Origin: a virus
Taxonomy: Duplodnaviria > Heunggongvirae > Uroviricota > Caudoviricetes
Length of the DNA stretch: 64,000 nucleotides
IMG/VR virus record: IMGVR_UViG_2974578326_000001
Location: 26,711-90,710 of that record
Strand: one strand, 5' to 3'
Part shown: positions 1 through 64,000 of the stretch, one piece after another
How positions within the stretch are numbered: the first letter of the stretch is position 1
How the letters are laid out: the number at the start of each line of letters is the position of its first letter
The notes under the pieces: model-generated
The model's input: only the letters and a program-made list of their open reading frames with translations
Told to the model about the DNA's origin: nothing
Database searches by the model: none
Translations under genes and position numbers: made by a program

Positions 1-131
1 TTATCCTCTTTACAGTGGAATCTTGCATTAGATAACTTAGTTTCATGTAGATTTTTCTCTAGCATTGAATCATATGGTGTACCTTTTAAAATATTTTCTT
101 TCTTTTTAAAATACCTCTTCTTAAAAGCCAC
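1..131 (-). CDS. partial ORF running off the window start (basic protein), GTG start
   Basis: AAGGAG Shine-Dalgarno 7 nt upstream of GTG at 131; open to position 1 without stop. Confidence 0.25.
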   Translation of the reverse strand, partial: MAFKKRYFKKKENILKGTPYDSMLEKNLHETKLSNARFHCKED

Positions 132-149
132 TTTGTTCTCCTTATAAAC

Positions 150-173
150 TAAAAAACCCCGCACTAGGCGAGG
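150..173 (-). terminator. rho-independent terminator (minus strand)
   Basis: hairpin CCTCGC/GCGGGG at 157-173 followed on minus strand by T6 (rc of a151-156). Confidence 0.4.
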
Positions 174-182
174 TTAATCTTG

Positions 183-383
183 TTATTCTTTCAATCCACA
201 CCAAGGGTTGTTTTTGAAATTGAATTGTTTATTTTTAATTTTCCTTTCTTTATTAGACTCTGACTTACGGAACCATTTAGACTCTGTGTCATATTCGTCA
301 TACTCTGAGAAAAGTGTATTTTCAACTTCATCTAAATCATATTGTAAAGCATCATCAAAAATTGGATAATCTTTAGTATTCAT
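183..383 (-). CDS. hypothetical small acidic protein
   Basis: 66-aa ORF, acidic, no recognisable motif. Confidence 0.35.
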   Translation of the reverse strand: MNTKDYPIFDDALQYDLDEVENTLFSEYDEYDTESKWFRKSESNKERKIKNKQFNFKNNPWCGLKE

Positions 384-515
384 AAATCTTTTCCTTTAAA
401 AATAGGATAAATAACAGGGTATCTACATATATTAGTATTTATAATTTATTTTACTTACAGTGTAGAATTAAATAGAAAAAGTGTAAGGTTTTACAAAAGT
501 AAGAGTATTATTACC

Positions 516-548
516 CTTATATTATGTGCAATAATTATTTGTAGTTTT
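516..548 (-). promoter_or_regulatory. copy 1 of conserved ~33-bp promoter/operator-like motif containing palindrome ATTATGTGCAATAAT
   Basis: near-identical to 10714-10748, 52212-52234 and reverse-complement at 61237-61273. Confidence 0.45.
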
Positions 549-566
549 TTCATACAAATTGTATAA

Positions 567-1112
567 TTATTCATCATTTCCTAAGTTCATCATAACATTT
601 CTATCAATTGTTGTGAACTTTGTTGGTTCTTCATTATGAGAAAATATAAGAAACATACTACCTTTATTATTACCATTAACAGGAACCTGAGTGTCTGCTC
701 TAACAAATGATATCCTTCCTCCGGTAACAAACATAACTTCAGAGACGTTTAATTCCAAAGCTCTATTAAACCAACCCACTGAGGTGTCGGCAGGAACTAG
801 CATCACAGTAGTTACACCTTTAGTAGATTCCGCATGGGCTTTCTCAATCCAAGGTCTTATGTCAGAGTATGGAGGGTTTAACCATACAGATTCTTCATTA
901 ACGTTTATCTCAGAAGACCAATCTTGCTCTAAAGAGTTATCGTTTACAGTGAAATATCGTGAACATAGGTGATTTAAGTTACTTGCTGCTGCATCTAGTG
1001 TAAAATTATAACCTAATTCATATTTCATGTAATTAAAAATTGATCTTGGTGTCTGCCATAAATCTCTTATGTTTACAGGTGTTGTACTTTCATATAAATA
1101 ATCTTGTGACAT
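567..1112 (-). CDS. phage-type DNA N6-adenine methyltransferase (Dam-like)
   Basis: 181 aa with catalytic NPPY motif (WLNPPYS), size typical of short phage Dam family. Confidence 0.6.
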   Translation of the reverse strand: MSQDYLYESTTPVNIRDLWQTPRSIFNYMKYELGYNFTLDAAASNLNHLCSRYFTVNDNSLEQDWSSEINVNEESVWLNPPYSDIRPWIEKAHAESTKGVTTVMLVPADTSVGWFNRALELNVSEVMFVTGGRISFVRADTQVPVNGNNKGSMFLIFSHNEEPTKFTTIDRNVMMNLGNDE

Positions 1113-1120
1113 AAATATCC

Positions 1121-1291
1121 TTAGAACGGTAAGTCTTTAATTTCTTTATCAATTTCTGGTTTATACTTCTTAATTAAAGCATCACCACAATCTTTACAGA
1201 AGTTAAAACCCTCAGTCAGAGGGTCTTTTATTAAGAAAATTTTTTCACATACTTTACATTGACATTCATAGCCATCTTTAACCTTTTTCAC
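1121..1291 (-). CDS. putative small zinc-ribbon protein (GTG start, 56 aa), not in ORF track
   Basis: CQCKVC ... CKDC spacing typical of Zn ribbon; AAGGGG SD 7 nt upstream of GTG; fills gap between dam and next gene. Confidence 0.3.
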   Translation of the reverse strand: MKKVKDGYECQCKVCEKIFLIKDPLTEGFNFCKDCGDALIKKYKPEIDKEIKDLPF

Positions 1292-1559
1292 CGAATAACC
1301 CCTTAATCATTTGTTCAAATTCTTCACCTTTTTCGTACACCTGTTCAGCTTCAATCATTGCATAGTGTACAACTTTAAGTAGATCTTGAAGTCCATTTTT
1401 AGTTTTGTGCCTAAAGGAATATTTTATCATATTCATCTGGTTCCAGTCAAGTTGTGGGTTCTTATGAAAAAATTCAATTGGTTGAATACCATCAACTTTG
1501 TAATGACTTCCACCAACCATAGTATTTAGTGCTGTTCTTTTCTCACCTGACATAATCAT
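1278..1559 (-). CDS. hypothetical protein with GGSHY motif (reminiscent of phage DUF3310-type proteins)
   Basis: 93 aa; motif MVGGSHYKV. Confidence 0.35.
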   Translation of the reverse strand: MIMSGEKRTALNTMVGGSHYKVDGIQPIEFFHKNPQLDWNQMNMIKYSFRHKTKNGLQDLLKVVHYAMIEAEQVYEKGEEFEQMIKGLFGEKG

Positions 1560-1614
1560 CTCCTGCTTGCTGCATAAAATAAATAAAGTATTAAGAATAA
1601 TAAGATTAAGGATA

Positions 1615-2016
1615 TCATATTTTTACCCTCTTATAAACCATTTCATAATTAAAAGGTTTTGTTTCCCTGGTTATGCAAATAAAAGGTATTTTCAATTCTT
1701 TAGCCACTTGGTATAGCCATTTATAGCCACCAAACAGCCTAGAATCACCTGTAGACAGTGCTACAAGGACAGATAGACAATCACCCACGTGCATATCAAA
1801 CTCTCTATGAAATGCCATAGAAGCTGTTATTTTCCCATCCTCTGTTACAACATACTCCCACCTGTCTGTGTAAACAATTGTTCCACATAAATTAAAGAAA
1901 TACTCGTCAAAGTTTCTATGTTGGAATATTTTACAGGAGTCATATACAACTTTTGCAAAATCTTTGTCAAATCCATGAGTTGGTTCACCTTTTCTGCATA
2001 AATATTTTCTAATCAT
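1615..2016 (-). CDS. hypothetical protein
   Basis: 133-aa ORF tightly packed in operon. Confidence 0.4.
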   Translation of the reverse strand: MIRKYLCRKGEPTHGFDKDFAKVVYDSCKIFQHRNFDEYFFNLCGTIVYTDRWEYVVTEDGKITASMAFHREFDMHVGDCLSVLVALSTGDSRLFGGYKWLYQVAKELKIPFICITRETKPFNYEMVYKRVKI

Positions 2017-2261
2017 AGAGGTAATATGCCTCCATAAGTGTATGAAGGTACAACTGTAATACAGTCAGTGAATTTCTTTTCAAACAAACTTCTATTCATT
2101 GCCCATTTTGTACCAACAGGGTGTCCATCGTAAGACACCTCTAGGTTTATATAAATAATTAAGTCAATGGTACAATCATTACCCATCTTAGCAAAATCAA
2201 TAACTTGGACTAATGTCTTTCTATTTATTGACCTAAACTTACTGTTTATTGAGATTTCCAT
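2013..2261 (-). CDS. hypothetical protein
   Basis: 82-aa ORF, start overlaps nrdD end. Confidence 0.35.
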   Translation of the reverse strand: MEISINSKFRSINRKTLVQVIDFAKMGNDCTIDLIIYINLEVSYDGHPVGTKWAMNRSLFEKKFTDCITVVPSYTYGGILPL

Positions 2262-4083
2262 GTTTAACTCTTCCCATTACTTCATTCTGTTTACCTGGAT
2301 TGAAAGGTCTAGTTCCTGGGTTTCCTAGATATCCACAAACCCTTCTAGTAACCTCTAAGGAGTTTGGATCTGTGTTACCACAATGAGGACATTTAAAACC
2401 ATCTTCTGTTGCCAGAGACTCTCCCATGTAACCACATGCACTACATGTATCAATAGGTGTGTTTATACCAAAATAATGAACTTTAGAGTGTGCGTAATCA
2501 ATTACATATTCTAAGGCTTTTGGAAACTTCTTCATATCTGGCAGTTCTACGTATGAAATACAACCACCACTGGCAATTGGAGTAAAATTACTCTCATAGT
2601 CGAACTTAACATCTGGTGATACTTTACGATCCACACTTAGATGATGACTGTTTGTATAATAACCCTTCTCAAACAACCAACCAAATTTCTCTCCGAACTT
2701 TTCCTTATCTATTCTGTTAAATCTATCACAAAGTGATTCTGAAGGTGTTGCATAGAGACTAAAACCAATCCCAGTTTCTGATTTCTTCTTGTCTATTTCA
2801 TTTTTCATGAAGTTCAATACATCTTTTACGAAATCAATACAAACTTTATCCATTGTATCAACATCTTTACCAAACCAAGCTTGTAGCATTTCATGACAAC
2901 CAATATAACCCACTGATATTGAAGATCTGTTAATAAAATGATCAAATACATATTCTTCAGGTTTTAATCTTAGACCAAAAGCACCATGCATATATAAGAT
3001 TGGTGCTGATTTTGCTTGCACTTGTTTTAAGTGCTCTATACGCCAATCTAAAGCCTTGAATGAAATATCAATACGTTCCTTCAATATATTAAAGAATTCA
3101 TCTCTACTGTTAGCTTCCATAGCTATTCTTGGGAGATTAATACTAACAACACCTAAATTGTTTCTACCAGAAGTTTCACCACTGTCAATTGCTGATAAGA
3201 ATGATCTACAACCCATAGACACCTTATAATCACCAGTGACCTTAACAACCTCTTCATACGATATATAATCTGGATAAATTCTCTCAGATGTACATTTCAT
3301 AGCTAATTGTTTTATGTCATAATTAGGATCATCTGGTTTCAGGTTTAAACCTTCTTTTAATACAAATACAAGTTTTGGGAAAATAGCTGTTCTCCGACTT
3401 GCACCTAGACCTTTCATTCTAACTTCTAATATTGATTTCTGTACTAATCTAGACTCCCAAGAATCGCCAAGACCAAAACCAAAAGTAACAAAAGGAGATT
3501 GACCATTTGAATTAAAAAGTGTATTAACCTCGTACTCAAGACTTTGCATCGCATCATAGACCGCCTTTTCCGTCAACTGTGTGGCAACTACAGCAGCTTT
3601 AGCTTCATTGTTATCTAGCACACGCTTTAATAGAGAAAACCATTTGTCGTACGTTTTACGAACATATGGAGCAAGTACTTCATCTAATCTATCAATAGAT
3701 GTACCACCATATTGATGACTAGATACTTGTGCTATAATTTGGGCAGTTACAGCAACTGCTGTACTTACTGATTTTGGTGTCTCAATCTCTGCATTACCGA
3801 TAACTGTTCCATTATCTAACATACCTTTTAAATCAACTAGGCAACAATTAGTAAAACCTTGAGCGGAATAATCCGTGTCATGGAAATGAATAGCACCACT
3901 ATTATGTGCTTCCCATATATCTTTTGGTAATAAATCTTTTAAAAGAAGTTTTGAAACTTCTCCAGCCATCATATCCCTTTGTGTTGGAAACCTTTCTGAT
4001 GGTTTATTGGCATTATTATGTAATAATGTTTTATCTGCACTTCCATTTAAAATCCCTTTAATTTTATTTAAGAATTCTTCCAT
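2239..4083 (-). CDS. nrdD: anaerobic ribonucleoside-triphosphate reductase (class III RNR), T4-like, no ATP-cone
   Basis: 614 aa; N-terminus collinear with T4 NrdD (NANK..RFPTQRDMMAG); C-terminal CxxC..CxxC zinc site and glycyl-radical motif RVCGYLG. Confidence 0.9.
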   Translation of the reverse strand: MEEFLNKIKGILNGSADKTLLHNNANKPSERFPTQRDMMAGEVSKLLLKDLLPKDIWEAHNSGAIHFHDTDYSAQGFTNCCLVDLKGMLDNGTVIGNAEIETPKSVSTAVAVTAQIIAQVSSHQYGGTSIDRLDEVLAPYVRKTYDKWFSLLKRVLDNNEAKAAVVATQLTEKAVYDAMQSLEYEVNTLFNSNGQSPFVTFGFGLGDSWESRLVQKSILEVRMKGLGASRRTAIFPKLVFVLKEGLNLKPDDPNYDIKQLAMKCTSERIYPDYISYEEVVKVTGDYKVSMGCRSFLSAIDSGETSGRNNLGVVSINLPRIAMEANSRDEFFNILKERIDISFKALDWRIEHLKQVQAKSAPILYMHGAFGLRLKPEEYVFDHFINRSSISVGYIGCHEMLQAWFGKDVDTMDKVCIDFVKDVLNFMKNEIDKKKSETGIGFSLYATPSESLCDRFNRIDKEKFGEKFGWLFEKGYYTNSHHLSVDRKVSPDVKFDYESNFTPIASGGCISYVELPDMKKFPKALEYVIDYAHSKVHYFGINTPIDTCSACGYMGESLATEDGFKCPHCGNTDPNSLEVTRRVCGYLGNPGTRPFNPGKQNEVMGRVKHGNLNKQ

Positions 4084-4097
4084 GATTTCCTCTTTAA

Positions 4098-4502
4098 TTA
4101 AAGATAAGTTGAGTCAATATCAATATTTGTTTTTGTAGAATCTTCTTTTATGGTCACTAAGATTACGGGGATCTCATTCCTGACTAGGTAATTATACATA
4201 TGAAGACTTCCTTTAGAAACACCATCCCATAGTATTACACCCATATCAGCGTATTTACCCATCTCTGCATTCCTAATATAACCAGCACTTTTACCATATT
4301 GATCCCAGTCTGGTTTAAATACAGTTAATTTGATTTCATTCTCTTCTGCTAAAAGTTCTCCAAATCTATCTGCACCCCTAGCATTTCCTGATACAATTTC
4401 TGTTGTATTTTTAAGTATATTGTGATCTTTGTTTACAAGATTAAACATTTTACTAAGTTGTGAGAATTTTAAATCTCTGCTTCCTGCAATGATAACTTTC
4501 AT
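4098..4502 (-). CDS. SLOG-superfamily (DUF2493/YpsA-like) nucleotide-binding protein
   Basis: IIAGSRD ... SGNARGAD Rossmann-like motifs as in DprA/LOG/DUF2493. Confidence 0.4.
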   Translation of the reverse strand: MKVIIAGSRDLKFSQLSKMFNLVNKDHNILKNTTEIVSGNARGADRFGELLAEENEIKLTVFKPDWDQYGKSAGYIRNAEMGKYADMGVILWDGVSKGSLHMYNYLVRNEIPVILVTIKEDSTKTNIDIDSTYL

Positions 4503-5125
4503 TATTTATTTCTCCATTCAAACCAACCAATAAAACTATTGACTAAGAATACAACACGCATAACTGCTATAGCTAATACTTCAGGAACTAGTGATGCAGC
4601 TGTAAACCACATAATAACTTCTATAGTATTGCATGGTATCCAGTAGTACCACTGTTTCTTTGTATCAGACATTAATAACAGAGTTGATGTTATTATTAAT
4701 GCACCACTAAGAACATCATGAACAGGCATTGTAGATCCAGTATAAAGCATTATATTTGTATATATTATAGCTAAAGTCGAGAATATTACTAAATGATATT
4801 TGTTTATGTTATTAGTTATTGTTTTCCCAATTAGATCCTTACCCTTCCATTGAAAATAAGCTATAATTTGCAATGGTGCGAGTATAAAAGTATTCACTAT
4901 CATATTTATTATGAAACCAGCTTCATAAGACATATACCCTAGTAGAACACACAGTATAAAACCTAATAGGTTACAAGCTGGAATCCTAAAAGCAACACCA
5001 ATAACAAATAGTACTCCAACTAATGAGGTTATTGTTGTTAATAGACTCGCACCTGAGACAACGCATGCCCCTAATATAAGAGAAGGGGCAACAAAGCCCC
5101 AAACTGATTTTAAATGTTTTACCAT
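4502..5125 (-). CDS. PnuC-like nicotinamide riboside transporter (membrane protein)
   Basis: 7 predicted TM segments; conserved Trp/Asn motifs (AYFQWKG, KQWYYWIPCNTIEV, IGWFEW) resembling PnuC; start moved to MVKHLK to avoid overlap. Confidence 0.45.
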   Translation of the reverse strand: MVKHLKSVWGFVAPSLILGACVVSGASLLTTITSLVGVLFVIGVAFRIPACNLLGFILCVLLGYMSYEAGFIINMIVNTFILAPLQIIAYFQWKGKDLIGKTITNNINKYHLVIFSTLAIIYTNIMLYTGSTMPVHDVLSGALIITSTLLLMSDTKKQWYYWIPCNTIEVIMWFTAASLVPEVLAIAVMRVVFLVNSFIGWFEWRNK

Positions 5126-5138
5126 ATAACTCCTTGGA

Positions 5139-5699
5139 TTAGAAAGGTTCTGCCGTACCAATAGCTTCACGTAAGTCTTCTTGTTCAGTGAAACCTTTTC
5201 CATTAGTTAATTGTAAAACAGTTCCATATACATACTGATTAATACCTAATGAGCGCCTATCTTCTGACTCTGTGATGCCTTTAACACGTCGAATGTCACC
5301 GTAGTGTGCGATCACTTCTTTATCTAGTATTTTATCTGTCAATTTCTTAATAATTCTTAACTTATGGTCACTATCAATGTCATCATCTTTTAAAACTACA
5401 TCAATTAATAATGACAAATCTTTCATACCTTTAATCTGCCCAAGCTCAACATGTGTACCAAGAGCTTCTGGTAATGGTTCAATAAGAATTGTATCAGCCC
5501 ACATAATTGCATCAGTGTCATGTTTAACAATACGTTCCGCTAAACCCTCCTGTACCGCATTCTTTTTATCATTAATCTCTTTATTATCCATAGGGTTGTA
5601 TAATTCATGTCCAAGTTGGTGAATCATTTCTTTTTCTTGATTTCTCTGTAATTGTGACCCAACTGTTAAACAATGTCCTGCAATGTAAACTTTTTTCAT
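5139..5699 (-). CDS. nucleoside 2-deoxyribosyltransferase-like (SLOG/Rossmann) protein
   Basis: N-terminal KVYIAGH glycine-rich strand and downstream acidic residues as in NDT/Rcl family. Confidence 0.4.
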   Translation of the reverse strand: MKKVYIAGHCLTVGSQLQRNQEKEMIHQLGHELYNPMDNKEINDKKNAVQEGLAERIVKHDTDAIMWADTILIEPLPEALGTHVELGQIKGMKDLSLLIDVVLKDDDIDSDHKLRIIKKLTDKILDKEVIAHYGDIRRVKGITESEDRRSLGINQYVYGTVLQLTNGKGFTEQEDLREAIGTAEPF

Positions 5700-5983
5700 T
5701 ATTTATTCCTTAAACTATCCAGTGAAAAGGTTGTATTATCGATAATAATATCACTAATATCGAGTGGAGAATGTTTAGTATACTTAGTATCACCTCTTCC
5801 ATAATATTTTGCTCCTGGGCACACATGAAGCCCTTTTATACCACAAACAGGACAAGATCCTTCTTGGATTTTATTCATCCTAATTAAGTGTTTTAGTCTA
5901 GAAATAACAAAATCAGGAACAACATCTCGATCCATGTTTTCTGATGTTTTGACTATTCGATCTAACTCTTCGTAGATACCCAT
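5699..5983 (-). CDS. hypothetical Cys-containing protein
   Basis: 94 aa; CPVCG ... CPG. Confidence 0.35.
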   Translation of the reverse strand: MGIYEELDRIVKTSENMDRDVVPDFVISRLKHLIRMNKIQEGSCPVCGIKGLHVCPGAKYYGRGDTKYTKHSPLDISDIIIDNTTFSLDSLRNK

Positions 5984-6183
5984 TATTTCCCCTTAAAAAT
6001 CTTTTTAATTCTTTTATAAATAACAAAAGACCAGAATAAAGGCCAAGATAAACTAATAATAGCAGAACCAAGAACAATTTCGTTCCATGGGTATTTTTTA
6101 AATGTTTTCTCATTTCTCTCAATATAAAATGCAATAGAGAGCATAAATGCTGTAAGTAAACAAAAACTAAAATAAATAATCAT
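5983..6183 (-). CDS. small membrane protein
   Basis: 66 aa with two hydrophobic helices. Confidence 0.35.
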   Translation of the reverse strand: MIIYFSFCLLTAFMLSIAFYIERNEKTFKKYPWNEIVLGSAIISLSWPLFWSFVIYKRIKKIFKGK

Positions 6184-7337
6184 TCTGTTGGTTCTCCATT
6201 TTTATCACAAGTACGAACATACAATCCTACAGGAAACTGAGGCAACCCTTCTTCGGTTAATGTTTGATATGAATATGTAATCCATTTACCAATCAATTCT
6301 TTTTGATTATCAACTAACCTCTCTTCATGGGTTCCTTTCATCTTACATTTAAAAATCTTCTTAGAATCAGGCATTTCACATGATAATACACCTTCTCCAT
6401 TCTTATCTTCAGAGACACTTAAAACTAACGCTTCAGCATCTTTCATTAGTTTCCATTTCTGTAAGTCTGGTGATCTGTTGTTAAAAGTATATAAACCATC
6501 TATATTTCTGAGTATAAGTCCTTCATATCCCTTTTTAATAAAAGTATCTAATAAGAATGAAGCACTTTCTTTATCATTCACAAGAATATTGTCAACAACT
6601 TGAATTGATCCAAGTCTTTTACAACTATCCTGTACTTTCTTTAACATGTTACTAAATCTTTGTTCCCATTTAACACCTTCCACTGGTATATCAAATATAT
6701 GGAATTCTAATGAAATAGTATCTTGATTATGTTTTTTAACACATGATATGATATTTTGTAAAGGCATACCATGAATGTACAATTCACCATCAAATTTATC
6801 AATGTTTGTTTTAATATACAACTCAACTAAATCTCTTTTTATATGGTCTGGGCATTCATAATCCTTACCACCACGACTAGTTAGTTTTACTGTATACTCT
6901 TTATCAACCAAGTGAATACTTGCAATACAACGAACACCATCAAGCTTAGTGCTAACATAACATGGAAATTTAATCCTATGTTCGTTTTGTAGAAAGTTTT
7001 GAGCAAGCATAGGTAGTAATTGACCGACTTCCTTTGCTTCTTCTTTAGTCCAACGATAGCATTTATCGATTTGTTTATTGATCTTACTCTCTGCCTCAAG
7101 CAAAGCCTGCTCTTCTGGGGTTGTTTCATTAGATTTACCTATATTTTTAGGCTTACATATGGTATCCTTGTAAACCATTTTACCACCTAATCTACCATGC
7201 CCTACAGTAATAGTATCACCATTTACAGAAATTGTCCAGTGTTTAAAATTACCATTCTTATCGAGTGAGAAAAGTTCTTTGAACATTAAGATATCCTTAT
7301 ATCTATTTAAGGTAAAATAAAAGGCGTAGAAATCCAC
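6180..7337 (-). CDS. ATP-dependent DNA ligase
   Basis: 385 aa; adenylation motif I KLDG (YVSTKLDGVRC); size and layout like T7 gp1.3. Confidence 0.85.
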   Translation of the reverse strand: MDFYAFYFTLNRYKDILMFKELFSLDKNGNFKHWTISVNGDTITVGHGRLGGKMVYKDTICKPKNIGKSNETTPEEQALLEAESKINKQIDKCYRWTKEEAKEVGQLLPMLAQNFLQNEHRIKFPCYVSTKLDGVRCIASIHLVDKEYTVKLTSRGGKDYECPDHIKRDLVELYIKTNIDKFDGELYIHGMPLQNIISCVKKHNQDTISLEFHIFDIPVEGVKWEQRFSNMLKKVQDSCKRLGSIQVVDNILVNDKESASFLLDTFIKKGYEGLILRNIDGLYTFNNRSPDLQKWKLMKDAEALVLSVSEDKNGEGVLSCEMPDSKKIFKCKMKGTHEERLVDNQKELIGKWITYSYQTLTEEGLPQFPVGLYVRTCDKNGEPTE

Positions 7338-7351
7338 GCCCTTTTAGATAA

Positions 7352-7783
7352 TTAGTTAAATGCTTTATTCTTCATCATATATGCAATAACATTTGCAATT
7401 TGTTCAACAGACGGTTCATCTTTATCTTCACCAACTTGATAATCTGTCATTGGTTCGTCAATGTCACTTTCTGGGACGATTTCTTTTTCCATATCCAAGT
7501 CTGTGATATCTTCAATGTCACTTTCATCAATTTCATTAAAAGTGTCAGGTTGAACAATTGTTTGGATCTCAGATCCAGATGCTTTGATAGCACTGTTGAA
7601 ATCAATTAAAGGAACCAGTTCTACATCACCCGAAGCAAGGAATAGGTGTACAGATTCCGGTGTTTGGTTCCGAGCAACTTCCACTTTGGTAATCTGGTTT
7701 AGATTCATTAGGAAGGATTCGTTTGTTCCCGTACGTGTCATTTCGAATAGTTTGATCATTGTTTGATTCCTTATTAACTTCAT
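7352..7783 (-). CDS. hypothetical highly acidic protein
   Basis: 143 aa, D/E-rich C-terminal half; overlaps FEN ORF by 158 nt. Confidence 0.35.
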   Translation of the reverse strand: MKLIRNQTMIKLFEMTRTGTNESFLMNLNQITKVEVARNQTPESVHLFLASGDVELVPLIDFNSAIKASGSEIQTIVQPDTFNEIDESDIEDITDLDMEKEIVPESDIDEPMTDYQVGEDKDEPSVEQIANVIAYMMKNKAFN

Positions 7784-8582
7784 AATTTATCCAATCCCAA
7801 GAAAATAAATCATCTTCATACTGTCCAATATAAAGAAGCCTAGCATTTTCCAGCATTATATCTTCATAGGATTCATTGTCTTCATTAAATCTCTTTTTAT
7901 ATTCTTCTTCAACTACGTTGAACATGTCTTTGACTGTTTCACAGCTCTCTAAAAGTTTTATGGCAGTCTTCTCGCCAATTCCTTTTCTTCGTAGTTGTAA
8001 CTTACCACCCCACATGACTTCTTCTCTTTTACCACAACCTAGTATATTATCAGTATTATCACCTGTTAACATTTGTTGGAAGAAGAATCTACGAGCCTCA
8101 TACTCGCTTATCCAGTGTGGCATCTGTTTGGGTTGTCTTTCACCACAAGCAAATCTATAGTGCCAACCCATAACAGTTTTTAAATCTTTATCTCTAGAAC
8201 AGATTACGGTGTTTTCCATATCCGCTCTTTGTTCTATACCCATCCAATCATCAGCTTCAGCACCAACTACAACAATACTTGGGTATTTTCTCATTATATA
8301 ATCACCAACCGTATTGTAATGGTATGGTTTTTCAACAGAATCCCTGTTCCCTTTATAAGGAGCTTGTTTAGCTATATTGAATCGGAAATTACCATTACCA
8401 GTGAAACCACACACAAATTCATCTGATTTAGTATCCCTGAGAATTTCATCTATAAGATCATCAACCAATATGTGTATTTCTTCAACTGGAGCTGGTATAA
8501 ATTCCTTTTCCAAAAAGGGATGTCTTATTTGAACTGATCCAATCTGATAACGTAGAATATCTGCGTCAATAAGAGCTTTCAT
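7626..8582 (-). CDS. 5'-3' exonuclease / flap endonuclease (T7 gp6 / T4 RNase H class)
   Basis: N-terminal acidic PIN-like site (LIDADIL), helix-3-turn-helix GIGEKTAIKLL. Confidence 0.8.
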   Translation of the reverse strand: MKALIDADILRYQIGSVQIRHPFLEKEFIPAPVEEIHILVDDLIDEILRDTKSDEFVCGFTGNGNFRFNIAKQAPYKGNRDSVEKPYHYNTVGDYIMRKYPSIVVVGAEADDWMGIEQRADMENTVICSRDKDLKTVMGWHYRFACGERQPKQMPHWISEYEARRFFFQQMLTGDNTDNILGCGKREEVMWGGKLQLRRKGIGEKTAIKLLESCETVKDMFNVVEEEYKKRFNEDNESYEDIMLENARLLYIGQYEDDLFSWDWINYEVNKESNNDQTIRNDTYGNKRILPNESKPDYQSGSCSEPNTGICTPIPCFG

Positions 8583-8584
8583 TA

Positions 8585-8809
8585 TTAATCCTTTTTGAAC
8601 AATCCATCTTCTTCCATTTTACTTACAATACTTTCAAAGGCCTCAAAACTAGTTACTGCCTCTGATAGTCGAGAAGTTCGATGTTCAACAAAATCCCTTT
8701 CTTTATTTATTACTAAATACTCTTGTGAATATTTAGGTAATACAACTTTATATAGTTTACCATCTGTAATAATTTCCATATCATTACTCCGCATCAAAAG
8801 ATATATCAT
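8585..8809 (-). CDS. hypothetical protein
   Basis: 74-aa ORF. Confidence 0.35.
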   Translation of the reverse strand: MIYLLMRSNDMEIITDGKLYKVVLPKYSQEYLVINKERDFVEHRTSRLSEAVTSFEAFESIVSKMEEDGLFKKD

Positions 8810-9350
8810 AACGCTCTAAAGTAGAAACAAGAGAGTTTCTAATACGATGCAGTCTGACATACACAAAGTTCAAAGTTATACCGTGCTTCTTAGCCACTTC
8901 TTTAGTATCTGTATTCCTAAGATATATATCTGTAAATAATTCTTTATCATCATCTTTTAGTCTATTAAATGCCATTTGAATAAACTCAGATGATTCATTA
9001 TTTAAAATATCTCTAATTGGATCTGATATACCATCATCATGACTTTCAAAATCTAGTATATTATCATATAATTCTTTATCAGGTCTATCAAACTCTTTTC
9101 TAACATATCCATAACGGACATTATTAGCTATAGTACCGATAGCACCTGTTAGCTTATCCCACTGAATTCTGTCCCAATACAACCAAATCCTAAGTAAAGT
9201 TTCTTGGGCTAAATCTTCAGCTAAATGAAAATCTCTTTCAGTGAAATAAAATTGATCCCTAAGTGGTTTCCAATACTCTAAATATAGTTCATCAAAAGAG
9301 TATCTACCTTTTTTCTTTGGTTCTGGAGCTATAACCCTCTTCGCCATCAT
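8784..9350 (-). CDS. ECF-type sigma factor-like protein
   Basis: region-2-like AEDLAQETLLRIWLYW and region-4-like HTH GITLNFVYVRLHRIRNSL. Confidence 0.55.
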   Translation of the reverse strand: MMAKRVIAPEPKKKGRYSFDELYLEYWKPLRDQFYFTERDFHLAEDLAQETLLRIWLYWDRIQWDKLTGAIGTIANNVRYGYVRKEFDRPDKELYDNILDFESHDDGISDPIRDILNNESSEFIQMAFNRLKDDDKELFTDIYLRNTDTKEVAKKHGITLNFVYVRLHRIRNSLVSTLERYDISFDAE

Positions 9351-9368
9351 AAATTCCTTTTATTTGAT

Positions 9369-9396
9369 GTGAGATAAAAGCCCCTATAAAAGGGGC
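9369..9396 (-). terminator. rho-independent terminator after SSB gene
   Basis: perfect hairpin GCCCCT-ATAAA-AGGGGC (9380-9396), T-run on minus strand. Confidence 0.55.
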
Positions 9397-9413
9397 ACCA
9401 AGGTTATAAACTA

Positions 9414-10169
9414 TTAGAAAGGTACATCATCATCAAAATCTACAGATGGCTCATCGTCAGCTGATGGTTTTGACATAGATGATTTATTGTTATTATCACC
9501 AGTTGGTTTCTGGTCATCATCACTAATAGGTTCTTTACCAGCAAAAGGAATGTTCTCTGAGTCGAATGCCTCTGCTAATAAATCTCGTTGGAATTTATAA
9601 ACCTTAGAATAAGCTTGCATCATTTCCGGAGTATCAACATATGGGTTGAATGCAACCATCTCACAACGTGCTTCACCAACTTGACTACGGAACATGTTTG
9701 GAATAGAAGATACAGAAACAACTTTATTGCGTTTTTCACCACGTTTATTGATATAATGACCTACACGAACATTAACAATTTCACCAAGTTTATCCATAAA
9801 CCACTCTAAAGTGCGAGGTACTTCTTGGATTGAAGGGTCGATACATCGGCATAAATCGTAAACATTCCCACGTTTTGCTCCTGGGAATAAAAATACATCT
9901 TGGAACTGACATGACGGACGTGGTTCAATGTCTTTTCCTACACGATCTTTATCATCCTTATATTCTTTACCTGTTGCATCAACACCAATTAATTCGTAAG
10001 CTAAAGAGCATTTGAATGCAGGGGACTTTTCTTCACCTTTGTATGGTTGTTGTTTCTGAACACCTAGTCCAATGAAACGAACGATACGTGCTGGGTAATC
10101 ACCATCAGGAATAGTATCATATACAGTGAAAGATTTAGGTTTAGAATTTGAAGGGATTTCTGTACTCAT
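9414..10169 (-). CDS. single-stranded DNA-binding protein with acidic C-terminal tail
   Basis: 251 aa ending DDEPSVDFDDDVPF (SSB-Ct DDDIPF-type tail). Confidence 0.5.
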   Translation of the reverse strand: MSTEIPSNSKPKSFTVYDTIPDGDYPARIVRFIGLGVQKQQPYKGEEKSPAFKCSLAYELIGVDATGKEYKDDKDRVGKDIEPRPSCQFQDVFLFPGAKRGNVYDLCRCIDPSIQEVPRTLEWFMDKLGEIVNVRVGHYINKRGEKRNKVVSVSSIPNMFRSQVGEARCEMVAFNPYVDTPEMMQAYSKVYKFQRDLLAEAFDSENIPFAGKEPISDDDQKPTGDNNNKSSMSKPSADDEPSVDFDDDVPF

Positions 10170-10244
10170 ATTATATTACCTCATTAAATTAAGCTCGTAA
10201 GGAAACATATCTCAAAGTGAGGGTTTCCTCGTTTACATTATATA

Positions 10245-10706
10245 TTAGCTAACTTTTTCGTGAATACTTACACCTTTATTAGTAAATATTTCACCTAAAG
10301 TCATGCCATCAAAATATCTGAAATTTTTATCATTATCGTCAAATACATTTCTATGATCTGATAAACATCCACCAAACATTTTCCAATAGTGATAATCTAT
10401 ACTACTTCTACATGATAATACTCTGTTCATAAAAGCATATACATGTCTATCACTATAAACTCTACCATGTATAACTTCTGATTTGTTATTAACAAACCTC
10501 TGTATTGAATTAAAATTAATTCTAGGGAGTGTAAATAAACAATAGAAAATAGCAGTAAATGAAGAAGGTTTACTATATCCTATTCTAGAAGAGGATTCTA
10601 TACAATTTCTTATCCATTTAGGACAATCATAATACTCTTCTATTCCCATAAGATTAAAAAGATTTATGATATCAGAGTTATCAATATCTGTAGATTTTCT
10701 TGCCAT
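10245..10706 (-). CDS. hypothetical protein
   Basis: 153 aa; start codon immediately preceded by conserved motif copy 2. Confidence 0.4.
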   Translation of the reverse strand: MARKSTDIDNSDIINLFNLMGIEEYYDCPKWIRNCIESSSRIGYSKPSSFTAIFYCLFTLPRINFNSIQRFVNNKSEVIHGRVYSDRHVYAFMNRVLSCRSSIDYHYWKMFGGCLSDHRNVFDDNDKNFRYFDGMTLGEIFTNKGVSIHEKVS

Positions 10707-10713
10707 ATAATAC

Positions 10714-10748
10714 CTTATATATTATGTGCAATAATTATTTGTAGTTTT
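10714..10748 (-). promoter_or_regulatory. copy 2 of conserved promoter/operator-like motif
   Basis: ccttatatattatgtgcaataattatttgtagtttt; includes RBS and ATG of downstream ORF. Confidence 0.5.
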
Positions 10749-10962
10749 ATGGATTTTTTATAGTAGAATCTTTTATGATATAGACTTCTTCGTCTTCATC
10801 AAAACTATATAAATACCCATTTTCCATACACACTGCATTCATTTCACATTTCATATTTGAAAAGGGTGAAGGTTTTACTTTTGAGAAAATAAAACCATCT
10901 ATATTATAAAAACAATTTGAATGCGGTATATTTTTAAATTTTGTCAAATCATCCTTGAACAT
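10747..10962 (-). CDS. hypothetical protein
   Basis: 71-aa ORF. Confidence 0.35.
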   Translation of the reverse strand: MFKDDLTKFKNIPHSNCFYNIDGFIFSKVKPSPFSNMKCEMNAVCMENGYLYSFDEDEEVYIIKDSTIKNP

Positions 10963-10967
10963 ATATT

Positions 10968-11004
10968 ATTCCCAAATAAAAAGCCCCTATAAAAGAGGCT
11001 TTAT
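10968..11004 (-). terminator. rho-independent terminator after endolysin gene
   Basis: hairpin AAAGCCCCTATAAAAGAGGCTTT flanked by T-runs on both strands; shares 20 nt with the 9380 terminator. Confidence 0.5.
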
Positions 11005-11006
11005 TT

Positions 11007-11399
11007 TTAGATAAGTTCAAAATGTGGCATATCAAGTTTTTTGTTATAAATCCAACCATCTACTTTATTTGACCATGTACCACCCCATCGAATTGGAATA
11101 TTTAATTCCTCAGAAGCTTTAAACATAGCGATAGCCATTTTTTCAAACCTTGCTCTGTCTTTCCAGTCTATTGGATAGGGAACCATATCAATAGCATTAC
11201 CAGTTATGTGTTTAGAGTTCATTGTCCATGAAACCCCTTTATTAACATATTCCTTTTGCTTTTCAATAGTCCTGATACCTTCTGTTATAGTAACATCAAA
11301 TGGCATATATTCAAATGACTTTAATACAACTTTCTGTAATTTCTCATTAACAGAAGACAACCTTTCCTTTCCAGTGTTACTTAGTTTTACATTAGACAT
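11007..11399 (-). CDS. endolysin, peptidase M15 L-alanyl-D-glutamate peptidase (T5 Lys-like)
   Basis: 130 aa; collinear with T5 lysin; zinc-site motif SKHITGNAIDM. Confidence 0.8.
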   Translation of the reverse strand: MSNVKLSNTGKERLSSVNEKLQKVVLKSFEYMPFDVTITEGIRTIEKQKEYVNKGVSWTMNSKHITGNAIDMVPYPIDWKDRARFEKMAIAMFKASEELNIPIRWGGTWSNKVDGWIYNKKLDMPHFELI

Positions 11400-11449
11400 A
11401 ATACCTCCTATAAGTTATAAGATATTATAGTGGTAACTAATGTCTTTAC

Positions 11450-11701
11450 TTACCGTTTACGTTCTCTTAGAATTTTAAATGTATCACCGTCCTCTTCTAT
11501 AAGAGTAACTTTATACATATAAACACTTTCAAAGATTGTATTTCTTTTCAAGACACCCATAGCAAGTCTAGCTTCTTTACGAGTTGGACGTCTTATTACT
11601 GAAGCTGTTGAAAATGGATCAATTTTTAGATTAGGAATATTTTTTAGTCTAGATTCTACTTCCCACCAAGTTTTCATATTACTCTCCAAAGAATAAATCA
11701 A
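11450..11701 (-). CDS. hypothetical protein
   Basis: 83-aa ORF. Confidence 0.35.
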   Translation of the reverse strand: MIYSLESNMKTWWEVESRLKNIPNLKIDPFSTASVIRRPTRKEARLAMGVLKRNTIFESVYMYKVTLIEEDGDTFKILRERKR

Positions 11702-11771
11702 AAAGAAAAAAGATTACTGTAGCACCAGCTCCTATTAGGAACCATATATTGGGATCACCCATAATTAATCC

Positions 11772-12170
11772 TTAATATTTACCGCTAACTTTAAAATCCT
11801 CATAGTATTTGTATTTTCCTGTTTTATCAGAAAACTCTGAATCTTCATTGTTAGCTTCACACCCTAATTTGAAACCACACAAATCTCTATAAGATACAAT
11901 GGTTTCTGGGCTATCATCCATCCACACATCAGGAACCCATCCAATTGCTTCTGCAATGTGTGCTTTCTGTTTTCCTGAGCAATATATTACCTCTATACCT
12001 AATTCTTTTAAATCGGGTTCTAGGTCGTGTTCATTACCCTCTGGAAATCTATAAGTAAAAATCCTAACATCCCATTCAAATGATTTCATCAGGAATATGA
12101 TTTCTTTCCACTTATCACGATCAAGAGTGTACGTGTTATCATAATCTACTGCTATCTTTACAGTTTTCAT
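11772..12170 (-). CDS. HAD-superfamily phosphatase-like protein (possible 3'-phosphatase/5'-nucleotidase)
   Basis: motif I DxDxT (AVDYDNTYT) and DD motif (VWMDDS), resembling the T4 Pnkp phosphatase domain. Confidence 0.4.
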   Translation of the reverse strand: MKTVKIAVDYDNTYTLDRDKWKEIIFLMKSFEWDVRIFTYRFPEGNEHDLEPDLKELGIEVIYCSGKQKAHIAEAIGWVPDVWMDDSPETIVSYRDLCGFKLGCEANNEDSEFSDKTGKYKYYEDFKVSGKY

Positions 12171-12592
12171 TTTACAACCTCAAAAGGTATCTCCGTTGTA
12201 ATATAGATATTTTCAGGTAGGACTGATTGGATATTCCCAATAATCCTATGAAAACCTTTATCAGAGAAAGATTCTTTATTATTTTGTATGATATCTAATA
12301 AAATGTCATAGTCTGGGTTTTTACTTCCAACACTTCTTTTAATATTAATAGATAACTCTTCAAGACCATATGAATCACTCCATAACCCATTTATATAGAA
12401 AGTAAGTCCAACTATTTTGTCAAATAGATCTTGATTATCCTCAAAATATTCCTTATCATTTTCTTTGAAAGTATAATATGTGTAATAATAAAAAGTACTA
12501 TACTTCCTATGTTCTTTTTCTTCATTATCTATACCAAGCTCTAGAACAATATCTTTAATAAACTCAATATCTTTATCAGTGAATTTAATCAT
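12167..12592 (-). CDS. hypothetical protein
   Basis: 141-aa ORF. Confidence 0.4.
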   Translation of the reverse strand: MIKFTDKDIEFIKDIVLELGIDNEEKEHRKYSTFYYYTYYTFKENDKEYFEDNQDLFDKIVGLTFYINGLWSDSYGLEELSINIKRSVGSKNPDYDILLDIIQNNKESFSDKGFHRIIGNIQSVLPENIYITTEIPFEVVK

Positions 12593-12618
12593 TACTTAAT
12601 TATATCCTATTAGATTTA

Positions 12619-12906
12619 TTATTTTAAACTAAAAGATAACATTAAAATACCTACTGGAAGTATATCAAACATTAATTCATCATCTTTTGCTCTATATCTT
12701 AAAGATTCAATAACCACTTTTCTTTCAAATGGATCTTCAGGTAATCTATCTTTAATACTAAGGGTTGAATGTGTTTTACATTTCTTAGAATTTTCTTCTA
12801 ATTTAGTTACTAATTCATCATATAATGAACTTGATAATTCAACTAATTCTTTTTTCTTTATTAAATAATTATTTTTATAATTCTCTCTTAATCTATCAAT
12901 CAGCAT
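12619..12906 (-). CDS. hypothetical protein
   Basis: 95-aa ORF. Confidence 0.35.
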   Translation of the reverse strand: MLIDRLRENYKNNYLIKKKELVELSSSLYDELVTKLEENSKKCKTHSTLSIKDRLPEDPFERKVVIESLRYRAKDDELMFDILPVGILMLSFSLK

Positions 12907-12909
12907 TAG

Positions 12910-13422
12910 TTATTTCCTATAAATATTAACATCATAAGAGTCTTCAAAAATCGTTTTAATATTCTTTTCAACTTCTTTCCAATTACCACCAGCTAAACCG
13001 CAACCGATTAATGGAAAACCAATCTTATAACCAATATTAGCTAAACCTCTGTCATCCAGTTCGTTTGCCATTCTAACAAGTCCTACAGTCAAGTATGATA
13101 ACTGGGTTCCATAATCTTCATGCCAATATCTATAATCTAGTTGACCGTAAATATTGAATACAAACTTATTCTTTTCTTTTTCAAAGAAAGAACAATGTCC
13201 AAGTCGATCTTTACCTTTTTCTTTTGAATATTCAGAATCAGATTTAAAAGCCTCTGGAATATCCCTCTTTAGTTGTTTAGCAAAACCAGAACCCATCACA
13301 TTATAGCAATTCGCTTGGTGTGCAATACAATCTACCTCACCGTCTATAAAGGCTTTTATTAGATCACCTTTTATATATTTAATCATACTACACCACCAAA
13401 TGATCTTCCTATGTTTCCGCAC
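12910..13422 (-). CDS. macro domain (ADP-ribose binding/processing) protein
   Basis: IKGDLIKA..VDCIAHQANCYNVMGSGFAKQ and GFPLIGCGLAGG match macro-domain signature. Confidence 0.7.
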   Translation of the reverse strand: MRKHRKIIWWCSMIKYIKGDLIKAFIDGEVDCIAHQANCYNVMGSGFAKQLKRDIPEAFKSDSEYSKEKGKDRLGHCSFFEKEKNKFVFNIYGQLDYRYWHEDYGTQLSYLTVGLVRMANELDDRGLANIGYKIGFPLIGCGLAGGNWKEVEKNIKTIFEDSYDVNIYRK

Positions 13423-13688
13423 AGATTGAACTCTCTAACTTCATACATATATTTACACTCGTCTTTAATCATTTCATCTATGAACGATAATGCAGTGTAT
13501 ACTGTTGGAAACAATTCCACAGTACCACTTTTATTAAAACTACAAAGTGTAAGTGGATCTTCACTCTTTACAACGATGTACCTAATCACACGAACCTCCA
13601 CTGTCACTTGACCCGCTATCATAACTAGAGTAATTATCATCAGTACTAGTTGAGTCAGAGTGATGCCTTGTGAAAGGTTCGTCATCAA
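13383..13688 (-). CDS. hypothetical protein
   Basis: 101-aa ORF. Confidence 0.3.
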   Translation of the reverse strand: MMTNLSQGITLTQLVLMIITLVMIAGQVTVEVRVIRYIVVKSEDPLTLCSFNKSGTVELFPTVYTALSFIDEMIKDECKYMYEVREFNLCGNIGRSFGGVV

Positions 13689-13839
13689 TCAAACCAGTTG
13701 ATAACATCTTATTTATCTGTCCACCAAATCCAGAATGATACTCTGAGAGGGCGTCTCTTCGACGCCTCCTTAACTGTTCTTCATTAGTTATATTTCTTTT
13801 CATTTCAAATAACCTATAAACTAGTGGGTATCCAACCAA
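13582..13839 (-). CDS. hypothetical Ser/Asp-rich protein
   Basis: 85 aa, low-complexity tail. Confidence 0.3.
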   Translation of the reverse strand: MVGYPLVYRLFEMKRNITNEEQLRRRRRDALSEYHSGFGGQINKMLSTGLIDDEPFTRHHSDSTSTDDNYSSYDSGSSDSGGSCD

Positions 13840-15659
13840 CTTCCACCTAACATAGAATCAGATGCTAGTGGGCATTCCATATTTAAATAAACCCCAGCTC
13901 TCGCCACACAAGAGTCGATGTTCTTCCTTAACTGATCAACATCTTCCCATTTAACTGTGAACTGGAATTCGTCGTGCATCATGATGACCTGATTAGCATC
14001 TAGATTATCACGATCATTCCAACCATGTAAGAAGCACATAGCCACTTTCATTGTAATAGAACCAGCCGCCTGTAGTAAAGTATTAAGAGCTTTGTGAGCC
14101 ATTACGTTTCCGTTAGAATCACGTCTCATAATTAACTTTCTACCATCAATTGCAGGAACATAACCATTAGCTTTAGCAAAATCTTGAACCCAATCAATAA
14201 GAACAGGGATACAAGGACACTCTCTTAGGAAAGTTTCTCTTAGTTTTGCACCTTCCTCTTTACCGCCTCCTAATTGACCACCTAGATTTGCATCACCTGC
14301 TCCATATAGGAATGCGTAGATAAACGTTTTAGCTGATTTCCGTGTAGGCAGACCTGCAAGACGCTGATTGTGGCTATGGATGTCACCTGTAAGTAATACT
14401 TCTCTGTACTCAAGTGCCGAATCAAGTGCTTTTTGATAGTAAATAATCTTATCTTTGTTACCTGATTTAGTGGCTTCCTCTAATAGCATCTTAGATACAG
14501 CAATTAAGTAATGTGTTAACATCCTTAATTCTAAACCAGCACCATCACCACCAACGAATGCATCATGGTTTTTTCTAACTAATACAGAACATCTATGTAA
14601 TTCATCATCCCATTTGTTCTTTTTACTGTCAAATTCAACATAATAGTTTGTATATCCTACACGTTTGAACTTACCAGTTTTAACCATTTCATCAGTTAAT
14701 TTCTTAACTACATGGGCAGATGCACCTTCTCTTCTGTTACCAATAAACAGACTACGACATTCTTCACCAAAAGGAGCACCAGCTGCTGGAATATTGACAA
14801 TTATCTTATGTCTCATCCTGGCTGTTGGTGTTGCACATGGGTTAGCCTCTCCAGATAATTTACCATCAGGTCTAACGTTCTCTATCAAACCAATAATAAG
14901 AGATCTTCTATGTGCCCAAACCATACGTTCTTTCAGTAATGTTAAAGCCCTTGAATCCTCTTCATCCAGAGAATCAAAAGAATCTTCTGTTATCTTAGGA
15001 GAAGTAGGCCAATCAGTTGTTAACAGTAGTTTTTTCTTTATTTGATCAAAAGTAGGTGTACGTCTCATATCAAAACCAAGAGCATATAAAATAGCTCTCA
15101 TATAATTTTTTGACTTACCTCTAAAATTTGAATCAATAAATGACATAACTTCTTCATCATAATACTTAGCTTCTTCATAAGTACAATGATCTCTAAGAAA
15201 TGTCCTATAAGAACAACTATTTAGTTTGTTTTTATATTTCCATGGATTAAAATCTTTTCTTTTGGTATTCCATTCAGTTGGAATCCAACCAAGATCTAAC
15301 ATTACAGATTTAACCCTTGCAGATTTAGACGGATCAAAAGGAGTAAACCATACACCAGAGAAAGGCCCACCAATGACATCCTCTGATAAATTGTGATTGT
15401 CCATATACCTTTGAACAAAAGCTTTCGGTTTCCCATTCATTTTGAAAGGTGCGTTATAAGTACTACCTTTATGCAACATAACGGGTAACATTGGAATTAA
15501 TTCAATATCTATTTTTAATATTTTTTCTGTTAGAACATGAACGAACCATTTTGCCTTTCTTTCATCAAAATTACAACCATGTTTTGCTTGATTACTAATA
15601 ATATATGAAACTTTTTGTTCCAAGAGAAATGGTTCTTTCCAATCACATGTAATATTCAT
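13821..15659 (-). CDS. DNA polymerase, family A polymerase domain only (T7 gp5-like, exo domain absent)
   Basis: motif B RKSAKTFIYAFLYGAG, motif C MMHDEFQF; collinear with T7 gp5 residues ~190-704. Confidence 0.85.
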   Translation of the reverse strand: MNITCDWKEPFLLEQKVSYIISNQAKHGCNFDERKAKWFVHVLTEKILKIDIELIPMLPVMLHKGSTYNAPFKMNGKPKAFVQRYMDNHNLSEDVIGGPFSGVWFTPFDPSKSARVKSVMLDLGWIPTEWNTKRKDFNPWKYKNKLNSCSYRTFLRDHCTYEEAKYYDEEVMSFIDSNFRGKSKNYMRAILYALGFDMRRTPTFDQIKKKLLLTTDWPTSPKITEDSFDSLDEEDSRALTLLKERMVWAHRRSLIIGLIENVRPDGKLSGEANPCATPTARMRHKIIVNIPAAGAPFGEECRSLFIGNRREGASAHVVKKLTDEMVKTGKFKRVGYTNYYVEFDSKKNKWDDELHRCSVLVRKNHDAFVGGDGAGLELRMLTHYLIAVSKMLLEEATKSGNKDKIIYYQKALDSALEYREVLLTGDIHSHNQRLAGLPTRKSAKTFIYAFLYGAGDANLGGQLGGGKEEGAKLRETFLRECPCIPVLIDWVQDFAKANGYVPAIDGRKLIMRRDSNGNVMAHKALNTLLQAAGSITMKVAMCFLHGWNDRDNLDANQVIMMHDEFQFTVKWEDVDQLRKNIDSCVARAGVYLNMECPLASDSMLGGSWLDTH

Positions 15660-15744
15660 TATCTTCTCCTAAGTCGTACACCTGAATTAACAGTTTAGGC
15701 ATCCAGCCACATTAAGTCGTACTTGTATGTAGTATTTAAACATA

Positions 15745-15930
15745 TTAACTTCTATAGTATTTGCATTTTTGTATTTGATCAGAGTTTAATCTATTTACGC
15801 ATTTATCACAATATGGGAAATATCCATCTGGGGAGTTCCCACTAGTTTTAAAACTTGTAGATTTTAACTTCATCTCATTACAATTTTTACATCTTTTAAA
15901 TCTAAAACTGTTTAACATAAATGACCCCAT
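15745..15930 (-). CDS. small zinc-finger protein
   Basis: CKNC ... CDKC. Confidence 0.4.
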   Translation of the reverse strand: MGSFMLNSFRFKRCKNCNEMKLKSTSFKTSGNSPDGYFPYCDKCVNRLNSDQIQKCKYYRS

Positions 15931-16178
15931 TTAATCAGTTTATTACTTACATAATCACGAACCATAATATTAGTTTTACGGGTCATTTGTAATGTTTGTG
16001 TTAAACCTAAAACTTTAGAAAGTCGATAACCAATAGTGCCATATTTTTGATTATCTCCTGATAAAATTGCCTCTAAATAATCTGGCAATTCAGTATCCAG
16101 AACAGTAATTATTTGAGTATCTACATAATCACCATCTGTTGTATAATCTCTACTATAAATTGTAACTAATTTAGACAT
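15912..16178 (-). CDS. hypothetical protein
   Basis: 88-aa ORF. Confidence 0.35.
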   Translation of the reverse strand: MSKLVTIYSRDYTTDGDYVDTQIITVLDTELPDYLEAILSGDNQKYGTIGYRLSKVLGLTQTLQMTRKTNIMVRDYVSNKLIKWGHLC

Positions 16179-16193
16179 ATTATATTCCCTTAT

Positions 16194-16415
16194 TTAAAAT
16201 GGTTCTGATACTGTTACATCTTCGTAATAGAACTCCCGATCATCACGAGTTATGTCATTTTCTCCACTGAATCTCCACCTTATTGCTTCTTCTATTGCTT
16301 TTTCTTTTGAATCTGATTTTACTGATAAAGTTGTCGTCCCTCTAACATATCCAGAGAAAGGGATTCTTACCATAAAGTTTTTCATATTAAAAATCATCCA
16401 TAACATAAATTTCAA
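16194..16415 (-). CDS. hypothetical protein
   Basis: 73-aa ORF. Confidence 0.35.
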   Translation of the reverse strand: MKFMLWMIFNMKNFMVRIPFSGYVRGTTTLSVKSDSKEKAIEEAIRWRFSGENDITRDDREFYYEDVTVSEPF

Positions 16416-16632
16416 CAGCTTCTGGATTGTCAGAGAATAATTTATTCATAACTAAATCCAATTTATCTCCATATTTCTGATCATTATAGATAATACAATA
16501 TCCTGTCCCATCTTCTCCGTGGATTCCATGATTTGATAGAAGATCACATGTTTCATTCCAACCAACACCAATCTCTTCACCAATCTTCGATAAATCAGAG
16601 TTTAACATTACATACTCTTTCTTAATAATCAT
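16387..16632 (-). CDS. hypothetical protein
   Basis: 81-aa ORF. Confidence 0.35.
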   Translation of the reverse strand: MIIKKEYVMLNSDLSKIGEEIGVGWNETCDLLSNHGIHGEDGTGYCIIYNDQKYGDKLDLVMNKLFSDNPEAVEIYVMDDF

Positions 16633-16859
16633 TAAGATCTTACCTCTCGTGTCATCATCATGTGATCTAATGTTGCAAATGCGTTTTCAACATCTTTTTT
16701 AAATACTTGATCTTTTGATAAAGCTATGATACCTTTACCATCAAATCGGATTATAAGCTTATCATACTCAATGTAATATGATCCAACAGTATTTAAATCA
16801 ATACTAACGAAAGCTCCAAGTTTTACACGATTTACAATATTATTTGACATAATTTTCAA
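16632..16859 (-). CDS. hypothetical protein
   Basis: 75-aa ORF. Confidence 0.35.
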   Translation of the reverse strand: MKIMSNNIVNRVKLGAFVSIDLNTVGSYYIEYDKLIIRFDGKGIIALSKDQVFKKDVENAFATLDHMMMTREVRS

Positions 16860-17055
16860 CCATCATCTTTTTTAGTTTATTAAAATCATTTTCATCAAAA
16901 ACACTTTCATTTTCAATAGTTTCTGATAAAGCTGGATAGAAGTGCCTGAACATTAAGTACAAAGCATCTCCATTATTTAGAAATTTATAAGTCTTAACTT
17001 CTTTTCTAGCTTCTTTTATCAAGAAGTTAATTTCCCTTTTACTTAAAGTACCCAC
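16840..17055 (-). CDS. hypothetical protein
   Basis: 71-aa ORF. Confidence 0.35.
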   Translation of the reverse strand: MGTLSKREINFLIKEARKEVKTYKFLNNGDALYLMFRHFYPALSETIENESVFDENDFNKLKKMMVENYVK

Positions 17056-17536
17056 TGTTACCTCTGATAAATTCTAACAAATCTTTACGAGACATTTCAT
17101 CCAAATCAACAGGGCTTACAAGTTCAAACCCATTAAATTTCTTTGATTCCTTTTTACCTTGGACATCATTATCTCCAATCAAGAAGTATTTTACATTATC
17201 CTTATTCGGCAATAAGTCTTTAACATGTTTTGGGAGGTTTACACCAAGTGCAGCAATAGCTACAAAACCAATATTATGGAGTGCTACTGCTTTAAACACA
17301 GACTCTGCTATGAAGCATATACCATTATATCCAACAGGAACTGTCTCCCATCCCCAAAAAGCATAAGATGTGGAGTGTGTAATGTATTTTCTTTTACTTG
17401 TTGGTTTATAAGATTGCTCACCTAGAAATCTGCCAGTGTTAGGGCAATATAAGGGCACAGTAAGTGTGTCATCAGACATCCAGCAATGGTATTCATCTGG
17501 ATTAAATCCACGAGAAATTAGGTGCTCTTTAAACAT
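17039..17536 (-). CDS. TOPRIM-domain protein (primase-related)
   Basis: conserved Glu (ICFIAESVF) and DxD (LIGDNDVQG) of TOPRIM fold, like the T7 gp4 RNA-polymerase domain. Confidence 0.4.
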   Translation of the reverse strand: MFKEHLISRGFNPDEYHCWMSDDTLTVPLYCPNTGRFLGEQSYKPTSKRKYITHSTSYAFWGWETVPVGYNGICFIAESVFKAVALHNIGFVAIAALGVNLPKHVKDLLPNKDNVKYFLIGDNDVQGKKESKKFNGFELVSPVDLDEMSRKDLLEFIRGNSGYFK

Positions 17537-17841
17537 AATTTATACCTTTTATTAGAAATAGAAGATTGTATAATATTTCTTATACTCTGATTATTAACCC
17601 TTTTGATATAAAACTCCAAAGATTGTAGCTTTATCTCTCTATCTTCGAAGAATAGTATAATATTTAATACATCTTTTACCTCTGGATATAACACCTTTAC
17701 ATTTCTAAACCTATCGAGAACCTTTATAGATCTATTGTGATTTTCAAATATCATATCAAATATTGATCTTAATAGTTCTTGTTCTTGTAGAGACAGTTTT
17801 CTATTATACATCATAATCAATCTTACATCCACAATATCCAC
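17518..17841 (-). CDS. hypothetical protein
   Basis: 107-aa ORF. Confidence 0.35.
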   Translation of the reverse strand: MDIVDVRLIMMYNRKLSLQEQELLRSIFDMIFENHNRSIKVLDRFRNVKVLYPEVKDVLNIILFFEDREIKLQSLEFYIKRVNNQSIRNIIQSSISNKRYKLCLKST

Positions 17842-18208
17842 TGTTAATTATATCATTAACAAATCTAGTAGGGAGTACTTTAAAGTTATTAAAGATCTTT
17901 GATTTATCTTTATTATTTTTAAAATTATTCAAATCAACGTAGAAATCACTAAGATTATCTTTAAAGATATACTCTTCTCCGCAAAAAACTCCCTCAAAAT
18001 TCGGTAGATATTTTTTATCATAACAAAATACATCATTATCAAGATCAAGAACGTCCTCAGAGTGTGTCATAAAGAAGCACCACCTATAAAACAAAGGTAA
18101 GCTTTCGTCAGAGATGATATCATCAAAGGATTTTCTAATCGTTTCTCGAATAGTCAATAATTCTTTCTCTTTATTCTTTAATAATTCTATCAACAAATCT
18201 AGTTTCAA
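17804..18208 (-). CDS. hypothetical protein
   Basis: 134-aa ORF. Confidence 0.35.
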   Translation of the reverse strand: MKLDLLIELLKNKEKELLTIRETIRKSFDDIISDESLPLFYRWCFFMTHSEDVLDLDNDVFCYDKKYLPNFEGVFCGEEYIFKDNLSDFYVDLNNFKNNKDKSKIFNNFKVLPTRFVNDIINSGYCGCKIDYDV

Positions 18209-18250
18209 AGTATGTTCCTTAGATATAAGAAAGGGAAGCCGAAGCCTCCC

Positions 18251-18619
18251 TTATTTTTTCTTAGGTTTAGAAGTTGGTAATCTCTCACGTTTTTTCTTAT
18301 TAGCTTTACGAGCTCCAGAAGCTTTTCCTTTTGAAGATCCTATTTTACCACCATGAGACATGTTTTTACTGGCATCAATAGTTCTTAAATTAGAAAGTTT
18401 ATTCTGAGACTCACTAATAGAAGTTTTCAATGGTTTTTTGTGGTCAACATGAACTGATGTTGGAAGTTTACGACCTATAGACTTCTCTACTGCTCTTCGG
18501 GCTCGATGTCTCATAGCATCTTTAGATTTCTTACCAACTGAAGTCTCACCACGTTTAATAGCGGTTAAACGCTCTTGTTGATAGTTTCTAACCTAAACAT
18601 AGCCTGGTGAACTCGGCAT
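18251..18619 (-). pseudogene. HNH endonuclease-like ORF with in-frame TAG after codon 8 (MPSSPGYV-stop-120 aa)
   Basis: ATG at 18619 encodes the same octapeptide as the neighbouring HNH gene; TAG at 18593-18595 in frame; downstream frame has HVDHKKP..N..N HNH motif. Confidence 0.4.
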
Positions 18620-18628
18620 ATGACCTCC

Positions 18629-19207
18629 TTAGCCTTTTAGGCAGTTAACGATTGATCTACACCATTCATACAGTTCACTCATAGTCAGTGTTGTTTTCAT
18701 CACGTTAGTGACGGCACAGACTAGCTGTATGTTACCTTCTTCATACGGTTTAGATGAATCAATCCTGTCAATTGATAAATTAGTATGTACTTTATCGCTT
18801 TTTGGTATTTTGATGAAAGTCATCTCTTTACCACTTAAAGCACATAGACCTTTTTGAGAGTCATATAGACTGAGTATGTACTCTAATGTTAAGTTCTCTC
18901 TTTCTTTCTTTTTTAATAGTAAAGAAATGTAAGCCTCTTTATTACCATTAAGATATTTATATGATCTCTCAACTTGAGCTAAAGAGTGGCAATGTTGATC
19001 ACCGCACATCCTCTGAGTATTTGATTGTTTCGGAACTGTTTTATTACAATAAGGACAAGTCACTGTATCTTTTCTATTTGCCCTGACGAATTTAGCACCA
19101 CAGCTTCTACTACAAAATCTTGTAACCTTCTTTTTGGATTGGAAATCAGATCCACAGTACTCACAGGTTTTGTTATGTAATCTGACATAACCTGGACTAC
19201 TAGGCAT
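18629..19207 (-). CDS. HNH homing endonuclease
   Basis: 192 aa; N-terminal Cys pairs, C-terminal GLCALSG..SIDRIDSSKPYEEGNIQLVC..N His-Me finger motif. Confidence 0.6.
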   Translation of the reverse strand: MPSSPGYVRLHNKTCEYCGSDFQSKKKVTRFCSRSCGAKFVRANRKDTVTCPYCNKTVPKQSNTQRMCGDQHCHSLAQVERSYKYLNGNKEAYISLLLKKKERENLTLEYILSLYDSQKGLCALSGKEMTFIKIPKSDKVHTNLSIDRIDSSKPYEEGNIQLVCAVTNVMKTTLTMSELYEWCRSIVNCLKG

Positions 19208-19535
19208 CTTTACCTCCTAACCCTCTTAGGGTGTCCCTGTGAGACCTATAAGCTATATACTCTCTAGCTACTGGAAAAAGATTATTCTCCATCAGAGTAT
19301 ATTCTACAACTTCATGCATTTCAGGAATTGTTATTGATTCATCATGAATAACTTTATCCTGAACTTGTAAAGATACTTGCAGTGCTTGGTCAAAATCAGA
19401 CTTTCCTATTTTCTCTTGTGCAGATAGAATAGCATTTACTATTTTGTTGATATCAAAAGGTTGATTACTTCCATCTCTTTTAATTACTACAACCATCTTG
19501 ATCTCCTTAGATACTAGATCTAACAAAATATGCAT
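19200..19535 (-). CDS. stand-alone ATP-cone domain protein (NrdD N-terminus-like)
   Basis: VIKRDGSNQPFDINKI and AREYIAYRSHRD match the ATP-cone of E. coli NrdD; 111 aa, no catalytic domain. Confidence 0.65.
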   Translation of the reverse strand: MHILLDLVSKEIKMVVVIKRDGSNQPFDINKIVNAILSAQEKIGKSDFDQALQVSLQVQDKVIHDESITIPEMHEVVEYTLMENNLFPVAREYIAYRSHRDTLRGLGGKDA

Positions 19536-19971
19536 ATTTACTTAGTTCAGCACAACAGTTTTCTAACAAACTTTTTGTTATAGGATCTGTTTCATCTGAA
19601 TTCAAATAGGCAATAGTTCTTTCACAAATTGCCTCAAGAGAGTTTAACAAATCTTGTTTCATCTCACCAGCAGATGAATCATGTTTACCCTCTGCAAACC
19701 AAGAATCTTCAATGTATTTGCTTGCCCTTCCGTCAACACACATTTGTAAAGCTCGCATACGTTCAGCGATTTCATCGGAACATCGAATTGCTTGTTTCTG
19801 CAAATCATCAAACATTTCATGTAAACCAGGGAATTCAGGCCCAGTTACATTCCAGTGATAATTTTTAGATTTGACATGCAGTAGTGTACAATTACCAACA
19901 AACTCTTGAAGGAAGTTTGAATTGGATTCACGTCTTAGTGATGGTCTTGAACGAATCATATCTCTAGCCAT
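19507..19971 (-). CDS. Dps-family ferritin-like protein
   Basis: 154 aa; ferroxidase-centre signature HWNVTGPEFPGLHEMFDD..AERMRALQ. Confidence 0.7.
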   Translation of the reverse strand: MARDMIRSRPSLRRESNSNFLQEFVGNCTLLHVKSKNYHWNVTGPEFPGLHEMFDDLQKQAIRCSDEIAERMRALQMCVDGRASKYIEDSWFAEGKHDSSAGEMKQDLLNSLEAICERTIAYLNSDETDPITKSLLENCCAELSKYAYFVRSSI

Positions 19972-20255
19972 TATTTAATCTCCTTATTTCTAGTTGCCTC
20001 TAAATCCATGTTAACACCAACATTTCCCTCAATGTTAGCCCTAATCTGATCTGTAATAACAATCATATTAGTGGGTTTTGCTAGTGTTGTTCGATTTTCA
20101 TCAATAACATTAATTCTGACTTTCATAGGAGTTGAGTCAATGACAGATCCAATCTTCATTTTCTGATTATACTTACCATTACTCCAAACTACATAATCAC
20201 CATATTTTAGGACACGATTTAACATGTCCCTGTGTAAATAACCTAAAAGTGCCAT
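19971..20255 (-). CDS. hypothetical protein
   Basis: 94-aa ORF. Confidence 0.35.
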   Translation of the reverse strand: MALLGYLHRDMLNRVLKYGDYVVWSNGKYNQKMKIGSVIDSTPMKVRINVIDENRTTLAKPTNMIVITDQIRANIEGNVGVNMDLEATRNKEIK

Positions 20256-20271
20256 CCTTGGCCTCCTTATC

Positions 20272-20529
20272 TTACAAACCTACAAATTTGGATAATTCAT
20301 CCCTTGTCATAACACCAGATTTCATACCCTTAGCTAGTCCATCAACTGTAAAGATAAATGTTGGTACTGCCCTGATACCTAACTCACTAGCTTTCTTTAA
20401 CCCTTCATCAGAGTCAATTGCTACCTCTTCTAATTTGATATCTGTACCCTCAAGTACATCTTCAACAACAGGAGCCATAGCTTTGCAAGGAGAACAATTG
20501 GTGCTGTAAAATTTAATAAGTTTTTTCAA
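20272..20529 (-). CDS. thioredoxin
   Basis: 85 aa; active site CSPC, cis-Pro motif AVPTFIF. Confidence 0.8.
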   Translation of the reverse strand: MKKLIKFYSTNCSPCKAMAPVVEDVLEGTDIKLEEVAIDSDEGLKKASELGIRAVPTFIFTVDGLAKGMKSGVMTRDELSKFVGL

Positions 20530-20540
20530 AATTATACCCT

Positions 20541-20575
20541 CAATAAAACCCCCGAAGGGGTAATTTTTAAATTAA
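20541..20575 (-). terminator. hairpin with UUCG-type tetraloop between dcd and thioredoxin (terminator/attenuator)
   Basis: ACCCC-CGAA-GGGGT stem-loop (20548-20561) with T-runs on both sides. Confidence 0.45.
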
Positions 20576-21181
20576 TTCAGTAGTGTGACCAGTGCCTGTG
20601 AAAGCTTTAGTAGCACCTTTTTGCCCATTGTAGTTACCCTTAACTGCATAACTATCTTTATCATCTACAGGCTCATGCTCAAAGAATACCATTTGTCCAA
20701 TTCTCATATTTGGTTTTAATAGTAAACGATGGTATTTTAATTCATTTTTAAATTCCATGGTAAGTTGTGCTCCGTGCCAACCAGCATCACACCAACCTGC
20801 CAGCATATGTTGTAAACCACAACGAGCCACAGAAGATCGTAACTTAAACTCACATGAAATATTATTTGGTAAATTGAAAGTCTCAATAGTGTGTGCTAAG
20901 AAGAAATCACCTGGGTGAATAATTAAACCCTCTTCTGGAATCTCAACTTCTTTGAATTCTGGGGATTTTTTATTATCCATATCAATTGGATCTAATCGAA
21001 TTGAATCTTTGTATAGAGTCATACCAGTAGTGGTAACAGCTTCAATAACTTCTGGTGATTCAATTAAAATCTTATTACCAATTCTGATATCTAAAGATGA
21101 ACTATTTACGTTTTCGTGTAAACCATCAATTACACCATCATCAATTAGTTTATGTATTTGTTTTGAAGATAATAATGACAT
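20567..21181 (-). CDS. dcd: dCTP deaminase / dUTPase-fold enzyme
   Basis: 204 aa; AGWCDAGWHGAQLTMEFKN matches Dcd catalytic motif. Confidence 0.7.
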   Translation of the reverse strand: MSLLSSKQIHKLIDDGVIDGLHENVNSSSLDIRIGNKILIESPEVIEAVTTTGMTLYKDSIRLDPIDMDNKKSPEFKEVEIPEEGLIIHPGDFFLAHTIETFNLPNNISCEFKLRSSVARCGLQHMLAGWCDAGWHGAQLTMEFKNELKYHRLLLKPNMRIGQMVFFEHEPVDDKDSYAVKGNYNGQKGATKAFTGTGHTTELI

Positions 21182-21250
21182 TAAAAATTCCTTTATAGTA
21201 ATGTTGACATAATATATTAGTGTTAATAATAGGATACCCTTACAGATATC

Positions 21251-21769
21251 CTACTTAAACATATCTTCGATCATCTGATAATCGAAAATACTTCTAGGTG
21301 GATCTTTTGGATCGAAACCTGCTAATTCACAAAGATGTAAATATAACCTCTCAGTTACCTCAACATCTCGTTCACAATAAACAAACATTTCTTCGTCAAA
21401 CACTTCCCATTGCTCTGGGTTATCTTTGCCGTACTCCATTTTATTAATACCCAGAACCTTCCCCCAAGAATCGAGGGAGTGTCCTTGGATTCTATCAGGC
21501 TCTAACATCCTAGATAGAACTAGGGTATCAAAAATTGGAGGTGGATTAAAACTTGGATTCAGTTTCTTTATTGCAGAGAAGTCATAATCGATACCATTAT
21601 GTAAAACTGCCAAATCATAATTTGACAAATCGTCACAGTAGTCAGAGAATTGGTCAGGTCTATAACCTTTCCTCTCCCCTGAAAGTGGATCAATAATCCA
21701 AGCGCAATGAAACTTATCAACCGTATTGAACAATCCGTTTGCTTCAATATCAGTCACAGCAATTCTCAT
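21251..21769 (-). CDS. 3'-5' proofreading exonuclease (DnaQ/DEDD), equivalent to the N-terminal domain of T7 gp5
   Basis: IAVTDIEANGLFNTVDKFHC nearly identical in pattern to the T7 gp5 N-terminus; Exo II/III motifs LHNGIDYD, YCERDVEV. Confidence 0.8.
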   Translation of the reverse strand: MRIAVTDIEANGLFNTVDKFHCAWIIDPLSGERKGYRPDQFSDYCDDLSNYDLAVLHNGIDYDFSAIKKLNPSFNPPPIFDTLVLSRMLEPDRIQGHSLDSWGKVLGINKMEYGKDNPEQWEVFDEEMFVYCERDVEVTERLYLHLCELAGFDPKDPPRSIFDYQMIEDMFK

Positions 21770-21778
21770 ACATACTCC

Positions 21779-23590
21779 TTAGAAAGGTTTTGATGAAGGA
21801 TCACCATCAGGTGAGTAACCACTATCACTCTCTGATTCATATCCAGGTAGTTCAAATGGATGCTCTGGGTCGTACTCATCGTCAGTTCGTTGTCTTAATC
21901 TTCCAGTAACAGGGTTATATATAGTTGGTATAACACCTGTTTGACCAAAGTTACGCTCTTTCAATAGCCTGATTTGTGATAAGTTTTTACAATCACCTTC
22001 ACCTTGCTTATTTCTCTCAAAACCAAGAATAACTTGAGAGAATCTCATAAGAGCACGAGATCCAGTAAATTGAACCTCTTGAACCTGACCGCCTTCTTCA
22101 TGTGGAGCACCACCTTTTGGTGGATTTAAATGACTGAAAACATAAGCTGTGAAGTTTAATTCATTACACATTCCAGATAATTCAACACCAATTCTAGCGA
22201 CCTCTGTATTAATCTCAGTGGCTGTTAGATGAGAGACTAATGCTGTGATATTATCTAAGAAAATAAATTTAACACCGTGCTCTACAACCCAGAACCTGAT
22301 ACATCTCTTAATATCTTCCCAGTCGTTTTGACCATAATTTCGATATAAGAAAAGATTTCCATCATATTTCAAGATTTCAGATTTTAATAAATCAGGATCA
22401 AATTCAACGTCTGGTCTATGGAAAGGCACATTAGCAGATTTACCAGCAATATTTTTTAATGTATTGCCAGTAGTTTCTTCTAACATAAACACACCAACTT
22501 TCTGGTGATATTTATTAATCAACCAAGCAGTTAATTCATGTGCTAATAGTGTCTTACCACCACCCACTCCACCACCAACTGCAATCATCTCTCCATATCT
22601 AATACCATAGGTGAGCTCTGTTAACCCCTTCCAAGGGTAATCCATACCCCATTCAGGCTTCTTCAGAGCATCCTCTAGACATTCAGAGACTGTAGCAGAA
22701 CCAGCTGGAGATTCTTTGGCTGCATTGAATCTTAAGAGATTATTAAGTTCAACACCACGACCCTCCATTAACATATCGTTTGCATCTTTCATAGGACTGC
22801 CATCTTTCTTTTTACCTTTCGGTATTCTAGCAATCTTAATTCCTGGATACATTGCACGAGCTGCTGTTACTGCCTCTTCTCCTGCTTCATCATTATCCAT
22901 ACAGATAACAATTTCATCAAAAGAGTCTAAATATTTCCTACGTCTTGAAAAAGTTGTAGCAATAGATTTTGAACCATTAGGAAGAGCTACACAAGCTGGT
23001 TTGTATGTTGTTTTACCACTACTAACCAATACTTGAAAACCAGACATAGCAGATAACTCATCTTCAAAGATGAATAATTTACGACTGTATACATCACCTA
23101 ATATTGATTGGCTTTCGCCAAAGAAATCACACTCTCTACCATTTCCTATAGAGTAGAAATCTTTTGGATCTAAGTTCCTAATCTTGTATGCAGTGATTAC
23201 ACCGTCTTTTTCTTTAGGGTAAAAATGAGAGATTACCTCTCTGTTTGTTGCTGATAAGCCAACTCTAACCCCATATCGTTCCGCTACAGATTTATTAATA
23301 CCCCTAGAGGTCAGTTCCATTATCGGAAGCTCCTCTACCTCTGAAAGAACCTCTTTGAGTTCTTCAGGGGATAATTCAACCTGGACTTTTCTAATTTTCT
23401 CGAACTCTTCTTTATTTGATTCGGTGATCTCTTCATAGTGACCACATCTGTTACATGTTGCCCACTCCTCACCATTATCTTCATTTCTCATATGAATCAA
23501 ATGGTTGCCTGTCTTATCGTGACCCCTAGAACGGCAAGTAGGACAGGCACTATCACCTAAAATTATTTTATTTCCGTATGGTTTTGACAT
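21779..23590 (-). CDS. bifunctional primase-helicase (T7 gp4-like)
   Basis: N-terminal zinc ribbon CPTC..CNRC, TOPRIM, DnaB-like helicase with Walker A GGGVGGGKT, acidic C-terminal tail ending F. Confidence 0.85.
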   Translation of the reverse strand: MSKPYGNKIILGDSACPTCRSRGHDKTGNHLIHMRNEDNGEEWATCNRCGHYEEITESNKEEFEKIRKVQVELSPEELKEVLSEVEELPIMELTSRGINKSVAERYGVRVGLSATNREVISHFYPKEKDGVITAYKIRNLDPKDFYSIGNGRECDFFGESQSILGDVYSRKLFIFEDELSAMSGFQVLVSSGKTTYKPACVALPNGSKSIATTFSRRRKYLDSFDEIVICMDNDEAGEEAVTAARAMYPGIKIARIPKGKKKDGSPMKDANDMLMEGRGVELNNLLRFNAAKESPAGSATVSECLEDALKKPEWGMDYPWKGLTELTYGIRYGEMIAVGGGVGGGKTLLAHELTAWLINKYHQKVGVFMLEETTGNTLKNIAGKSANVPFHRPDVEFDPDLLKSEILKYDGNLFLYRNYGQNDWEDIKRCIRFWVVEHGVKFIFLDNITALVSHLTATEINTEVARIGVELSGMCNELNFTAYVFSHLNPPKGGAPHEEGGQVQEVQFTGSRALMRFSQVILGFERNKQGEGDCKNLSQIRLLKERNFGQTGVIPTIYNPVTGRLRQRTDDEYDPEHPFELPGYESESDSGYSPDGDPSSKPF

Positions 23591-23611
23591 TATTTCTTCC
23601 CTGAGATTTAA

Positions 23612-23977
23612 TTAGAGGGTGAAAGGCACCCCGCCACCTGTATAAACTTCTTCTTCTTCGATATCAAAATCCAAGTCTAATCCTAAGTCTTTGGTATATT
23701 GGTATCTATTGATTATTTCTTGAGCTTCTTCTTTAGTGTCGAAGAGTCCAGATTTTGATCTAACTCCGCCTAAAATAAATACTGGAGAATATTTGATTAA
23801 AAGTTCTATTTTTGATAGATTGTCTTCCTTGATCCGAAGTGGTGGAGCTCCGTCCAGCCATGACACTAAAACTAAACCTTTCTTGTCAAGTGTTTTTAAT
23901 ACAACACCCCTCGTACAATAACTTAGTAGATTATTATTTGAAACAACTACTGAATCACCAGTTTTAAATAAAGACAT
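23612..23977 (-). CDS. hypothetical protein
   Basis: 121-aa ORF. Confidence 0.4.
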   Translation of the reverse strand: MSLFKTGDSVVVSNNNLLSYCTRGVVLKTLDKKGLVLVSWLDGAPPLRIKEDNLSKIELLIKYSPVFILGGVRSKSGLFDTKEEAQEIINRYQYTKDLGLDLDFDIEEEEVYTGGGVPFTL

Positions 23978-24007
23978 TTCTCACCCTCTGTATTATATTC
24001 TCAGTTA

Positions 24008-24454
24008 TTACTTACGTTTGTACTCAACCCAATCACCAGACTCTACAAGAGTAGGTTGCTCTTCATCAATATGGTAGATCCAAGCATCTAATATATCACC
24101 ATTATCTAATTTAATTTCAACAATTGATCGATTGTAGAAATTCTGTGGACTATCTTTCTCATAGAAGCCTTCCAATGCATCATAAGCACCTTCCATTCCA
24201 CTTATAGGTGCTTCAAATACATCAACAACAACTTGTTTATCATTGTCATTATGAACTAAAGACACGCTAGGAAAATAAGAGCTTGCATAAGCATATAAAT
24301 TAAAATTATCTACTGTTCGACCAGTTCCAATATGAACTCCTTCACCTCTTGCATTTACTCGGAAATTTTCCATTCCTAATCGAAGAGATCCATAAGTTGC
24401 GATAAAAGTGTTACCTTCTTTTGGAGCTAGTTTTTTAATATCTTTAGACATCAT
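24008..24454 (-). CDS. gamma-glutamyl cyclotransferase-like (AIG2/GGCT fold) protein
   Basis: FIATYGSLRLGMENF matches the YGSL..G..N signature of the AIG2/GGCT family. Confidence 0.45.
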   Translation of the reverse strand: MMSKDIKKLAPKEGNTFIATYGSLRLGMENFRVNARGEGVHIGTGRTVDNFNLYAYASSYFPSVSLVHNDNDKQVVVDVFEAPISGMEGAYDALEGFYEKDSPQNFYNRSIVEIKLDNGDILDAWIYHIDEEQPTLVESGDWVEYKRK

Positions 24455-24466
24455 TATACCTTATTT

Positions 24467-25039
24467 TTAAAAATCGTAATTGAAAAAACTGTGTTTATCT
24501 TTTAGTTTTGTTAATAATTTATTAAAACTATCTTCATTCAAAACTAATCTGTTTGAGTCTGGTGGAGAATATGAGCAATCTAATATTCCTTCACTTGGAG
24601 GAGAAATAACTCTGTCACCTATCACTCTTCTATCTTGTGTATATAAACCAGAGTCATATACCCTAATAGGTCTTCTATGGTGACTATTTACAAACTCCAT
24701 ATGATCTTCCATATATCTCCTAATATGATGACCATGTGATCCAACAAAATCAGCTTTTACTGAGTAATAGGTTCCATCATCCTTTATATTAGAACCAAAT
24801 ATATGTGTCACATCAGTTTTTGATTTATTATCAAATATAGTCACACATGGTTTTAATGATTGTAAAATCAATTCTTTAGAAACTGGGTATATATCCACCA
24901 TCTCTTTATAACAAGATATGAAAGAAAGTTGACTACCTAGAGCACTTATCACAAGATCATAATATAATGTTTCAAGCCTTTGCATATCCAAGTTATCCAC
25001 CCAAACATGCTTACCATCTATACTTCTTATTTGGTACAT
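24467..25039 (-). CDS. hypothetical protein (His-rich motif GSHGHH)
   Basis: 190-aa ORF. Confidence 0.35.
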   Translation of the reverse strand: MYQIRSIDGKHVWVDNLDMQRLETLYYDLVISALGSQLSFISCYKEMVDIYPVSKELILQSLKPCVTIFDNKSKTDVTHIFGSNIKDDGTYYSVKADFVGSHGHHIRRYMEDHMEFVNSHHRRPIRVYDSGLYTQDRRVIGDRVISPPSEGILDCSYSPPDSNRLVLNEDSFNKLLTKLKDKHSFFNYDF

Positions 25040-25072
25040 TCAAACTCCTGATGATATATAAGATTCTTATTT

Positions 25073-25609
25073 TCAACGTATAAAGTTAAAATCAGATAAT
25101 CTTTTATCATTATATATCATATCTAATATTTTATTTAACAGATCCTCTGATACTAGTCCGACTCTTGTGTTTATACTGAAACCAGCATTTCGGTATTCTA
25201 CAACACCTCTACCTTCAGCATATAATTTTTTATAAAAATCTTCATATGTTTTATCTTTTTTAAAACTAACGATTGTATCAGCTAGGAATTCTGTCCCTTC
25301 TTCATCTGTTACATATACATTCTCACATGTACAATGTTCTAGTGTTACTGAGTTTATATGATTACTAGATAATTTAACACTTTTACCATCCACAATCTCA
25401 CAAATTTCTCTGAATTTTATTACGGAATCCAGGCAGAGAAGGGTTAGGTATCTTTTTGATATTTCTAGTTCCTTCATACCCATGAACATTTGTTTTATCG
25501 TAAGAGACATATTTTCTACTGTCTCTTTAACTATGAAATCTATAGCTTTTTCTAAACTATCTGTTTCATACTTTATCAATCCCATAGTAGAGTGTTTAAC
25601 CAAGAACAT
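25073..25609 (-). CDS. hypothetical protein, paralog family member A
   Basis: N- and C-terminal similarity to 25626-26189 and 26191-26748. Confidence 0.45.
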   Translation of the reverse strand: MFLVKHSTMGLIKYETDSLEKAIDFIVKETVENMSLTIKQMFMGMKELEISKRYLTLLCLDSVIKFREICEIVDGKSVKLSSNHINSVTLEHCTCENVYVTDEEGTEFLADTIVSFKKDKTYEDFYKKLYAEGRGVVEYRNAGFSINTRVGLVSEDLLNKILDMIYNDKRLSDFNFIR

Positions 25610-25625
25610 ATTATCTCCAAATTAC

Positions 25626-26189
25626 TTAGTTGTTTTCAGGGGTATTGAAATCTCTTCCTTCTATAATCATACCTTTTGTTCTCTTATGATTATAAATTCC
25701 ATCAAGTATTTTTTTGAACTGATCTTCGCTATATAGAACCATAACGCCTCCAGTTCCTCCAGATCTTTGTGAAATTTCCTCATATTCAATACTTTCAACT
25801 TCAAAATCAACCTGTCTTTTGAATAAAGATTCTTGAGTAGGGTTTATATAATATGATGGAATTCTTCCAAAATCAACCCTTTCTCCTGATTTTTTAATCA
25901 TATATATACTTTTGTATAAGTGAGATTGAAAATACAGAACATTTATAATATTTTTTGTTATATCAACATCATTAAAATATATTTTTCTAAATTTAGTTTT
26001 TGCATCCATAAGAACCCGAACTATATACTTCTTGCAAATATGGATATCTAATTTATTTACAGAGAAAGCAGAGCTTAGAGCAGATGTGACACACTCTATA
26101 GCTTCATTTATTATAAAATTTTCTATTTCTTCTAATGATTCAGATTTATATTTCTCTGTTCCGAATAAGGAATGAGTTATTCTATACAT
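25626..26189 (-). CDS. hypothetical protein, paralog family member B
   Basis: KYKSESLEEIENFIINE / EDQFKKILDGIYNHKR aligned with neighbours. Confidence 0.45.
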   Translation of the reverse strand: MYRITHSLFGTEKYKSESLEEIENFIINEAIECVTSALSSAFSVNKLDIHICKKYIVRVLMDAKTKFRKIYFNDVDITKNIINVLYFQSHLYKSIYMIKKSGERVDFGRIPSYYINPTQESLFKRQVDFEVESIEYEEISQRSGGTGGVMVLYSEDQFKKILDGIYNHKRTKGMIIEGRDFNTPENN

Positions 26190-26190
26190 A

Positions 26191-26748
26191 TCATCCTCTA
26201 TTATTTATATTTTCATAAATTTCACTACTTTTAATAAATCCAAGTAGTTTATTTAGAGTCTTTTGATTTGGTATGCTTACTCTCAAGTCTGCGTTTCCAT
26301 TTACACCTGACACTGAAACATCTTCCACTCCTTTGAAAGAAGGAAACCTTTCTTCATGTATAGCTTTTACTCTCTCTATGAAGTTTGAATCTATAAAGCA
26401 CTCATGCCAGTTACCATAATCCATAACAGATCCATCTTTAAAGATAACACTCACTTTTCTATATGGCATATTTTTCATAGTAATGTTTTTAGAATAATCA
26501 TCTGTTAGATCTATTAAAACACCTTTGTCATCTTTTTCTATGATAAACCTATTACACATTTTAGATCTGATTATTAATTTTAATAAATGTTCATCTGTTA
26601 CTTTTAATTTAAGAAACCTATAGGCGTATGTTAGGCTTTCTAATACACCTGTACAAATATCCTTTATAAATTCTTCTTCAACTTTTTCTAAATTCTCATC
26701 ACTAAAAATATGTGTAATTGAGCTCTTATTATACATCAACATGTACAT
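26191..26748 (-). CDS. hypothetical protein, paralog family member C
   Basis: similar termini to the two downstream ORFs. Confidence 0.4.
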   Translation of the reverse strand: MYMLMYNKSSITHIFSDENLEKVEEEFIKDICTGVLESLTYAYRFLKLKVTDEHLLKLIIRSKMCNRFIIEKDDKGVLIDLTDDYSKNITMKNMPYRKVSVIFKDGSVMDYGNWHECFIDSNFIERVKAIHEERFPSFKGVEDVSVSGVNGNADLRVSIPNQKTLNKLLGFIKSSEIYENINNRG

Positions 26749-26811
26749 TTAATATTCCTCTATTTGATATGTTTATAATATAAAATAGCCCCCGTTAGGA
26801 GGCTCGGAAAA

Positions 26812-27951
26812 TTATAATTCAAAATCTAGTAATGTAGAAGTGTCAACTTTAGAATCAATTTGACCTACTAAATAAGAACTTACTTCAACTTCTTGTGGGG
26901 CAACTTGTACATTATCAGACACTAACCAAGAGTTAATCCATGGGATAGGGTTTGATTTAGATTCGAACAGGACTGGTAATCCAACAGCTCTCATTCGAAT
27001 GTTTGTGATATACTCTACATACGAAGATAAGATGTCATAATTCAAACCAATCATAGATCCTTTAGAGAATAAATACTTAGCCCATTCTTTTTCCTGATTA
27101 GCAGAGTCTAAGAACATCTTGATACACTCCTCTTGACATTCAGAGGCAATAGATGCCATATCCTCATCATCTTTACCTGATGCCAATATATTTAAAGTGT
27201 GTTGTGTTCCTGTTAAATGCAAAGCTTCGTCACGAGCAATTAATTTAATAATCTTAGCATTTCCTTCCATTAGTTCACGTTCTGCAAACGCAAAGGAACA
27301 TGCAAAACTGACATAGAATCGAATTGCTTCTAGAATATTAATGCTCATTAAGCAAAGATAAATTAATTTCTTATGTTCACGAAAAGATAAGGTTTTGACA
27401 ACACCCTCTTTATCTTTGTAATTACCATAACCATAAATACTTACTAAGTTGTTGTAATTGATTAGATTATCATAATACTTAGAAACACTAGTAGCTCTCT
27501 TTTTAATCTCTTCATTCTCGACAATATCATCAAACACAATAGATGGATCGTTTACAATATTACGAATAATATGTGTATAAGAACGAGAGTGGATTGTTTC
27601 AGAGAATGACCAAGTTTCAATCCATGTCTCTAACTCTGGAATTGATACAATAGGTAGTAATGCAACATTAGGAGATCTGCCTTGAACAGAGTCTAAAAGT
27701 GTTTGATACTTTAAGTTACTAATAAAGATATGTTTTTCATGCTCTGGAAGTTTCATGTAATCAATTCTATCTTGACTTACATCTACCTCTTCTGGTCGCC
27801 AAAAGAATGATAATTGCTTCTCTATTAACTTCTCAAAGATTGGGTATTTCTGTTGATCATACCGAGAAACGTTAACATTCTGACCTAAAAACATTGGTTC
27901 TTCAAGTTGGTTGTTTTTCACTTGTGAGAATGTTGTATATTTTTTAGACAT
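26812..27951 (-). CDS. nrdB: ribonucleotide reductase class Ia small subunit (beta)
   Basis: 379 aa; diiron ligand motifs incl. [20 protein letters not shown]. Confidence 0.9.
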
Positions 27952-27957
27952 TATTAC

Positions 27958-27988
27958 CTCATAATAAAAGAGGGGAATAAACCCCTCT
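27958..27988 (-). terminator. strong hairpin between nrdA and nrdB (attenuator/terminator)
   Basis: AGAGGGG-AATAAA-CCCCTCT perfect 7-bp stem followed by U-rich tract on minus strand. Confidence 0.45.
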
Positions 27989-27993
27989 ATAAA

Positions 27994-30267
27994 TTAAATT
28001 TTACAAGCCCCACTTTCACAATCTGAATCTAAATCTTCCTGAGAATCTTCAGCTCCATCTCTTGTGTTTTGATAGTATAGAGTCTTGAGTCCAAACTTAT
28101 AAGCCATCAATAAATCTTTCAACAACTGATTCATTGGAACTTTATCATCTTGGAATCGTTTAGGATCATAATTAGTATTAGCTGAAATTGCTTGGTCAAC
28201 AAACTTCTGCATAATACCAACAAGTTGTAAATAGCCACTATTATTTGGGATACTCCATAATAATTCATAGTTATCTTTAAGTTTGTCAAACTCTGGAACA
28301 ACTTGTTTTAAGATTCCGTCTTTAGAAGTTTTAACACTAACAAAACCTCTAGGAGGCTCAATACCATTAGTGGCATTTGAAATCTGAGAAGATGTTTCTG
28401 ATGGCATCAACGCTGTTAATGTGGAGTTTCTTAATCCATTCTCAACAATATCTTTTCTTAAGGTTTCCCAGTCCATGTGAAGTTTTTCAGTCACAATGGA
28501 ATCAATATCTTTTTTATAAGTATCAATTGGAAGAATACCTTTTGAATAGGTTGTCTCGTTGAATAATTCACAAGCACCAAACTCTTTTGCTAATTTATTA
28601 GAAGCCTTCAATAAATAATACTGTATTGCTTCAAATGTTCGGTGAGTCAAGTTATTTGCACTACCATCAGAGTACTTAACTCCATTCTTAGCCAAATAAT
28701 ACGCAAAGTTAATAACACCTACACCTAAAGTTCTTCGTCTCTTAGAAGATAACTCAGCTGCAATGATTGGATAGTTTTGATAATCTAATAGAGAATCAAG
28801 ACCACGGACAATCAACTCAGACAAGTATTCTAATTCTTCGAGATTTTCGATTTTACCAAGATTGAAAGCAGACAAAGTACACAATGCAATCTCACCATCT
28901 TCATCTTTTAAATCTTTCATTGGCTTAGTTGGAAGTGCAATCTCTAAACATAAGTTTGACTGCTTAATAGGAGCTACTTCTGAATCAAATGGACTATGTG
29001 TATTACAGTGGTCAACATTCTGAATGTAGATACGGCCTGTTGAAGCCCTTTCTTGCATCAGGGTTGAGAATAAATCTACAGCTCTAACAACTTTCTTCCT
29101 AATACTATCATCATTTTCATATTGATGGTATAAGGCTTCGAATTGTTTCTGATTACTGAAGAATGATTCATAGAGTCCAGGTACATCAGAAGGACTGAAC
29201 AATGTGATATTACCATTTTGGATTAAACGATTATAAAGTGTTTTATTAATTTGAACACCATAATCTAAATGTCTAACCCTGTTCTCCTCTACACCTCTGT
29301 TATTTCGTAACACGAGTAAGCTTTCGGCTTCTAAATGCCAGAGAGGATAGAATAATGTAGCAGCACCACCACGTACTCCACCTTGTGAACAAGATTTTAC
29401 TGCTGTTTGGAAATGTTTGTAGAAAGGTATAACACCTGTATGGAAAGCTTCCCCTCCTCTGATACGACTTCCAAGAGCACGAATTGCTCCAGCATTAATA
29501 CCTATTCCAGCTCGCTGTGATACATATTTGATAATAGCATTAGATGCAGAGTTAATCTCATCTAAACTATCACCAGCTTCAATCAATACACAAGAGCTAA
29601 ACTGACGTGTTGGAGTCCTTACACCAGCCATGATAGGTGTTGGTAATGATAGTTTAAAAGTGGAAGTTGCATCATAGAAATCTCGAATAAGTTTCATTCT
29701 CTTTTCTCCACTATATTTGGAGAATAGACAAGCTGCAACTAGCATATACAAGAATTGAGCACTCTCATAAATATCACCACTAACACGATCCTGTACAAGA
29801 TATTTACCTTCCAACTGTTTAACAGCTGCGTAAGCAAAGTCTAAATCTCGGTCATGATCAATGAAATCATCCATCATGTTAATCTCATTCTCAGAGTAAT
29901 CCTCAAGAATGTGAGCATCATATTTACCCATTCCTACTAATTTTTTAATATGATCATAAAGTTTAGGTGGTTTATAGCCTCCATAAGCTTTCTTTCTCAG
30001 ATTAAAAATAGATAAACGAGCTGCAAGATATTGGTAATCAGGAGACTCTTCACTAATTAAATCTGCTGCACTCTTTATAAGTGTTTCATGGATATCTGAG
30101 GTCTTCATGTTTGGTGCAAACTGAATCTGTGCCCTTAATTCTACCTGAGACACAGATACATTATTTAAACCCTCTGAAGCCCATGTTACTACTTTGTGAA
30201 TCTTTTCCAGATCCAGAGGCTCTTGACTTCCATCACGTTTAGTAACTAACATTCCTTGTTGTTCCAT
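27994..30267 (-). CDS. nrdA: ribonucleotide reductase class Ia large subunit (alpha) with N-terminal ATP-cone
   Basis: 757 aa; ATP-cone VTKRDGSQEPLDLEKI, catalytic NLCLEIALPT, C-terminal CESGAC redox tail. Confidence 0.95.
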   Translation of the reverse strand: MEQQGMLVTKRDGSQEPLDLEKIHKVVTWASEGLNNVSVSQVELRAQIQFAPNMKTSDIHETLIKSAADLISEESPDYQYLAARLSIFNLRKKAYGGYKPPKLYDHIKKLVGMGKYDAHILEDYSENEINMMDDFIDHDRDLDFAYAAVKQLEGKYLVQDRVSGDIYESAQFLYMLVAACLFSKYSGEKRMKLIRDFYDATSTFKLSLPTPIMAGVRTPTRQFSSCVLIEAGDSLDEINSASNAIIKYVSQRAGIGINAGAIRALGSRIRGGEAFHTGVIPFYKHFQTAVKSCSQGGVRGGAATLFYPLWHLEAESLLVLRNNRGVEENRVRHLDYGVQINKTLYNRLIQNGNITLFSPSDVPGLYESFFSNQKQFEALYHQYENDDSIRKKVVRAVDLFSTLMQERASTGRIYIQNVDHCNTHSPFDSEVAPIKQSNLCLEIALPTKPMKDLKDEDGEIALCTLSAFNLGKIENLEELEYLSELIVRGLDSLLDYQNYPIIAAELSSKRRRTLGVGVINFAYYLAKNGVKYSDGSANNLTHRTFEAIQYYLLKASNKLAKEFGACELFNETTYSKGILPIDTYKKDIDSIVTEKLHMDWETLRKDIVENGLRNSTLTALMPSETSSQISNATNGIEPPRGFVSVKTSKDGILKQVVPEFDKLKDNYELLWSIPNNSGYLQLVGIMQKFVDQAISANTNYDPKRFQDDKVPMNQLLKDLLMAYKFGLKTLYYQNTRDGAEDSQEDLDSDCESGACKI

Positions 30268-30289
30268 TAATAATCTCCCTGATCAATTC

Positions 30290-30472
30290 TTATTTATCTA
30301 ATTTTTCAATCATCATGACTGCAGCTTTTGTAATGAATGCCTTTTTATGGCTTATTCCTTCTTCATCTTTTACATAGAACACAAATCCGCTACCCTCTTC
30401 CGCATAGAAACTCGCTTCAATTTCTATTGGATCTGCATTATTATAGAAACGTGTTATAACATATTTATTCAT
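30290..30472 (-). CDS. hypothetical protein
   Basis: 60-aa ORF. Confidence 0.3.
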   Translation of the reverse strand: MNKYVITRFYNNADPIEIEASFYAEEGSGFVFYVKDEEGISHKKAFITKAAVMMIEKLDK

Positions 30473-30474
30473 TT

Positions 30475-30915
30475 TTATTTAATCTCTTTAGTAATGTATA
30501 AGATTTCAGATGAACGAAAAACTGCAACGAAGTTCTTTTCGTCGTGCCTGTTATCTCCATTATAAAAATGAGTCCAAGTATCATCAGAGATAGATCTCTC
30601 TGCTTTTACTGACACTAGATCACCATTCTTTAAACCTACTTTGTATTTATATGTAATTGGCATATCTTCTCCTAATGGAATATTTATAATATCATTAATT
30701 GCGAAGTCCCTAGTTTTATTTTTATCTAAATCTAGAGCTGTTACAAAATACTGTTCACCTTTGTGATACTCTGTTTCACCTTTCCATATAGATCTTACCT
30801 CTATGTTTCTTAGTGAAGTAATACCTTTCCAGTTTTTATATAATATCTTTAATTTTTTATTAATGAAAGAGTTTAATATTTCTATTTTAACTCTATTATT
30901 CAAAGTGATACTCAT
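30475..30915 (-). CDS. hypothetical protein
   Basis: 146-aa ORF. Confidence 0.4.
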   Translation of the reverse strand: MSITLNNRVKIEILNSFINKKLKILYKNWKGITSLRNIEVRSIWKGETEYHKGEQYFVTALDLDKNKTRDFAINDIINIPLGEDMPITYKYKVGLKNGDLVSVKAERSISDDTWTHFYNGDNRHDEKNFVAVFRSSEILYITKEIK

Positions 30916-31457
30916 AATTCTAAATCCTTTGATAAGTGCTTTACAGCATAAGCTAATGAGGATTCAATTAAGATTTTTGAATTTTGACAACATGTTTCTA
31001 GATTAGAAAGTGTTTTACCCAGAGTAGTAATACTTGATAAATCATTACCTTCTAAGTGGACAATAAATACATACGTTATAGTGGGTACTAAATCTGTATT
31101 TATGACTAACTTTCCAATCAGTTCAGTGTTTCCATTGATCTGTAAAGATTTCATAAGATCTTCTGCTACTTCATAAGGATCTTTTTTGTCTTTTGTTTTT
31201 GAGTGGGAAGAAAGGATAGGGATATCTAATAGTGCATTCTTCCCCTCTTTTATTACAACAAAATTATTTTTTGGATTATCTTGTTGCATTACAGGTATGA
31301 TAGCCACTTGATCTTTTATTAATGCAATATCCTGATCTTTATCAGATGTTCTCACATTTACAAGTTCAATATTTTCTGTTTTTTCAATAACGCTGTATGA
31401 TATCATCTTTTCCTCAAAATGGAATGTCGTCATTAATCCATGCATTACCAAAAGCAT
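30912..31457 (-). CDS. hypothetical protein
   Basis: 181-aa ORF. Confidence 0.4.
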   Translation of the reverse strand: MLLVMHGLMTTFHFEEKMISYSVIEKTENIELVNVRTSDKDQDIALIKDQVAIIPVMQQDNPKNNFVVIKEGKNALLDIPILSSHSKTKDKKDPYEVAEDLMKSLQINGNTELIGKLVINTDLVPTITYVFIVHLEGNDLSSITTLGKTLSNLETCCQNSKILIESSLAYAVKHLSKDLEL

Positions 31458-31695
31458 CTTCTTGCTCTCGTAAATACATCTCTAATAAACGCTTGTTTTG
31501 TTCAGACTCCTGTTTATTTTTATATAAACGTTTCTGAACCTTAATAATGTGTTCAACTGCAGGAGTTACAGTGATTCTTGGAACTTGTCCGTCAAAGGAA
31601 AGCCCCTTAAAAGGGGCAATCAAGTAACAAAATATCGCTGCTTCGCTATTAGTTCTCAGTTGTACATCTTCACCGTTAGTCAGTTTGTAATTCAC
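31414..31695 (-). CDS. hypothetical protein ending in SSB-like tail NDDIPF
   Basis: 93 aa; C-terminus ...AWINDDIPF mimics the bacterial SSB C-terminal peptide. Confidence 0.35.
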   Translation of the reverse strand: MNYKLTNGEDVQLRTNSEAAIFCYLIAPFKGLSFDGQVPRITVTPAVEHIIKVQKRLYKNKQESEQNKRLLEMYLREQEDAFGNAWINDDIPF

Positions 31696-33535
31696 CTAAA
31701 AGATCTCCAACTGTACAATCAGTTAAATCAACAGGGATTTCCCAAGCTACGATTTCAAAGTGTCTTAACTCTGATTTGTAAACACCTACTGAGTTTTCAC
31801 CATTAACAGATAATAAGTAAATTCCGTTGTTAGTTAATCCCGCTGATACTCTTTCTGCTTCTTCTAACTGTCTAGCTATTTCAGCTTCAGCTTCTAATCG
31901 GATACGCTCTTCTTCAGCTTGTTGCCTTTCATACTCAGCTCTAGCCTCTTCAGCGAAGGTTTCAATATTACTCTCAGTAATTCCTACCACTACATCTGAT
32001 ACATAAGCGTAAGTATCAAATACATCTAATAGATGATATACACCACCTCCGTTTATAGAACTAACCTTCATAATAGTTCCAGAATTAGCTAATCTCCTCA
32101 TAGCATTAGTTAATCCTAAACGGATTTGTCTTTCATTTTGACCAAGCGTATGTGGATTAACAAAAACATTGCTACCCACAATTGGTACAGATAAGTCCAA
32201 TACTCCAGAGTCACACACATTTGTCACACTGACTCTGTTCAGATCATGCTCAACACCAGATGTGTGCCAACCTGTTGCTGGTAGTCTAGTAGATGAAATT
32301 CTATGGTTTCTAAGAGGTTTAATAACAATAAACTTATCTCCATTTACTTCATAAACAGAACCAATTCTTAATCCATAGGTATTAATTTGATCTTGTGTAA
32401 ATGTTCTTGGAGTTACAAAGGATTCGACATCATCTCTAGAAACGAAGATTCTATTTAGACTATGTACAGAATCACGTCGGTGGTTATAAACACAAAGAAT
32501 TAATCTTCCGTCTTCATGTACACTCATCACTAAACCAATATTTTGACAAAGTGGTCTTGCATCCATTTCAACAGATACATTTGGTTTTAATCGAACAAAT
32601 CGTCCAGTCCAGTTCTCGTTTGTAAGTGGTAAATCTTCAGGGTTCTCATTACCATTGATCTCATCAACAAGATCTTGCATATCAACAGATATACCCTCTG
32701 GTTCCTCACCATTCTTTACACGAATGATATTGTTACAGAATGTTTCCAGATTTGTTCCTGTCATTCCTGGAGCTGTATTAACTTCTAAGACCCAGCAATT
32801 ATCCATACGTGTAATAACATCAACAGCACCATAATCTAGTCCTAATGCATTTACGGACTGTACTGCTGCGACTTTGGCACTATCAATTACATCAGCGTTT
32901 TGGGTAGCATAAATCCAACCTGTGTGATAGTTTCGTACAACATTGCTGTACTCTTCCATTTCACGATATCCATCACGACGACGTTTTTGTTGTACATAGG
33001 TAACAACACCATTCATCACATGGATTCGGAATTCACGACGTTGTTCTGTCAACCCCTTCGTGTATAAGTTGGCATTAACCAAAGATGTACTTGTTTCAAC
33101 GGAAGATCCGATATCTGATAGTTGTGATAATAAATTTTCATTAGCACATACTACAATACCAGCACCAGAATGTCCTTGCAGTTGTGTTCGTGCATATACA
33201 ACTGAGCCATTATCCATCCATTGTTGTGCTTCCTCACGATCAGTTGTACTTTCAACAATTGGAATATTATTTTCACGAAGAATATTCATTGCTGTCCGTT
33301 TGTTTGAAGCGTTAGAAATAGCTTGTGGATGGTTTAATACTCTTGCACTACCAATTACACTTTCTGGTAAAGAAGAAGAACCATAGTTAACAATCAGATC
33401 TCCTCTGCGTCCTCGGAAAGTCGAACCAGTGGATCGTAATTTAATAATTCGTTGACCATCCATTCCGTTAATTTGTTCACGGATGAGGTTTACTGTATCT
33501 GATGGTGCATGAGAGAAAATTGCTAATCTTGACAT
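31676..33535 (-). CDS. ATP-grasp ligase (RimK/GshB-like) with ~350-aa C-terminal extension incl. Glu/Ala-rich coiled coil
   Basis: ATP-grasp signature DYGAVDVITRMDNCWVLEVNTAPGMTG; extension contains EEARAEYERQQAEEERIRLEAEAEIARQLEEAER. Confidence 0.65.
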   Translation of the reverse strand: MSRLAIFSHAPSDTVNLIREQINGMDGQRIIKLRSTGSTFRGRRGDLIVNYGSSSLPESVIGSARVLNHPQAISNASNKRTAMNILRENNIPIVESTTDREEAQQWMDNGSVVYARTQLQGHSGAGIVVCANENLLSQLSDIGSSVETSTSLVNANLYTKGLTEQRREFRIHVMNGVVTYVQQKRRRDGYREMEEYSNVVRNYHTGWIYATQNADVIDSAKVAAVQSVNALGLDYGAVDVITRMDNCWVLEVNTAPGMTGTNLETFCNNIIRVKNGEEPEGISVDMQDLVDEINGNENPEDLPLTNENWTGRFVRLKPNVSVEMDARPLCQNIGLVMSVHEDGRLILCVYNHRRDSVHSLNRIFVSRDDVESFVTPRTFTQDQINTYGLRIGSVYEVNGDKFIVIKPLRNHRISSTRLPATGWHTSGVEHDLNRVSVTNVCDSGVLDLSVPIVGSNVFVNPHTLGQNERQIRLGLTNAMRRLANSGTIMKVSSINGGGVYHLLDVFDTYAYVSDVVVGITESNIETFAEEARAEYERQQAEEERIRLEAEAEIARQLEEAERVSAGLTNNGIYLLSVNGENSVGVYKSELRHFEIVAWEIPVDLTDCTVGDLLGELQTD

Positions 33536-33536
33536 T

Positions 33537-33770
33537 TTATTTACCTTTAGTTTGAAGTTTTAGTTCGTTTTCTTTTCTTGTTAACCGCATTGTTAACTTG
33601 TTAATACTTTCCTCTAAATTTACATACCTATTCATTGCAGCTTTAAATTCAAGAGGTGTTTTTGCATTTATAATTTCTTTATATACATAGAACTGGGAGA
33701 ATAATCTCCCTTCTAATAAACGTCTTAAAGTATTAACATCTCGTTTCAACAGCTTTTTTTGAGAAACCAT
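33537..33770 (-). CDS. hypothetical coiled-coil protein
   Basis: 77-aa ORF. Confidence 0.35.
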   Translation of the reverse strand: MVSQKKLLKRDVNTLRRLLEGRLFSQFYVYKEIINAKTPLEFKAAMNRYVNLEESINKLTMRLTRKENELKLQTKGK

Positions 33771-33991
33771 TATGGTTTAATACCTTTCATATGACAATAT
33801 TCATTAAGCATCATATAGATACTGACAGGGAATGGAATTATTACATCCTCTCCTTTCTTTTCTTTGTACACCTTAACTTGGTAATCACGTACAGCTCTAA
33901 GAAGATCACTTCCATGATCTGTCATTGGCATCTTACGGACTACAACTGGCTTGTCAAGACGCAACACTTTTGCTTCTTTCATTTCTTCCAT
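33770..33991 (-). CDS. hypothetical protein
   Basis: 73-aa ORF. Confidence 0.35.
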   Translation of the reverse strand: MEEMKEAKVLRLDKPVVVRKMPMTDHGSDLLRAVRDYQVKVYKEKKGEDVIIPFPVSIYMMLNEYCHMKGIKP

Positions 33992-33992
33992 T

Positions 33993-35756
33993 TTAAACTA
34001 CTCCTTGACAATTTGGGCAAATTGGTTTCTGTCCCTGAAATGCTGTTAGTGGTGCTTCACTCCAAGGGATTCGATGGAAACAAGAACTACATTCGTTCAT
34101 CTTTTCCCAATTACTTTTAGAAACTTTGAAACCATTTCTAAGGGTTTTACGAAAAGCTGTGTCACCACCTGTTTGGCTTGACTTGAAGACTTTTTCACAT
34201 TCTTTACAGCATGAGGCATCTGTTGTTGACATTTCTGATGGATCGAATTCTTTTGCGCAAAATCGACATACTTCTTTTTCGACCACCTTACTATCAATAT
34301 GAGTACCCATCACTTCAGTGTAGCATTCTTCACAACAAAAAGCAACATCGTGAACAATAACAACATCTGGTATGTCTTCAAAATCAATTGGTGAACTACA
34401 GTTAGCACAAGTTTGCATATCACCCTTACGAATCCATTGCTGTTCTGTGAAGGTTTCACCCGTCACAGTAGTAAGCTCTTGTGTAGGAGTATCATCCATT
34501 GGATCACTAATGATTTCTTCAACAGTATCGTCAACATATTCCGGAATTTTTTTTATTTTTTTATTAAAATCAAAAAGAACCGCCGCTGTATCCATACGGA
34601 TTACATCATTAGGATTTTTTAAATCTTTAACCAATAAATGAACACAGTAATTCATGTAATATGCTGAAGTAATTTCTGCCGAGTATGATTTCTCTTTCTC
34701 GACTTCTTCTGGTCGAATACCGTGGCACTGAACTTCGATGTATTCTTCTCCATCATTAATCCAACCAATAAGCTGTGCTCTGTCAGAATTTCTTCCATAT
34801 GGTCGAATATCTAATGCTTCAAAGATAATACGATCACCTATCTTCTTATTTGGAAGAACTGATTTGATGATCCCATTAACACCGGAATGTGGGTCTTTTG
34901 AATCTACTTTGTTCGGAAAAGATTTTTTACTATAGTTGCCATAGTTATAAAGGTTGTCATCATCGTAATTACGGTTCCAGTACGAGTATTTGGGAAAGGT
35001 AGGAAGCGTATGCTTCTTTTCCTCCTTTAATGTCATGTTAGTGGCATCAAAGATATACTGAACACCTACTTCACATTCAAAGTGGCGTTTTACTGTTGGA
35101 GAATACTTCTTACGATTTAGAATCCACATCAACATTTCTTCTTCAGAAGCACCATACCATTCACCAGTGTTAGTTTCTGCTAAATGAAAAGGTCGTTCTT
35201 CATTTCGTAAAATGTTTAATGTTTTTTCATTATCATCAAACCAAACTAGAGTGAAGGCACCATCTAGTTTCTGAACTGTTTCATCAATTCCAATTTTTGC
35301 AATAGAATGACAGATGTTTTCACTATCAACCTCAAAGTCTTTACTATCAGGTAATAGTCCTTGATCAATTAAAGTACCATTATGTACCAATGTGATATGT
35401 CCATGTGTGAACGGATGGGCATTCTTAGCATTAATTGCACCTTGAGTTGCATAACGGTTATGGCCAACCATAATACTTGGTCTTACTGTTGATTTAGTAT
35501 AGGCTTTACCTGTTGAAATAGGTGTATACTCCTCTCTCTCACTTACTTCTTTGAATAGTGGAGATCTAGAGAACTGATCACCAGGAATTGCTTCCTTAGC
35601 CCATATTAAATCTAAATCTTTTCCATCTTTAAAGACAGAGTAAACTCCTGTTGAGTGCTCCCCTCGGAATGTATCACAGAATAGTAACTTCTGGAAAATT
35701 CCAACTTCATTAACAGTTAAGGTAGTTTTTGTTCCAGCTAGCACAATACCACACAT
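33993..35756 (-). CDS. class-II (Ntn) glutamine amidotransferase-like protein with C-terminal multi-zinc-ribbon region
   Basis: MCGIV nucleophile start (GlmS/PurF-like), HNRYATQG..NAHPF..LVHNGTL motifs; last ~170 aa carry >=5 CxxC pairs. Confidence 0.7.
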   Translation of the reverse strand: MCGIVLAGTKTTLTVNEVGIFQKLLFCDTFRGEHSTGVYSVFKDGKDLDLIWAKEAIPGDQFSRSPLFKEVSEREEYTPISTGKAYTKSTVRPSIMVGHNRYATQGAINAKNAHPFTHGHITLVHNGTLIDQGLLPDSKDFEVDSENICHSIAKIGIDETVQKLDGAFTLVWFDDNEKTLNILRNEERPFHLAETNTGEWYGASEEEMLMWILNRKKYSPTVKRHFECEVGVQYIFDATNMTLKEEKKHTLPTFPKYSYWNRNYDDDNLYNYGNYSKKSFPNKVDSKDPHSGVNGIIKSVLPNKKIGDRIIFEALDIRPYGRNSDRAQLIGWINDGEEYIEVQCHGIRPEEVEKEKSYSAEITSAYYMNYCVHLLVKDLKNPNDVIRMDTAAVLFDFNKKIKKIPEYVDDTVEEIISDPMDDTPTQELTTVTGETFTEQQWIRKGDMQTCANCSSPIDFEDIPDVVIVHDVAFCCEECYTEVMGTHIDSKVVEKEVCRFCAKEFDPSEMSTTDASCCKECEKVFKSSQTGGDTAFRKTLRNGFKVSKSNWEKMNECSSCFHRIPWSEAPLTAFQGQKPICPNCQGVV

Positions 35757-35824
35757 ATTTAATAATCCTTGTTTTACATTTAATTTTAAACACAATTTAA
35801 CCCCTATTTCTAGGGGTATCTACT

Positions 35825-37399
35825 TTAAAGAGTACGTCGCCAGTTTAGATATTCTTGTAGAACTTCTGGATCTCTGAAGAACCAACCAGGTTCAAACGTT
35901 GAATCTAATGAATTCATAATGGTCTGAATTTTATTTACCCAAGAGAATGTTGGTAATAAAGGTTTACTATCGGGTAATCGATATTCAGTTCTTGATGAAA
36001 TCGAATTTCTTGTGTGTTCCCAACCTGCTGTATGATAAGAACCTCTGGTCATATTATATGTTCTATCACCCTGAATTTGTGTCTCTTCTGGGATAAGAGT
36101 TGTGATAGTCCTACGTCGGATTTTACTACGAGATAGAATATCATTACATAGTTTATAACCAATACTTAGGTCTTTAGAGAAATCTGGGCACTTTTTAGGT
36201 AAGCCTTTTCTAATTACTTTCTCAATAGGTGTACTATTAAGCATTTCTAAAAACTCTTCATCGGTTCCTTCAAAATTCTTTGCAATTTCTTTTAATGACA
36301 AGAATCTATTTACTAATCGAATTAGTTTCCCTTTACGCCACTTAGCTTCAGAGATTCGAAACTCAATAGATCCAAATGAAGTCATTGGACAAAGATTCAT
36401 TGCTGTGTACTTGTTCCAGTTAACAACTACATGAGATAAAAAGTTTTCTTTATTCCAACTATCTGATAAAACATCAATATATTCCTGAGCGAACCCTAAA
36501 GCTACGCAGAAATTATTACGATATCGATGGAACCCAGAGCAACGGAACAGTGGTCGTTCATAGAATAAATAAGCAAGAATCATTTTCTTGACTTCTTCTT
36601 CTGTCATATCACGGACATCAACATGAACATGTGTTGAGCATCTCCATGTTTCATCTGGTGCATTATTGAAGAGAAATGAATCAATCTCAATTGCTGCATT
36701 ATATAAATCTCGACCTCCCCAAGGAGATGAGCACACATATTCTATACCACCGTTACGAAGTGAACCATCTTCTTTTGAAGACCAATATTGGAATCTTGGA
36801 TGAGATACTTCTCCTAGATTTTCTAGTTCAATCTCTACACCCGCTAAATTAGTACCTACAATCAAAGGATGACTTTCAATTGTTGGATAACTAGCTCTCA
36901 TTCCAAAAGTGCTAGCAACTGTTGGCATTGTTATAACCTCTGTGTTTCCTGAAATTGGTTGATTTGGGATTGTTCTACTTCTTCTTGGTATATTAAAACC
37001 AAAAAGACCACTTTGATAATTTCCTGATTGTGTTGGTTCAGGTTCTTCTATTTCTTGATCTTCAGGTGATCCATACAAATAATCATCATCAATAATCTCA
37101 TCTTGTGGTTCTTCCACTGGAACTTCAATATCGATGGAATCTTCGTCAGACTGAGTACGAATCTCTTCGACAGGTTGTGTTGTCATTCTTCCAACGAATT
37201 CATTCCAGTCTACTAGGCTTGGAGAAGCATAGATCATAGACGAGATATCATTATCAGTTGTTTGTTCATTATGAGTAACATTTCTTTGTCTAGAATCAAC
37301 TTCTCTTCGACTATAAAATGGTGTTGAACTTCTGACTGATCTTGTCTGTGTTGATGAGTTATTGTTAGACCACCTTAATCCTCTATAATTACCTGGCAT
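35825..37399 (-). CDS. glutamine-synthetase/GCS2-like amidoligase (COOH-NH2 ligase) with disordered acidic N-terminal region
   Basis: GVEIELE ... DGSL..GGIEYV ... CSTHVHVDV pattern of carboxylate-amine ligase (YbdK/Amidoligase_2-like). Confidence 0.45.
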   Translation of the reverse strand: MPGNYRGLRWSNNNSSTQTRSVRSSTPFYSRREVDSRQRNVTHNEQTTDNDISSMIYASPSLVDWNEFVGRMTTQPVEEIRTQSDEDSIDIEVPVEEPQDEIIDDDYLYGSPEDQEIEEPEPTQSGNYQSGLFGFNIPRRSRTIPNQPISGNTEVITMPTVASTFGMRASYPTIESHPLIVGTNLAGVEIELENLGEVSHPRFQYWSSKEDGSLRNGGIEYVCSSPWGGRDLYNAAIEIDSFLFNNAPDETWRCSTHVHVDVRDMTEEEVKKMILAYLFYERPLFRCSGFHRYRNNFCVALGFAQEYIDVLSDSWNKENFLSHVVVNWNKYTAMNLCPMTSFGSIEFRISEAKWRKGKLIRLVNRFLSLKEIAKNFEGTDEEFLEMLNSTPIEKVIRKGLPKKCPDFSKDLSIGYKLCNDILSRSKIRRRTITTLIPEETQIQGDRTYNMTRGSYHTAGWEHTRNSISSRTEYRLPDSKPLLPTFSWVNKIQTIMNSLDSTFEPGWFFRDPEVLQEYLNWRRTL

Positions 37400-37974
37400 T
37401 CTGGGAATCCTTCATTTAGATAAGGGATAAGATATTTTGCTTCACTGAAGATTGTAATGGTTTCACCATCTTTTGTACCAATCTTTGCTCCCTTGTAATC
37501 AATATCACCATTATCACGTTTAAAGAACACCTCATTAATGATTCTATCATCTGTCTGAGGTTGATAAAAAGCATACATAAATCGATGACTAAAAGTAGGA
37601 TAACCTCTTAATTTACGATCATTAATACCTTTCTTAGTTGATCGACATGAAGAATAAGTAATCCAGTATGGGTTGTTATTATACACAGTATAATGTGAAT
37701 CAGGTGGATCAAGAACAAGGTTCTCAGAAGTCATTGGTACTTGTGTAGAATGCTGTCTTCCATCTGAAGTGATTCTATATCCAGTGAAAACTAAAGCGTT
37801 CTCAGCTTCCACACTAAACTCCATATCACGTCGTTCAGATCTTGACATGTTATCAAAATCAAGAATGGAATCATCATTATAGACACTTTCAACATAAAAG
37901 GGGACTAGCCCCTCATCTGTTTTTAGTCCGACATATGTTCCACTATAATACATATTGAAATCATCGGCTAACAT
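37375..37974 (-). CDS. hypothetical protein
   Basis: 199-aa ORF inside the ligase cluster. Confidence 0.4.
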   Translation of the reverse strand: MLADDFNMYYSGTYVGLKTDEGLVPFYVESVYNDDSILDFDNMSRSERRDMEFSVEAENALVFTGYRITSDGRQHSTQVPMTSENLVLDPPDSHYTVYNNNPYWITYSSCRSTKKGINDRKLRGYPTFSHRFMYAFYQPQTDDRIINEVFFKRDNGDIDYKGAKIGTKDGETITIFSEAKYLIPYLNEGFPECQVIIED

Positions 37975-37977
37975 ATT

Positions 37978-38784
37978 TTACATTACCTTTAATAATTTAA
38001 TCAATGCTTCTGCTGAACGTTTGTCATTATCATTGATAACACGCTGGATTTCTTTTGGATCAACTTTTGCTACCAGTTCTTTAAAAGAACCTTCTTTCAG
38101 AGCACCAAAAGCCTTATGTGCTTGATCCCAAGCCCATCGACGATTATCTTCCTTAGCAATCCAGAAATTAGACAATGTACGATACTCAATACCATATGTC
38201 TTATAACGACAAGCACCAGCTTTACCATACAACTCACGACGACGATCATCATTATCTAATAATAATGATGGAACACCCAAGAAGAAGTCACACATAACAC
38301 CAAGAATACTTTGATTCATCTGTGTTACATCTAATTCACCCTCAAAGCCAATATGGATATGACCACCAGCTGTTCGAAGACCAGGATCAGCTGCTTTAGG
38401 TTTTGGATTACGTGCCCCTGTTAATGCATTATAATCAGGTTCACATCCAAAGATAAATGCGCTTTTGTGGAAACTCGTTAGTTCTGCTCTAGAGAAAATA
38501 TGAGAGCTTACACCCTCTGCGATTGACATTCCAATCTTATTAGCCTCAGTGTAACATGCAGAAATACCACGAGCCATATTATCATTGAAACCTTCCCACG
38601 TTTCATGTGGGTTGATATCATATTCAATTAGCACGTTATCTTCCTGAATACGCACATCGTCAGACAAATGTTTTTTCTCTTCTTTGCTAGCTCCAAGACG
38701 ACCAGCAAAAGATCCAATTAAACCTGTTTTAATATCAAAACCTAGTAATTCTGGATCTGAACCAATAGTTAATTTAAAGCTCAT
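37978..38784 (-). CDS. second GCS2-like carboxylate-amine ligase (amidoligase)
   Basis: N-terminal TIGSDPEL (G.E.E-like strand) and GGHIHIG (GxHxHxG) as in YbdK-type ligases. Confidence 0.45.
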   Translation of the reverse strand: MSFKLTIGSDPELLGFDIKTGLIGSFAGRLGASKEEKKHLSDDVRIQEDNVLIEYDINPHETWEGFNDNMARGISACYTEANKIGMSIAEGVSSHIFSRAELTSFHKSAFIFGCEPDYNALTGARNPKPKAADPGLRTAGGHIHIGFEGELDVTQMNQSILGVMCDFFLGVPSLLLDNDDRRRELYGKAGACRYKTYGIEYRTLSNFWIAKEDNRRWAWDQAHKAFGALKEGSFKELVAKVDPKEIQRVINDNDKRSAEALIKLLKVM

Positions 38785-38797
38785 TTTATTTTACCTT

Positions 38798-39730
38798 TTA
38801 AGCAAATGGGTTAATATTATTTTCTACAAGAAATGATTCCATTTCAACAACTAATCGAGGTATTTTGAAACCTCTATGATCAACAATTTCTATTTCAACA
38901 GTTCCATCACGTCTATGATCACCCCTTCTAGATGGGTTATCTAAGAAATGTGTGTCCCTTTCAACACTAAGGCAGTCTATTAATTTCCTACCCCTTCCAT
39001 TGAATCTTGATAATGATCCACTAAACCCATCATCTCTTTTGTAATATCCCTGATCTTTCCATTCTTCTTGAACGAATGCATCATCAGTGAAATCACCAGA
39101 TAATAGCCTAATCAAAGATTGTTTACCAAATGATAAGGGACTAATCCAGTTTGTTTCTCCCACCCACTGGACTGAATATGAGTTAGAGAAAGCACCTACA
39201 TTGCTAAACAGTAGATGTGCTACAACAGCTGAGAAAGAGGGTCTATATCCCCAATTAATCATGTCATTGTACATCCTTGACATAGTTCCGCATGTTGTTA
39301 AGTTACGAGCCAAGAATAAACCTGTTATAATTTTATCAGCCTTATTATTTTTGATATGAGCTCGAACTACTTTCAGAATAGGGTGAACTGATATACAACC
39401 TTGATAGATTTTTAAATCATCAAAAATAGCTTTTAGATGTTTAATTAAATTCTTTTCAGCTTTTTCTTTTTTGGATAGGAATGTAATATCATCCGCTGAC
39501 AGGAAATCAAACCCACCTAAGTTGTTTTCCCAATTACTAATATTTGATATATTATCCCCTATTGAGAATTCAATGAAAGAATGTAGGTTTTTATTATCCT
39601 TCCCAATTAAGATTTCTTGATGTCTTCGATCTCTAACTCCACCCCATCCAGAAGATGCCATTTTACCAAAACAAGGTGCATTAGAAACTTTTCCTTTTAC
39701 TCCATTCTTAAGTGCTATGCTATACTCCAT
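38798..39730 (-). CDS. hypothetical protein
   Basis: 310-aa ORF. Confidence 0.4.
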   Translation of the reverse strand: MEYSIALKNGVKGKVSNAPCFGKMASSGWGGVRDRRHQEILIGKDNKNLHSFIEFSIGDNISNISNWENNLGGFDFLSADDITFLSKKEKAEKNLIKHLKAIFDDLKIYQGCISVHPILKVVRAHIKNNKADKIITGLFLARNLTTCGTMSRMYNDMINWGYRPSFSAVVAHLLFSNVGAFSNSYSVQWVGETNWISPLSFGKQSLIRLLSGDFTDDAFVQEEWKDQGYYKRDDGFSGSLSRFNGRGRKLIDCLSVERDTHFLDNPSRRGDHRRDGTVEIEIVDHRGFKIPRLVVEMESFLVENNINPFA

Positions 39731-40659
39731 TTTTTATACTCCTTATAAATGTTTTTAGCTAAATCGAGGAAAATATCAATAGTAATTTGTTTTGATGATA
39801 TTTCATCTGGTATTAATAATTCCCCATTTTTCTCATCACTTAAAAAAGTATGAGTTAAAGTGAAATTTTCCTTGTTACGATCGAACAGGTCAGTATATTC
39901 TCTGTCGTAGTAACCAAACCTTCCGTAACCATTTTCCGTATCACCCCAATTGCCTTGGTAGATTTGTTTAAAATCACCAGTACACATGTTTTTGAAATCT
40001 TCTAATGTGGCTTCATAGTGCGGCAAAATAGTAGAATCATAGTCAACAATATTTACATATGTTTCCCCAGAGTAATCTTTACACATATAAAACATCTGAG
40101 ATAACATAAAAGAGAAATGCCAATCAAAACCTTTATTGATAAGCAGGTTGAATACAAATCCTATATCATAATCATTGAGGATGTTTCGAATCATCATAGC
40201 TGGCAACAATGTTTTCTGCATGTTTAAGCCTTTAGTTTTTATTTTAAAACCATTGACTTCCATCATTACACTTTCATTATCTATGTGACACTCTTCTTCT
40301 TCATATTCTGGTACAATAAAGGTTCCAAACTCTATATGGTCAAACATCCCATTGTTCATTGGATTCTCTAGAACTTCACTGATTAATTTATCTAAGAATT
40401 TCTTTTGATCCATATCACCACGTATCTGTTTTACAATATATAAATCTGATGAAAACCTGTCACTTGGGTAATATATTACATGATCGAGATTATCTGAAAA
40501 TATGTTATCTAATGAAACATCTTCCCAATCTTCATTTTCAACAACACAATCTAATTCAGACAACATACCAAAGCATGGTACATCTTCTCGGAACATCCAC
40601 CCGTTATCACCTACTAATGTTAGATACATCTTAATCCTCTGTCTCTTCACCAATACCAC
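39715..40659 (-). CDS. hypothetical protein
   Basis: 314-aa ORF. Confidence 0.4.
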   Translation of the reverse strand: MVLVKRQRIKMYLTLVGDNGWMFREDVPCFGMLSELDCVVENEDWEDVSLDNIFSDNLDHVIYYPSDRFSSDLYIVKQIRGDMDQKKFLDKLISEVLENPMNNGMFDHIEFGTFIVPEYEEEECHIDNESVMMEVNGFKIKTKGLNMQKTLLPAMMIRNILNDYDIGFVFNLLINKGFDWHFSFMLSQMFYMCKDYSGETYVNIVDYDSTILPHYEATLEDFKNMCTGDFKQIYQGNWGDTENGYGRFGYYDREYTDLFDRNKENFTLTHTFLSDEKNGELLIPDEISSKQITIDIFLDLAKNIYKEYKKWSIA

Positions 40660-40900
40660 GTAGCTGACTTACATACACTTGTTTACCATCTTTTCCAGTA
40701 ACAGTGCATTGCCCAGTTAAAACTCGGAAAGTTGTATCTCGGCTTAGGTCATATTGAGCTAGAACACAATCTTTAAACTGTATTCCTCTGAAGTAACCGA
40801 GAATAATAACAAATACCAAAAAGATAAGAAGCGCTAAATAACGCTTCTTGAAGTATTTATTTGATAATTGATTATATTTGTCTTTAATAATATTAATCAT
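40631..40900 (-). CDS. small single-pass membrane protein
   Basis: 89 aa, one TM helix (LALLIFLVFVIILGYF). Confidence 0.4.
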   Translation of the reverse strand: MINIIKDKYNQLSNKYFKKRYLALLIFLVFVIILGYFRGIQFKDCVLAQYDLSRDTTFRVLTGQCTVTGKDGKQVYVSQLRGIGEETED

Positions 40901-41289
40901 TTTTGTTCAGCCTTTAATTCTTCAAACATTTTATCTAAATTGCGGACATGTTCTTCGGTGTCGTTAATAAAATGTTTAATTTGAGCTTGTCGGAATTTAA
41001 TTTCACCTAAAGCTAATAGCGATTCAGCATAAGAGTCAGCAAACATTCGACGTGAAAATTCTAACGCACGGTTGCAACCCTTTCCTTTGTTGTCAATTTG
41101 GTTTTGTCGAATCTGCTTTTTGATGTCAGTTAATACCGATGAAAGTTGGATTCGAACAATACGAGCTGCTGCCATTTCACGATTAGTATTCTTTAAATCT
41201 TTTCGAGCTTGGTCTAAATTAGCACCAATTGCTTTTAAAGAAAATTCAACAGAAGATAACTTAGTTGTTTTAGCAGTTGCTTTAGTCAT
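40897..41289 (-). CDS. hypothetical coiled-coil protein
   Basis: 130-aa ORF. Confidence 0.4.
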   Translation of the reverse strand: MTKATAKTTKLSSVEFSLKAIGANLDQARKDLKNTNREMAAARIVRIQLSSVLTDIKKQIRQNQIDNKGKGCNRALEFSRRMFADSYAESLLALGEIKFRQAQIKHFINDTEEHVRNLDKMFEELKAEQK

Positions 41290-41350
41290 GATTAAATACC
41301 TTTTAATAAACGATTAATTAAGTGAGTTTCTTTTAAGAAGTTTACAAATA

Positions 41351-41560
41351 TTATTTAGAAGAAATAATCTCTTCACCAGTGATAGCTTTTACTGCTGTAA
41401 GTGCTTTTTCTGCACTTGACTGTTCTTGTTTCATTGTCTTTAATTCTTTTTCAGCAGTTGTGATATTCTCTTTATTTTCAGATAAAAACAAAACAAGATC
41501 ATCACGAACTTTTGTGAATGAAGAAAGGATAGAAGATAGTGATTTTTTAGATGAGAACAT
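41351..41560 (-). CDS. hypothetical coiled-coil protein
   Basis: 69-aa ORF. Confidence 0.35.
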   Translation of the reverse strand: MFSSKKSLSSILSSFTKVRDDLVLFLSENKENITTAEKELKTMKQEQSSAEKALTAVKAITGEEIISSK

Positions 41561-41571
41561 TTTAATACCTC

Positions 41572-41994
41572 TTATTTAATAAAATAGTGATCTTTGTATT
41601 TATGAATATCTTTTCCTTGTGCCCAGTATGGTTTACTATTCCCACTGTAAAAGAATTTATATTCGTACTTTGGTTTATACCCAGGTTTTAGAGTCATTAG
41701 TGCAACTCTTCCTGCCGTTTGGAAGTTTTCTAGCTCACCGTAGTGCTTCAATCTTCCTTTCTCAAGAGTTTTATAATACTCCAAGAATCCTTTCTCATCT
41801 CTGGTCTTTAATACAGTTGACCATGAAAACTGATTCTTTTGAAGTAGTACACCCATTACATTATCTGGGAATCTAGGATCTTCAACCCTATTGTGAACTA
41901 CATCAGCTACTCTGTGCATTCCATCAAACCCTTGATTTCCTGCTTCCATGTAGGTGTTCATTGTTAATGCTAACCAGCATACTAAGAATTTCAA
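41572..41994 (-). CDS. SleB-like cell-wall hydrolase (Hydrolase_2) with signal peptide
   Basis: N-terminal signal sequence; EAGNQGFDGMHRVADVVHNRVEDPRFPDNV..QFSW matches SleB domain. Confidence 0.6.
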   Translation of the reverse strand: MKFLVCWLALTMNTYMEAGNQGFDGMHRVADVVHNRVEDPRFPDNVMGVLLQKNQFSWSTVLKTRDEKGFLEYYKTLEKGRLKHYGELENFQTAGRVALMTLKPGYKPKYEYKFFYSGNSKPYWAQGKDIHKYKDHYFIK

Positions 41995-42054
41995 AACATA
42001 TAACTCCTTTTAATTAATATCACAAGAAGCCTAATAGACTTCTTAGGTTATTAA

Positions 42055-42393
42055 CTAATATCTACGGAGTATTATATCAACACCATATTTATTCTTAAAT
42101 GAATCTTTAGCAGAGTACATATTTGTAACTGCTGAAGAATTATGTGAGTGTATGTAAATTGTTTTAAGTCTGATTAATACATCTCTATGAAGAAGTTCTT
42201 CAATTATGTACAATGCATCCTTTCCCTCAAAACCTTCTATACCTAAATCATTATCTAGTGAAACTGTAACTATTTCTTTAGAATGGTTATGTATGCAATT
42301 GAAAAAAGATTTTCTATCATTCGCCCAGTATGTTTTACCTGTGCATAACACATACTCAGGTGGTTTTCTGATATCATCAAGCCAAAGAAACAT
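42055..42393 (-). CDS. cyclic-phosphate processing receiver (CPR) domain protein
   Basis: MFLWLDDIRKPP ... VSLDNDLG ... IHSHN pattern of CPR family found with RNA-repair genes. Confidence 0.55.
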   Translation of the reverse strand: MFLWLDDIRKPPEYVLCTGKTYWANDRKSFFNCIHNHSKEIVTVSLDNDLGIEGFEGKDALYIIEELLHRDVLIRLKTIYIHSHNSSAVTNMYSAKDSFKNKYGVDIILRRY

Positions 42394-42448
42394 AAATCCT
42401 CCAGTAAATTTAAGATAAGGTACACACTAGGTATACCTTAGATTTAAA

Positions 42449-42664
42449 TCAACTAACAATTTTATACTTAGTGTTTCTTGTTTTAAGTATCAAATCACCA
42501 TCTTCATCAGTTGTTAATGATTCAACTCTTGATGTAAGAACAGGGGTTCCATCCTTGAATGGATGATTCCCGTGTGTTGATGTATCATTCTTAATGAATC
42601 CAGACACAACCCTTTCTTCAATAAAGAATGTTTCGATTTTTAATTCAGCATCATACTTACTCAT
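42449..42664 (-). CDS. hypothetical protein
   Basis: 71-aa ORF. Confidence 0.35.
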   Translation of the reverse strand: MSKYDAELKIETFFIEERVVSGFIKNDTSTHGNHPFKDGTPVLTSRVESLTTDEDGDLILKTRNTKYKIVS

Positions 42665-42674
42665 AAGTACCTAC

Positions 42675-43613
42675 TCAGTTTTTACTTCGCATATCCATGA
42701 TCATTTGACCATCATAAGATGCACCAACAACTGTTTGTGGTACATCACCTTTATATGCTTTAGCACGTAGCATTTCAACATCCAATTGCTTCCATTTAAG
42801 CATCTCAGGTGTGATTGTTTGCTGTAAAGCTTTATTGGCTTCAGCTTCTTTCTGTGCTGCATATAACCGAGCATCCGCATCACGTTCATTAGCTTGGGCA
42901 TCATTGTTACGAGCTTCACGTTCAGCTTCTGCCTGTTTAACTTTCTGTTGTGCGACAGCTTCTGCTTTTTTCAGATTTGCAAGTTCAGCATTAACTTGTT
43001 CTTCACGTACTTTTGTGTTAGTGACCTGAGTCATGATTACTTCAGGAAGAGTAATATCTTGCAAGAAGACCTGCTTAACAGTGTAACCATAAGGTCGTGC
43101 ATATTCTTCAACTTCCTGTTGAATTGCAATCTGCAACTCATTCTGGATTTTGGAGTCAAACAAATCTTGTGCTTTAGGAACAGATTTACCGAATTCTCGG
43201 ATTGTACTTAACAATTTCTCTGTTACATATCGATCAAGTGCTTGATCTTGATTACCTGCGTTGACTTTGTTTACAGGTGCTTTATTACCATCAAACTGCA
43301 ACATAACAGTAATGTCAACAGTGGATTTAAACTTATCTTGAGATGGAACTTGAAGGGCTTCAAACTTCATTGCAATATCTTTAGTGCTAAATGTATCATA
43401 GCTTGCAATTGGGTTTACAAAGTGGAAACCTGGTGTAATAATGTTTGGATTAACCTTACCTAGGAATGTCTGAGTAACAACAGATCCATCCTGAACAACA
43501 ATGTAAGAGTTAAGACCAACAATAAGAACACCCAAGCCAATAGCTAAACCAGCCAAGTATTTCTTTGGTTTTTCCATTACTTTTTCAATAAAATTCATAT
43601 TTTCTTTTTTCAC
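42675..43613 (-). CDS. SPFH/band-7 (prohibitin/HflK-like) membrane-anchored protein
   Basis: N-terminal TM helix, SPFH core, C-terminal Ala/Glu-rich coiled coil. Confidence 0.6.
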   Translation of the reverse strand: MKKENMNFIEKVMEKPKKYLAGLAIGLGVLIVGLNSYIVVQDGSVVTQTFLGKVNPNIITPGFHFVNPIASYDTFSTKDIAMKFEALQVPSQDKFKSTVDITVMLQFDGNKAPVNKVNAGNQDQALDRYVTEKLLSTIREFGKSVPKAQDLFDSKIQNELQIAIQQEVEEYARPYGYTVKQVFLQDITLPEVIMTQVTNTKVREEQVNAELANLKKAEAVAQQKVKQAEAEREARNNDAQANERDADARLYAAQKEAEANKALQQTITPEMLKWKQLDVEMLRAKAYKGDVPQTVVGASYDGQMIMDMRSKN

Positions 43614-43652
43614 AATTAAGCCTTATTAAGGGGGTTATCTCCCCCATTGTAT

Positions 43653-44900
43653 TTAGGAGAAAATTACATCAATCAGATCAATCTCTACAACTTGATCTAA
43701 TCGTGCATAAAGTGGTTGACCAAATAAGTCGAATCGAATTTCTATTGTATCCTTCTTAACCGACACAAAAGATGGGTCATTACTTCTTACATGAAAAGAC
43801 ATTGCGAAGTGTTCTTTTTCTACACCTTCATAATCTTTATATACTCTGTAATCTACACCATTACCTTGAAGACATGGAATATCACTTAAGTATTCTTCTA
43901 TTGATGAAACAACTTCATAATCTTCAACTCCTTCTTCCCCTAAATAAACTAACTCAGGTTTGTTTTGTTTTATGATTTTAAGAAGAGTTTCATTATCAAA
44001 TGTGAAATAAATAGATTGACCCCCTTTTGAAACTATATAAGGGATAAGATTATAGTCTCGATCATAACCTTTGATATTAATTCCACCAAGTGTTATTTCT
44101 GTCATTTTATATTTCTTTTCGACACTATCTAATCGAATTGATAGTCCCATCATTTTAACAGATTCAACAAAAGGTCGATCTGGGAAACGATTAACCTCTG
44201 CTGTTAAGTTTTGCAGAATATCAAAGTTCATGTTTGAGTTTTCAGACATGATTTTAAAGTATTCGGTTTTTGATTTATCATTAAGTTTATCATCCAAATA
44301 ATCTTGAATAATATCCCAACCTAAATGATCATATTTAAATGTGTAGTGAATACGATTAGGACGGTCAATCATATACTCACTTACACTTTTAACATTCGCT
44401 GATAATAAGAACACATTACCAGTGTGAATGCCACCATCCATGATTGTTAGTAAATCATTTTGCTGATCTTTATGTTGATATTTCTTTTCAAATTCATCGA
44501 TAAAGAATACCAAAGGTCGACCAGCTAATTCAATCATGCTTGTGATTGTTGCTGCATCATAAGGTGCATCGAAGTGGATAACAGGGAATCCCATTTTACT
44601 TGCTAATTCATTGTTTAAAATGTTTAGCATCATGGTTTTACCAGAACCTTTCTCACCAACAGCTAATACACCTGTGTTATTTTTCGGAGAACGATCATGG
44701 ATTGTCTTCATAACATCCATAACTTTAGCAGATGGATCACCGTAAATCTTGCTAGGAACACTTGGTTCAGACACCTTTTTAAAATATGGAGGTGTTGTCA
44801 TTGTCGCTGGAGAGTATGTATAATGTCCACCCTCTAGAACTTCAAAGCGTTTATCTGCATTTGAAGCTCTTGATACGATTCCATCTTTTTCTTGTAACAT
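43653..44900 (-). CDS. AAA-type P-loop ATPase
   Basis: Walker A GEKGSGKT, Walker B FFIDEFEK. Confidence 0.5.
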   Translation of the reverse strand: MLQEKDGIVSRASNADKRFEVLEGGHYTYSPATMTTPPYFKKVSEPSVPSKIYGDPSAKVMDVMKTIHDRSPKNNTGVLAVGEKGSGKTMMLNILNNELASKMGFPVIHFDAPYDAATITSMIELAGRPLVFFIDEFEKKYQHKDQQNDLLTIMDGGIHTGNVFLLSANVKSVSEYMIDRPNRIHYTFKYDHLGWDIIQDYLDDKLNDKSKTEYFKIMSENSNMNFDILQNLTAEVNRFPDRPFVESVKMMGLSIRLDSVEKKYKMTEITLGGINIKGYDRDYNLIPYIVSKGGQSIYFTFDNETLLKIIKQNKPELVYLGEEGVEDYEVVSSIEEYLSDIPCLQGNGVDYRVYKDYEGVEKEHFAMSFHVRSNDPSFVSVKKDTIEIRFDLFGQPLYARLDQVVEIDLIDVIFS

Positions 44901-44904
44901 TTTG

Positions 44905-46032
44905 TTATCCTTTTACATTAACAACAGGTTTAATATAGTGTAAAACTTCTACAAGATCTTCTTGAAGTCTCATAACATCAAAAATATCTTTATAGGCAAA
45001 AGGTGATTCATCTATTGTTGATTCACCAACAGTAGCACCTGGGATGTCTTTCATGGACTCTTTAAAGGATTCTAGTGTTACCTCTTTCTTAGCCTTAGAA
45101 CGACTCATAACACGACCAGCACCATGAGAGGAACTGTTCATGCTTTCTGGATTACCTTTACCACGAACAATGAAACAACCATCACGCATGTTTCCAGGAA
45201 TAACACCCATCATTCCATTATCAGCATGTGTTGCACCTTTTCGGTGAACCCATAAATTGTTTTTGAACTCAGCATGGTTATGATTTCTATTAATAATAGA
45301 ATTACCATCCATAGTGAATCCATTAACTGAGCATACACGCTGTGCAATGTATTCACGGTTCGCTAGTGCAAACTGAAGACCATATTCTAAATCTAGAATA
45401 TAATCTCTGCCCTCTTCAGAAGTCTCTGAAAGAGGACAAGCACTTTCAGCTTTTCCCTCATCACCAGAAGCCAATTTCATATACAATGATGCTATACCAT
45501 GTCCAATGGATCGACTACCAGAGTGGATAGTTAACCAAACTTGATCTTCTTCATCATATCCAATTTCAATGAAATGGTTTCCTCCACCAAGAGTTCCAAT
45601 ACAATTTGGAGCATGGCCAAGGATATCATTAATTCTGCTGGAATGTTTTGGTAGTACTTTTTGAGATAACCACTTACTTGCTTCTTGAAGATTTTCATTT
45701 TTAGAGAAACCCACAGGAACCGCTGAAAATATTTTATCTCTGATAGTTTCAGCATTATTGATTAAATCTCCTTTAGTTACACCAAGGAGTTTCACGGAGA
45801 ACATACCACATCCGATATCATATCCAACAAATGATGGGTATATTGTTCCAGCTGTTGAGACAACTGCACCAATTGGAAGTACATATCCAGAGTGGGCATC
45901 AGGCATTAATGCACCTTGAACTACATCAGGTAGTGACATTACATTTACAAATTGATCTATTGCACCTGATTCTAAATACTCTGCATAGATTTTATAAGGT
46001 TTATTTAATTCTTCTAGTTTTTTAAGTTTCAT
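44905..46032 (-). CDS. rtcB: RtcB-family RNA 3'-phosphate ligase
   Basis: metal/GTP-site motifs PDAHSGYVLPIG, NHNHAEF, SSHGAGR. Confidence 0.85.
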   Translation of the reverse strand: MKLKKLEELNKPYKIYAEYLESGAIDQFVNVMSLPDVVQGALMPDAHSGYVLPIGAVVSTAGTIYPSFVGYDIGCGMFSVKLLGVTKGDLINNAETIRDKIFSAVPVGFSKNENLQEASKWLSQKVLPKHSSRINDILGHAPNCIGTLGGGNHFIEIGYDEEDQVWLTIHSGSRSIGHGIASLYMKLASGDEGKAESACPLSETSEEGRDYILDLEYGLQFALANREYIAQRVCSVNGFTMDGNSIINRNHNHAEFKNNLWVHRKGATHADNGMMGVIPGNMRDGCFIVRGKGNPESMNSSSHGAGRVMSRSKAKKEVTLESFKESMKDIPGATVGESTIDESPFAYKDIFDVMRLQEDLVEVLHYIKPVVNVKG

Positions 46033-46244
46033 TATAAATCTTTTATGATTAGTTCTGAAGATTTCAGTTCTACACGATCTTCTGGTTTAAAATAAGCAGG
46101 TTTCATATCTGTCATTGATATGGCATTGATTGTATGGTTTATAATAATTTTCAAATAAACCTTTTCCTTGAATAGGAAGACATCACCATATCTTAATACA
46201 GTGAATTCTTTTAATTGTTTATCTTTGTCAAATTTAATTTTCAT
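46032..46244 (-). CDS. small protein, GD-x-F family member
   Basis: paralog of 46241-46474, 56879-57112, 57114-57362. Confidence 0.4.
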   Translation of the reverse strand: MKIKFDKDKQLKEFTVLRYGDVFLFKEKVYLKIIINHTINAISMTDMKPAYFKPEDRVELKSSELIIKDL

Positions 46245-46474
46245 CTTATCACCTGTACTATTGTCTTCACTTTTTCCACATGTGTATCCGTTGGGTGGAA
46301 CATTGCTAATCTATTTTCAGATAAGTTAACTGAATTGATATTATCTTCTACAACGTCCTTTATTTTTAAATAAATATTACCTTTAAACTGAAAAGTATCA
46401 CCAAAATTTAAATCACAAAACTTTACAAACTTCCGACCTTTCTCAGTTATTTCAATATTCATTTTAGACCTCAT
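46241..46474 (-). CDS. small protein, GD-x-F family member
   Basis: FCDLNFGDTFQFKGNIYLKI pattern shared with paralogs. Confidence 0.4.
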   Translation of the reverse strand: MRSKMNIEITEKGRKFVKFCDLNFGDTFQFKGNIYLKIKDVVEDNINSVNLSENRLAMFHPTDTHVEKVKTIVQVIR

Positions 46475-46748
46475 AAAAAGAGTTTGAGATTATAATTTCA
46501 ACAGATTCTAATCTTTGGAAATAATCATGGCTCCAGAAATTCGATACTGGTTGAATTGAACCATCATCTAATTCAATATTTATTGTCTGATCTCTTCGAC
46601 TTGAATTCACAACAGCGTCGAAAGCTTTCTTAGCTTTGTTGAAATCTGACCATACATATGGAAGAGTATCATTTTCTCTATATGAATTAAAAGAATTACC
46701 ATCTATATAGCACACTTTTACTTCAAATTTTGGTGTTATGTCACTCAT
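46464..46748 (-). CDS. hypothetical protein
   Basis: 94-aa ORF. Confidence 0.35.
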   Translation of the reverse strand: MSDITPKFEVKVCYIDGNSFNSYRENDTLPYVWSDFNKAKKAFDAVVNSSRRDQTINIELDDGSIQPVSNFWSHDYFQRLESVEIIISNSFYEV

Positions 46749-47016
46749 GGCATTCTAACTCTATGATATTATCACTGTTAATCCAACCACCAACAATTTT
46801 TAAATTCATATCATTGTGTGCATACCTATATGTTGTTTTATAAGAGGTTTCTCTAATTTTATCAAATTTAACATAAACATATTTGGGTTTACCAGTATAA
46901 GGGTAGTCATAAACAATGAATTGTCCATCGCAATCAACTTTTCTGGAATTATCTAAGTTTGAAAAAGAATTACATCCACAAAGTGCCATTGTTAATAACA
47001 ACAGTAATTTTTTCAT
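46741..47016 (-). CDS. putative secreted/lipoprotein
   Basis: signal peptide MKKLLLLLTMALCGC. Confidence 0.4.
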   Translation of the reverse strand: MKKLLLLLTMALCGCNSFSNLDNSRKVDCDGQFIVYDYPYTGKPKYVYVKFDKIRETSYKTTYRYAHNDMNLKIVGGWINSDNIIELECHE

Positions 47017-47148
47017 AACTAATAACCTTATTTAATTTGTGGAGAATGATGGATTCCAACCATCCACCCCACCTTGGGTAGCGAACTATCGGATGTTTGA
47101 TAGACATACGCCCAAGGTAGAGTTGCCGCATGCATCCCCATAGAATAT

Positions 47149-47224
47149 TGGTACCCTGTACAGGATTCGAACCTGTGACCTACGATTTAGAAGATCGTTG
47201 CTCTCTCCACTGAGCTAACAGGGT
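47149..47224 (-). tRNA. tRNA-Arg (anticodon UCU)
   Basis: 76-nt cloverleaf read on minus strand, anticodon loop CTTCTAA, T-loop GGTTCGAATCC, CCA encoded. Confidence 0.8.
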
Positions 47225-47228
47225 TAAT

Positions 47229-47305
47229 TGGTGGCCCTTGCTGGACTTGAACCAGCGACCAATCAGTTATGAGCTGATCGCTCTAACCATCTGAGCTAAA
47301 GGGCC
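47229..47305 (-). tRNA. tRNA-Met (anticodon CAU; elongator, or Ile2 if lysidinylated)
   Basis: 77-nt cloverleaf, anticodon loop CTCATAA, CCA encoded; 4 nt from tRNA-Arg. Confidence 0.75.
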
Positions 47306-47314
47306 ATTTTATTA

Positions 47315-47479
47315 ACAGGATTCATCACAAGGTGCATCACCGCATGTTTCACAAACTATTTTTGAATAGAAACACCCCTCTACTGAATCCCCGTCTAAAG
47401 TATCTACACCACAATCAGGGCAAACACCATTAGGTTTACTTCCATCACTTAAAAGGTTCCAACCATCACAACAAGCCAT
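47315..47479 (-). CDS. Cys-rich 54-aa protein (not in ORF track)
   Basis: 12 Cys incl. CPDCG, CETCGDAPC; AAGG SD upstream of ATG at 47479. Confidence 0.3.
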
Positions 47480-47480
47480 A

Positions 47481-47678
47481 TCACATACCTTTTTTCTTAT
47501 TATTTATATAATTAAACATACCCAAATCAGCACCATTTTTAATTGCAGCAGATATTAGTGTATCTGGGGAAATGTAATCTAAAACCTTGTCGATCTTACC
47601 TTCAATAATAAGACAATGTGCAATATCTGATTCATTATGTTCAAATATCAACTTCTGTAATAACTCAACGTTTCTCAT
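47481..47678 (-). CDS. hypothetical protein
   Basis: 65-aa ORF. Confidence 0.3.
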   Translation of the reverse strand: MRNVELLQKLIFEHNESDIAHCLIIEGKIDKVLDYISPDTLISAAIKNGADLGMFNYINNKKKGM

Positions 47679-47895
47679 TTAGATTTCCTTTTTCTTCACA
47701 CTCATCAGATAATATTGTACCACCAGAAATTACAATTAAAACAAATGCTAAGAAACCCCAAATAATACCACCTATTGGGTATACCAAATATAATTGCTCT
47801 CCTCGAAAACCAATATCATACCTTAGTTTTACAAAGAATGTGCAAATAGTAATTGTTAATACCATAGATAAGATAATCCATGTTCCTTTTTTCAT
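47665..47895 (-). CDS. small membrane protein
   Basis: 76 aa, 2 TM helices. Confidence 0.35.
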   Translation of the reverse strand: MKKGTWIILSMVLTITICTFFVKLRYDIGFRGEQLYLVYPIGGIIWGFLAFVLIVISGGTILSDECEEKGNLNEKR

Positions 47896-47909
47896 ATTTA
47901 TACCTTTAT

Positions 47910-47981
47910 CGCTCCGTGCAGGAATCGAACCTGCAACTACCTCTTAGGAGGAGGTTATTATATCCATTTAACTAACAGAGC
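47910..47981 (-). tRNA. tRNA-Arg (anticodon CCU)
   Basis: cloverleaf on minus strand, anticodon loop CTCCTAA, T-loop GGTTCGATTCC, no encoded CCA. Confidence 0.7.
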
Positions 47982-47986
47982 ATTGA

Positions 47987-48193
47987 TTATTTTTTAATAA
48001 ACGGTCGATCAACCGAAACAGTCCATCCAATCGTCACAGTAGTCATGAATATATAAAATAGAATTGCTTCATTGTCTCCAATTTGAGTATATCTACCCAA
48101 GTTGTATGATTGTATTGCTGTAATCAATACAGCTAAGAAAACCTTAAACATATTAATTACCTCAAAGTGGGCAACATTTAATCTGCTACCCAC
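47987..48193 (-). CDS. small membrane protein
   Basis: 68 aa, 2 TM helices. Confidence 0.35.
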   Translation of the reverse strand: MGSRLNVAHFEVINMFKVFLAVLITAIQSYNLGRYTQIGDNEAILFYIFMTTVTIGWTVSVDRPFIKK

Positions 48194-48204
48194 TGTATTA
48201 TTTA

Positions 48205-48861
48205 TTAATAATTACGGAGAACCGTTCGGGTTAAATCAGTTAGTGTTTTATCAGTTGTGTTTTCACCAATAACAGTAACTTCCCAACCAGAACCAGTTCG
48301 ATCAAGGCGGGCAAGAATAGCACATTCTTTTCCTGCGAACTTCTTATCATTTTCCATGTTAAATTCAGCAATCTTCATACCTTTGCCATCTTTAACAAGA
48401 CCATCGTAGATGTTAATTCCAATATATGGGATCTCATCAAACTTCTGATGGGAATAGGAGTTCAGAACTGCATACATGTGCTTAACATTGCTTGGGACTT
48501 TCAGACCCTTAATGGTAATGATTTCATTATCCATTCCATCATCTTCATCATCACCTGAACGATCATCACCAGTGTGTGTTACAGAGCCACACGAGGAACG
48601 CAACTTGCCAAAGTAAACAGTGTCAACTTTCTTTTTATCACCATCAGCCAAGATTAATGATAAATCCAAATCAACATCTTCTAAGATAGCTTTCTCTGCA
48701 CCAACAAAAGATAAAGCTTTACCTAATAAACCAGAAGCTTTGGAATTACCAGCTCGATTGATTTTACCCCAGTTAACACCAAATGAGATATCAATAACTG
48801 GTGTACCTTTCTCATTTAAAAGTCGAGTTGTTTCATTTTTATTTAATACTAAAGTTGACAT
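48205..48861 (-). CDS. TerD-domain protein
   Basis: VDLDLSLILAD..VYFGKL..GSVTHTGDDRSGDDEDD..EIITI match TerD calcium-binding signature. Confidence 0.7.
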   Translation of the reverse strand: MSTLVLNKNETTRLLNEKGTPVIDISFGVNWGKINRAGNSKASGLLGKALSFVGAEKAILEDVDLDLSLILADGDKKKVDTVYFGKLRSSCGSVTHTGDDRSGDDEDDGMDNEIITIKGLKVPSNVKHMYAVLNSYSHQKFDEIPYIGINIYDGLVKDGKGMKIAEFNMENDKKFAGKECAILARLDRTGSGWEVTVIGENTTDKTLTDLTRTVLRNY

Positions 48862-48870
48862 TATTTATCC

Positions 48871-50520
48871 TTAAATATAGAGCTTTAAATTATTTTTAAT
48901 ACGAGATTCAATCTCAGACCAATCAGTTGTCGTTACTTCACCATCCTTAAAAATGGTTAACAGTGAAGTGTTCTCTTCTTCTTCAACTGTTGCCTTGTCC
49001 TTGAATTTCAGGACTCCATCTTCATAGTAATGGTAAATGAGACCAGTTAATGATTTCTTACCAGGATCAGTAATTGGATCTTTCATTACTTCACGTGCTT
49101 CGCCATTAACAACACCATATGTTGCTTTGATTGCAAAACCAAAGGTATCACGGGTGATGTACTGATACGTGAATGCACCTACACCAAATACTACAGCAGA
49201 TGATGCATACCCTTTATCATGTAAACGCTCCATGATTTCATTAGCACGCTGTTTAGTGATTGAATCGCCGTAAAGAACGCCAACATGGGGATCGAGAACC
49301 TTGAAGCCTTTTGAGTTTATAGTGTGACCAAAGATTTCATCAAGTAATTGAACTACTCCTTTCATCTCAGGAGCCAGTTTATCAATTTGAGACCATTTAA
49401 AATCAAAACCAACATCTTTATCTTCTAAATAAGATGCGATATATTTCTTGCCATTAATAGTTTCAATAATGAAATCAGTAATCTCTCGATTATAACGTTG
49501 ACACAAGATATTATGAACATCATCAACGGTGTGATAATCAAGTTTTGTAATGTTACAGCGAATAACTGGTAAGCCACACAGGATATCAGCTGGATCACCT
49601 GAATCAGGTCGTGTTACAACCTTACCATCTCTGGAAAGGATTACATCTTTCAGCTCACGTAAGATTTTATCAACGTGGTTCCATGTATCCCAAGTATCAT
49701 TTACTATTGACACAATACCTGTTGGCGTTGTTTCTGTGATAAGACGACGAACAGTATCAAGTTCACCATCTTTCGTCCCCATGCACATTACAGAGTGTTC
49801 TGTTGCATCTACAGAACCACCACGTTCTGTTTTGTAAACGTGCTCAAATATCTCACGACCAAAAACAGAGTCAGTACCTTGGAACACAGATAAGTGAGCC
49901 ATACCAGCAATTGCTGATGCATAGATTCCATAATCACCACGGCTACTGAAATCATGACCTTGCCAATCAACATGTGAATTATCATCACAATTTCGAATTG
50001 CCCACTGTTCACAGAGTAGACGGAAATGAAATGCTGTTGTCGCAGAAGTAATGATAGGCCACATCTCTGCACTAATTAAGGTTTCAAGGTAGTTCACAAG
50101 CCAGAAAAAATCTGGATGGGTATTTTTAATTGTTAACATTGGGGTTCCAACATCAACAACTTCACCCTCTGGAACAACTTTAATTTCGAGTGGTAAGTAA
50201 CCAAGTTTGTGTAAAGCTCGGATACGGCTAATATCGTAATCTTTTCCGAGGTAACGATCAACAGAACGCTTCATCTCATCACAAATGCTTTCATCTTTTT
50301 GGAAGAATTCAGAATCAAATTCATCTTTAATCCAATTAGTAATGAAAGCTTGAAAACCAAAACTAAGAATCTTTGGATCATCAGTTACTTGTCTATCGGT
50401 AAATCGTTTTGCATTACGTGGTACAAAGTTACCATATATAAGACTTGTACCTTCTGGGTATTGATTTGCATGAGATAGTTTATAACCATCAATTGCAAAA
50501 ATAGGAGATGTTCTTTTCAT
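48871..50520 (-). CDS. NAMPT-family nicotinamide phosphoribosyltransferase (NadV/Namat-like)
   Basis: 549 aa; PIFAIDGYKLSHANQYP and GHDFSSRG match NAMPT N-terminal and catalytic motifs. Confidence 0.85.
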   Translation of the reverse strand: MKRTSPIFAIDGYKLSHANQYPEGTSLIYGNFVPRNAKRFTDRQVTDDPKILSFGFQAFITNWIKDEFDSEFFQKDESICDEMKRSVDRYLGKDYDISRIRALHKLGYLPLEIKVVPEGEVVDVGTPMLTIKNTHPDFFWLVNYLETLISAEMWPIITSATTAFHFRLLCEQWAIRNCDDNSHVDWQGHDFSSRGDYGIYASAIAGMAHLSVFQGTDSVFGREIFEHVYKTERGGSVDATEHSVMCMGTKDGELDTVRRLITETTPTGIVSIVNDTWDTWNHVDKILRELKDVILSRDGKVVTRPDSGDPADILCGLPVIRCNITKLDYHTVDDVHNILCQRYNREITDFIIETINGKKYIASYLEDKDVGFDFKWSQIDKLAPEMKGVVQLLDEIFGHTINSKGFKVLDPHVGVLYGDSITKQRANEIMERLHDKGYASSAVVFGVGAFTYQYITRDTFGFAIKATYGVVNGEAREVMKDPITDPGKKSLTGLIYHYYEDGVLKFKDKATVEEEENTSLLTIFKDGEVTTTDWSEIESRIKNNLKLYI

Positions 50521-50783
50521 TCTGAATCCAACTCAATTTCTAATGTTTTAATTCTACCAATAGCAAGGACAAGGGTGTTATTTTTAACAGATATAAGTGA
50601 TGCATCTTCTAATCTTAGATATGCATCATGCCCTTCATAGTTATTTTGAACCTTTATATAACTTCCATCAACTCTGCCATTAATTTTATAAATCTTACCA
50701 TCGTTAGGTTCTGTCATCCCTGACTGTATATATGGTAATTTTTTATCGACAACAACCTTTTTCAGAAATTTAGGGTTTTTCAA
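50517..50783 (-). CDS. hypothetical protein
   Basis: 88-aa ORF between NAMPT and PRPS-like genes. Confidence 0.35.
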   Translation of the reverse strand: MKNPKFLKKVVVDKKLPYIQSGMTEPNDGKIYKINGRVDGSYIKVQNNYEGHDAYLRLEDASLISVKNNTLVLAIGRIKTLEIELDSE

Positions 50784-50792
50784 TTGTAACCT

Positions 50793-51593
50793 CTACTTTG
50801 TCCAGTCATAAACAGCATAGATATGATCAATAATATTATAGAACACTTCTTTACCTTTTGAGAAGATACCATTCGTAACGAACAGAGAGATTGATTCAGG
50901 ATTACCCTTAGCTCTTAATGCTTTGGCTACTTCAACAAATGTACGACCACCATCACAAATATCATCAACAATAATCAGATTAGCGTCACAGTAGTCAATG
51001 GAAGTATTGACTTCTACACCAGTGATTTCTCCTGTTGATGTATCACGAATTTTACTTGCGTGTATAACAGGTTTGTTGAATAATTTTGATAACTCATGAA
51101 TCTTTTTATCAGCCCCTGCATCTGGTGATACAAATATTGTTTTTCCTTTAAACATCTCACCTATTGGTAAAGCGTGTTTGTGTTGCAGGAACACTTGAGA
51201 TTGTTTAATTACACTGGAATTATTTATCAGTGCTGGTGCAACATCAGAGTGTGGATCAATAAGAATAACTTCATCTGCATTCAAAGAGTTAACTAAGTTC
51301 GCAAACACTTTTAAAGAGAAGCACTCTGTTTTAGATGTTACACGATCTTGTCTTGCGAATGGTAGATATTCAAAGATGATTTTTAAATTACCATCTTTAC
51401 GTTTCATACGACTTACTACATCATGAATAAGAAGCATATCGATTACTTCATCAGAAGAGCGTAGAGAACAGATCATCTCAACATCAATAACAACTACTGG
51501 AGGTTTTGACAAAAGCTTGGCGTGTCTTTCACCTCCGTTAAATGAGAACAAATCAAATTCTTGAGGAATACCATTCATTGTTACATGAATCAT
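50793..51593 (-). CDS. ribose-phosphate pyrophosphokinase-like (PRPS/Adps-like) enzyme
   Basis: 266 aa; PFARQDR and PRPP-binding loop IVDDICDGGRT. Confidence 0.75.
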   Translation of the reverse strand: MIHVTMNGIPQEFDLFSFNGGERHAKLLSKPPVVVIDVEMICSLRSSDEVIDMLLIHDVVSRMKRKDGNLKIIFEYLPFARQDRVTSKTECFSLKVFANLVNSLNADEVILIDPHSDVAPALINNSSVIKQSQVFLQHKHALPIGEMFKGKTIFVSPDAGADKKIHELSKLFNKPVIHASKIRDTSTGEITGVEVNTSIDYCDANLIIVDDICDGGRTFVEVAKALRAKGNPESISLFVTNGIFSKGKEVFYNIIDHIYAVYDWTK

Positions 51594-51907
51594 TCTAAAT
51601 CCTCCACATATTTTTTATACCACTTATCAACCTTTTTACTAATTGAATCTTCCAGTAAAGAGATGAAATTTTCTTTAGTAATGAACCCTTTATTGCGATA
51701 ATAAAGAAAAGCACAATCAACAGAAGAAATAATAATGTCAGCAGTTTCATTAACTACATTCTCCATATGTTCATTATAAAGAATAGCAGACTGAAGTTCA
51801 CCAGACTCTTCTCCTACTTTTAATGCTACATCTTTTGGATCTCTTGCTAGACCAGCAACAAACGATGTATCTAATATTTTATTTAGAGATTCCATACTTA
51901 TCTTCAT
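51590..51907 (-). CDS. MazG-like nucleoside triphosphate pyrophosphohydrolase
   Basis: EESGELQSAIL and ETADIIISSV (EExxE / ExxD helices). Confidence 0.5.
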   Translation of the reverse strand: MKISMESLNKILDTSFVAGLARDPKDVALKVGEESGELQSAILYNEHMENVVNETADIIISSVDCAFLYYRNKGFITKENFISLLEDSISKKVDKWYKKYVEDLE

Positions 51908-52139
51908 CCCCTTTATGGAAACTATTATTCACAGAGTATGTTTTATCAACGTCTGATTGAATCAATGTTTCGACTACAGCATTATCTAATTTCTTAGCCT
52001 CAGAGTTTTTATCTGATTTATTTGCCATATAGATAAATAGAAAAGTAATAACAAAGAATAAGATAACACCACCCATCATCTGACCACTACTACCACTTCC
52101 AGTGATTCTTGGATCACCTAAATCATCGTCATCAATCAT
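51879..52139 (-). CDS. small membrane protein
   Basis: 86 aa; one TM helix. Confidence 0.35.
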   Translation of the reverse strand: MIDDDDLGDPRITGSGSSGQMMGGVILFFVITFLFIYMANKSDKNSEAKKLDNAVVETLIQSDVDKTYSVNNSFHKGDEDKYGISK

Positions 52140-52211
52140 TAACTTTCATACCAGTGTATTATTAAGATGATAAGGTATATAACTAAGAAAAAGTGATACA
52201 TCATATACCTC

Positions 52212-52234
52212 CTTATATTATGTGCAATAATTTA
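52212..52234 (-). promoter_or_regulatory. copy 3 of conserved promoter/operator-like motif
   Basis: cttatattatgtgcaataattta followed by AAGGAGG SD. Confidence 0.45.
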
Positions 52235-52729
52235 TCGACCAATTTTTGTACAATGAGGCATATTTTCTAGTCCTTCCTTTACCTCTGGTAATAAATCAAT
52301 TGCTAGTTTAAGGAAACTTATTGGAACCCTGTCACAAGAAGGCCTTTCTCTATTGATTTTAACAAGCTCTTCAAAAGGTTTCTCAAATAGTTTGTAACAA
52401 AATTGCAGGTCGAGATAATCAGCTAGCATTTTCCAATCAAGAACTGTACCAATATTAAAATTAGTGTTGCATATTATAATTTCTTTTATTTGGCTTCTTT
52501 TTGAAAGCTCGATAACTTGTGCCTTCATCATGTTTTTCATCAAAGACAGTGTTTCTTTATTATTTAGTCTTGAAAAGAATTCTTTTTTATCCATATCTCC
52601 AAATAAGGTTGTTCTCAAGTTATCTAAACTAACAACTGCAATCCTTCCTAAATCTCTTTTGCAACGTCTATTAGTCCAAGTGGTTTTACCCGCACCAGCA
52701 GAACCAATTGTTAATATTAACTTTTTCAT
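52232..52729 (-). CDS. polynucleotide 5'-kinase (T4 Pnk kinase domain only)
   Basis: MKKLILTIGSAGAGKTTW almost identical to T4 Pnkp N-terminus; collinear through the kinase domain; no HAD phosphatase domain. Confidence 0.7.
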   Translation of the reverse strand: MKKLILTIGSAGAGKTTWTNRRCKRDLGRIAVVSLDNLRTTLFGDMDKKEFFSRLNNKETLSLMKNMMKAQVIELSKRSQIKEIIICNTNFNIGTVLDWKMLADYLDLQFCYKLFEKPFEELVKINRERPSCDRVPISFLKLAIDLLPEVKEGLENMPHCTKIGR

Positions 52730-52740
52730 TTAATACCTTT

Positions 52741-53010
52741 CTATTTTACAAGAGTTAGGATTAAGATTAAAGTAACTATTATTACAATAGTTATTGATAA
52801 TACATTGTTTTTATTCACTCTTTTTTGTTTTAGTTTTTCGATAAGTAAATACCGATTCCACCATTTTTGAATAAGATTATTCAATTCATCATCTGAGTAT
52901 CCGCTGAATGAGTATGTTGTGTAAGCCATTAACAAATTATTATCAACTAAAACTGATCCCCTTTTATCATGAAACAATATCCTACCATCACCAAGTTGAT
53001 TTACTTTCAT
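52741..53010 (-). CDS. hypothetical protein with C-terminal TM helix
   Basis: 89-aa ORF. Confidence 0.35.
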   Translation of the reverse strand: MKVNQLGDGRILFHDKRGSVLVDNNLLMAYTTYSFSGYSDDELNNLIQKWWNRYLLIEKLKQKRVNKNNVLSITIVIIVTLILILTLVK

Positions 53011-53012
53011 AG

Positions 53013-53339
53013 TTACCTCAACTGAGAATCCTTAGAGCCTCTTCTATTGTATCCAGAGAATGTCTTGACATCTTTTAATGATTGACACTCTATACAGAAC
53101 TTAACACCTTTTAAAGCCTTTCTACGAGCTTCTGGTATTGGTTCACCACACTCTAAGCAGAACATTTCACTTTCACCTTTTGGTAAGTTTGCCCTTGCCC
53201 TTAAAATGCCATCATCAATAGTGGCTTTAATAGTATCTTGGAAATTGTCTATATTTCCGAAGCCAACTGCCATATTACACCTCAAAATAGGAGGAACATA
53301 ATGTTCCCCCCTTAGATTAAAAATTAACAATTCTTCCAT
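53013..53339 (-). CDS. DksA/TraR-family C4 zinc-finger protein
   Basis: CLECGEPIPEARRKALKGVKFCIECQ. Confidence 0.55.
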   Translation of the reverse strand: MEELLIFNLRGEHYVPPILRCNMAVGFGNIDNFQDTIKATIDDGILRARANLPKGESEMFCLECGEPIPEARRKALKGVKFCIECQSLKDVKTFSGYNRRGSKDSQLR

Positions 53340-53539
53340 TCAGTAATACCTGATAGAATTTCAACCCCATCAAGTTTACGATCTTTGTGGTTTTTAAGCT
53401 CACGAGTGAACACTGGGTTTTTAACATCTGAACCCTCTACCACTTCTTCAGAGTAAACAGCCTTGGTGAAAGCGCCTTTATTTTTAACAATAACAACAGC
53501 ACCAACTTCAGGACGTTTTTCTGAGATATTTAAGAACAT
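53324..53539 (-). CDS. hypothetical protein
   Basis: 71-aa ORF. Confidence 0.35.
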   Translation of the reverse strand: MFLNISEKRPEVGAVVIVKNKGAFTKAVYSEEVVEGSDVKNPVFTRELKNHKDRKLDGVEILSGITEWKNC

Positions 53540-53618
53540 ATTAATTTCACCTTTAATTTAAATTAAGATTAGGAGTCGCTCAAGATCCCTCAAGCGACTT
53601 ATTAATGATTACAGAGGT

Positions 53619-54203
53619 TTATGCTTTACGTGATTCTAAAATGTCAGCCAGACCATTCTTAGAGCTTTCACCAACTGGTTCTGCTAGGTTAGTTACTTGC
53701 CACTCACCGTTAGTATCTTTTTCAATCATGACGAATTCAACAGCAGTAGAGAATGCCGCATTTTCATCAAGTTTAGCTTCAAATAAAACTTTATCGTCAT
53801 CGCCATATAAACGAGCAACTGGATTTGTTGAAGCTGCAAAAGGAACTGGCTCGTTAGCACTGTAAGAAGTCACAGCGATTAATAATTTATTAGCCTGTAC
53901 TTTTGTTAAATCAATTTCAATTGTTTCATCGTCACCATCAGCTGCACCATCACGAGCGTCACCGTAGTGAACAACTCCTGCGACAGGGTTCTCTGCATTC
54001 CCATGCTCGTTACCTGTACAGTTTCCATAATAAGCAATGTTTTCAGAATCAGGTTGTTTAATCTTGCCGTTATCATCTAACGCAACAAGAACAGCATCTA
54101 AATCTGCACTTTCATCCCAAGCCAAACCAAAGCGTAACTTTGTTAGAGATTTTGCTGCTTTTGACATATTGATGGTTTGGTTTTTGCTTAATACGATAGA
54201 CAT
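53619..54203 (-). CDS. TerD-domain protein (second copy)
   Basis: FGLAWDESADLDAVLVALDDNG..HYGDARDGAADGDDETIEIDL. Confidence 0.7.
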   Translation of the reverse strand: MSIVLSKNQTINMSKAAKSLTKLRFGLAWDESADLDAVLVALDDNGKIKQPDSENIAYYGNCTGNEHGNAENPVAGVVHYGDARDGAADGDDETIEIDLTKVQANKLLIAVTSYSANEPVPFAASTNPVARLYGDDDKVLFEAKLDENAAFSTAVEFVMIEKDTNGEWQVTNLAEPVGESSKNGLADILESRKA

Positions 54204-54308
54204 ATATTAACTTCCTTATGAATGTTAAGGCATTATTGCCAGATAGAATGTTTTTACTACACAATAAAATATGTTAGGGGTCTTAAACTAACAACCCCTA
54301 AAGGTATT

Positions 54309-54617
54309 TTATCGGATTTGCATGCTTGTAATATCAATGCTACCAATAACAATCAAACGTGGTTTAGCTTGTGGGTTATGCATTTTATTTGAACGATAAC
54401 CACTGCAACCTGTGCGAAGATTAGATACATATAACCCTAGGCTAGTTTTTCCAGTAACAGCGTATAAATCACCATTGTTACCTTTATAAACATCACCATT
54501 AACTAACATTGAAGCTGATTTGATTTGAGATTTCTTGAACTTCTTAATCTTGTATTTTAAAGTTGCCATCTGTCTATACCTTTTACAGTTGTTTGATTTT
54601 AATGGACGAGTAAACAT
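54309..54617 (-). CDS. hypothetical basic protein
   Basis: 102-aa ORF. Confidence 0.35.
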   Translation of the reverse strand: MFTRPLKSNNCKRYRQMATLKYKIKKFKKSQIKSASMLVNGDVYKGNNGDLYAVTGKTSLGLYVSNLRTGCSGYRSNKMHNPQAKPRLIVIGSIDITSMQIR

Positions 54618-54670
54618 TAATATAAATGCTTAATAATAGAGCTACAGTAAATAGCCCTATGGTTAAGAAT

Positions 54671-55585
54671 TTATCTCTTGTTCAAAGATTTAATAACACC
54701 CATACCAAGTAGGGATAGGACTATAATCAAGGATAAAATTGGATTAATATGAAAACCAATAGTTGATGCAATTAATTTTAAACCTACAAAGATTAAAACA
54801 TAGCCAACATATGTTTCTAATTCCGATAACTTTTTAATCAAAATATCAAGAATAAAGAATAATGCTCTTAATCCAAGAATTGCCATGATAATTGCTGCAT
54901 AAACTAGTGTAGGTTCTTCTGTAATCGAGATGACAGCAGGTACACTATCGAACGAGAACATGATATCACTGAACTCGATAGCCACCATACAAAGGAAAAC
55001 AGGAGTAACATATTTAACACCATTAACGAAATGGAAGAAACGATCACCAGATGAAGTACCCGTGTAAACAGGGTAAAATTTCTTGACCATTTTGATGAAC
55101 CATTTATCGTCATAATTGACAGCTTCTTCTTCTTCATCTCCACCACCTTTTAAGATTGCGTAAGCAGACCATAGAACTATAAGTCCAAATACAACCTGAA
55201 CTAATGGGTGTAAATTAAACAGAGATGTTCCAAGGCTTACAAATATACCACGGAAGACTAAAGCACCAGCAATGCCCCATAACAATATCCGATGTTTTGT
55301 ATGAGTGTCTTTGATACCAAAGTACGAGAAGATTGCAATGAATACAACTAGGTTATCAATTGATAGAACCTTTTCCATTACATATCCACTATAATAGTGA
55401 ACCATACTAGTTGTGCCCATTAATAGCCACACAATAATACCAAAGGCAATACCAATACCTACCCAGAATACAGACCACATACAACTCTCACGGAAAGTCA
55501 TTTCTTTCTTGTTTCCATGACCAATAAAATCAAAGAAAATAGAAACTGAAATGACCATAGCCATTGCAATGTAAATACCAATCAT
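54671..55585 (-). CDS. TerC-family integral membrane protein
   Basis: multi-TM; duplicated signature VLSIDNLVVFIAIF and MFSFDSVPAVISI. Confidence 0.65.
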   Translation of the reverse strand: MIGIYIAMAMVISVSIFFDFIGHGNKKEMTFRESCMWSVFWVGIGIAFGIIVWLLMGTTSMVHYYSGYVMEKVLSIDNLVVFIAIFSYFGIKDTHTKHRILLWGIAGALVFRGIFVSLGTSLFNLHPLVQVVFGLIVLWSAYAILKGGGDEEEEAVNYDDKWFIKMVKKFYPVYTGTSSGDRFFHFVNGVKYVTPVFLCMVAIEFSDIMFSFDSVPAVISITEEPTLVYAAIIMAILGLRALFFILDILIKKLSELETYVGYVLIFVGLKLIASTIGFHINPILSLIIVLSLLGMGVIKSLNKR

Positions 55586-55779
55586 TAGATAACCTTTTTA
55601 ATCATTTTAACTTCTGAGCAAGGGAATTCAGCAACAATTTCATCGCCTACAAGGAACACATATACACCCATCATTCGATGGTTGTGTGGGTTATCTCTCT
55701 TAATTGAAAGATATAAATCTGCTTCAACTTCAACACCTGAATTATCATTGTAACCCATTCTAACTTCATACTTATTCAT
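55585..55779 (-). CDS. hypothetical protein
   Basis: 64-aa ORF. Confidence 0.35.
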   Translation of the reverse strand: MNKYEVRMGYNDNSGVEVEADLYLSIKRDNPHNHRMMGVYVFLVGDEIVAEFPCSEVKMIKKVI

Positions 55780-55840
55780 TTTATAACCTCTAATAAGTAG
55801 TTTCGGTTTTAAAGAGATCCGAAAACTCTATCGATGGGTA

Positions 55841-56425
55841 TTAGAACCCTACCGCAAAGCCAGCACCAATCGCATGGTCTTGTTCTGAGTTATGACTAAA
55901 TGATAACCGAACAGCAGTTGACCGTGTAGGTTTGATTTGAGCACCAACAGCTACTGCATTTTCGCCATTATACCAACCACCACCAACACCAACACTGAAT
56001 GTATCACCATCAACATAAGGGATATTTGACATAGCTGCTACACCAGAAATACCAGCAGACATTTTCTTTTCGCTTGTACGCATCCACTTCTGAACATCAC
56101 CACGCAAAGCACCAACCTGATTATCGGTGTAAGCAATGCTGCTTGATGAAGTAGCGACTAATTGATCACCAAAGTATTGCTCTGTTTGGTGTAACTTATC
56201 GTCAGTGTACTTGTTAGAAACCTTAATGGCTTCACTTTTACGGACATCAGTGTATTCATTAGAGCGTTGTTCTGCATCTAATGTTTCTTGGTGACTTGTT
56301 AGATACAACTCATAAGCATGTGCCTGCTCATAGGAAAGATCAGGGTATTTTTCTTCCAATGTTTGGGCAAATGCAGTAGAGGCAAGTAATAAGCCAGATA
56401 CTAAGGCAACAATTTGTTTTTTCAT
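55841..56425 (-). CDS. secreted outer-membrane protein with YadA-like C-terminal beta-barrel anchor
   Basis: signal peptide MKKQIVALVSGLLLASTAFA; C-terminal Gly/Ala-rich strands ending with aromatic F. Confidence 0.45.
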   Translation of the reverse strand: MKKQIVALVSGLLLASTAFAQTLEEKYPDLSYEQAHAYELYLTSHQETLDAEQRSNEYTDVRKSEAIKVSNKYTDDKLHQTEQYFGDQLVATSSSSIAYTDNQVGALRGDVQKWMRTSEKKMSAGISGVAAMSNIPYVDGDTFSVGVGGGWYNGENAVAVGAQIKPTRSTAVRLSFSHNSEQDHAIGAGFAVGF

Positions 56426-56513
56426 TATTCATCTCTTAGGACAATGTGAATTAAAACGAACGATAGTAAAATAAAAGCTAAATCAGGACTCATAGCCCCT
56501 CCCTAGCACGACG

Positions 56514-56810
56514 TCACAGTAGTAAGTTTGATTTCTCACCACTATGTAACTTGATTTGCATACCTTTTAAGTTTTCAAAAGTATGTCGGATTGCACCATA
56601 CAACTTGTGCATGTTATTGTTTTTGGAATCAAATCGGAAGTTCTCAAGATACTTAACTTCTTTTTGTTTACCATAGAGTTTTACAGTTACTTGAAGGCAA
56701 TTACGTTTTGCTTTACGCTTGACATAAATTTTACCTACTATTTCAGGTAACTTGATAGATGTTTTCTTATCAAAATAAACATTGTTTACATTCAAAACGA
56801 CCATTGACAT
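56514..56810 (-). CDS. hypothetical basic protein
   Basis: 98-aa ORF. Confidence 0.35.
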   Translation of the reverse strand: MSMVVLNVNNVYFDKKTSIKLPEIVGKIYVKRKAKRNCLQVTVKLYGKQKEVKYLENFRFDSKNNNMHKLYGAIRHTFENLKGMQIKLHSGEKSNLLL

Positions 56811-56878
56811 TTTGATAACCTCTTATATGGTTTAATAAATATTAACTAGTCCTCTGCGTGAAGACTAGGTGATATTCA

Positions 56879-57112
56879 CTATCTTTTTATAACTAACTCA
56901 ACATCAATAGGTTTAACATTGTGACTGTTAAAGAAGTTAGTAATTTTGAATCCTGCTAACTCACTGATCCCTGAGTTTAATTGGATAGCTGATCCTTTGT
57001 TTATCTTACGGTAAATAGCACCGTCCTTGTTTTCAAAGCAATCACCTATACCAATACTTCCAAAAAGTATATACAAGTCTTCACAATTATCATCAATTAT
57101 TTTAAAAGACAT
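56879..57112 (-). CDS. small protein, GD-x-F family member
   Basis: FGSIGIGDCFENKDGAIYRKI pattern. Confidence 0.4.
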   Translation of the reverse strand: MSFKIIDDNCEDLYILFGSIGIGDCFENKDGAIYRKINKGSAIQLNSGISELAGFKITNFFNSHNVKPIDVELVIKR

Positions 57113-57113
57113 G

Positions 57114-57362
57114 TTAACCTCTATGATCGGATATTATTAACTCTACAAAAACAGGTCTGACTTTGAGATTTGGTTTTGGTTTTTCAAACTTAGTGTCTCC
57201 AAATCCAACTTTACTATTACTAATACATAAAGCAAGTGATTCAGTGTATTTTCTGTACACTAACCCACACTCTGTCATATAACAGTCATTAGGTGGTATG
57301 TCTTCAAACCTTACGAAAGGGCTTTTTGTTTTTGTTACTTTAAATGTCATTATTAACCTCAA
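57114..57362 (-). CDS. small protein, GD-x-F family member
   Basis: tandem with 56879-57112. Confidence 0.4.
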   Translation of the reverse strand: MRLIMTFKVTKTKSPFVRFEDIPPNDCYMTECGLVYRKYTESLALCISNSKVGFGDTKFEKPKPNLKVRPVFVELIISDHRG

Positions 57363-57540
57363 TACAACTGAAATTCATATCAGGGTTACGCCAGCGTGGC
57401 TCTACATCTTTCATCAATGTCTTACCAATATCTAGACAATCAGATTGTGATTGAGCTTGTACACGGACGGAGTTAGATGTCACTGATACACCGCTTGGGT
57501 CAGATACTGAGATAACCCAAACTAAAATAAAAATTTTCAC
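57340..57540 (-). CDS. small secreted protein
   Basis: signal peptide MKIFILVWVISVS, 2 Cys. Confidence 0.35.
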   Translation of the reverse strand: MKIFILVWVISVSDPSGVSVTSNSVRVQAQSQSDCLDIGKTLMKDVEPRWRNPDMNFSCIEVNNDI

Positions 57541-57563
57541 TATAATAACCTCACATTAGTGAT

Positions 57564-58112
57564 TTATTTTAACCCTCTCATTGCCTTGGTCATTTCAGCT
57601 AATCTTGAAGTTCGAGTTGCATCATTCTCAATTCTTCTTTCTTCTTCAATAGCCTTATCTTTTATTTCCTGTCTTACCATTTTAAGTGAAAGTTTTAAAA
57701 TCCTCTCTTTTGTTTTTAAATCAACTAAATCCGAGTGCATTAATGTATCAACATGGGCTTTGGCACAATTAGCGTTAGCTCTAACTAGACACACATTACC
57801 GCGCACATAACCTTTTAGGGGGTTTATACGTTCAATAGTTATATCAGGAGCATTTTTAAATTCTTCCCCAGAATAGGCGCAAAGACCATTGCCTTTATTA
57901 AAAAGATCATGTACATCTTTTAAGGTCAAATCAAACTCAACACCCTTTGAGCTAGCATTATTAATTTTATCTAGCATTTTTCTTAGAATAATATAAGGGC
58001 TTAGGCTTGTATATTTCATTGAAGATCCTTTAACTTCCTTGATTGTCATAGAATTTACTGAACATTGCAGTGATAGGGTGTATCTTTTCAGATTCTTTTC
58101 TTTTTCTATCAC
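57564..58112 (-). CDS. HNH-like nuclease domain protein with coiled-coil C-terminus
   Basis: GLCAYSGEEF..ITIERINPLKGYVRGNVCLV..N parallels the HNH motif of 18629-19207. Confidence 0.45.
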   Translation of the reverse strand: MIEKEKNLKRYTLSLQCSVNSMTIKEVKGSSMKYTSLSPYIILRKMLDKINNASSKGVEFDLTLKDVHDLFNKGNGLCAYSGEEFKNAPDITIERINPLKGYVRGNVCLVRANANCAKAHVDTLMHSDLVDLKTKERILKLSLKMVRQEIKDKAIEEERRIENDATRTSRLAEMTKAMRGLK

Positions 58113-58193
58113 GTTCCTCTTTCTCTGCTAATATTCTTTCACGTCTGTCTAATGCAGGTTCAGATAGACCGATTGTTACTATTTCTGGCGCAC

Positions 58194-58628
58194 TCATAAC
58201 GTTGTTAACTCACTTACTGAATAACCAATACCAAAATAAACAGCCTGGTTTAAAGAATGATCAGCGCATATTTTATCTACACCACAGCCATTCTCTTTAA
58301 TGAAGAATTCATAAGCTTTCTTAACACTTGGTCTAACACCAAAATTTTCATGATAGTCCATACCTAGTACAAGAGAATCAATATAATCTTCGGATACAGT
58401 GTTGATACAATCAATCATTGTTTGATCAGAAGGCATTGGTTTATTCTTTGCAAAAGCTTTACAGATGTTTGTTGCATCTTTTTCAATAGAATTTAAAGTT
58501 TGTTGTGTTTCTGGTAAATATTTAGATCGATCTAAGTCTAAAAACTTATCAGAAGCCAATACTGGATGGCATGCGGAAAGCGTCACCGTAGTGACAATTG
58601 CAATAGCTACTGCTCTTAAAGGCTTCAT
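58194..58628 (-). CDS. lipoprotein
   Basis: signal peptide with lipobox LSAC. Confidence 0.55.
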   Translation of the reverse strand: MKPLRAVAIAIVTTVTLSACHPVLASDKFLDLDRSKYLPETQQTLNSIEKDATNICKAFAKNKPMPSDQTMIDCINTVSEDYIDSLVLGMDYHENFGVRPSVKKAYEFFIKENGCGVDKICADHSLNQAVYFGIGYSVSELTTL

Positions 58629-58798
58629 CTTTTACCCCATTTATTTTCATTAGCTTTATTCGTTACCAACTTCTTATAAATAGTTGGCTCTCTATCTGGG
58701 TGACGTTTGGTATTTTCATACAAGTAAGATTGTTCAAAAGCTTTCTTTCTCACTTTCATGATAGCTTTTTTCAAAGCTTGTCCTCTCAACCTTTCCAT
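58625..58798 (-). CDS. small basic protein (57 aa, not in ORF track)
   Basis: ATG at 58798; stop overlaps lipoprotein start (ATGA). Confidence 0.25.
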   Translation of the reverse strand: MERLRGQALKKAIMKVRKKAFEQSYLYENTKRHPDREPTIYKKLVTNKANENKWGKR

Positions 58799-59075
58799 TT
58801 TTCACCTTATGATAATACATTAATAAACCATTAGCTTATTAATATACAATCAGGAAAACCCTCACACAATTTTATGCAAGGGTTTTCAGTTCCTCAATTA
58901 TCATATACTCAAATTAATTAGATAATATCTGAAAATATTTCCTATCCGTCTAACCTATTCTAGAATAGTTGTTTGTGTTAAACGCCTAACAAAGATTTAT
59001 TTTTATACTTTGTTTCTAAGGTTTTGATAGTTAGTAAAGCCTTTCAAACTTTACCTACCGCATGGGAATTACTCC

Positions 59076-59459
59076 TTAAAACTCTACCTTATAGCAGATT
59101 AAAGACATATTAACATCTGTTGCAATTTTATTACCATCTTCAAACAAAGTAACAACACTGTCTTTGATGATCGCATCATAGATATGACCGAGTTTTAAAC
59201 CTTTGTAAGACCACATAGGATTAACAGCGGATAGTTTAAAGCTAAATTTTCCATTGGTATTGATACCAGTGTCTTTTAACCATGATAAGACGGATTTCAG
59301 ATCATCATCTAAATCATAAGATTTTCCAAAGCGACACAGTAGTGTGCAAGCTCCGTCAGGGTGAACATGGATATGGTCTACATCTTCAACCATAAAGCAT
59401 GTATTGTTGTCTTTGATTTCTATTTCTTGGTTAGTTAAATCTACGCTGTTTATATTCAC
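59076..59459 (-). CDS. hypothetical protein
   Basis: 127-aa ORF. Confidence 0.4.
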   Translation of the reverse strand: MNINSVDLTNQEIEIKDNNTCFMVEDVDHIHVHPDGACTLLCRFGKSYDLDDDLKSVLSWLKDTGINTNGKFSFKLSAVNPMWSYKGLKLGHIYDAIIKDSVVTLFEDGNKIATDVNMSLICYKVEF

Positions 59460-59631
59460 TGCATATTCCTCATATGGTTTATGAATTATAATGATAGGAT
59501 TCTTATTTGAAAAGTTTTGGCTGTTAAGAAGAGGAATCCTATGGTTATAATCACACTGGAAAGGTTAAGGGTAAACCCGTATGACTATTAAGAGGCACTC
59601 AATGAATGCCCCTATTTTAGTTACACGGCTG

Positions 59632-60231
59632 TTATGCTTCTTGAGTATATTTAGCCTCAAGTGCTTTGATAGCTTCGGCTTTCTCGGCTTCGAGTGCTTC
59701 GGCTCGTGCTACATCTAACACTAGGTTAATTGCATCACGCATTTCTTGAGACAATGAAGCATTTTCTTTCTCTAACTTTTTAGTTAAAGTTGAAGTTAAA
59801 GTATTGTTCAACCATACAGCAGGGATAAATGCTTTCTTCTCTTTCTCTTCTTTTTCTGGAACAAAGTCCATGAATTCAGTTGATAAGCACTCACGCCCTA
59901 AGTCGCTGTCTAAGAAGTTAACATCTGGTTTATTCTTAGCCACTTTTACAGTGAAGTTGATAACCTTACCGACTTTTTCTTGAGAAATTTTTACAGGTGC
60001 AAATTTCTTTAAGAAAGCCAGCATTGCTTTTTGTTCAGTGCCACCATCTTTAGCCATTTTTAAGATTGGCTCGATGAAAGTGCAGTCACCATGTTGATGA
60101 GTGTGAACGATAGCAGACACTAACAGTAAGTTAGTTTGAGCTTGAGCCTCTTTACGTGATGCAGAAAGAGTTGCGATAGCATTTTGAATGTTAGCTTGAC
60201 CAAAGATTAAGTTAGTTACTTGAATAGCCAT
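59632..60231 (-). CDS. hypothetical protein with Ala/Glu-rich C-terminal coiled coil
   Basis: 199-aa ORF, second gene of leftward operon. Confidence 0.4.
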   Translation of the reverse strand: MAIQVTNLIFGQANIQNAIATLSASRKEAQAQTNLLLVSAIVHTHQHGDCTFIEPILKMAKDGGTEQKAMLAFLKKFAPVKISQEKVGKVINFTVKVAKNKPDVNFLDSDLGRECLSTEFMDFVPEKEEKEKKAFIPAVWLNNTLTSTLTKKLEKENASLSQEMRDAINLVLDVARAEALEAEKAEAIKALEAKYTQEA

Positions 60232-60268
60232 GATATTTCACCTTTTATATACATTTAAGAAATTAGAA

Positions 60269-60595
60269 TTAACGTGCTGGATTGAATGACTTGCCTTTCT
60301 TAGACTCACGCCAATCATTCTTGTTCATTGTTGTTGCTCCGCCAGTTGTGGCGAAAGTCCTAGCGTAGATTTTACGCAAGTGGTTTTTAGCTTGGTTAAC
60401 CTGTAAAGTAGTGAATGGCTTTTCCCATTCCCCAGTTAACTCATTTAAGCTAGGTTTATTGTCGATAACCTCGTTTAAGTTTTTAACAACCTCATGACGA
60501 CGTAAAGCAATATCATTCATGAAATCAGGTTGTTCCTTTTGTAGTCTGGCTCTTCTGGCTATCATTTTGTTTAGCCTTTTAAAGTTTCTAGACAT
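60269..60595 (-). CDS. hypothetical basic protein (first gene of leftward operon)
   Basis: 108-aa ORF adjacent to the noncoding control region. Confidence 0.4.
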   Translation of the reverse strand: MSRNFKRLNKMIARRARLQKEQPDFMNDIALRRHEVVKNLNEVIDNKPSLNELTGEWEKPFTTLQVNQAKNHLRKIYARTFATTGGATTMNKNDWRESKKGKSFNPAR

Positions 60596-61236
60596 TACAT
60601 TTACACCTTTGTTAAATGACCTTTGACGGGCTAGGGATTCGATAGTATAAGTTAACTAGTAACCACTCTAACTAAATCCCTAGCTCAAAGCGTCACTTGC
60701 GCAGTGCTTGCAAGTTTAGCTTGATAGCGAGCAATCATGTATACGGATGCTCATACCCTGTTTTTATTGCTATCGTGTTTTTATAACCGCCCTATAATCT
60801 ACGGTTTCAGAACGTTGCATTGTCACCAATGTTATCAACTAAACTGATTTAGGCTTTTTCCCCCGTTTACGGCTGGGGACGCTTTCACCTGATACGCTCG
60901 ATCCGATTTGGCACGCTTTGGATCTCAACCTGCGATATGTTTTTATGGTCATTCATTACTCATTAGTTATAAACCACTTACATTTATAACCACTTTCACG
61001 GTTGCCAGACCCGACAAACGGTGCTTTGTTTGTCATAGCTTTTAACATTCCCGTACTCACCTACTCAAAAACGCTTGCAATCTACTTGAGAAGCATAAAA
61101 CCGATTTACAATGAGAGCTTTCGAGTGCAATCAGGGCGCTATCGAATCCCTTACTACTTGCCGACTATCTTATATTAAGTTAATCAGCTTGTCAACCCCT
61201 TTTATTATCGTCTACTATTTAAGCAGATTGTACAAT

Positions 61237-61273
61237 AAAACTACAAATCATTATTGCACATAATATATAAGGG
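61237..61273 (+). promoter_or_regulatory. copy 4 of conserved promoter/operator-like motif, opposite orientation
   Basis: aaaactacaaatcattattgcacataatatataaggg = reverse complement of copies 1-3. Confidence 0.45.
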
Positions 61274-61353
61274 ATAACTCTAATCACTGTTACCTATGAT
61301 AAACTAACCAATTATGAAAGTCAATACTTATAATTGATTAATCTATCTAGTTA

Positions 61354-61641
61354 CTACACTAACAACTTAATGGATATTCTAAACCCATCTTGTTTAAAGG
61401 GAATCACTATCTTTTTCCCTTGCTTACCAGTATATAACTTTTTAACCTTGCCTGTCAATAGCTGATTTAATCTTGTACCGCCAGCCATTAATGACAAAGG
61501 ATAGTTTATATTGATATACGCTTGTAAATGATTTAAAGATTTAAACTTCTTATTGAGATAATTGCCGTTCTCATTAAGAATTCTTTCATCTAACAAACGA
61601 TATTCAATAACGTCTATTCTTTTCGGCTTGTCTTTTCTCAT
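61354..61641 (-). CDS. possible small basic protein inside noncoding region
   Basis: 95-aa ORF with weak SD. Confidence 0.25.
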   Translation of the reverse strand: MRKDKPKRIDVIEYRLLDERILNENGNYLNKKFKSLNHLQAYININYPLSLMAGGTRLNQLLTGKVKKLYTGKQGKKIVIPFKQDGFRISIKLLV

Positions 61642-62439
61642 GATAGTTTTACCTTTTAATTTACACCTTAACAGTGCTATAAAATGATTAGTTTATCATA
61701 AGCAACAATGATTAGATTTTTAAAGAGCTTTACTACTTGCCCTTAATTATACAGATAACCTTTTAAGCTGTCAACTATTATCTTTCGAGATTCTCATCAA
61801 CTTTCTTACTAAACACCTAACAATCATAAGAGTGCATCAGTGTAAACTCAACGCTTGCCCAGTTGATCTTACTACCTACTTGCTAATAATTAACAAATGG
61901 TTATCCATATTATTAAAGAGCATTACTACTTACTGCTTGCGATACATCATATAACGCTTGTATCACGTTGTAAAGGATTAATTAACGCTACCCTAAACAA
62001 CTATCTACTTGCTTGTTTGCTTTCGACGTAGTGCATTACACACTATTCTAATCTATCTGTCAAACATATTTTTAAACTATTTTATAACTTATTGATTTAT
62101 ATATTAATTTACTTGATCCATTAACTTATCTTATCTATTTTTTCCTTTACTATACATCACACGATTAACATAATTTAATAGTATTGTCTAGTTATTATCA
62201 CGGATATAGTAACTTGTGACAAGTCATTGAAACCGTGTTTTGTTATCCTATCAAATATTATAATATCCTACACACTGAAAGAAAAAGAAAGAAAATACTA
62301 TGTTTATCAATCAATAATTATCAAGGTAATAACTCTCATATAATAGGTGGCGAATTGATAGATTATGAATAAGCATGCAATCTATCAACCAACGATTGAG
62401 TAAGCAAGAATAACGGATACATGGCTTGTCATACATACC

Positions 62440-62970
62440 CTAATGACTACCTACTATGGAACTATTAACACGGTAAACAATGGCTATGGAATGAATGACT
62501 ATGCAAGTTACGTGAATGTTTATGCACTATGAGATAACACTGTATGATATGGCATACGACAATATGACCAGGCTATGAGAACGTGAGAGATAACCTATTG
62601 ATATTATTAACACTATGGGATGGTTACGTGAATGATACACTGGTTTACTATGGGATGTGATTATGATTAATGAGATGGTATGATTATTTATACAGTGTAA
62701 TAAATTAATTAGATTAATCAATGGTTTACTATGGAATAATATATTGTCTACCATTTAGGATAATTCCTATTTACTGGTGGATTGTGAAGTGATACAATGT
62801 TAACCCCTTTCCCCCTTTTACGAAAACGAGAGAGCGTGCTAGACTACCATACCACGAGAAGGAGATATAAGAATGAGGATATCCCTATATTATACATGTG
62901 TGAGTGACAAGGACTATGGAACTATTGACTATGAGATATGACCTGCCATCAACTGCTATGAGGTGGCATC
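62440..62970. repeat. iteron-like array: ~10 copies of CTATGRG / ACTATGGAACTATT(A/G)AC
   Basis: motif copies at 62455, 62484, 62500, 62527, 62573, 62613, 62647, 62718, 62905, 62925, 62956. Confidence 0.55.
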
Positions 62971-63395
62971 AATCTTTATCAGAGTAACTAGAATATGACA
63001 TGGCATTATCCTCATCAACACTATTTATTTTATTTCCAGTGTAAGGCGTAAGATTTTAAGAAAAAGTGTACTAACGTACATGTGACTATAAGAAATAATC
63101 TCTTAGGAATAATACTCTTATAGTCTTTCTCTGAATTAAGAGAGATTAGAGATTTATTAACCTCTTAATTCTTTTTCTATTAACTCTTCCTTACTTTCAT
63201 TGCTTCCTTTATGACCTCCCATCTAGCAGTGTCTATATGACATCCCATCAATCTAACCTTCCTTTCTTCAGAGTAAAATAAAATTATTTTGTAATGATTT
63301 CTTTTATCAGAGACTAGAATAGGTTGAAGAGCTTCCAAGGTTTGTATCAGAGGGAAGTAGCGGAGGTGGAGGGAAATGTTTTAAGGAGTGATGTA

Positions 63396-63764
63396 ATGAC
63401 AGACAATGTAAATGAAAATGGTCGTAACATCCAAACTGGTAAGTTCTTAAAAGGTAACAGTTTTGGTAAAGGTCGTCCTAAAGGTTCTCGGAATAAAATG
63501 ACACAACGTATGCTTGACAGAGTTTGTGAACGAAGTGAAGATGGTTTGTCTATGGAAGAGATTATGATGGATATTGCACAAGATCCTAATATGCCTGCTG
63601 AGTTAAGGTTCAAAGCTGCTGCCAAGGTTGCAGATATTGTTTATCCTAAAGCTTCCTCTGTTGAAGTTAAGATGGATGATAAAGAGCAAATGACTAAAGC
63701 ACAGATTGATGATCGACTGAAGATGTTACTGGCTGAAACAGTTAAACGAGATAAAAAAGAATAA
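63396..63764 (+). CDS. putative DNA-binding protein (GRPKG motif; possibly terminase small subunit-like)
   Basis: AAGGAG SD 8 nt upstream of ATG 63396; motif GNSFGKGRPKGSRNK; track start 63324 is TTG and unlikely. Confidence 0.4.
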   Translation: MTDNVNENGRNIQTGKFLKGNSFGKGRPKGSRNKMTQRMLDRVCERSEDGLSMEEIMMDIAQDPNMPAELRFKAAAKVADIVYPKASSVEVKMDDKEQMTKAQIDDRLKMLLAETVKRDKKE

Positions 63765-63817
63765 CCCCGACAGGGAGAGCGAAGTCCCCGCTCTTAAAAA
63801 TATAGGGACTTTTCTAT

Positions 63818-63891
63818 AGGGGATTAGTATATTGGTATTACAATTGCCTCCAAAGCTAGAGAAGAGGGTTCAATTCCTTCATCCCCTGCCA
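63818..63891 (+). other. tRNA-like element with canonical acceptor stem, T-arm and CCA but non-canonical anticodon arm
   Basis: AGGGGAT...GAGGG-TTCAATT-CCTTC-ATCCCCT-G-CCA; 7-bp acceptor and T-loop TTCAATT fold, anticodon stem cannot be drawn. Confidence 0.3.
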
Positions 63892-63954
63892 ATTAGTCAT
63901 GCTTACTGGGGCGGACGTTAAACTAAGAATCCAGTCTTAATAAAGTAAGGAGAA

Positions 63955-63985
63955 GGCCTCTCAGGAGGCCGTTTCTTTTTGTTTG
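63955..63985 (+). terminator. rho-independent terminator (plus strand)
   Basis: GGCCTC-TCAG-GAGGCC hairpin followed by GTTTCTTTTTGTTTG. Confidence 0.6.
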
Positions 63986-64000
63986 TAAATTTTTTTCGTC

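What the first reader, a model, noticed from the sequence alone, without database searches (positions are those of the whole stretch)
42055..46032. RNA-repair module: RtcB ligase with CPR receiver domain, AAA ATPase and SPFH protein; kinase-only Pnk and HAD phosphatase elsewhere
RtcB (motifs DAHSGY, NHNHAEF, GAGR) seals 2',3'-cyclic-phosphate/5'-OH RNA breaks, exactly the ends left by anticodon nucleases (PrrC, RloC, colicin-like toxins) and other RNase defences. Downstream in the same operon are an AAA ATPase and a band-7 protein. A cyclic-phosphate processing receiver domain protein (WLDDIRKPP...SLDNDLG) follows, a family that comparative genomics associates with RtcB systems. Separately, 52232-52729 is a T4 Pnk-like kinase without its phosphatase half, and 11772-12170 carries the DxDxT HAD motif of that missing half. 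A 5'-kinase would antagonise RtcB chemistry, so the phage may handle both 5'-OH/3'-P and 5'-P/3'-OH repair routes, or the kinase may act on DNA.
Basis: partly seen in the sequence, partly recalled or inferred. Interest (0 to 1): 0.65.

Follow-up and report, generated by a model that had tools for sequence, protein, structure and literature searches.

The report
Phage RtcB ligase beside unrelated neighbours
The window is the published Proteus phage Privateer genome: it does encode an intact RtcB RNA-repair ligase and a small cyclic-phosphate-processing domain protein, but the ATPase and membrane protein between them travel with other genes in other phages, so this is an ordinary, already reported repair gene and not a new four-gene repair machine.

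Summary
They are RtcB (375 aa, every catalytic residue present), a classical AAA+ ATPase, a membrane-anchored SPFH protein, an overlooked 71-aa ORF and a cREC domain protein. The window is Proteus phage Privateer at 100% identity. Its genome paper already reports the RtcB-like ligase near the tRNA genes and the polynucleotide kinase.

The four-gene "module" does not hold up. The whole 64-kb non-structural region is co-directional, so sharing a strand carries no information. Of 79 non-genus RtcB loci, none has cREC, SPFH-next-to-AAA or Pnk, and one has an adjacent AAA. Of 80 AAA loci, none has RtcB. AAA relatives sit next to NAMPT, NMNAT-Nudix, Macro, rIIA/B-like and SPFH genes. One relative keeps the order Pnk–TerD–AAA–endolysin with no RtcB, SPFH or cREC.

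RtcB behaves as a stand-alone mobile gene, often flanked by HNH endonucleases or phosphoesterases. cREC is a plausible but untested helper, either for RNA ends or for ADP-ribose cyclic phosphate. Pnk is kinase-only. The 132-aa protein has HAD motifs and a matching predicted topology, but no family model supports it.

Verdict: already known, low interest.

The parts
44905..46032 (-). RtcB-family RNA ligase, 375 aa. This is the core and probably the only dedicated RNA-sealing component.
   Evidence: Pfam RtcB scores 288 bits. PDB alignments to the Thermus and Pyrococcus RtcB structures show D72, C75, N152, H153, H170, H251 and H303 matching Pho D95, C98, N202, H203, H234, H329 and H404. The start overlaps the stop of the upstream ORF (TAATG). 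The N-terminal 42 residues are conserved in homologs. GenBank annotates a shorter form starting at M43.
42055..42393 (-). Stand-alone cREC (cyclic-phosphate-processing receiver-like) domain protein, 112 aa. It is a possible auxiliary phosphoesterase.
   Evidence: PF20274 scores 53.9 bits against a cut-off of 27. D6, D7, D47 and D49 are invariant in alignment A5. The family is predicted but uncharacterised (PMC7824862, PMC9503650).
43653..44900 (-). Classical-clade AAA+ ATPase, 415 aa: an N-terminal beta domain, an AAA core with lid, and a variable C-terminal alpha/beta domain. It is a neighbour of RtcB, not a demonstrated partner.
   Evidence: PF00004 scores 29.7 bits; phrog_2376 gives 3.7e-60. 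The AF2 model has pLDDT 86. Foldseek top hits are Mpa, FtsH, Bcs1 and Cdc48. RtcB is found in 0 of 80 homolog loci.
42675..43613 (-). SPFH/band-7 protein, 312 aa, with an N-terminal hydrophobic anchor. It is a mobile accessory gene.
   Evidence: PF01145 scores 60 bits. It is 74-76% nt identical to T5-like phages and 67-81% aa identical in 36 IMG/VR loci that carry no RtcB, AAA or cREC.
42449..42664 (-). 71-aa ORF of unknown function between SPFH and cREC.
   Evidence: It has no Pfam hit and matches only PHROGs of unknown function. It is conserved at 93-97% within the genus.
47149..47982 (-). Three phage tRNA genes, about 1.1 kb upstream of RtcB on the same strand: Arg-UCU at 47149-47224, Met/Ile2-CAU at 47229-47305 and Arg-CCU at 47909-47982.
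   Evidence: ARAGORN and Rfam tRNA at 60-73 bits. No other RNA family was found in 40000-54000.
52232..52729 (-). T4 Pnk-like 5'-kinase domain only, 165 aa.
   Evidence: It aligns to T4 Pnk residues 1-138 at E 1e-11. The P-loop GSAGAGKT and the equivalents of D35, R38 and R126 are present. PF13671 scores 39.9 bits. A 42%-identical homolog sits next to TerD in L148, which has no RtcB.
48871..51907 (-). MazG-like (51590-51907), Prs/Adps-like (50793-51593) and NAMPT/Namat-like (48871-50520) genes. This is an NAD+ reconstitution-type block upstream of the tRNAs and RtcB.
   Evidence: Pfam and NCBIfam hits. The gene-pair architecture matches NARP1 as described in bioRxiv 10.1101/2024.02.11.579819.
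12910..13386 (-). Macro-domain protein. Its 40%-identical homolog is translationally coupled to RtcB in Cronobacter phage A24.
   Evidence: PF01661 scores 32.4 bits. BLASTP to the A24 gene upstream of RtcB gives E 7e-32.
11772..12170 (-). 132-aa HAD-like candidate phosphatase. It is unconfirmed and remote from both RtcB and Pnk.
   Evidence: Motifs I-IV are invariant in A2: D9, D11, T13 / T39 / K69 / D85, D86. In the AF2 model (pLDDT 62.6) D9, T39 and D85/D86 fall at or just after strand ends and K69 on the helix before strand 4. Foldseek gives no hit below E 0.03, though 5 of the top 11 are HADs. No HMM library hit was found.

Best explanation
The locus is a mosaic of independently mobile accessory genes inside the long co-directional early/middle gene array of Proteus phage Privateer. 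It is not a dedicated four-gene machine.

The one firmly assignable RNA-repair component is RtcB (44905-46032). By homology to characterised RtcB enzymes, it should use GTP and Mn2+ to guanylylate His303. It should then open a 2',3'-cyclic phosphate to a 3'-phosphate, activate that as RNA(3')pp(5')G, and join it to a 5'-OH end.

Its most likely job during infection is to reseal tRNAs, host or phage-encoded, and possibly other RNAs. These would be RNAs cut by metal-independent host ribonucleases such as anticodon nucleases and toxins, which leave exactly those ends.

cREC (42055-42393) is probably a small metal-independent phosphoesterase acting on cyclic phosphates. It may tidy RNA ends for RtcB, or process ADP-ribose cyclic phosphate for the neighbouring NAD+ reconstitution genes.

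The AAA+ ATPase is a protein-remodelling type enzyme that belongs to the backbone of this phage lineage. The SPFH protein is a horizontally shared membrane protein. Both merely flank the inserted RtcB and cREC genes.

Shown here: gene identities, catalytic residues and context statistics. Inferred: substrates, the counter-defence role and the activity of cREC.
For: - RtcB membership and a complete active site.
- RtcB is the only RNA ligase annotated in the whole genome. The other ligase is an ATP-dependent DNA ligase.
- tRNA genes lie 1.1 kb upstream on the same strand.
- The Privateer paper proposes the same tRNA-maintenance idea (PMC7881722).
- RtcB is autonomous. In 79 non-genus loci its recurrent neighbours are HNH endonucleases (14 plus 8 loci) and metallophosphoesterases (at least 12 loci). 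Cronobacter phage A24 has a Macro gene there instead. cREC is found in 0 of 79, Pnk in 0 of 79, and an AAA of this family in 1 of 79.
- From the AAA side, RtcB is in 0 of 80 loci and cREC in 0 of 80. NAMPT is in 26 of 87, rIIA/B-like genes in 27, Macro in 20, NMNAT-Nudix in 16 and SPFH in 14.
- The relative L148 has Pnk-TerD-...-AAA-Hydrolase_2 with no RtcB, SPFH or cREC.
- SE131 has the AAA-SPFH pair without RtcB in the locus read.
- The AAA fold matches Mpa, FtsH, Bcs1 and Cdc48.
- SPFH is shared with T5-like and T4-like phages in unrelated contexts.
- For cREC, the Pfam hit and conserved aspartates. It sits with Rnl1, a kinase and SIR2, or with phosphoesterases, Macro or SLOG genes elsewhere, as published.
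Against: - No experiment exists for any of these proteins in this phage.
- RtcB and AAA are separated by only 4 nt in Privateer. The same RtcB-then-AAA order recurs in one unrelated contig, L182, where RtcB is 52% and AAA 34% identical. A functional link is therefore not excluded.
- Of the 85 AAA proteins recovered from the 87 loci, 67 fall in one 50%-identity single-linkage cluster. The AAA context counts are therefore partly one lineage.
- My detection of cREC in distant loci relied on a small home-made HMM and could miss divergent members.
- RtcB already has cyclic phosphodiesterase activity (established knowledge), so a role for cREC in the RtcB pathway has no obvious biochemical need.
Confidence: 0.62

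Rival explanations
1. One reading: RtcB, the AAA ATPase, the SPFH protein and cREC form one functional RNA-repair module. For example, the ATPase remodels damaged RNPs or loads RtcB, SPFH scaffolds the complex at the membrane, and cREC prepares the ends.
For: - The genes are packed tightly on one strand: 4 nt between RtcB and AAA, 39 nt between AAA and SPFH.
- The block is conserved across the genus Privateervirus.
- One unrelated contig, L182, also has RtcB immediately followed by an AAA of the same family.
- One cREC locus, L239, has an SPFH gene 0.6 kb downstream.
- Eukaryotic RtcB works with an ATPase, DDX1 (PMC8668186 abstract).
Against: - RtcB and cREC are absent from all 80 AAA loci.
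- 78 of 79 RtcB loci have no AAA of this family, and none has cREC.
- 36 non-genus SPFH loci have none of the other three genes.
- L148 and SE131 keep AAA, with or without SPFH, but have no RtcB.
- The AAA fold is that of a protein unfoldase, not an RNA helicase.
- The entire 64-kb region is co-directional, so 'same operon' does not discriminate.
Confidence: 0.08
2. cREC, together with the Macro protein, serves the phage's NAD+/ADP-ribose metabolism and not RNA repair. It would open ADP-ribose 1'',2''-cyclic phosphate, a breakdown product of the ADPR-PP made by the Prs-like enzyme. The ADP-ribose could then re-enter the NARP1-type pathway encoded 6.5 kb upstream. RtcB works alone.
For: - The authors who defined cREC predict activity on cyclic ADPr derivatives, and find the domain only in NAD+/ADPr and RNA-repair contexts.
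- ADPR-cyclic-phosphate is reported as a derivative of ADPR-PP in the NARP1 preprint.
- Privateer carries Prs-like plus NAMPT-like genes, Macro, SLOG and PnuC.
- cREC loci contain NAMPT plus Prs (L232), SLOG plus Macro (L238) and a by-eye NADAR-like ORF (L237).
- RtcB needs no help to open cyclic phosphates (established knowledge).
Against: - cREC overlaps an Rnl1 RNA ligase gene in V5-like phages and in L232, which points to RNA ends.
- cREC sits inside a tRNA gene cluster in Novosibvirus.
- NAMPT was near cREC in only 1 of 13 non-genus loci.
- No biochemistry exists for any cREC protein.
Confidence: 0.2
3. RtcB is not mainly a counter-defence tRNA repair enzyme. It may repair rRNA or mRNA, as in the bacterial RtcB2-PrfH ribosome rescue system. 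It may process phage transcripts. Or it may simply be a selfish passenger of homing-endonuclease-driven mobility with little fitness effect.
For: - Bacterial RtcB paralogs repair 16S rRNA (PMC9304027, abstract).
- The second-best full-length NCBIfam hit is the release-factor-associated RtcB model TIGR03073, at 141 bits.
- HNH endonuclease genes flank RtcB in at least 22 of 79 loci.
- The gene's position varies even within the family Grimontviridae: in A24 it lies between nrdD and nrdG.
Against: - No prfH-like gene is annotated in the genome.
- All catalytic residues are conserved, and RtcB is 97-99% identical across the genus, which argues for selection on function.
- The phage tRNA genes are adjacent.
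- ARAGORN reports no intron-containing tRNA.
Confidence: 0.1

Closest known systems
RtcB RNA ligase (PF01139; E. coli RtcB, Pyrococcus horikoshii RtcB PDB 1UC2/4DWQ, Thermus TTHA1785 PDB 2EPG) and the phage 'RtcB-like RNA ligases' (phrog_1075)
   Same: It aligns along its full length. All metal ligands, the GTP-contacting Asn and the guanylylated His are conserved. Homologs occur in 708 phage records.
   Different: It is a short form of 375 aa, against 481-487 aa for the solved archaeal and Thermus enzymes. There is no rtcA, rtcR, archease or prfH partner. GenBank annotates it 42 residues too short.
cREC-centred RNA-repair/NAD+ neighbourhoods of phages (Iyer et al. 2021 PMC7824862; 2022 PMC9503650), for example Rnl1-cREC-SIR2-MazG with a kinase in V5-like phages
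   Same: The same functional parts list sits within about 11 kb: an RNA ligase, cREC, a P-loop kinase of the AAA_33/Pnk type and a MazG-like pyrophosphatase, with NAMPT and Prs nearby, as in L232.
   Different: The ligase is RtcB (3'-P/5'-OH chemistry), not Rnl1 (5'-P/3'-OH). There is no sirtuin. The parts are dispersed and interrupted by TerD, tRNAs, AAA and SPFH. Only cREC is detectably homologous to its V5-like counterpart.
T4 polynucleotide kinase/phosphatase (PseT; PDB 1LTQ) with Rnl1: the classical phage tRNA repair pathway against PrrC
   Same: The kinase domain of the protein at 52232-52729 is homologous, and its key residues are conserved. The biological rationale, undoing anticodon nuclease damage, is the same by inference.
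   Different: There is no phosphatase domain and no ATP-dependent RNA ligase in the genome. A 5'-kinase would block RtcB ligation, not feed it (established RtcB chemistry).
FtsH-HflK/C (AAA+ protease with an SPFH cage) and the proteasomal ATPase Mpa
   Same: The AAA core falls in the same classical clade. An SPFH gene is adjacent in Privateer, in SE131 and in a subset of environmental phages.
   Different: The phage ATPase has no transmembrane segment and no protease domain. It has its own N-terminal beta domain and a variable C-terminal domain. No interaction has been shown.

Membership tests
RtcB RNA ligase (PF01139) | Profile score above the curated threshold over the full length | tested here: met
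   288 bits against a cut-off of 27; residues 27-375 cover profile positions 1-426.
RtcB RNA ligase (PF01139) | Two-metal site ligands (Pho Asp95, Cys98, His203, His234, His329) | tested here: met
   D72, C75, H153, H170 and H251 align to them. They are invariant in A4.
RtcB RNA ligase (PF01139) | Nucleophilic His that forms the His-GMP adduct (Pho His404), and Asn202 | tested here: met
   H303 in SSHGAGR and N152 in GGNHF.
RtcB RNA ligase (PF01139) | GTP/Mn2+-dependent 3'-P or 2',3'>P with 5'-OH ligation activity | not testable with these tools
   This needs purified protein.
cREC (PF20274) | Profile score above the curated threshold | tested here: met
   53.9 bits against a cut-off of 27; residues 1-96 cover profile positions 1-86 of 88.
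cREC (PF20274) | Receiver-like acidic residues (an N-terminal DD and the Asp of the D-x-D-L-G motif) | tested here: met
   D6, D7, D47 and D49 are invariant in A5.
cREC (PF20274) | Never paired with a histidine kinase; found in RNA-repair or NAD+/ADPr contexts | tested here: met
   No histidine kinase is annotated anywhere in the genome. RtcB lies 2.5 kb upstream and NAMPT 6.5 kb upstream.
cREC (PF20274) | Cyclic-phosphate hydrolase activity | not testable with these tools
   The activity is only predicted in the literature.
Conserved RtcB-AAA-SPFH-cREC repair operon (the proposed module) | Co-occurrence of the four genes beyond one genus | tested here: not met
   0 of 80 AAA loci have RtcB or cREC. 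Of 79 RtcB loci, 0 have cREC and 1 has an AAA of this family. 0 of 36 non-genus SPFH loci have any of the other three. 0 of 13 cREC loci have RtcB.
Classical AAA+ ATPase (PF00004) | Walker A, Walker B, sensor-1 and the Arg finger region; AAA fold | tested here: met
   G82, K84, G85, G87, K88, D135, E136, N169, R180 and R183 are invariant in A3 (S86 is nearly invariant). The AF2 model has pLDDT 86, and Foldseek hits to Mpa, FtsH and Bcs1 have probability 1.00.
SPFH/Band 7 (PF01145) | Profile above threshold, plus a membrane anchor | tested here: met
   60 bits against a cut-off of 23.6. An N-terminal hydrophobic stretch, YLAGLAIGLGVLIVGLNSYIVV, is read directly from the sequence.
T4-type polynucleotide kinase-phosphatase (Pnkp) | N-terminal P-loop 5'-kinase domain with the Asp35, Arg38 and Arg126 equivalents | tested here: met
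   It aligns to 1LTQ/1LY1 residues 1-138 at E 1e-11. GSAGAGKT and LDNLR are present, and R126 aligns.
T4-type polynucleotide kinase-phosphatase (Pnkp) | C-terminal HAD 3'-phosphatase domain in the same protein | tested here: not met
   The protein ends at residue 165, and nothing aligns beyond T4 residue 138.
HAD phosphatase superfamily (for 11772-12170) | Motifs I-IV in order on a Rossmannoid core | tested here: inconclusive
   The motifs are invariant in A2, and D9, T39 and D85/D86 fall at or just after predicted strand ends. There is no Pfam, NCBIfam or PDB-sequence hit. The Foldseek best E is 0.03, and the top list mixes HADs with generic Rossmann folds.

The most novel reading that the evidence does not exclude
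The uncharacterised phage AAA+ ATPase family (phrog_2376) has fast-diverging N- and C-terminal domains. It may be a real accessory factor of phage counter-defence islands that restore NAD+ and repair RNA.

It is adjacent to NAMPT-type NAD+ salvage genes in several lineages. It lies immediately downstream of RtcB in two unrelated lineages, Privateervirus and contig L182. One possibility is that it unfolds or strips the host NADase or RNase effectors whose damage the neighbouring enzymes then reverse, with the SPFH protein as an occasional membrane partner.
Probability: 0.08. Interest if true: 0.55.

Novelty: already known. Interest (0 to 1): 0.2.

Why it matters
Phage RtcB is a credible counter to host ribonucleases that cut tRNA, and Privateer-like phages are candidates for therapy against Proteus. 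However, the gene and its proximity to the tRNA genes are already published.

This check adds three practical points:
- It warns against reading functional modules from adjacency in phages whose genes all run in one direction.
- It corrects the RtcB start codon and several misannotations in related genomes.
- It shows that the ATPase and SPFH genes belong to a different, NAD+-salvage-associated neighbourhood.

The cREC family remains biochemically untested. Privateer offers a compact system in which to ask whether it acts on RNA ends or on ADP-ribose cyclic phosphate.

Tried and rejected
- **Word-indexed protein searches.** Searches with cREC and with the 132-aa protein returned only 3 hits each, too few for deep alignments.
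- **Single-protein scan of viral contigs with the 132-aa protein.** It found only the sister phage.
- **Sigma-70 promoter and terminator scan of 41000-53500.** Promoter-like sites were no more frequent than in shuffled sequence (49 against 55 expected), and no convincing terminator was found. The scan therefore defined no operon boundaries.
- **PADLOC.** No defence-system model matched any module protein, apart from one weak AAA hit at 17 bits.
- **Rfam scan of 40000-54000.** It found only the three tRNAs, with no Y-RNA-like or other RNA partner.
- **'RNA ligase 1' in Cronobacter phage vB_CsaP_009.** This is the annotation of the homolog of 46464-46748. It has no Pfam support and was rejected as a second ligase.
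- **'Polynucleotide kinase' in rV5_ev158.** This is the annotation of the homolog of the 132-aa protein. A profile search of the PDB did not recover T4 Pnk, so it could not be substantiated.
- **My by-eye reading of a 202-aa ORF upstream of RtcB in L155 as a 2H phosphoesterase.** It got no Pfam support and is not used.

Full report
**Identity of the window.** The 5-kb stretch around the finding is 100% identical to Proteus phage Privateer (MT028297 / NC_048861; Grimontviridae, Privateervirus). A window coordinate equals the record coordinate minus 26710. The first 26.7 kb of the record holds the structural genes. The window therefore contains essentially all non-structural genes, almost all on the minus strand.

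**Check of the observation.**
- RtcB, 44905-46032, 375 aa: Pfam RtcB scores 288 bits against a cut-off of 27, and phrog_1075 gives 8e-114.
- AAA ATPase, 43653-44900, 415 aa: PF00004 scores 29.7 bits, and phrog_2376 gives 3.7e-60.
- SPFH, 42675-43613, 312 aa: PF01145 scores 60 bits.
- An unmentioned 71-aa ORF, 42449-42664.
- cREC, 42055-42393, 112 aa: PF20274 scores 53.9 bits against 27.
- A SleB-like cell-wall hydrolase follows at 41572-41994.

Alignment to solved RtcB structures shows the full catalytic set. D72, C75, N152, H153, H170, H251 and H303 correspond to Pyrococcus D95, C98, N202, H203, H234, H329 and the GMP-accepting H404.

The protein at 52232-52729 aligns only to the kinase domain of T4 Pnk (residues 1-138, E 1e-11). 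It has the P-loop and the equivalents of D35, R38 and R126, and it has no phosphatase half.

The protein at 11772-12170 carries DYDNT and three further HAD-like motifs. These are invariant in its few retrievable homologs. In a moderate-confidence model (pLDDT 62.6), D9, T39 and D85/D86 fall at or just after predicted strand ends and K69 lies on the helix before strand 4. No Pfam, NCBIfam or PDB sequence or profile search supports a HAD assignment. Foldseek gives no hit below E 0.03. That assignment stays inconclusive.

**What is already known.** The Privateer genome paper (PMC7881722) reports the "RtcB-like RNA ligase" and notes that it lies about 1 kb downstream of three tRNA genes. It suggests the ligase keeps tRNAs intact, and it lists the polynucleotide kinase. 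RefSeq already labels the ATPase and the band-7 protein, and UniRef labels the cREC protein. The cREC family and its contextual link to RNA ligases and NAD+/ADP-ribose enzymes were described by Iyer et al. (PMC7824862, PMC9503650). Its activity remains a prediction.

**Is it a module?** Strand and spacing cannot decide this. The GenBank record annotates no terminator between window positions about 53,300 and about 28,000. My own promoter and terminator scan found nothing beyond chance. I therefore tested co-occurrence.

*From the RtcB side:*
- The seven closest non-genus homologs found first (51-53% identity) lack AAA, SPFH, cREC and Pnk within 10 kb.
- In a profile-based set of 79 non-genus viral loci (45-65% identity), cREC is present in 0, Pnk in 0 and SPFH in 1. 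An AAA of this family is present in 1 (L182, immediately downstream of RtcB).
- The recurrent neighbours are HNH endonucleases (14 plus 8 loci) and calcineurin-like phosphoesterases (at least 12 loci; four representative ORFs, from L155, L157, L220 and L221, confirmed by Pfam).
- In Cronobacter phage A24, the gene overlapping the RtcB start is a 40%-identical homolog of Privateer's Macro protein at 12910-13386.

*From the AAA side:*
- None of 80 viral loci has RtcB or cREC.
- ORF clustering of the neighbourhoods of 87 AAA loci finds NAMPT in 26 loci, an rIIA-like plus rIIB-like pair in 27, Macro in 20, NMNAT-Nudix in 16 and SPFH in 14.
- Of the 85 AAA proteins recovered from those loci, 67 form one 50%-identity cluster, so these counts are partly one lineage. 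The NAMPT link nevertheless appears in 4 of 9 clusters and in different arrangements.
- A 51%-identical AAA in contig L148 sits in the order Pnk-TerD-...-AAA-Hydrolase_2-...-COOH-NH2 ligase, with no RtcB, SPFH, cREC, NAMPT or Prs.
- Salmonella phage SE131 has AAA directly followed by a 71%-identical SPFH, then Prs and NAMPT, with no RtcB in the locus read.

*From the SPFH side:* The gene is 74-76% nt identical to T5-like phages and 67-81% aa identical in 36 IMG/VR loci from T5-like and T4-like genomes. None of those loci has RtcB, AAA or cREC.

*From the cREC side:*
- None of 13 non-genus loci has RtcB.
- The contexts are Rnl1-cREC-kinase-SIR2 with NAMPT and Prs nearby (L232, and phage HMD-6), metallophosphoesterases, SLOG plus Macro, a tRNA cluster in Novosibvirus, and one SPFH.

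The simplest reading is a lineage backbone of Pnk, TerD, AAA and the hydrolase. Into it Privateervirus has acquired MazG-Prs-NAMPT, the tRNAs plus RtcB, and SPFH-71aa-cREC.

**The ATPase.** An AF2 model built from 37 homologs is confident (pLDDT 86). It shows an N-terminal beta domain, an AAA core with lid, and a C-terminal alpha/beta domain. Foldseek places the core in the classical clade with Mpa, FtsH, Bcs1, Cdc48 and Msp1, which are protein-remodelling machines and not RNA helicases. Within the genus the ATPase is only 61% identical between Privateer and 3H10_20, while the flanking genes are 96-99% identical. The divergence is concentrated in the N-terminal domain (57%) and the C-terminal domain (44%).

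**Mechanism.** RtcB is the only RNA ligase in the genome. The other ligase is an ATP-dependent DNA ligase at 6180-7286. By homology, RtcB should seal 2',3'-cyclic phosphate or 3'-phosphate ends to 5'-OH ends through His303-GMP. Its most plausible use is to reverse cleavage of tRNAs or other RNAs by metal-independent host RNases. This is an inference and has not been shown.

The role of cREC is open. RtcB has its own cyclic phosphodiesterase step, so cREC is not obviously needed. Even so, phosphoesterases of several unrelated families (metallophosphoesterase, Macro) recur beside RtcB, so some end-processing partner seems useful. Alternatively, cREC and Macro may serve the adjacent NARP1-type Prs-like/NAMPT-like pair by recycling ADP-ribose cyclic phosphate. 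That compound is reported as a derivative of ADPR-PP.

The Pnk-like kinase has no 5'-P-dependent RNA ligase to feed, and it is a backbone gene next to TerD in L148.

**Verdict.** Novelty is "already known", and interest is low. The residual open lead is the AAA family's recurring position beside NAD+ salvage genes and, twice, beside RtcB.

Noticed in passing
window 45906-46032 (record 72616-72742): GenBank and RefSeq start the Privateer RtcB CDS at Met43. The longer ORF from 46032 overlaps the upstream stop (TAATG). It restores 42 residues that are conserved in A24 and IMG/VR homologs and are covered by the Pfam profile. Sister phages annotate the long form.
   Followed up: yes
window 48871-51593: [quoted passage not shown] MazG-like and Pnk-like genes lie upstream. 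The record annotates them only as generic biosynthesis enzymes.
   Followed up: partly
window 43653-44900; loci L021-L027, L068-L145: The AAA ATPase family (phrog_2376) is directly adjacent to NAMPT in many viral contigs (26 of 87). It often lies near NMNAT-Nudix, Macro, rIIA/rIIB-like and SPFH genes. None of the first 80 loci has RtcB or cREC. Most loci belong to one AAA lineage, so the strength of the association needs a phylogeny-corrected test.
   Followed up: partly
L182:9944-12187: An unrelated GC-rich 53.7-kb viral contig has RtcB (52% identity) followed 90 nt later by an AAA of the same family (34% identity). This is the same order as in Privateer. It is the only such case among 79 RtcB loci.
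   Followed up: partly
window 43653-44900 compared with L007:5156-6406: The ATPase is only 61% identical between Privateer and Proteus phage 3H10_20, while flanking genes are 96-99% identical. Divergence is concentrated in the N-terminal beta domain (57%) and the C-terminal domain (44%). This suggests allele replacement or rapid diversification.
   Followed up: partly
window 42675-43613: The SPFH gene is 74-76% nt identical to genes of T5-like Epseptimavirus phages. It is about 70% aa identical to genes in 176-180 kb T4-like contigs. This points to recent horizontal sharing among unrelated virulent enterobacterial phages. In T5-like phages it sits in the tRNA region beside NadR/PnuC, about 2 kb from a Hydrolase_2 gene.
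   Followed up: partly
window 11772-13386; L008:6510-8125: The Macro-domain protein (12910-13386) has a 40%-identical homolog that is translationally coupled to RtcB in Cronobacter phage A24. In Privateer it lies 32 kb from RtcB, two genes upstream of the HAD-like 132-aa protein.
   Followed up: partly
window 11007-11399 and 41572-41994: The phage carries two different peptidoglycan hydrolases. One is a T5 Lys-like peptidase, so annotated in the record. The other is a SleB-like Hydrolase_2 immediately downstream of cREC. RefSeq labels both as endolysin.
   Followed up: no
window 4098-5699: A further cluster with a nucleotide/NAD+ theme: a SLOG (YAcAr) domain protein, a PnuC-like transporter and a nucleoside 2-deoxyribosyltransferase-like protein.
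   Followed up: no
L006:8260-8544, L007:3556-3894 and 5156-6406: Likely misannotations in relatives. The homolog of 46464-46748 is called 'RNA ligase 1' in vB_CsaP_009, with no Pfam support. cREC is called 'sensor kinase protein' in 3H10_20 and J3S. The AAA ATPase is called 'DNA polymerase III subunit beta' in the 3H10_20 GenBank record.
   Followed up: partly
window 46464-46748; L009, L229-L231: The 94-aa protein upstream of RtcB has homologs about 4 kb from cREC in the T5-like Novosibvirus phages (Proteus phage Stubb and related IMG/VR contigs). This hints that Privateervirus and T5-like Novosibvirus phages exchange accessory genes.
   Followed up: no

Follow-up and report, generated by a model that had tools for sequence, protein, structure and literature searches.

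The segment from position 48205, where the first TerD gene ends, to position 55585, where the TerC gene begins, lies in a 64,000-nt stretch of phage DNA (the window) and is 100% identical to positions 74915-82295 of the Proteus phage Privateer record (MT028297/NC_048861). All its genes, like all the features described below, are on the minus strand; they encode TerC, two TerD-domain proteins, a NAMPT-like and a PRPS-like protein, a MazG-like protein, a T4-Pnk-type kinase and a DksA/TraR zinc finger, with seven small ORFs of 64-102 aa interspersed among them. These identifications had been proposed in an initial annotation, and all of them hold, each named gene passing profile searches with an E-value far beyond chance. 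The genes are genuine and already annotated in GenBank, and the ter genes of Privateer were noted in the 2021 genome paper. The array had also been described as a leftward operon, which is correct as to the shared direction of the genes. However, a strong terminator-like hairpin at 53284-53311 (10-bp G+C-rich stem followed by AUUUUG; dG -16.4 kcal/mol, z -2.75), annotated as a terminator in GenBank, is located between the small ORF x71 and the DksA start, dividing TerC-TerD-x71 from the genes that run from DksA to the first TerD gene, and nearly all other intergenic gaps of the array hold hairpins as well.

The Ter assignments withstand HMM searches. TerC (54671..55585, 304 aa; PF03741, E 1.4e-41) matches TIGR03718, 'TerC/Alx family metal homeostasis membrane protein', over its full length (293.5 bits, cut-off 246.4), as expected of a TerC/Alx-family inner-membrane protein of metal homeostasis, and shares 39% identity with plasmid TerC and 46-60% with the TerC proteins that other phage cassettes encode. 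The TerD/TerE-like protein TerD2 (53619..54203, 194 aa), predicted to adopt the soluble Ca2+-binding fold, matches PF02342 over its full length (E 1.5e-24) and Klebsiella TerD (2KXT) over residues 1-188 (E 1.4e-14), with retention of the GDxRxG...DGDDE metal-binding motif, and its top plasmid paralogues are TerD and TerE. In an alignment of 16 phage TerD proteins the DxD, GD and DDE columns are conserved, and the clade to which TerD2 belongs (at least 50% identity, 46 proteins) is restricted to phages and phage-like contigs. The second TerD-domain protein, TerD1 (48205..48861, 218 aa; PF02342, E 2.4e-19), is closer to plasmid TerZ (1e-22) than to TerD (5e-13), shares the insert that TerZ has after the GxxW motif and, of all island proteins, shows the highest conservation within the genus (99-99.5%).

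Together, the three genes make up the minimal terZCD set. Among plasmid ter genes, terC and terD form the core, and their toxicity is relieved by terZ (PMC8779313). The Privateer trio corresponds to the subset of the IncHI terZABCDE(F) locus (R478, pMER610, pRBL16) that is reported to be sufficient, non-toxic and needed for all three of its phenotypes: tellurite resistance, phage inhibition and colicin resistance. Both retain the Ca2+-binding motif; nevertheless, the Privateer proteins are just 27-39% identical to the plasmid ones, TerA, TerB, TerE and TerF are missing, as are linked PRTase, ATP-grasp and HAD genes, the order is TerC-TerD-TerZ in phages as opposed to Z-A-B-C-D-E in IncHI plasmids, and the cassette is divided by 4.7 kb and carried by a virulent phage. 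Iyer et al. 2021 described phage-borne operons with TerC and TerD in Acinetobacter phage ME3 and in Caulobacter jumbo phages, and such genes are also known from Klebsiella phage phiKp34 and from phAPEC8; for that group a part in competing with superinfecting phages had previously been suggested, and superinfection exclusion has been proposed for phage Ter genes (PMC7824862). Whereas those sets include TelA, a TerF-type vWA protein, PRTase_3 and HAD enzymes, the Privateer-type cassette is a bare TerC-TerD-TerZ trio, found in 75-92 kb podophages and myophages and marked by a distinct phage-only TerD clade.

The NAMPT-like protein (48871..50520, 549 aa) matches PF04095 (E 9e-37) and NAMPT_N and retains the catalytic core motifs GHDFS, GTD, EHS and RPDSGD. 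Its closest solved structure is the SpbetaL1 Namat 9W5X (E 1.6e-126, against 5e-63 for human NAMPT), with a bit score twice that to NAMPT, and in the Namat comparison the clamp-helix aromatics F392/Y396 align to F450/Y454 ('GVGAFTYQY'). The short Prs-like protein (50793..51593, 266 aa; Pribosyltran, E 2.7e-6) remains under the cut-off of TIGR01251 (E 1.5e-28) and of all other NCBIfam ribose-phosphate diphosphokinase models (best 99.6 bits versus 113), and the best solved Prs is matched at just 1.8e-13. Moreover, both proteins are tabulated by Osterman et al., as the Adps homolog MT028297_00116 (Supplementary Table 1) and as the 'Adps-associated' Namat MT028297_00114 (Supplementary Table 2). 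On the basis of these listings, the closeness to Namat with its clamp residues and the failure to reach the Prs cut-offs, the pair is identifiable by sequence as NARP1, an NAD+-reconstitution anti-defence pathway composed of Adps (ADP-ribose pyrophosphokinase) and Namat (nicotinamide ADP-ribose transferase). The pathway and its anti-defence role have been demonstrated experimentally for Bas63, Fado and SpbetaL1 (Osterman et al. 2024). The initial annotation had taken the two genes for NAD-salvage enzymes; they represent NARP1, for which Privateer was already catalogued, and not generic salvage. As in these three phages, the Prs-like gene lies upstream of the NAMPT-like gene, and the clamp-helix aromatics and catalytic core of the solved Namat structures (9W5X/9W5W) are conserved. 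Unlike them, Privateer has an 88-aa orphan ORF (50517..50783; no Pfam, PHROG, NCBIfam or PADLOC family) between the two genes, a position taken in some phages by the Macro-domain phosphatase Adpp and in relatives of Privateer by one to three differing small ORFs (51% to 100% identity). In its Namat, moreover, the clamp loop is longer and residues 322-385 form an insertion of ~64 aa, and the start of its Adps gene is overlapped by the MazG-like gene.

That gene (51590..51907) encodes a small, all-alpha protein assigned to the MazG/HisE-type NTP pyrophosphohydrolases by PHROG 1247 'MazG-like pyrophosphatase' (E 9e-17), although it stays under the cut-offs of Pfam PRA-PH (0.0026) and TIGR03188 (9e-6); the end of the gene and the Adps start share 4 nt. 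The kinase (52232..52729, 165 aa; AAA_33, E 6.5e-10) matches positions 1-138 of the 295 in the polynucleotide kinase family PHROG 505 (E 3.6e-22) and the kinase domain of T4 Pnk (1LY1/1LTQ, E ~1e-11; 1.2e-11 for 1LY1), aligning over residues 1-142, including the P-loop and the equivalents of D35, R38 and R126. In contrast to the 301-aa T4 enzyme it has no 3'-phosphatase domain, and the ligase in its vicinity, where three tRNA genes are also found, is RtcB, which needs no 5'-phosphate. The DksA/TraR-family protein (53013..53273, 86 aa; PF01258, E 1.6e-11; PHROG 54, E 9e-21) is a full-length match to NF008243, with a four-cysteine (C4) zinc finger like that of E. coli YbiI and of plasmid and phage TraR; RNA polymerase binding and an effect on host promoters are putative. 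The match to NF008243 (116.6 bits, cut-off 96) covers residues 23-108 of a longer 108-aa ORF, which supports the annotated start at 53273.

Profile searches gave no family match for the small ORFs between the named genes. They comprise the ORF in the Adps-Namat spacer, an 86-aa ORF with one predicted membrane helix (51879..52139), an 89-aa ORF with a hydrophobic C-terminus (52741..53010), the 71-aa x71 (53324..53539; 94-99% identical within the genus) and an ORF followed by a hairpin (54309..54617, annotated as 54309-54569), the slot of which differs in gene content among genera. The 89-aa ORF is specific to Privateer; the four remaining Privateervirus loci have no homologue of it, and in relatives ORFs of other sizes fill the slot. 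A 64-aa orphan (55585..55779; no Pfam or PHROG family), the stop of which overlaps the TerC start, is 97-100% identical within the genus and not conserved in other genera, where a different small ORF has the same position. While the core genes of the island are 79-99.5% identical within Privateervirus, the small ORFs are exchanged, and the seven of them are probably fast-turnover filler.

Related genomes separate the Ter genes from NARP1. A contiguous TerC-TerD-TerZ cassette exists in other Grimontviridae, in unrelated myophages and in metagenomic phage contigs, its order being conserved in GAP52, BUCT695, Wc4, P778 and 11 metagenomic contigs. In Privateervirus the cassette, contiguous in most relatives, has been interrupted: DksA, the kinase, MazG and NARP1 form a block that separates TerD from TerZ. 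Every Privateervirus genome has the same genes in the same order with the exception of YP1, in which a deletion has taken Namat and the TerZ-like gene and left TerC, TerD and the MazG-like gene. Salmonella phage 7-11, of the sister genus, shares the backbone and has NARP1, with seven small ORFs instead of Ter. Conversely, in myophages of the Wc4/P778 type and in several contigs the cassette travels as a unit with no NARP1 in the Ter region: P778 has both, at least 20 kb apart, in Wc4-type phages NARP1 is likewise outside the Ter region, and contig L028 has none within -4.5/+10 kb of Ter. Among 80 bacterial Namat loci, 68 have Adps and none has Ter genes nearby. The linkage of bacterial Ter genes to phosphoribosyltransferases, on which the initial annotation had drawn, does not carry over by homology: the Ter-linked enzymes of phAPEC8 and of the IncHI plasmid ter locus belong to PRTase_1/2/3-type families, to which Adps and Namat show a match of PRPP-loop size only. 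NARP1 and Ter are separable, and the array probably consists of separately inherited units rather than one machine. Of the coordinated anti-defence module that had been suggested, the NARP1 part stands, whereas a single Ter-NAD module is not supported, since 7-11, YP1, the myophages and the bacterial Namat loci all dissociate the two.

The segment is probably best understood as an array of like-oriented genes in Privateer's accessory arm, a composite of separately inherited units: NARP1, terZCD and three genes for host takeover or repair. By analogy with its homologues, Adps would use ATP to pyrophosphorylate ADP-ribose to ADPR-PP, which Namat would join with nicotinamide to give NAD+, refilling the pool that host defences of the TIR, SIR2 and SEFIR types destroy. 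The Ter cassette, an Alx/TerC-type inner-membrane metal transporter with two soluble Ca2+-binding TerD-fold proteins, would most likely change the flux of divalent cations and the state of the envelope during infection; as with the plasmid trio, the phage may gain the ability to exclude other phages and to withstand pore-forming colicins and metals or tellurite, a function that we infer from plasmid phenotypes and gene neighbourhoods. Each of the 11 TerD-carrying phage lineages surveyed encodes a cation transporter within 3 kb of its TerD genes: TerC in six named lineages and, in four marine ones, an Na_Ca_ex exchanger (E 1e-29 to 1e-31), joined in two of the four by an Ion_trans_2 channel. 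The YbiI/TraR-type zinc finger may bind the secondary channel of RNA polymerase, and the kinase-only T4-Pnk homologue and the small MazG-type pyrophosphohydrolase are candidates for further independent takeover or repair genes. One published phage array would then hold both an NAD+-rebuilding counter-immunity pathway and a minimal three-gene TerC/TerD/TerZ membrane cassette.

Alternatively, the cassette could serve the physiology of the infected cell, tuning Mn2+, Zn2+ or Ca2+ or easing envelope or oxidative stress, such that phage enzymes (for instance the Mn2+-dependent RtcB) keep working and the cell stays productive until lysis. The family assignment of TerC and the metal-binding motif of the TerD proteins are consistent with such a role, as is the partial dependence of Zn(II) and Mn(II) resistance in Klebsiella on terC, in an operon that is metal-induced (PMC12054061). 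RtcB adjoins TerD in Brevundimonas phage Kikimora, and in Privateer 2.2 kb separate it from the TerZ-like gene. Furthermore, marine phages have a Ca2+ exchanger in place of TerC, with a K+-type channel added. However, phage inhibition and colicin resistance on the plasmid need the same three genes, and the neighbours of the cassette (NARP1, an Srd-like sigma-70 decoy, DksA/TraR) are anti-defence or takeover genes, which makes a purely physiological role rather unlikely. Assistance to the cell and conflict with competitors are compatible with each other as roles of the cassette.

Somewhat less probable still is a single module in which TerD-fold proteins sense or bind ADP-ribose, a nucleoside-like product or a defence signal and gate TerC, with Adps and Namat processing the same metabolite, so that all would act as a combined device for anti-defence or takeover. 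Three genera of Grimontviridae and four uncultivated relatives do have NARP1 next to the Ter cassette, their reading frames overlapping or almost touching. Co-transcription is likely, since the TerZ-like gene starts 9 nt past Namat and, in type-1 relatives, TerC starts 0-10 nt past a small ORF overlapping Namat. Beyond this family, Ter genes lie 3.4 kb from NMNAT and PnuC in Vibrio phage D69 and 10 kb from NARP2 in Kikimora, so that three NAD+ salvage pathways, in three unrelated lineages, occur at distances of up to 10 kb. NAD+ salvage genes are present in seven of 11 TerD phage lineages, compared with about 5.4% of all phages; contig L031 has the nucleoside transporter NupC inside its cassette, and in phAPEC8 and at the plasmid ter locus, Ter genes occur together with HAD enzymes and phosphoribosyltransferases of other kinds. 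Against this, the Grimontviridae adjacency is ancestral backbone synteny, which 7-11 retains without Ter, the cassette is mobile without NARP1, YP1 is a viable isolate despite its deletion, and neither Adps nor Namat is homologous to the Ter-linked families. The proximity has a P value of 0.024 under uniform gene placement, which rises to 0.15 when accessory genes are modelled as concentrated in half of the genome.

Classical salvage, in which the NAMPT-like and PRPS-like proteins would make PRPP and NMN for nucleotide and NAD+ supply during replication, independently of immunity, is very improbable: Pfam names, GenBank annotation and the residual PRPP-dependent NMN synthesis of Namat enzymes in vitro (PMC12774641) point that way, but the PRPS-like protein misses every Prs cut-off, the NAMPT-like protein has the adenine-clamp residues, is much nearer to crystallised Namat and falls in the Adps-associated clade, the scanned island proteins include no NMN adenylyltransferase, and the homologous Bas63 pair makes ADPR-PP and functions without host NMN-to-NAD+ routes.

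In view of the two P values, a looser functional or selective link between Ter and NAD+ may exist. The proximity of Ter genes to NAD+ salvage is a hint that a composite origin leaves unexplained. It provides one of two leads from this locus, the presence of Ter near three NAD+ salvage pathways, the other being the constant company of TerD with TerC or a Ca2+ exchanger.

The island at window positions 48205-55585 is 100% identical to positions 74915-82295 of the record of Proteus phage Privateer (Grimontviridae, Privateervirus), with all reading frames on the minus strand. In transcription order it begins with x64 (small orphan ORFs are named here by their length in amino acids) and TerC (54671-55585), followed by x102 and a TerD/E-like gene (53619-54203), x71 and a terminator-like hairpin (53284-53311), a DksA/TraR gene (53013-53273), x89 and a Pnk-type kinase (52232-52729), x86 and a MazG-like gene (51590-51907), the Prs-like gene Adps (50793-51593), and x88 and the NAMPT-like gene Namat (48871-50520), and it ends with a TerZ-like TerD gene (48205-48861). 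The gene calls of the initial annotation are right: profile searches support the assignments with E-values of 1e-10 to 1e-41, MazG being the weakest, and every gene it named already carries that name in the GenBank record. A 2021 genome paper had also flagged "three ter stress response proteins" in Privateer; the observation is confirmed but not new, and mainly restates published annotation. The seven small ORFs have no match in Pfam, PHROG, NCBIfam or PADLOC searches, and the PADLOC defence-system models matched none of the 10 island proteins scanned. Comparison of the small ORFs at corresponding positions in different genera revealed no homology, apart from a few pairs without relation to Privateer. 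Across the genus, identity is 79–99.5% for the eight named genes, while the intervening small ORFs are swapped. The kinase is just 79–81% identical to its counterparts in four loci (L002, L033, L034 and L003, the last from phage YP1), and x88 (50517-50783) ranges from 51% to 100% identity, while neighboring genes are at 94–99.5%; the island is a mosaic within the genus, and the low identity at the kinase and x88 indicates recombination there.

According to Osterman et al., phage gene pairs annotated as Prs and Nampt encode Adps, which turns ADP-ribose into ADPR-PP, and Namat, which joins ADPR-PP to nicotinamide and so rebuilds NAD+; this pathway, NARP1, defeats the Thoeris, DSR1/2, SIR2-HerA and SEFIR systems. 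Their supplementary tables list MT028297_00116 of Privateer as Adps and MT028297_00114 as Namat ("Adps-associated"), and Adps-clade membership is taken here from their Supplementary Table 1 (Adps homologs). Privateer Adps falls under all NCBIfam Prs cut-offs (99.6 bits versus 113; 86 versus 296). The best solved relatives of its Namat are crystals 9W5X and 9W5W (E 1.6e-126, 426 bits), the identity of which as SpbetaL1 Namat is confirmed in PMC12774641, and the match to human NAMPT is weaker (5e-63, 216 bits). The clamp-helix aromatics F392 and Y396 of SpbetaL1 Namat, an adenine "selectivity clamp" that confers ADPR-PP specificity, align with F450 and Y454 (motif GVGAFTYQY), and the variable-loop residue R40 corresponds to R43, in a loop that is six residues longer in Privateer. 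The GHDFS, GTD, EHS and RPDSGD motifs are identical to those of 9W5X, indicating that the NAMPT-type catalytic core, tested at the positions equivalent to F189, D215, R306 and the catalytic histidine, has been kept. The two genes lie on the same strand with a single 88-amino acid ORF between them and junctions of 9 and 4 nt. On this sequence evidence, the Privateer NAMPT/PRPS pair is NARP1, which corrects its reading as a salvage pair; for these two genes the anti-defence interpretation proposed initially is probably right. The intervening x88 was considered as a NARP1 accessory (Macro-domain Adpp, RyR-domain RyDEP or aRad1) and rejected, as it has no domain match in Pfam, PHROGs, NCBIfam or PADLOC. 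Relative to SpbetaL1 Namat, the Privateer protein carries an insertion of ~64 residues (residues 322-385, window 49366-49557) between two conserved halves.

The closest Namat proteins outside the genus, at 46–50% identity, are found in Moazamivirus and Crifsvirus, and NARP1 has therefore been inherited within the family. Chromosomes of Enterobacterales and Bacteroidota also commonly carry Namat-type genes that have the FTYQ clamp motif (loci L035-L114), and Adps lies within 10 kb of a Namat-type gene in 68 of the 80 best bacterial loci. The presence of Adps beside bacterial Namat is in line with recent reports of bacterial NARP1.

Profile searches for Ter components recovered TerC (PF03741, E 1.4e-41) and two proteins above the cut-off for the TerD domain (PF02342), and gave no TerB, TerA or TerF component: none of the island proteins matches TerB, vWA (TerF) or a double TerD domain. 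Compared with the IncHI plasmid ter operon, the TerZ-like protein has its best match in TerZ (1e-22, versus 5e-13 for TerD) and shares the insert of TerZ, and the second paralogue is closest to TerD/TerE. The island is devoid of the "nucleoside-like metabolite" module (PRTase_1/2/3, ATP-grasp, HAD) that is linked to Ter systems, and contains no ATP-grasp or HAD genes. The similarity of Adps and Namat to Ter-linked phosphoribosyltransferases goes no further than the PRPP loop: Adps matches just the Pribosyltran and Prs models, its similarity to the plasmid Ter PRTase is confined to a 31-residue PRPP-loop match, and comparison with the PRTase_3 of phage phAPEC8 gave nothing. The PRTases of bacterial Ter clusters and the one beside phAPEC8 TerC belong to other families, e.g. 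PRTase_3, and the bacterial Ter-PRTase association that had been invoked for a coordinated island does not extend to Adps by homology. By gene content, the Privateer Ter genes are a minimal terZCD set that moves as a cassette. The terC and terD genes have been described as core genes whose toxicity on their own is overcome by terZ or terA (PMC8779313), and insertions in terZ, terC and terD eliminate resistance to tellurite and colicins as well as phage inhibition (Whelan 1995, cited in PMC12054061), phenotypes that are known only from the plasmid Ter systems.

A contiguous TerC-TerD-TerZ trio, with proteins 42–65% identical to those of Privateer, is present in Crifsvirus (GAP52), Libingvirus (BUCT695), Ounavirinae-like myophages (Wc4, P778) and eleven metagenomic or Logan contigs, and every one of the 46 proteins with at least 38% identity (E of 1e-20 or lower) belongs to a phage or a phage-like contig. 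Privateervirus is the exception, with a block of ~4.7 kb (DksA, kinase, MazG and NARP1) splitting TerD from TerZ; in the related contig L028, that site holds just a kinase-like fragment. Relatives of the cassette were better found by protein search and contig look-up than by scans with a TerD alignment, which yielded two loci in IMG/VR and six in JGI metagenomes, most of them short; a first alignment of mixed paralogues was too divergent for searching. In the myophage-type cassettes and in contig L031 (Logan SRR25685058_68648), a distantly RlmN/Cfr-like radical SAM protein is encoded one to three small ORFs upstream of TerC (L006 6111-6986, L007 6169-7044, L029 7871-8749, L030 6087-7049, L031 2457-3332); the copies are 62–71% identical, score far under all NCBIfam cut-offs and have no counterpart in the Privateer window. 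The L031 cassette is expanded (2457-11622), starting with radical SAM, TerC, a second radical SAM and TerB, and continuing with an OmpF/PhoE-like porin, a NupC-family nucleoside transporter (407.7 bits, under the cut-off of 442), TerD and a TerZ-like gene. Phage phAPEC8 (L009, 5069-12255) has a fuller Aravind-type set that comprises two HAD-type hydrolases, PRTase_3 (PF15610, E 1e-41), a phosphatase, TerC, a SprT-like protein and TelA, with no TerD detectable by tblastn. Proteins of ~150 amino acids beside TerD in Vibrio phages were considered as divergent TerB and rejected (hhalign probability 2.6%).

The initial annotation had regarded the Ter and NAD+ genes as one coordinated takeover or anti-defence module. 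The usual order in Grimontviridae is Adps-Namat-(0–3 small ORFs)-TerC-TerD-TerZ, within a conserved backbone that includes ProQ-like, endolysin, COOH-NH2 ligase and amidotransferase genes. Salmonella phage 7-11 has the same backbone and NARP1, with seven small ORFs at the position of the Ter cassette. In Proteus phage vB_PMG_YP1 (L003, 7936-8610), a natural deletion relative to window 48205-50900 has eliminated the TerZ-like gene together with Namat and x88 and has shortened Adps by its 37 C-terminal residues; MazG, kinase, DksA, TerD and TerC are kept at 79–98% identity. Yersinia phage P778 carries both units at least 20 kb apart, and NARP1 is located elsewhere in the genome in Wc4, Arno18/162 and J2-1. 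No Ter genes were found near bacterial Namat-type genes in the 80 best loci. These results, together with the different families of the Ter-linked PRTases and the exchange of small ORFs within the genus, favor separate inheritance within a shared accessory-gene region; the two units are separable, and the data do not support one coordinated Ter-NAD machine. In P778 (L021, 7870-14315), rIIA and rIIB directly follow NARP1, in the slot that is occupied by the Ter cassette in Crifsvirus and Libingvirus; these genes are the classic T4 counter-measure to a membrane-depolarizing exclusion system.

The Ter system has been linked for decades to phage inhibition, colicin resistance and virulence, and to our knowledge it has no accepted mechanism. 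In each of the 11 TerD-bearing phage lineages surveyed, a membrane cation transporter is encoded within 3 kb of the TerD genes. This is TerC in Privateervirus, Crifsvirus, Libingvirus, the Wc4/P778 type, Kikimora and Lysinibacillus phage LysYB1, whereas in four marine phages three TerD paralogues in a row are followed by a Na_Ca_ex Ca2+/cation exchanger in place of TerC (Vibrio phages D93, L008 8272-11867, 1.084.O, L010 7221-11521, and D69, L118 4710-9949; Pseudoalteromonas phage J2-1, L115 4281-8937), with an Ion_trans_2 channel added in two. The exchanger was recognized at E 1e-29 to 1e-31 in three of the four and is annotated only in J2-1. The Ca2+-binding motif, aligned to the Klebsiella TerD structure, is kept in all phage TerD paralogues and is invariant across the 16 compared. 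These data suggest that TerD-fold proteins may work together with the transporter to alter divalent-cation flux and the state of the envelope, with exclusion of rival phages and colicins as the likely benefit; Iyer et al. (PMC7824862) had proposed the exclusion of rival phages as the role of phage Ter genes. The main rival explanation is a purely physiological role of the cassette in metal handling, and Privateer TerC does score as a member of the TerC/Alx metal homeostasis family (TIGR03718, 293.5 bits versus a cut-off of 246.4). The Privateer lineage, with its bare TerC-TerD-TerZ trio, is an unusually clean test bed for Ter function: natural variants are available in YP1, a ready-made comparison strain, in the contiguous and split arrangements and in the marine phages with a Ca2+ exchanger for TerC, and the neighboring NARP1 has established assays. 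If the Ter cassette turns out to serve superinfection exclusion or to act against abortive infection, this would add a new class of phage weapon and would bear on the choice of therapy phages for Proteus and Cronobacter.

A looser association between Ter and NAD+ salvage in phages is an open lead, suggestive but not decisive. Vibrio phage D69 encodes NMNAT and PnuC (L118 1-1340) 3.4 kb upstream of its three TerD genes, and in Brevundimonas phage Kikimora a TelA-TerC-TerD-RtcB array lies 10 kb upstream of NARP2 (NMNAT/Nudix and Nampt, L119 4543-7106); both phages are unrelated to Privateer. Ter genes and NAD+ salvage are within 10 kb of each other in three of the five lineages with both functions (P = 0.024 if genes are placed uniformly, rising to 0.15 when accessory genes take up half the genome), and NAD+ salvage is present in 7 of the 11 TerD lineages, versus ~5.4% of phages overall. 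We consider it rather unlikely that Ter cassettes are devices for counter-defence or ion homeostasis with a functional link to NAD+ salvage; this reading has two versions. In one, TerD-fold proteins would partner with a cation transporter of interchangeable type (either TerC or a Ca2+ exchanger) to counter the membrane/ion arm of abortive infection, with NARP1, NARP2 or NadR-PnuC countering the NAD+-depletion arm of the same responses; in the other, TerD-fold proteins might directly sense ADP-ribose or a nucleoside-like ligand. Either version would explain the proximity of Ter genes (within 10 kb) to three NAD+ pathways in three unrelated lineages and, if true, would give a defined biochemical role to the 40-year-old Ter system.

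The kinase has the P-loop and the D35, R38 and R126 equivalents of the T4 Pnk 5'-kinase domain (alignment to 1LY1), but, unlike the bifunctional T4 enzyme with its C-terminal HAD-type 3'-phosphatase, it ends at 165 amino acids without a phosphatase and matches only positions 1-138 of the 295 in PHROG 505. The DksA/TraR protein has a C4 zinc finger and matches its family over the full length, above the cut-off (PF01258, E 1.6e-11; NF008243, 116.6 bits versus a cut-off of 96). Its mechanically derived ORF (53013-53339, 108 amino acids, ATG at 53339) crosses the terminator hairpin, and the annotated start at 53273 is supported because the family match begins at residue 23 of that ORF. The MazG-like protein matches PHROG 1247 (E 9e-17), is under the cut-offs of Pfam PRA-PH (18.6 bits versus 21.3) and TIGR03188 (25.8 versus 42.7), and, according to the depositors, has an HHpred match to Bacillus cereus MazG. 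Genes for an RtcB RNA ligase and three tRNAs are located 2–3 kb downstream of the TerZ-like gene (window 44905-46032 and 47100-47990), and the RtcB gene of Kikimora lies one gene away from TerD (L116 7830-9044); RtcB does not need a 5'-kinase.

A sigma-70 promoter scan returned 36 sites, versus 50.9 in shuffled sequence, and is uninformative on timing because the count is below that of shuffled sequence; Privateer encodes its own ECF sigma factor. Short G+C-rich hairpins, several followed by T-runs, occupy almost all intergenic gaps of the array (window 48152-48204, 53274-53323, 53540-53618, 54204-54308, 54618-54670, 55780-55840 and 56811-56878) and could be attenuators, processing sites or mRNA stabilizers; folding was computed for the hairpin at 53284-53311. 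A short way upstream of TerC, in both Privateervirus and contig L028 (888-1496), is a gene annotated as "tail protein", the 194-amino acid product of which (window 55841-56425) combines a signal peptide with a YadA-type outer-membrane anchor (PF03895, E 4.6e-10) and may belong to the envelope of the infected cell instead of the virion.

Follow-up and report, generated by a model that had tools for sequence, protein, structure and literature searches.

Two genes of Proteus phage Privateer, adps and namat, very probably (we put the probability at roughly 0.88) encode the NARP1 pathway of NAD+ reconstitution, and the pair most probably regenerates NAD+ out of what remains once bacterial defences have broken it down. 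The case is built on sequence comparison, which establishes the group membership of both proteins, their catalytic and clamp residues, the linkage of the two genes and the absence of an NMN adenylyltransferase (NMNAT). The window analysed, a stretch of 64,000 nucleotides, corresponds with 100% identity to bases 26711..90710 of the Privateer genome (NC_048861/MT028297; 90,710 bp), its final 64 kb, and the remaining 26.7 kb of the genome carry structural, lysis and endonuclease genes. The pair is already known: it is catalogued as an associated pair in the paper in which the pathway was discovered (Osterman et al. 2024, 10.1101/2024.02.11.579819), where MT028297_00116 is listed as Adps with "Namat within 10 genes: Yes" (Table S1) and MT028297_00114 as an "Adps-associated" Namat (Table S2). 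The text of the Privateer genome paper (PMC7881722) contains no mention of NAD, nicotinamide, PnuC or MazG. Privateer infects Proteus and belongs, as a prolate podophage, to the Grimontviridae.

In the proposed pathway, a host defence of the SIR2, TIR or SEFIR type would split NAD+ into ADP-ribose and nicotinamide. Adps would then move pyrophosphate from ATP onto the free ribose C1'' of ADP-ribose, with ADPR-PP and AMP as products, and Namat would swap the pyrophosphate of ADPR-PP for nicotinamide, yielding NAD+ directly; neither an NMN intermediate nor an adenylyltransferase would be needed. NARP1 has been validated in phages Bas63, SPbetaL1 and FADO (Osterman et al. 2024, 10.1101/2024.02.11.579819). 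The same chemistry and anti-defence phenotype are predicted for Privateer from its homologues in Bas63, SPbetaL1, FADO, Gary and DyoEdafos. NARP1 lets a phage reverse the NAD+ depletion caused by Thoeris type I, DSR1/2, SIR2-HerA (Nezha), SEFIR and similar defences, and from its presence one would expect Privateer-like phages of Proteus to resist NAD-depleting immunity as a whole class. These phages are therapy candidates for catheter-associated infections.

The organization of the locus was analyzed from the list of open reading frames (ORFs). All the genes concerned lie on the minus strand: a MazG-like all-alpha NTP pyrophosphohydrolase of 105 aa (51590..51907; phrog_1247, 62 bits), the Prs-like adps of 266 aa (50793..51593), an ORF of 88 aa with a TTG start (50517..50783) and the Nampt-like namat of 549 aa (48871..50520). 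This list agrees exactly with the arrangement proposed earlier from the sequence, i.e. two homologs of 549 and 266 aa separated by a single 88-aa ORF. The adps gene is located 273 nt upstream of namat with this one small ORF between them, so that namat is the second gene downstream of adps and the two are fewer than ten genes apart. The frames of adps and namat are long, with strong profile matches, and are not chance ORFs. ATGA overlaps occur at the junction of the MazG-like gene with adps and at that of the 88-aa ORF with namat, and the remaining junctions are gaps of 9 nt. The MazG-like gene, adps, the 88-aa ORF, namat and TerD form one close-packed, translationally coupled run of early genes. 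A scan of 47500..54500 for promoters and terminators returned no more sites than shuffled sequence and so does not delimit the transcription unit.

Pairwise and profile scores, together with the published tree, place the 266-aa protein among the validated Adps and not among the cellular Prs. Its matches to Pfam Pribosyltran and Pribosyltran_N are weak, and its match to the phage family phrog_619 is strong (252.6 bits). By blastp, Adps of Bas63 is 43% identical (E 2e-50), that of Mydo 39% (E 7e-62) and that of SPbetaL1 34% (E 2e-23), compared to 24% for E. coli Prs (E 1e-12); the corresponding scores are 155-183 bits for Bas63 and Mydo, 84 for SPbetaL1 and 53 for E. coli Prs. In a search of the PDB, no solved Prs, of whichever class, scored above 54 bits, the top solved relative being the archaeal-type Prs 4twb. 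All the Prs models of NCBIfam stayed under their cutoff: TIGR01251 came closest (99.6, with the cutoff at 113), and the ten other Prs-named models were far below.

The residues of the protein point in the same direction. The predicted catalytic lysine, Lys181, is contained in SKIRDTSTGEITG (51018..51056), and in the motif ASKIRDTSTGEITG it aligns with the essential K162 of SPbetaL1 Adps; the catalytic flexible-loop lysine is K162 in SPbetaL1 and K192 in Gary. The motifs DPHSDV (51240..51257), PDAGA (51111..51125), K-x-R-D-x-x-TGEI and DDICDGGRT are those of the Adps sequences compared, whereas the Prs counterparts DLHAEQ, PDIGG, KRRPRAN and DDMIDTGGT are not the forms found in Privateer. The last of the Privateer motifs, IIVDDICDGGRT (aa 210-218, 50940..50966), is the PRPP-loop that the sequence-only reading had described as retained in a protein about 50 aa shorter than canonical Prs; the measured difference from E. 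coli Prs (315 aa) is 49 aa. One departure is the TNG of Privateer Adps, where the other aligned Adps and E. coli Prs carry TH. Since no Adps signature or solved structure was found in the literature consulted or in the PDB search, the switch of substrate is deduced solely from similarity and linkage, and pyrophosphorylation of ADP-ribose by the Privateer enzyme is predicted from its homologues.

The 549-aa protein is identified as a Namat by pairwise and profile scores, by its clamp motif and by the published analysis. It matches Pfam NAPRTase (E 9e-37) and NAMPT_N, as well as NCBIfam NF006629 (499.5 bits, cutoff 405). In a phmmer search of the PDB, the Namat structures of SPbetaL1 (9w5x/9w5w) scored 426 bits and human NAMPT 216 bits, and blastp gave E 3e-124 for Bas63 Namat, E 1e-94 for SPbetaL1 Namat and E 1e-34 for KVP40-type NadV. 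The catalytic core is kept (D11/Y13 region, F191, R194, D217, H242, R304, D306 and G418-D419). With the residue list of PMC12774641 as reference, each equivalent of SPbetaL1 D13, Y15, F189, R192, D215, A242, R306, D308, G360 and D361 is identical, and H242 is the histidine of the ATEHS motif. A 64-aa insertion (aa 322-385, 49366..49557) occupies the same site as in Bas63 and the other Namats of Gram-negative phages compared; in both Bas63 and Privateer it follows RPDSGDP.

The selectivity-clamp helix carries the motif GAFTYQYITRD (aa 448-458, 49147..49179), which conforms to the published adenine-clamp signature of Namat, with the aromatics F450 and Y454 in place. The equivalent motif is GSFTYQYNTRD in SPbetaL1, GSYTYQYMTRD in Bas63 and GGGLLQQLDRD in NadV. 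Privateer departs from the validated enzymes by Ser to Ala at position 2, the site of Ser391, and by Ile at position 8 (Phi3), and both changes are common to the four members of the genus compared; in SPbetaL1 Namat, Ser391 hydrogen-bonds the NMN phosphate. The clamp loop begins with PRNAKRFTDRQ (aa 34-50, 50371..50421). Such a loop is expected to supply a stacking residue: the third position should be R, K or Y, and where it is K or Y, stacking falls to the fourth. By alignment of what is a variable region, PR-N-A-K-R-F of Privateer corresponds to PR-S-D-K-W-F of Bas63: residues 3-4 would be K-R, followed by Phe, consistent with a Bas63-like arrangement.

The main alternative to NARP1 is classical NAD salvage, in which the 266-aa protein would be a short class III-like PRPP synthetase and the 549-aa protein an NMN-making NadV/Nampt, the last step, from NMN to NAD+, being left to host NadR or NadD: the logic of NARP2, outsourced. 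Both proteins do fall within the Prs and Nampt superfamilies, the RefSeq annotation agrees with this reading, and the archaeal-type Prs already mentioned is the closest relative of the 266-aa protein among solved structures. Against it stand the Namat clamp in place of the NadV-type GGGLLQ, the fact that the two proteins resemble validated Namat and Adps far more than they do NadV, NAMPT or Prs, and the failure of the 266-aa protein to reach the cutoff of any curated Prs model. Moreover, the homologous pair of Bas63 still functions when the host lacks pncC and nadR, and no product was formed by SPbetaL1 Adps in an assay for Prs activity. Namat enzymes still form NMN from PRPP in vitro, and the Privateer enzyme may have a secondary, classical role. 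We consider classical salvage improbable as the main function of the pair, and the annotations "ribose-phosphate pyrophosphokinase" and "nicotinamide phosphoribosyl transferase" are misleading and can be corrected to Adps and Namat.

The search for an NMNAT bears on the same choice. In the complete 90.7-kb genome, tblastn with E. coli NadR and NadD gave a best E of 0.07, the HxGH motif is absent from every ORF of at least 80 aa, and no NMNAT is annotated. The sequence-only reading, which took the lack of an NMNAT in the window as favouring NARP1 and considered that an adjacent NMNAT in the full genome would speak against it, was thus right about the absence, which holds genome-wide; the discriminating weight that it gave to this absence needs correction, because a host NadR or NadD could complete classical salvage, which makes the absence weak evidence by itself. 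It is nevertheless a point against classical salvage that 94% of the phages with a KVP40-type Nampt encode their own Nmnat and Privateer encodes none. From the sequences, the real discriminators between the two readings are the clamp motif and the clade placement. The alignment against characterised enzymes that had been recommended comes out clearly closer to Adps/Namat than to NadV/Prs. The preference for NARP1 is upheld by this proximity, by the clamp motif and by the failed Prs models, together with the NMNAT searches.

Linkage of the two genes provides further support for NARP1. It is kept in phage groups that are not related to each other (Felixounavirus, Pakpunavirus, Avunavirus, SPbeta and Privateervirus), and 97% of the genes of the Adps clade neighbour a Namat (Osterman et al. 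2024, 10.1101/2024.02.11.579819). A single profile, phrog_12872, covers both proteins, its N-terminal half (positions 9-223) matching Adps and its C-terminal half (positions 236-523) matching Namat, which suggests that fused Adps-Namat proteins exist in some phages. That the two are unrelated auxiliary metabolic genes, the Prs-like one raising PRPP for nucleotide synthesis and the Nampt-like one acting separately, fits a genome with many genes of nucleotide metabolism (NrdA/B/D, dCTP deaminase, dNMP kinase, thioredoxin and MazG-like) and the translational coupling of the Prs-like gene to the MazG-like gene, but is made very unlikely by this conserved linkage, by the shared profile and by the near-constant presence of a Namat beside Adps-clade genes.

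Comparison with known systems places the Privateer pair closest to the NARP1 modules of Bas63 (genes 79-80), SPbetaL1 (genes 190-191) and FADO. All have the same two-gene module with adps upstream of namat, share the catalytic residues and the Namat clamp motif, and lack a phage NMNAT. The identity of Privateer to the validated NARP1 enzymes is only 34-46%, and clamp position 2 is Ala in Privateer and not the Ser of Bas63 and SPbetaL1. Privateer differs from these systems also by the small ORF between the genes, the coupled MazG-like gene upstream, the Proteus host and the Grimontviridae podophage background. The NARP2 of Vibrio phage KVP40 (NadV/Nampt plus NatV/Nmnat) has in common with Privateer a Nampt-superfamily enzyme and the restoration of NAD+. 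Its enzyme is 29% identical to Privateer Namat and carries GGGLLQQLDRD instead of the aromatic clamp, and NARP2 requires an Nmnat and has no Adps, whereas Privateer has no Nmnat. We observed that a gene of phage phi-Grn1 annotated as NMNAT/Nudix is in fact NadV. Cellular Prs and Nampt share the folds and the core chemistry, in which a pyrophosphoryl group passes from ATP to ribose C1 and nicotinamide displaces pyrophosphate. Compared to E. coli Prs, Privateer Adps is without the N- and C-terminal segments and has altered substrate-loop motifs; Nampt is without the adenine clamp, which Privateer Namat has.

These results leave the understanding of the pathway unchanged and bring only small additions to it: a variable slot for small genes within the operon and an unlinked Adpp candidate. 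The slot is occupied by the 88-aa ORF, for which no match was found in Pfam, NCBIfam or PHROG. A word-based search of 5.8 billion proteins returned only the protein itself, and an exhaustive HMMER search of 1.84 billion representatives returned two small homologues at genus level, the matches to long repetitive proteins being spurious. The ORF is missing in phage P59, and relatives carry one to three paralogues. Its single-sequence AlphaFold2 model is all-beta and of low confidence (pLDDT 50.6). By sequence, the ORF qualifies as a facultative, genus-restricted small gene and not as a core part of NARP1; it belongs to a cassette of small paralogous genes, gained and lost within the genus, that lies between adps and namat. 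We considered aRad1, a small aRES inhibitor, as an identity for the ORF and rejected it; in the whole Privateer genome, tblastn with aRad1 gave a best E of 0.66 and a motif scan was empty. Conservation of the MazG-like gene next to adps is confined to the genus. Neither this gene nor the 88-aa family adjoins NARP1 in Bas63, SPbetaL1, LCK69 or 18-1-2, and both were rejected as general NARP1 accessories; no connection between MazG and NARP1 was found in the literature.

Two further genes with an NAD theme had been noticed in the window, and Pfam matches bear both out: a PnuC-like gene (4502..5125, minus strand; NMN_transporter, E 1e-24) and a macro-domain gene encoding gp052, of 158 aa (12910..13386, minus strand; Macro, E 1e-7). 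Aligned over its full length, gp052 shares 34% identity (E 2e-25) with the Adpp validated in Vibrio phage Gary; with the homologue of phiPsa397 the identity is 37% (E 2e-29). Its best matches outside the genus are the macro proteins of the NARP1 operons of Pakpunavirus (40-41%). His24 of Adpp, the site mutated in the Adpp study, is kept in gp052 as IAHQANC, and phrog_335, "phosphatase", is matched with 169 bits. We infer from these similarities that gp052 is a candidate Adpp, an ADPR-1''-phosphate phosphatase, which would extend NARP1 to NARP1-AP in trans. The macro family is also present in T4-like phages without NARP1, so any functional tie between gp052 and NARP1 is tentative.

In phage Gary the three genes are arranged as Adps-Adpp-Namat, and Privateer likewise encodes a full-length Poa1p-like macro protein. 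The Adpp gene of NARP1-AP is within two genes of NARP1, whereas some 35 kb, with over 80 genes, separate the gp052 gene from adps and namat. Because this gene is unlinked, Privateer does not appear in the NARP1-AP table of 10.64898/2026.01.28.702374, and its Adpp homologue was overlooked by the operon-based census, which attributes NARP1-AP to 15% of NARP1 phages (Osterman et al. 2026, 10.64898/2026.01.28.702374). We tentatively propose, as a possibility that we hold to be rather less than even, a dispersed NARP1-AP in which gp052 would turn ADPR-1''-phosphate, the product of aRES, into ADP-ribose and so feed adps-namat. The genus-specific cassette of one to three paralogous ORFs that includes the 88-aa ORF may, in this view, supply a novel accessory or anti-defence protein linked to NAD+ reconstitution. 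If a dispersed NARP1-AP is real, operon-based censuses undercount the phages able to beat aRES.

The 2.7-kb region carrying the two genes is identical (100%) to Proteus phage Privateer (MT028297 / NC_048861, 90,710 bp, Grimontviridae, Privateervirus), and the whole window corresponds to positions 26711..90710 of this genome in the same orientation. The 26.7 kb beyond the window encode terminase, portal, capsid, tail and ejection proteins, spanins and an endonuclease. In the ORF list, the three reading frames have exactly the sizes and arrangement described in the sequence-only reading: a 549-aa protein (48871..50520, -) with Pfam NAPRTase and NAMPT_N domains, an 88-aa ORF (50517..50783, -) and a 266-aa protein (50793..51593, -) with weak Pfam matches to phosphoribosyltransferase and Prs N-terminal domains. 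The latter contains DDICDGGRT and falls 49 aa short of E. coli Prs in length, in agreement with the difference of about 50 aa noted earlier. ATGA overlaps join the stop of a MazG-like gene to the start of the 266-aa gene and the stop of the 88-aa ORF to the start of the 549-aa gene; gaps of 9 nt separate the 266-aa gene from the 88-aa ORF and the 549-aa gene from a downstream TerD gene.

The study describing the NAD+ reconstitution pathway NARP1 reportedly appeared later in Nature. It established that phage gene pairs labelled Prs and Nampt are actually Adps, which pyrophosphorylates ADP-ribose (ADPR) with ATP to give ADPR-PP, and Namat, which produces NAD+ from ADPR-PP and nicotinamide, the pair having no need of host pncC or nadR (Osterman et al., bioRxiv 10.1101/2024.02.11.579819). 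NARP1 was found in 859 phages, and overcomes SIR2-HerA, Thoeris type I, DSR1, DSR2 and SEFIR. The supplementary tables of the same work contain the 266-aa sequence (MT028297_00116, "Namat within 10 genes: Yes") and the 549-aa sequence (MT028297_00114, "Adps-associated"), as well as the relatives 3H10_20 and vB_CsaP_009. This exact pair is thus an already catalogued, and hence already known, NARP1; there is no discussion of it in the paper that first presented the Privateer genome.

The 266-aa protein is closer to Adps than to Prs. It shares 43% identity with Bas63 Adps (E 2e-50), 39% with that of Proteus phage Mydo (E 7e-62) and 34% with that of SPbetaL1 (E 2e-23), compared to 24% with E. coli Prs (E 1e-12). 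Its best match among solved Prs structures of any class reaches 54 bits and all NCBIfam Prs models remain under their curated cutoff, while the phage family phrog_619 is matched with 252.6 bits. K181 corresponds to the essential lysine (K162 in SPbetaL1, K192 in Gary). The alignment with other Adps shows the common motifs DPHSDV, PDAGA, K-x-R-D-x-x-TGEI and DDICDGGRT, where E. coli Prs has DLHAEQ, PDIGG, KRRPRAN and DDMIDTGGT in addition to N- and C-terminal segments absent in Adps; as neither a published signature nor a solved structure of Adps turned up, the differences have descriptive value only. A single PHROG profile of 547 positions, phrog_12872, aligns with Adps at positions 9-223 and with Namat at positions 236-523, which suggests that fused Adps-Namat proteins exist in some phages; this would be a link of the Rosetta-stone type. 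The entry given beside this profile is Shigella phage Ag3 NC_013693.1 84339..85004.

The 549-aa protein is closer to Namat than to NAMPT or NadV. Among all solved structures, its best matches (426 bits) are 9w5x/9w5w, whose residue numbering and sequence agree with the SPbetaL1 Namat of Lan et al. (PMC12774641), compared to about 216 bits for human, rat and mouse NAMPT. With blastp, it matches Bas63 Namat (E 3e-124 over 570 columns) and SPbetaL1 Namat (E 1e-94), but KVP40-type NadV with only E 1e-34 and 29% identity. Lan et al. described a Namat-specific "selectivity clamp" with a conserved helix GS-X-Phi-X-Phi-X-Phi-TRD, in which the aromatics at positions 3 and 7 stack on the ADPR-PP adenine; double clamp mutants lose NAD+ synthesis and keep NMN synthesis (PMC12774641). 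The Privateer helix reads GAFTYQYITRD, to be compared with GSFTYQYNTRD (SPbetaL1), GSYTYQYMTRD (Bas63) and GGGLLQQLDRD (NadV). Two departures from the motif, Ala in place of Ser at position 2 and an Ile at position 8, are common to the four genus members compared. In the variable clamp loop, the third residue aligns as Lys and the fourth as Arg, consistent with a Bas63-like arrangement, and all catalytic-core residues are conserved in the alignment. A 64-aa insertion (aa 322-385, after RPDSGDP) is nothing peculiar: the Namats of Bas63, Pakpunavirus and Avunavirus carry 50-77 extra residues at this site, whereas SPbetaL1 Namat and NadV have none.

In a classical NadV/Prs salvage pair, the NMN formed would have to be adenylylated. 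The sequence-only reading had seen no NMN adenylyltransferase (NMNAT) in the window, and this holds for the full genome, including the neighbourhood of the pair: tblastn searches of the complete genome with E. coli NadR (NMNAT and ribosylnicotinamide kinase) and NadD gave no hit below E 0.07, HxGH is absent from every ORF of at least 80 aa in that genome, and none of its annotations is of NMNAT type. Taken alone, this absence carries little weight, since NMN could be processed by host enzymes; the case for NARP1 is carried by the nadR/pncC experiment with Bas63 and by the clamp motif, and the classical pair is improbable. Even less credible is the use of the two genes in some unrelated auxiliary metabolism. 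The pair fits the NARP1 family on every testable feature. The NARP1 reading favoured from the outset was right, given the clamp motif, the similarity to Adps and Namat and the prior listing, and we put at roughly 0.88 the probability that the pair works as NARP1. Membership and linkage are directly visible; by analogy with the characterized homologues, Adps would convert ADPR and ATP into ADPR-PP and AMP, Namat would convert ADPR-PP and nicotinamide into NAD+ and PPi, and the pathway would be active only once a defence has produced ADPR and nicotinamide; the anti-defence phenotype, too, would be that of the homologues.

Beyond the known pair, the genome has a variable small-gene cassette and an unlinked Adpp candidate. 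Within Privateervirus, small paralogous genes are gained and lost in the slot separating adps from namat (window 50517..50783, -; in relatives, L010:4150-4940, L011:5147-5940 and L012:3650-3713): P59 has none and vB_CsaP_009 as many as three, with ORF lengths of 87-99 aa. Privateer has one ORF (88 aa), as apparently does 3H10_20 (92.5% nucleotide match over the full length, with a single hypothetical protein annotated); J3S has a Privateer-type ORF, an apparent decayed copy and a 99-aa paralogue; vB_CsaP_009 has paralogues of 87, 92 and 99 aa. P59 keeps nothing but 63 nt beginning LKTPEFLKK, and both the P59 and J3S slots look like they hold decayed remnants. The family has no recognisable domain, and its homologues are found at genus level only among billions of proteins searched; a single-sequence model of the 88-aa ORF is all-beta, with low confidence. 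A role as core NARP1 component was rejected, the slot being empty but for a remnant in P59, and identity with aRad1 was also rejected.

The MazG-like pyrophosphohydrolase gene (51590..51907, -) is translationally coupled to adps by its ATGA overlap, and coupled in 5/5 genus members; it is absent from the NARP1 loci of Bas63, SPbetaL1, LCK69 and 18-1-2. RNA-repair genes surround NARP1, with an RtcB ligase (44905..46032, -), a Pnk-like AAA_33 kinase (52232..52729) and tRNA genes nearby; an RNA ligase and an AAA_33 kinase likewise precede the NARP1-AP locus of Pseudomonas phage LCK69 (L014:1-959). The longest RtcB ORF has 375 aa (ATG at 46032), and the RefSeq product is shorter (start at 45906, 334 codons including the stop). 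The Pfam match already starts at residue 27 of the longer ORF, which suggests that the RefSeq start may lie too far downstream. On either side of the block is a TerD-domain "stress response" protein (48205..48861 and 53619..54203, -), and just upstream comes a membrane protein of the TerC family (about 54671..55585, -); together they resemble a tellurite-resistance gene set, here in a lytic podophage.

Both further genes mentioned in the sequence-only reading, the PnuC-like and the macro-domain one, are real. The aRES defence cleaves NAD+ in a way that leaves ADPR-1''-phosphate, a product useless to NARP1, and NARP1-AP operons carry a Poa1p-like macro phosphatase (Adpp) at most 2 genes from NARP1 (10.64898/2026.01.28.702374, a 2026 preprint); Privateer is not in the NARP1-AP table of that work. 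The macro-domain protein gp052 (12910..13386, -) is homologous over its full length to the Adpp validated in Gary, an ADPR-1''-phosphate phosphatase (34% identity, E 2e-25), and conserves catalytic His24, the residue mutated in the Adpp study. Its identity to macros of NARP1 operons is 34-41%, its closest relatives outside the genus being NARP1-embedded Pakpunavirus macros (40-41%). It thus looks like an Adpp candidate, missed by the operon-based census because some 35 kb separate it from adps and namat. Since its family is also found in T4-like phages without NARP1 and macro phosphatases may have other roles, a "dispersed NARP1-AP" is a reasonable hypothesis, no more. The PnuC-like nicotinamide riboside transporter gene (4502..5125, -) is the middle of a trio (4098..5699), with a SLOG/YAcAr-family gene (4098..4502, -) on one side and, on the other, a nucleoside 2-deoxyribosyltransferase-like gene just under the Pfam threshold (5139..5699, -). 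No NadR or ribosylnicotinamide kinase was found in the Privateer genome; the trio might serve nicotinamide supply or the handling of NAD-derived nucleotides. Finally, a gene of Vibrio phage phi-Grn1 (KT919972.1, L003:3971-5464) annotated as "bifunctional NMN adenylyltransferase/nudix hydrolase" is really a KVP40-type NadV/Nampt of 497 aa, whose N-terminus, MLNLNQNIAIATDSYK, agrees with the KVP40 Nampt cloning primer, and its label looks like a database mis-annotation.
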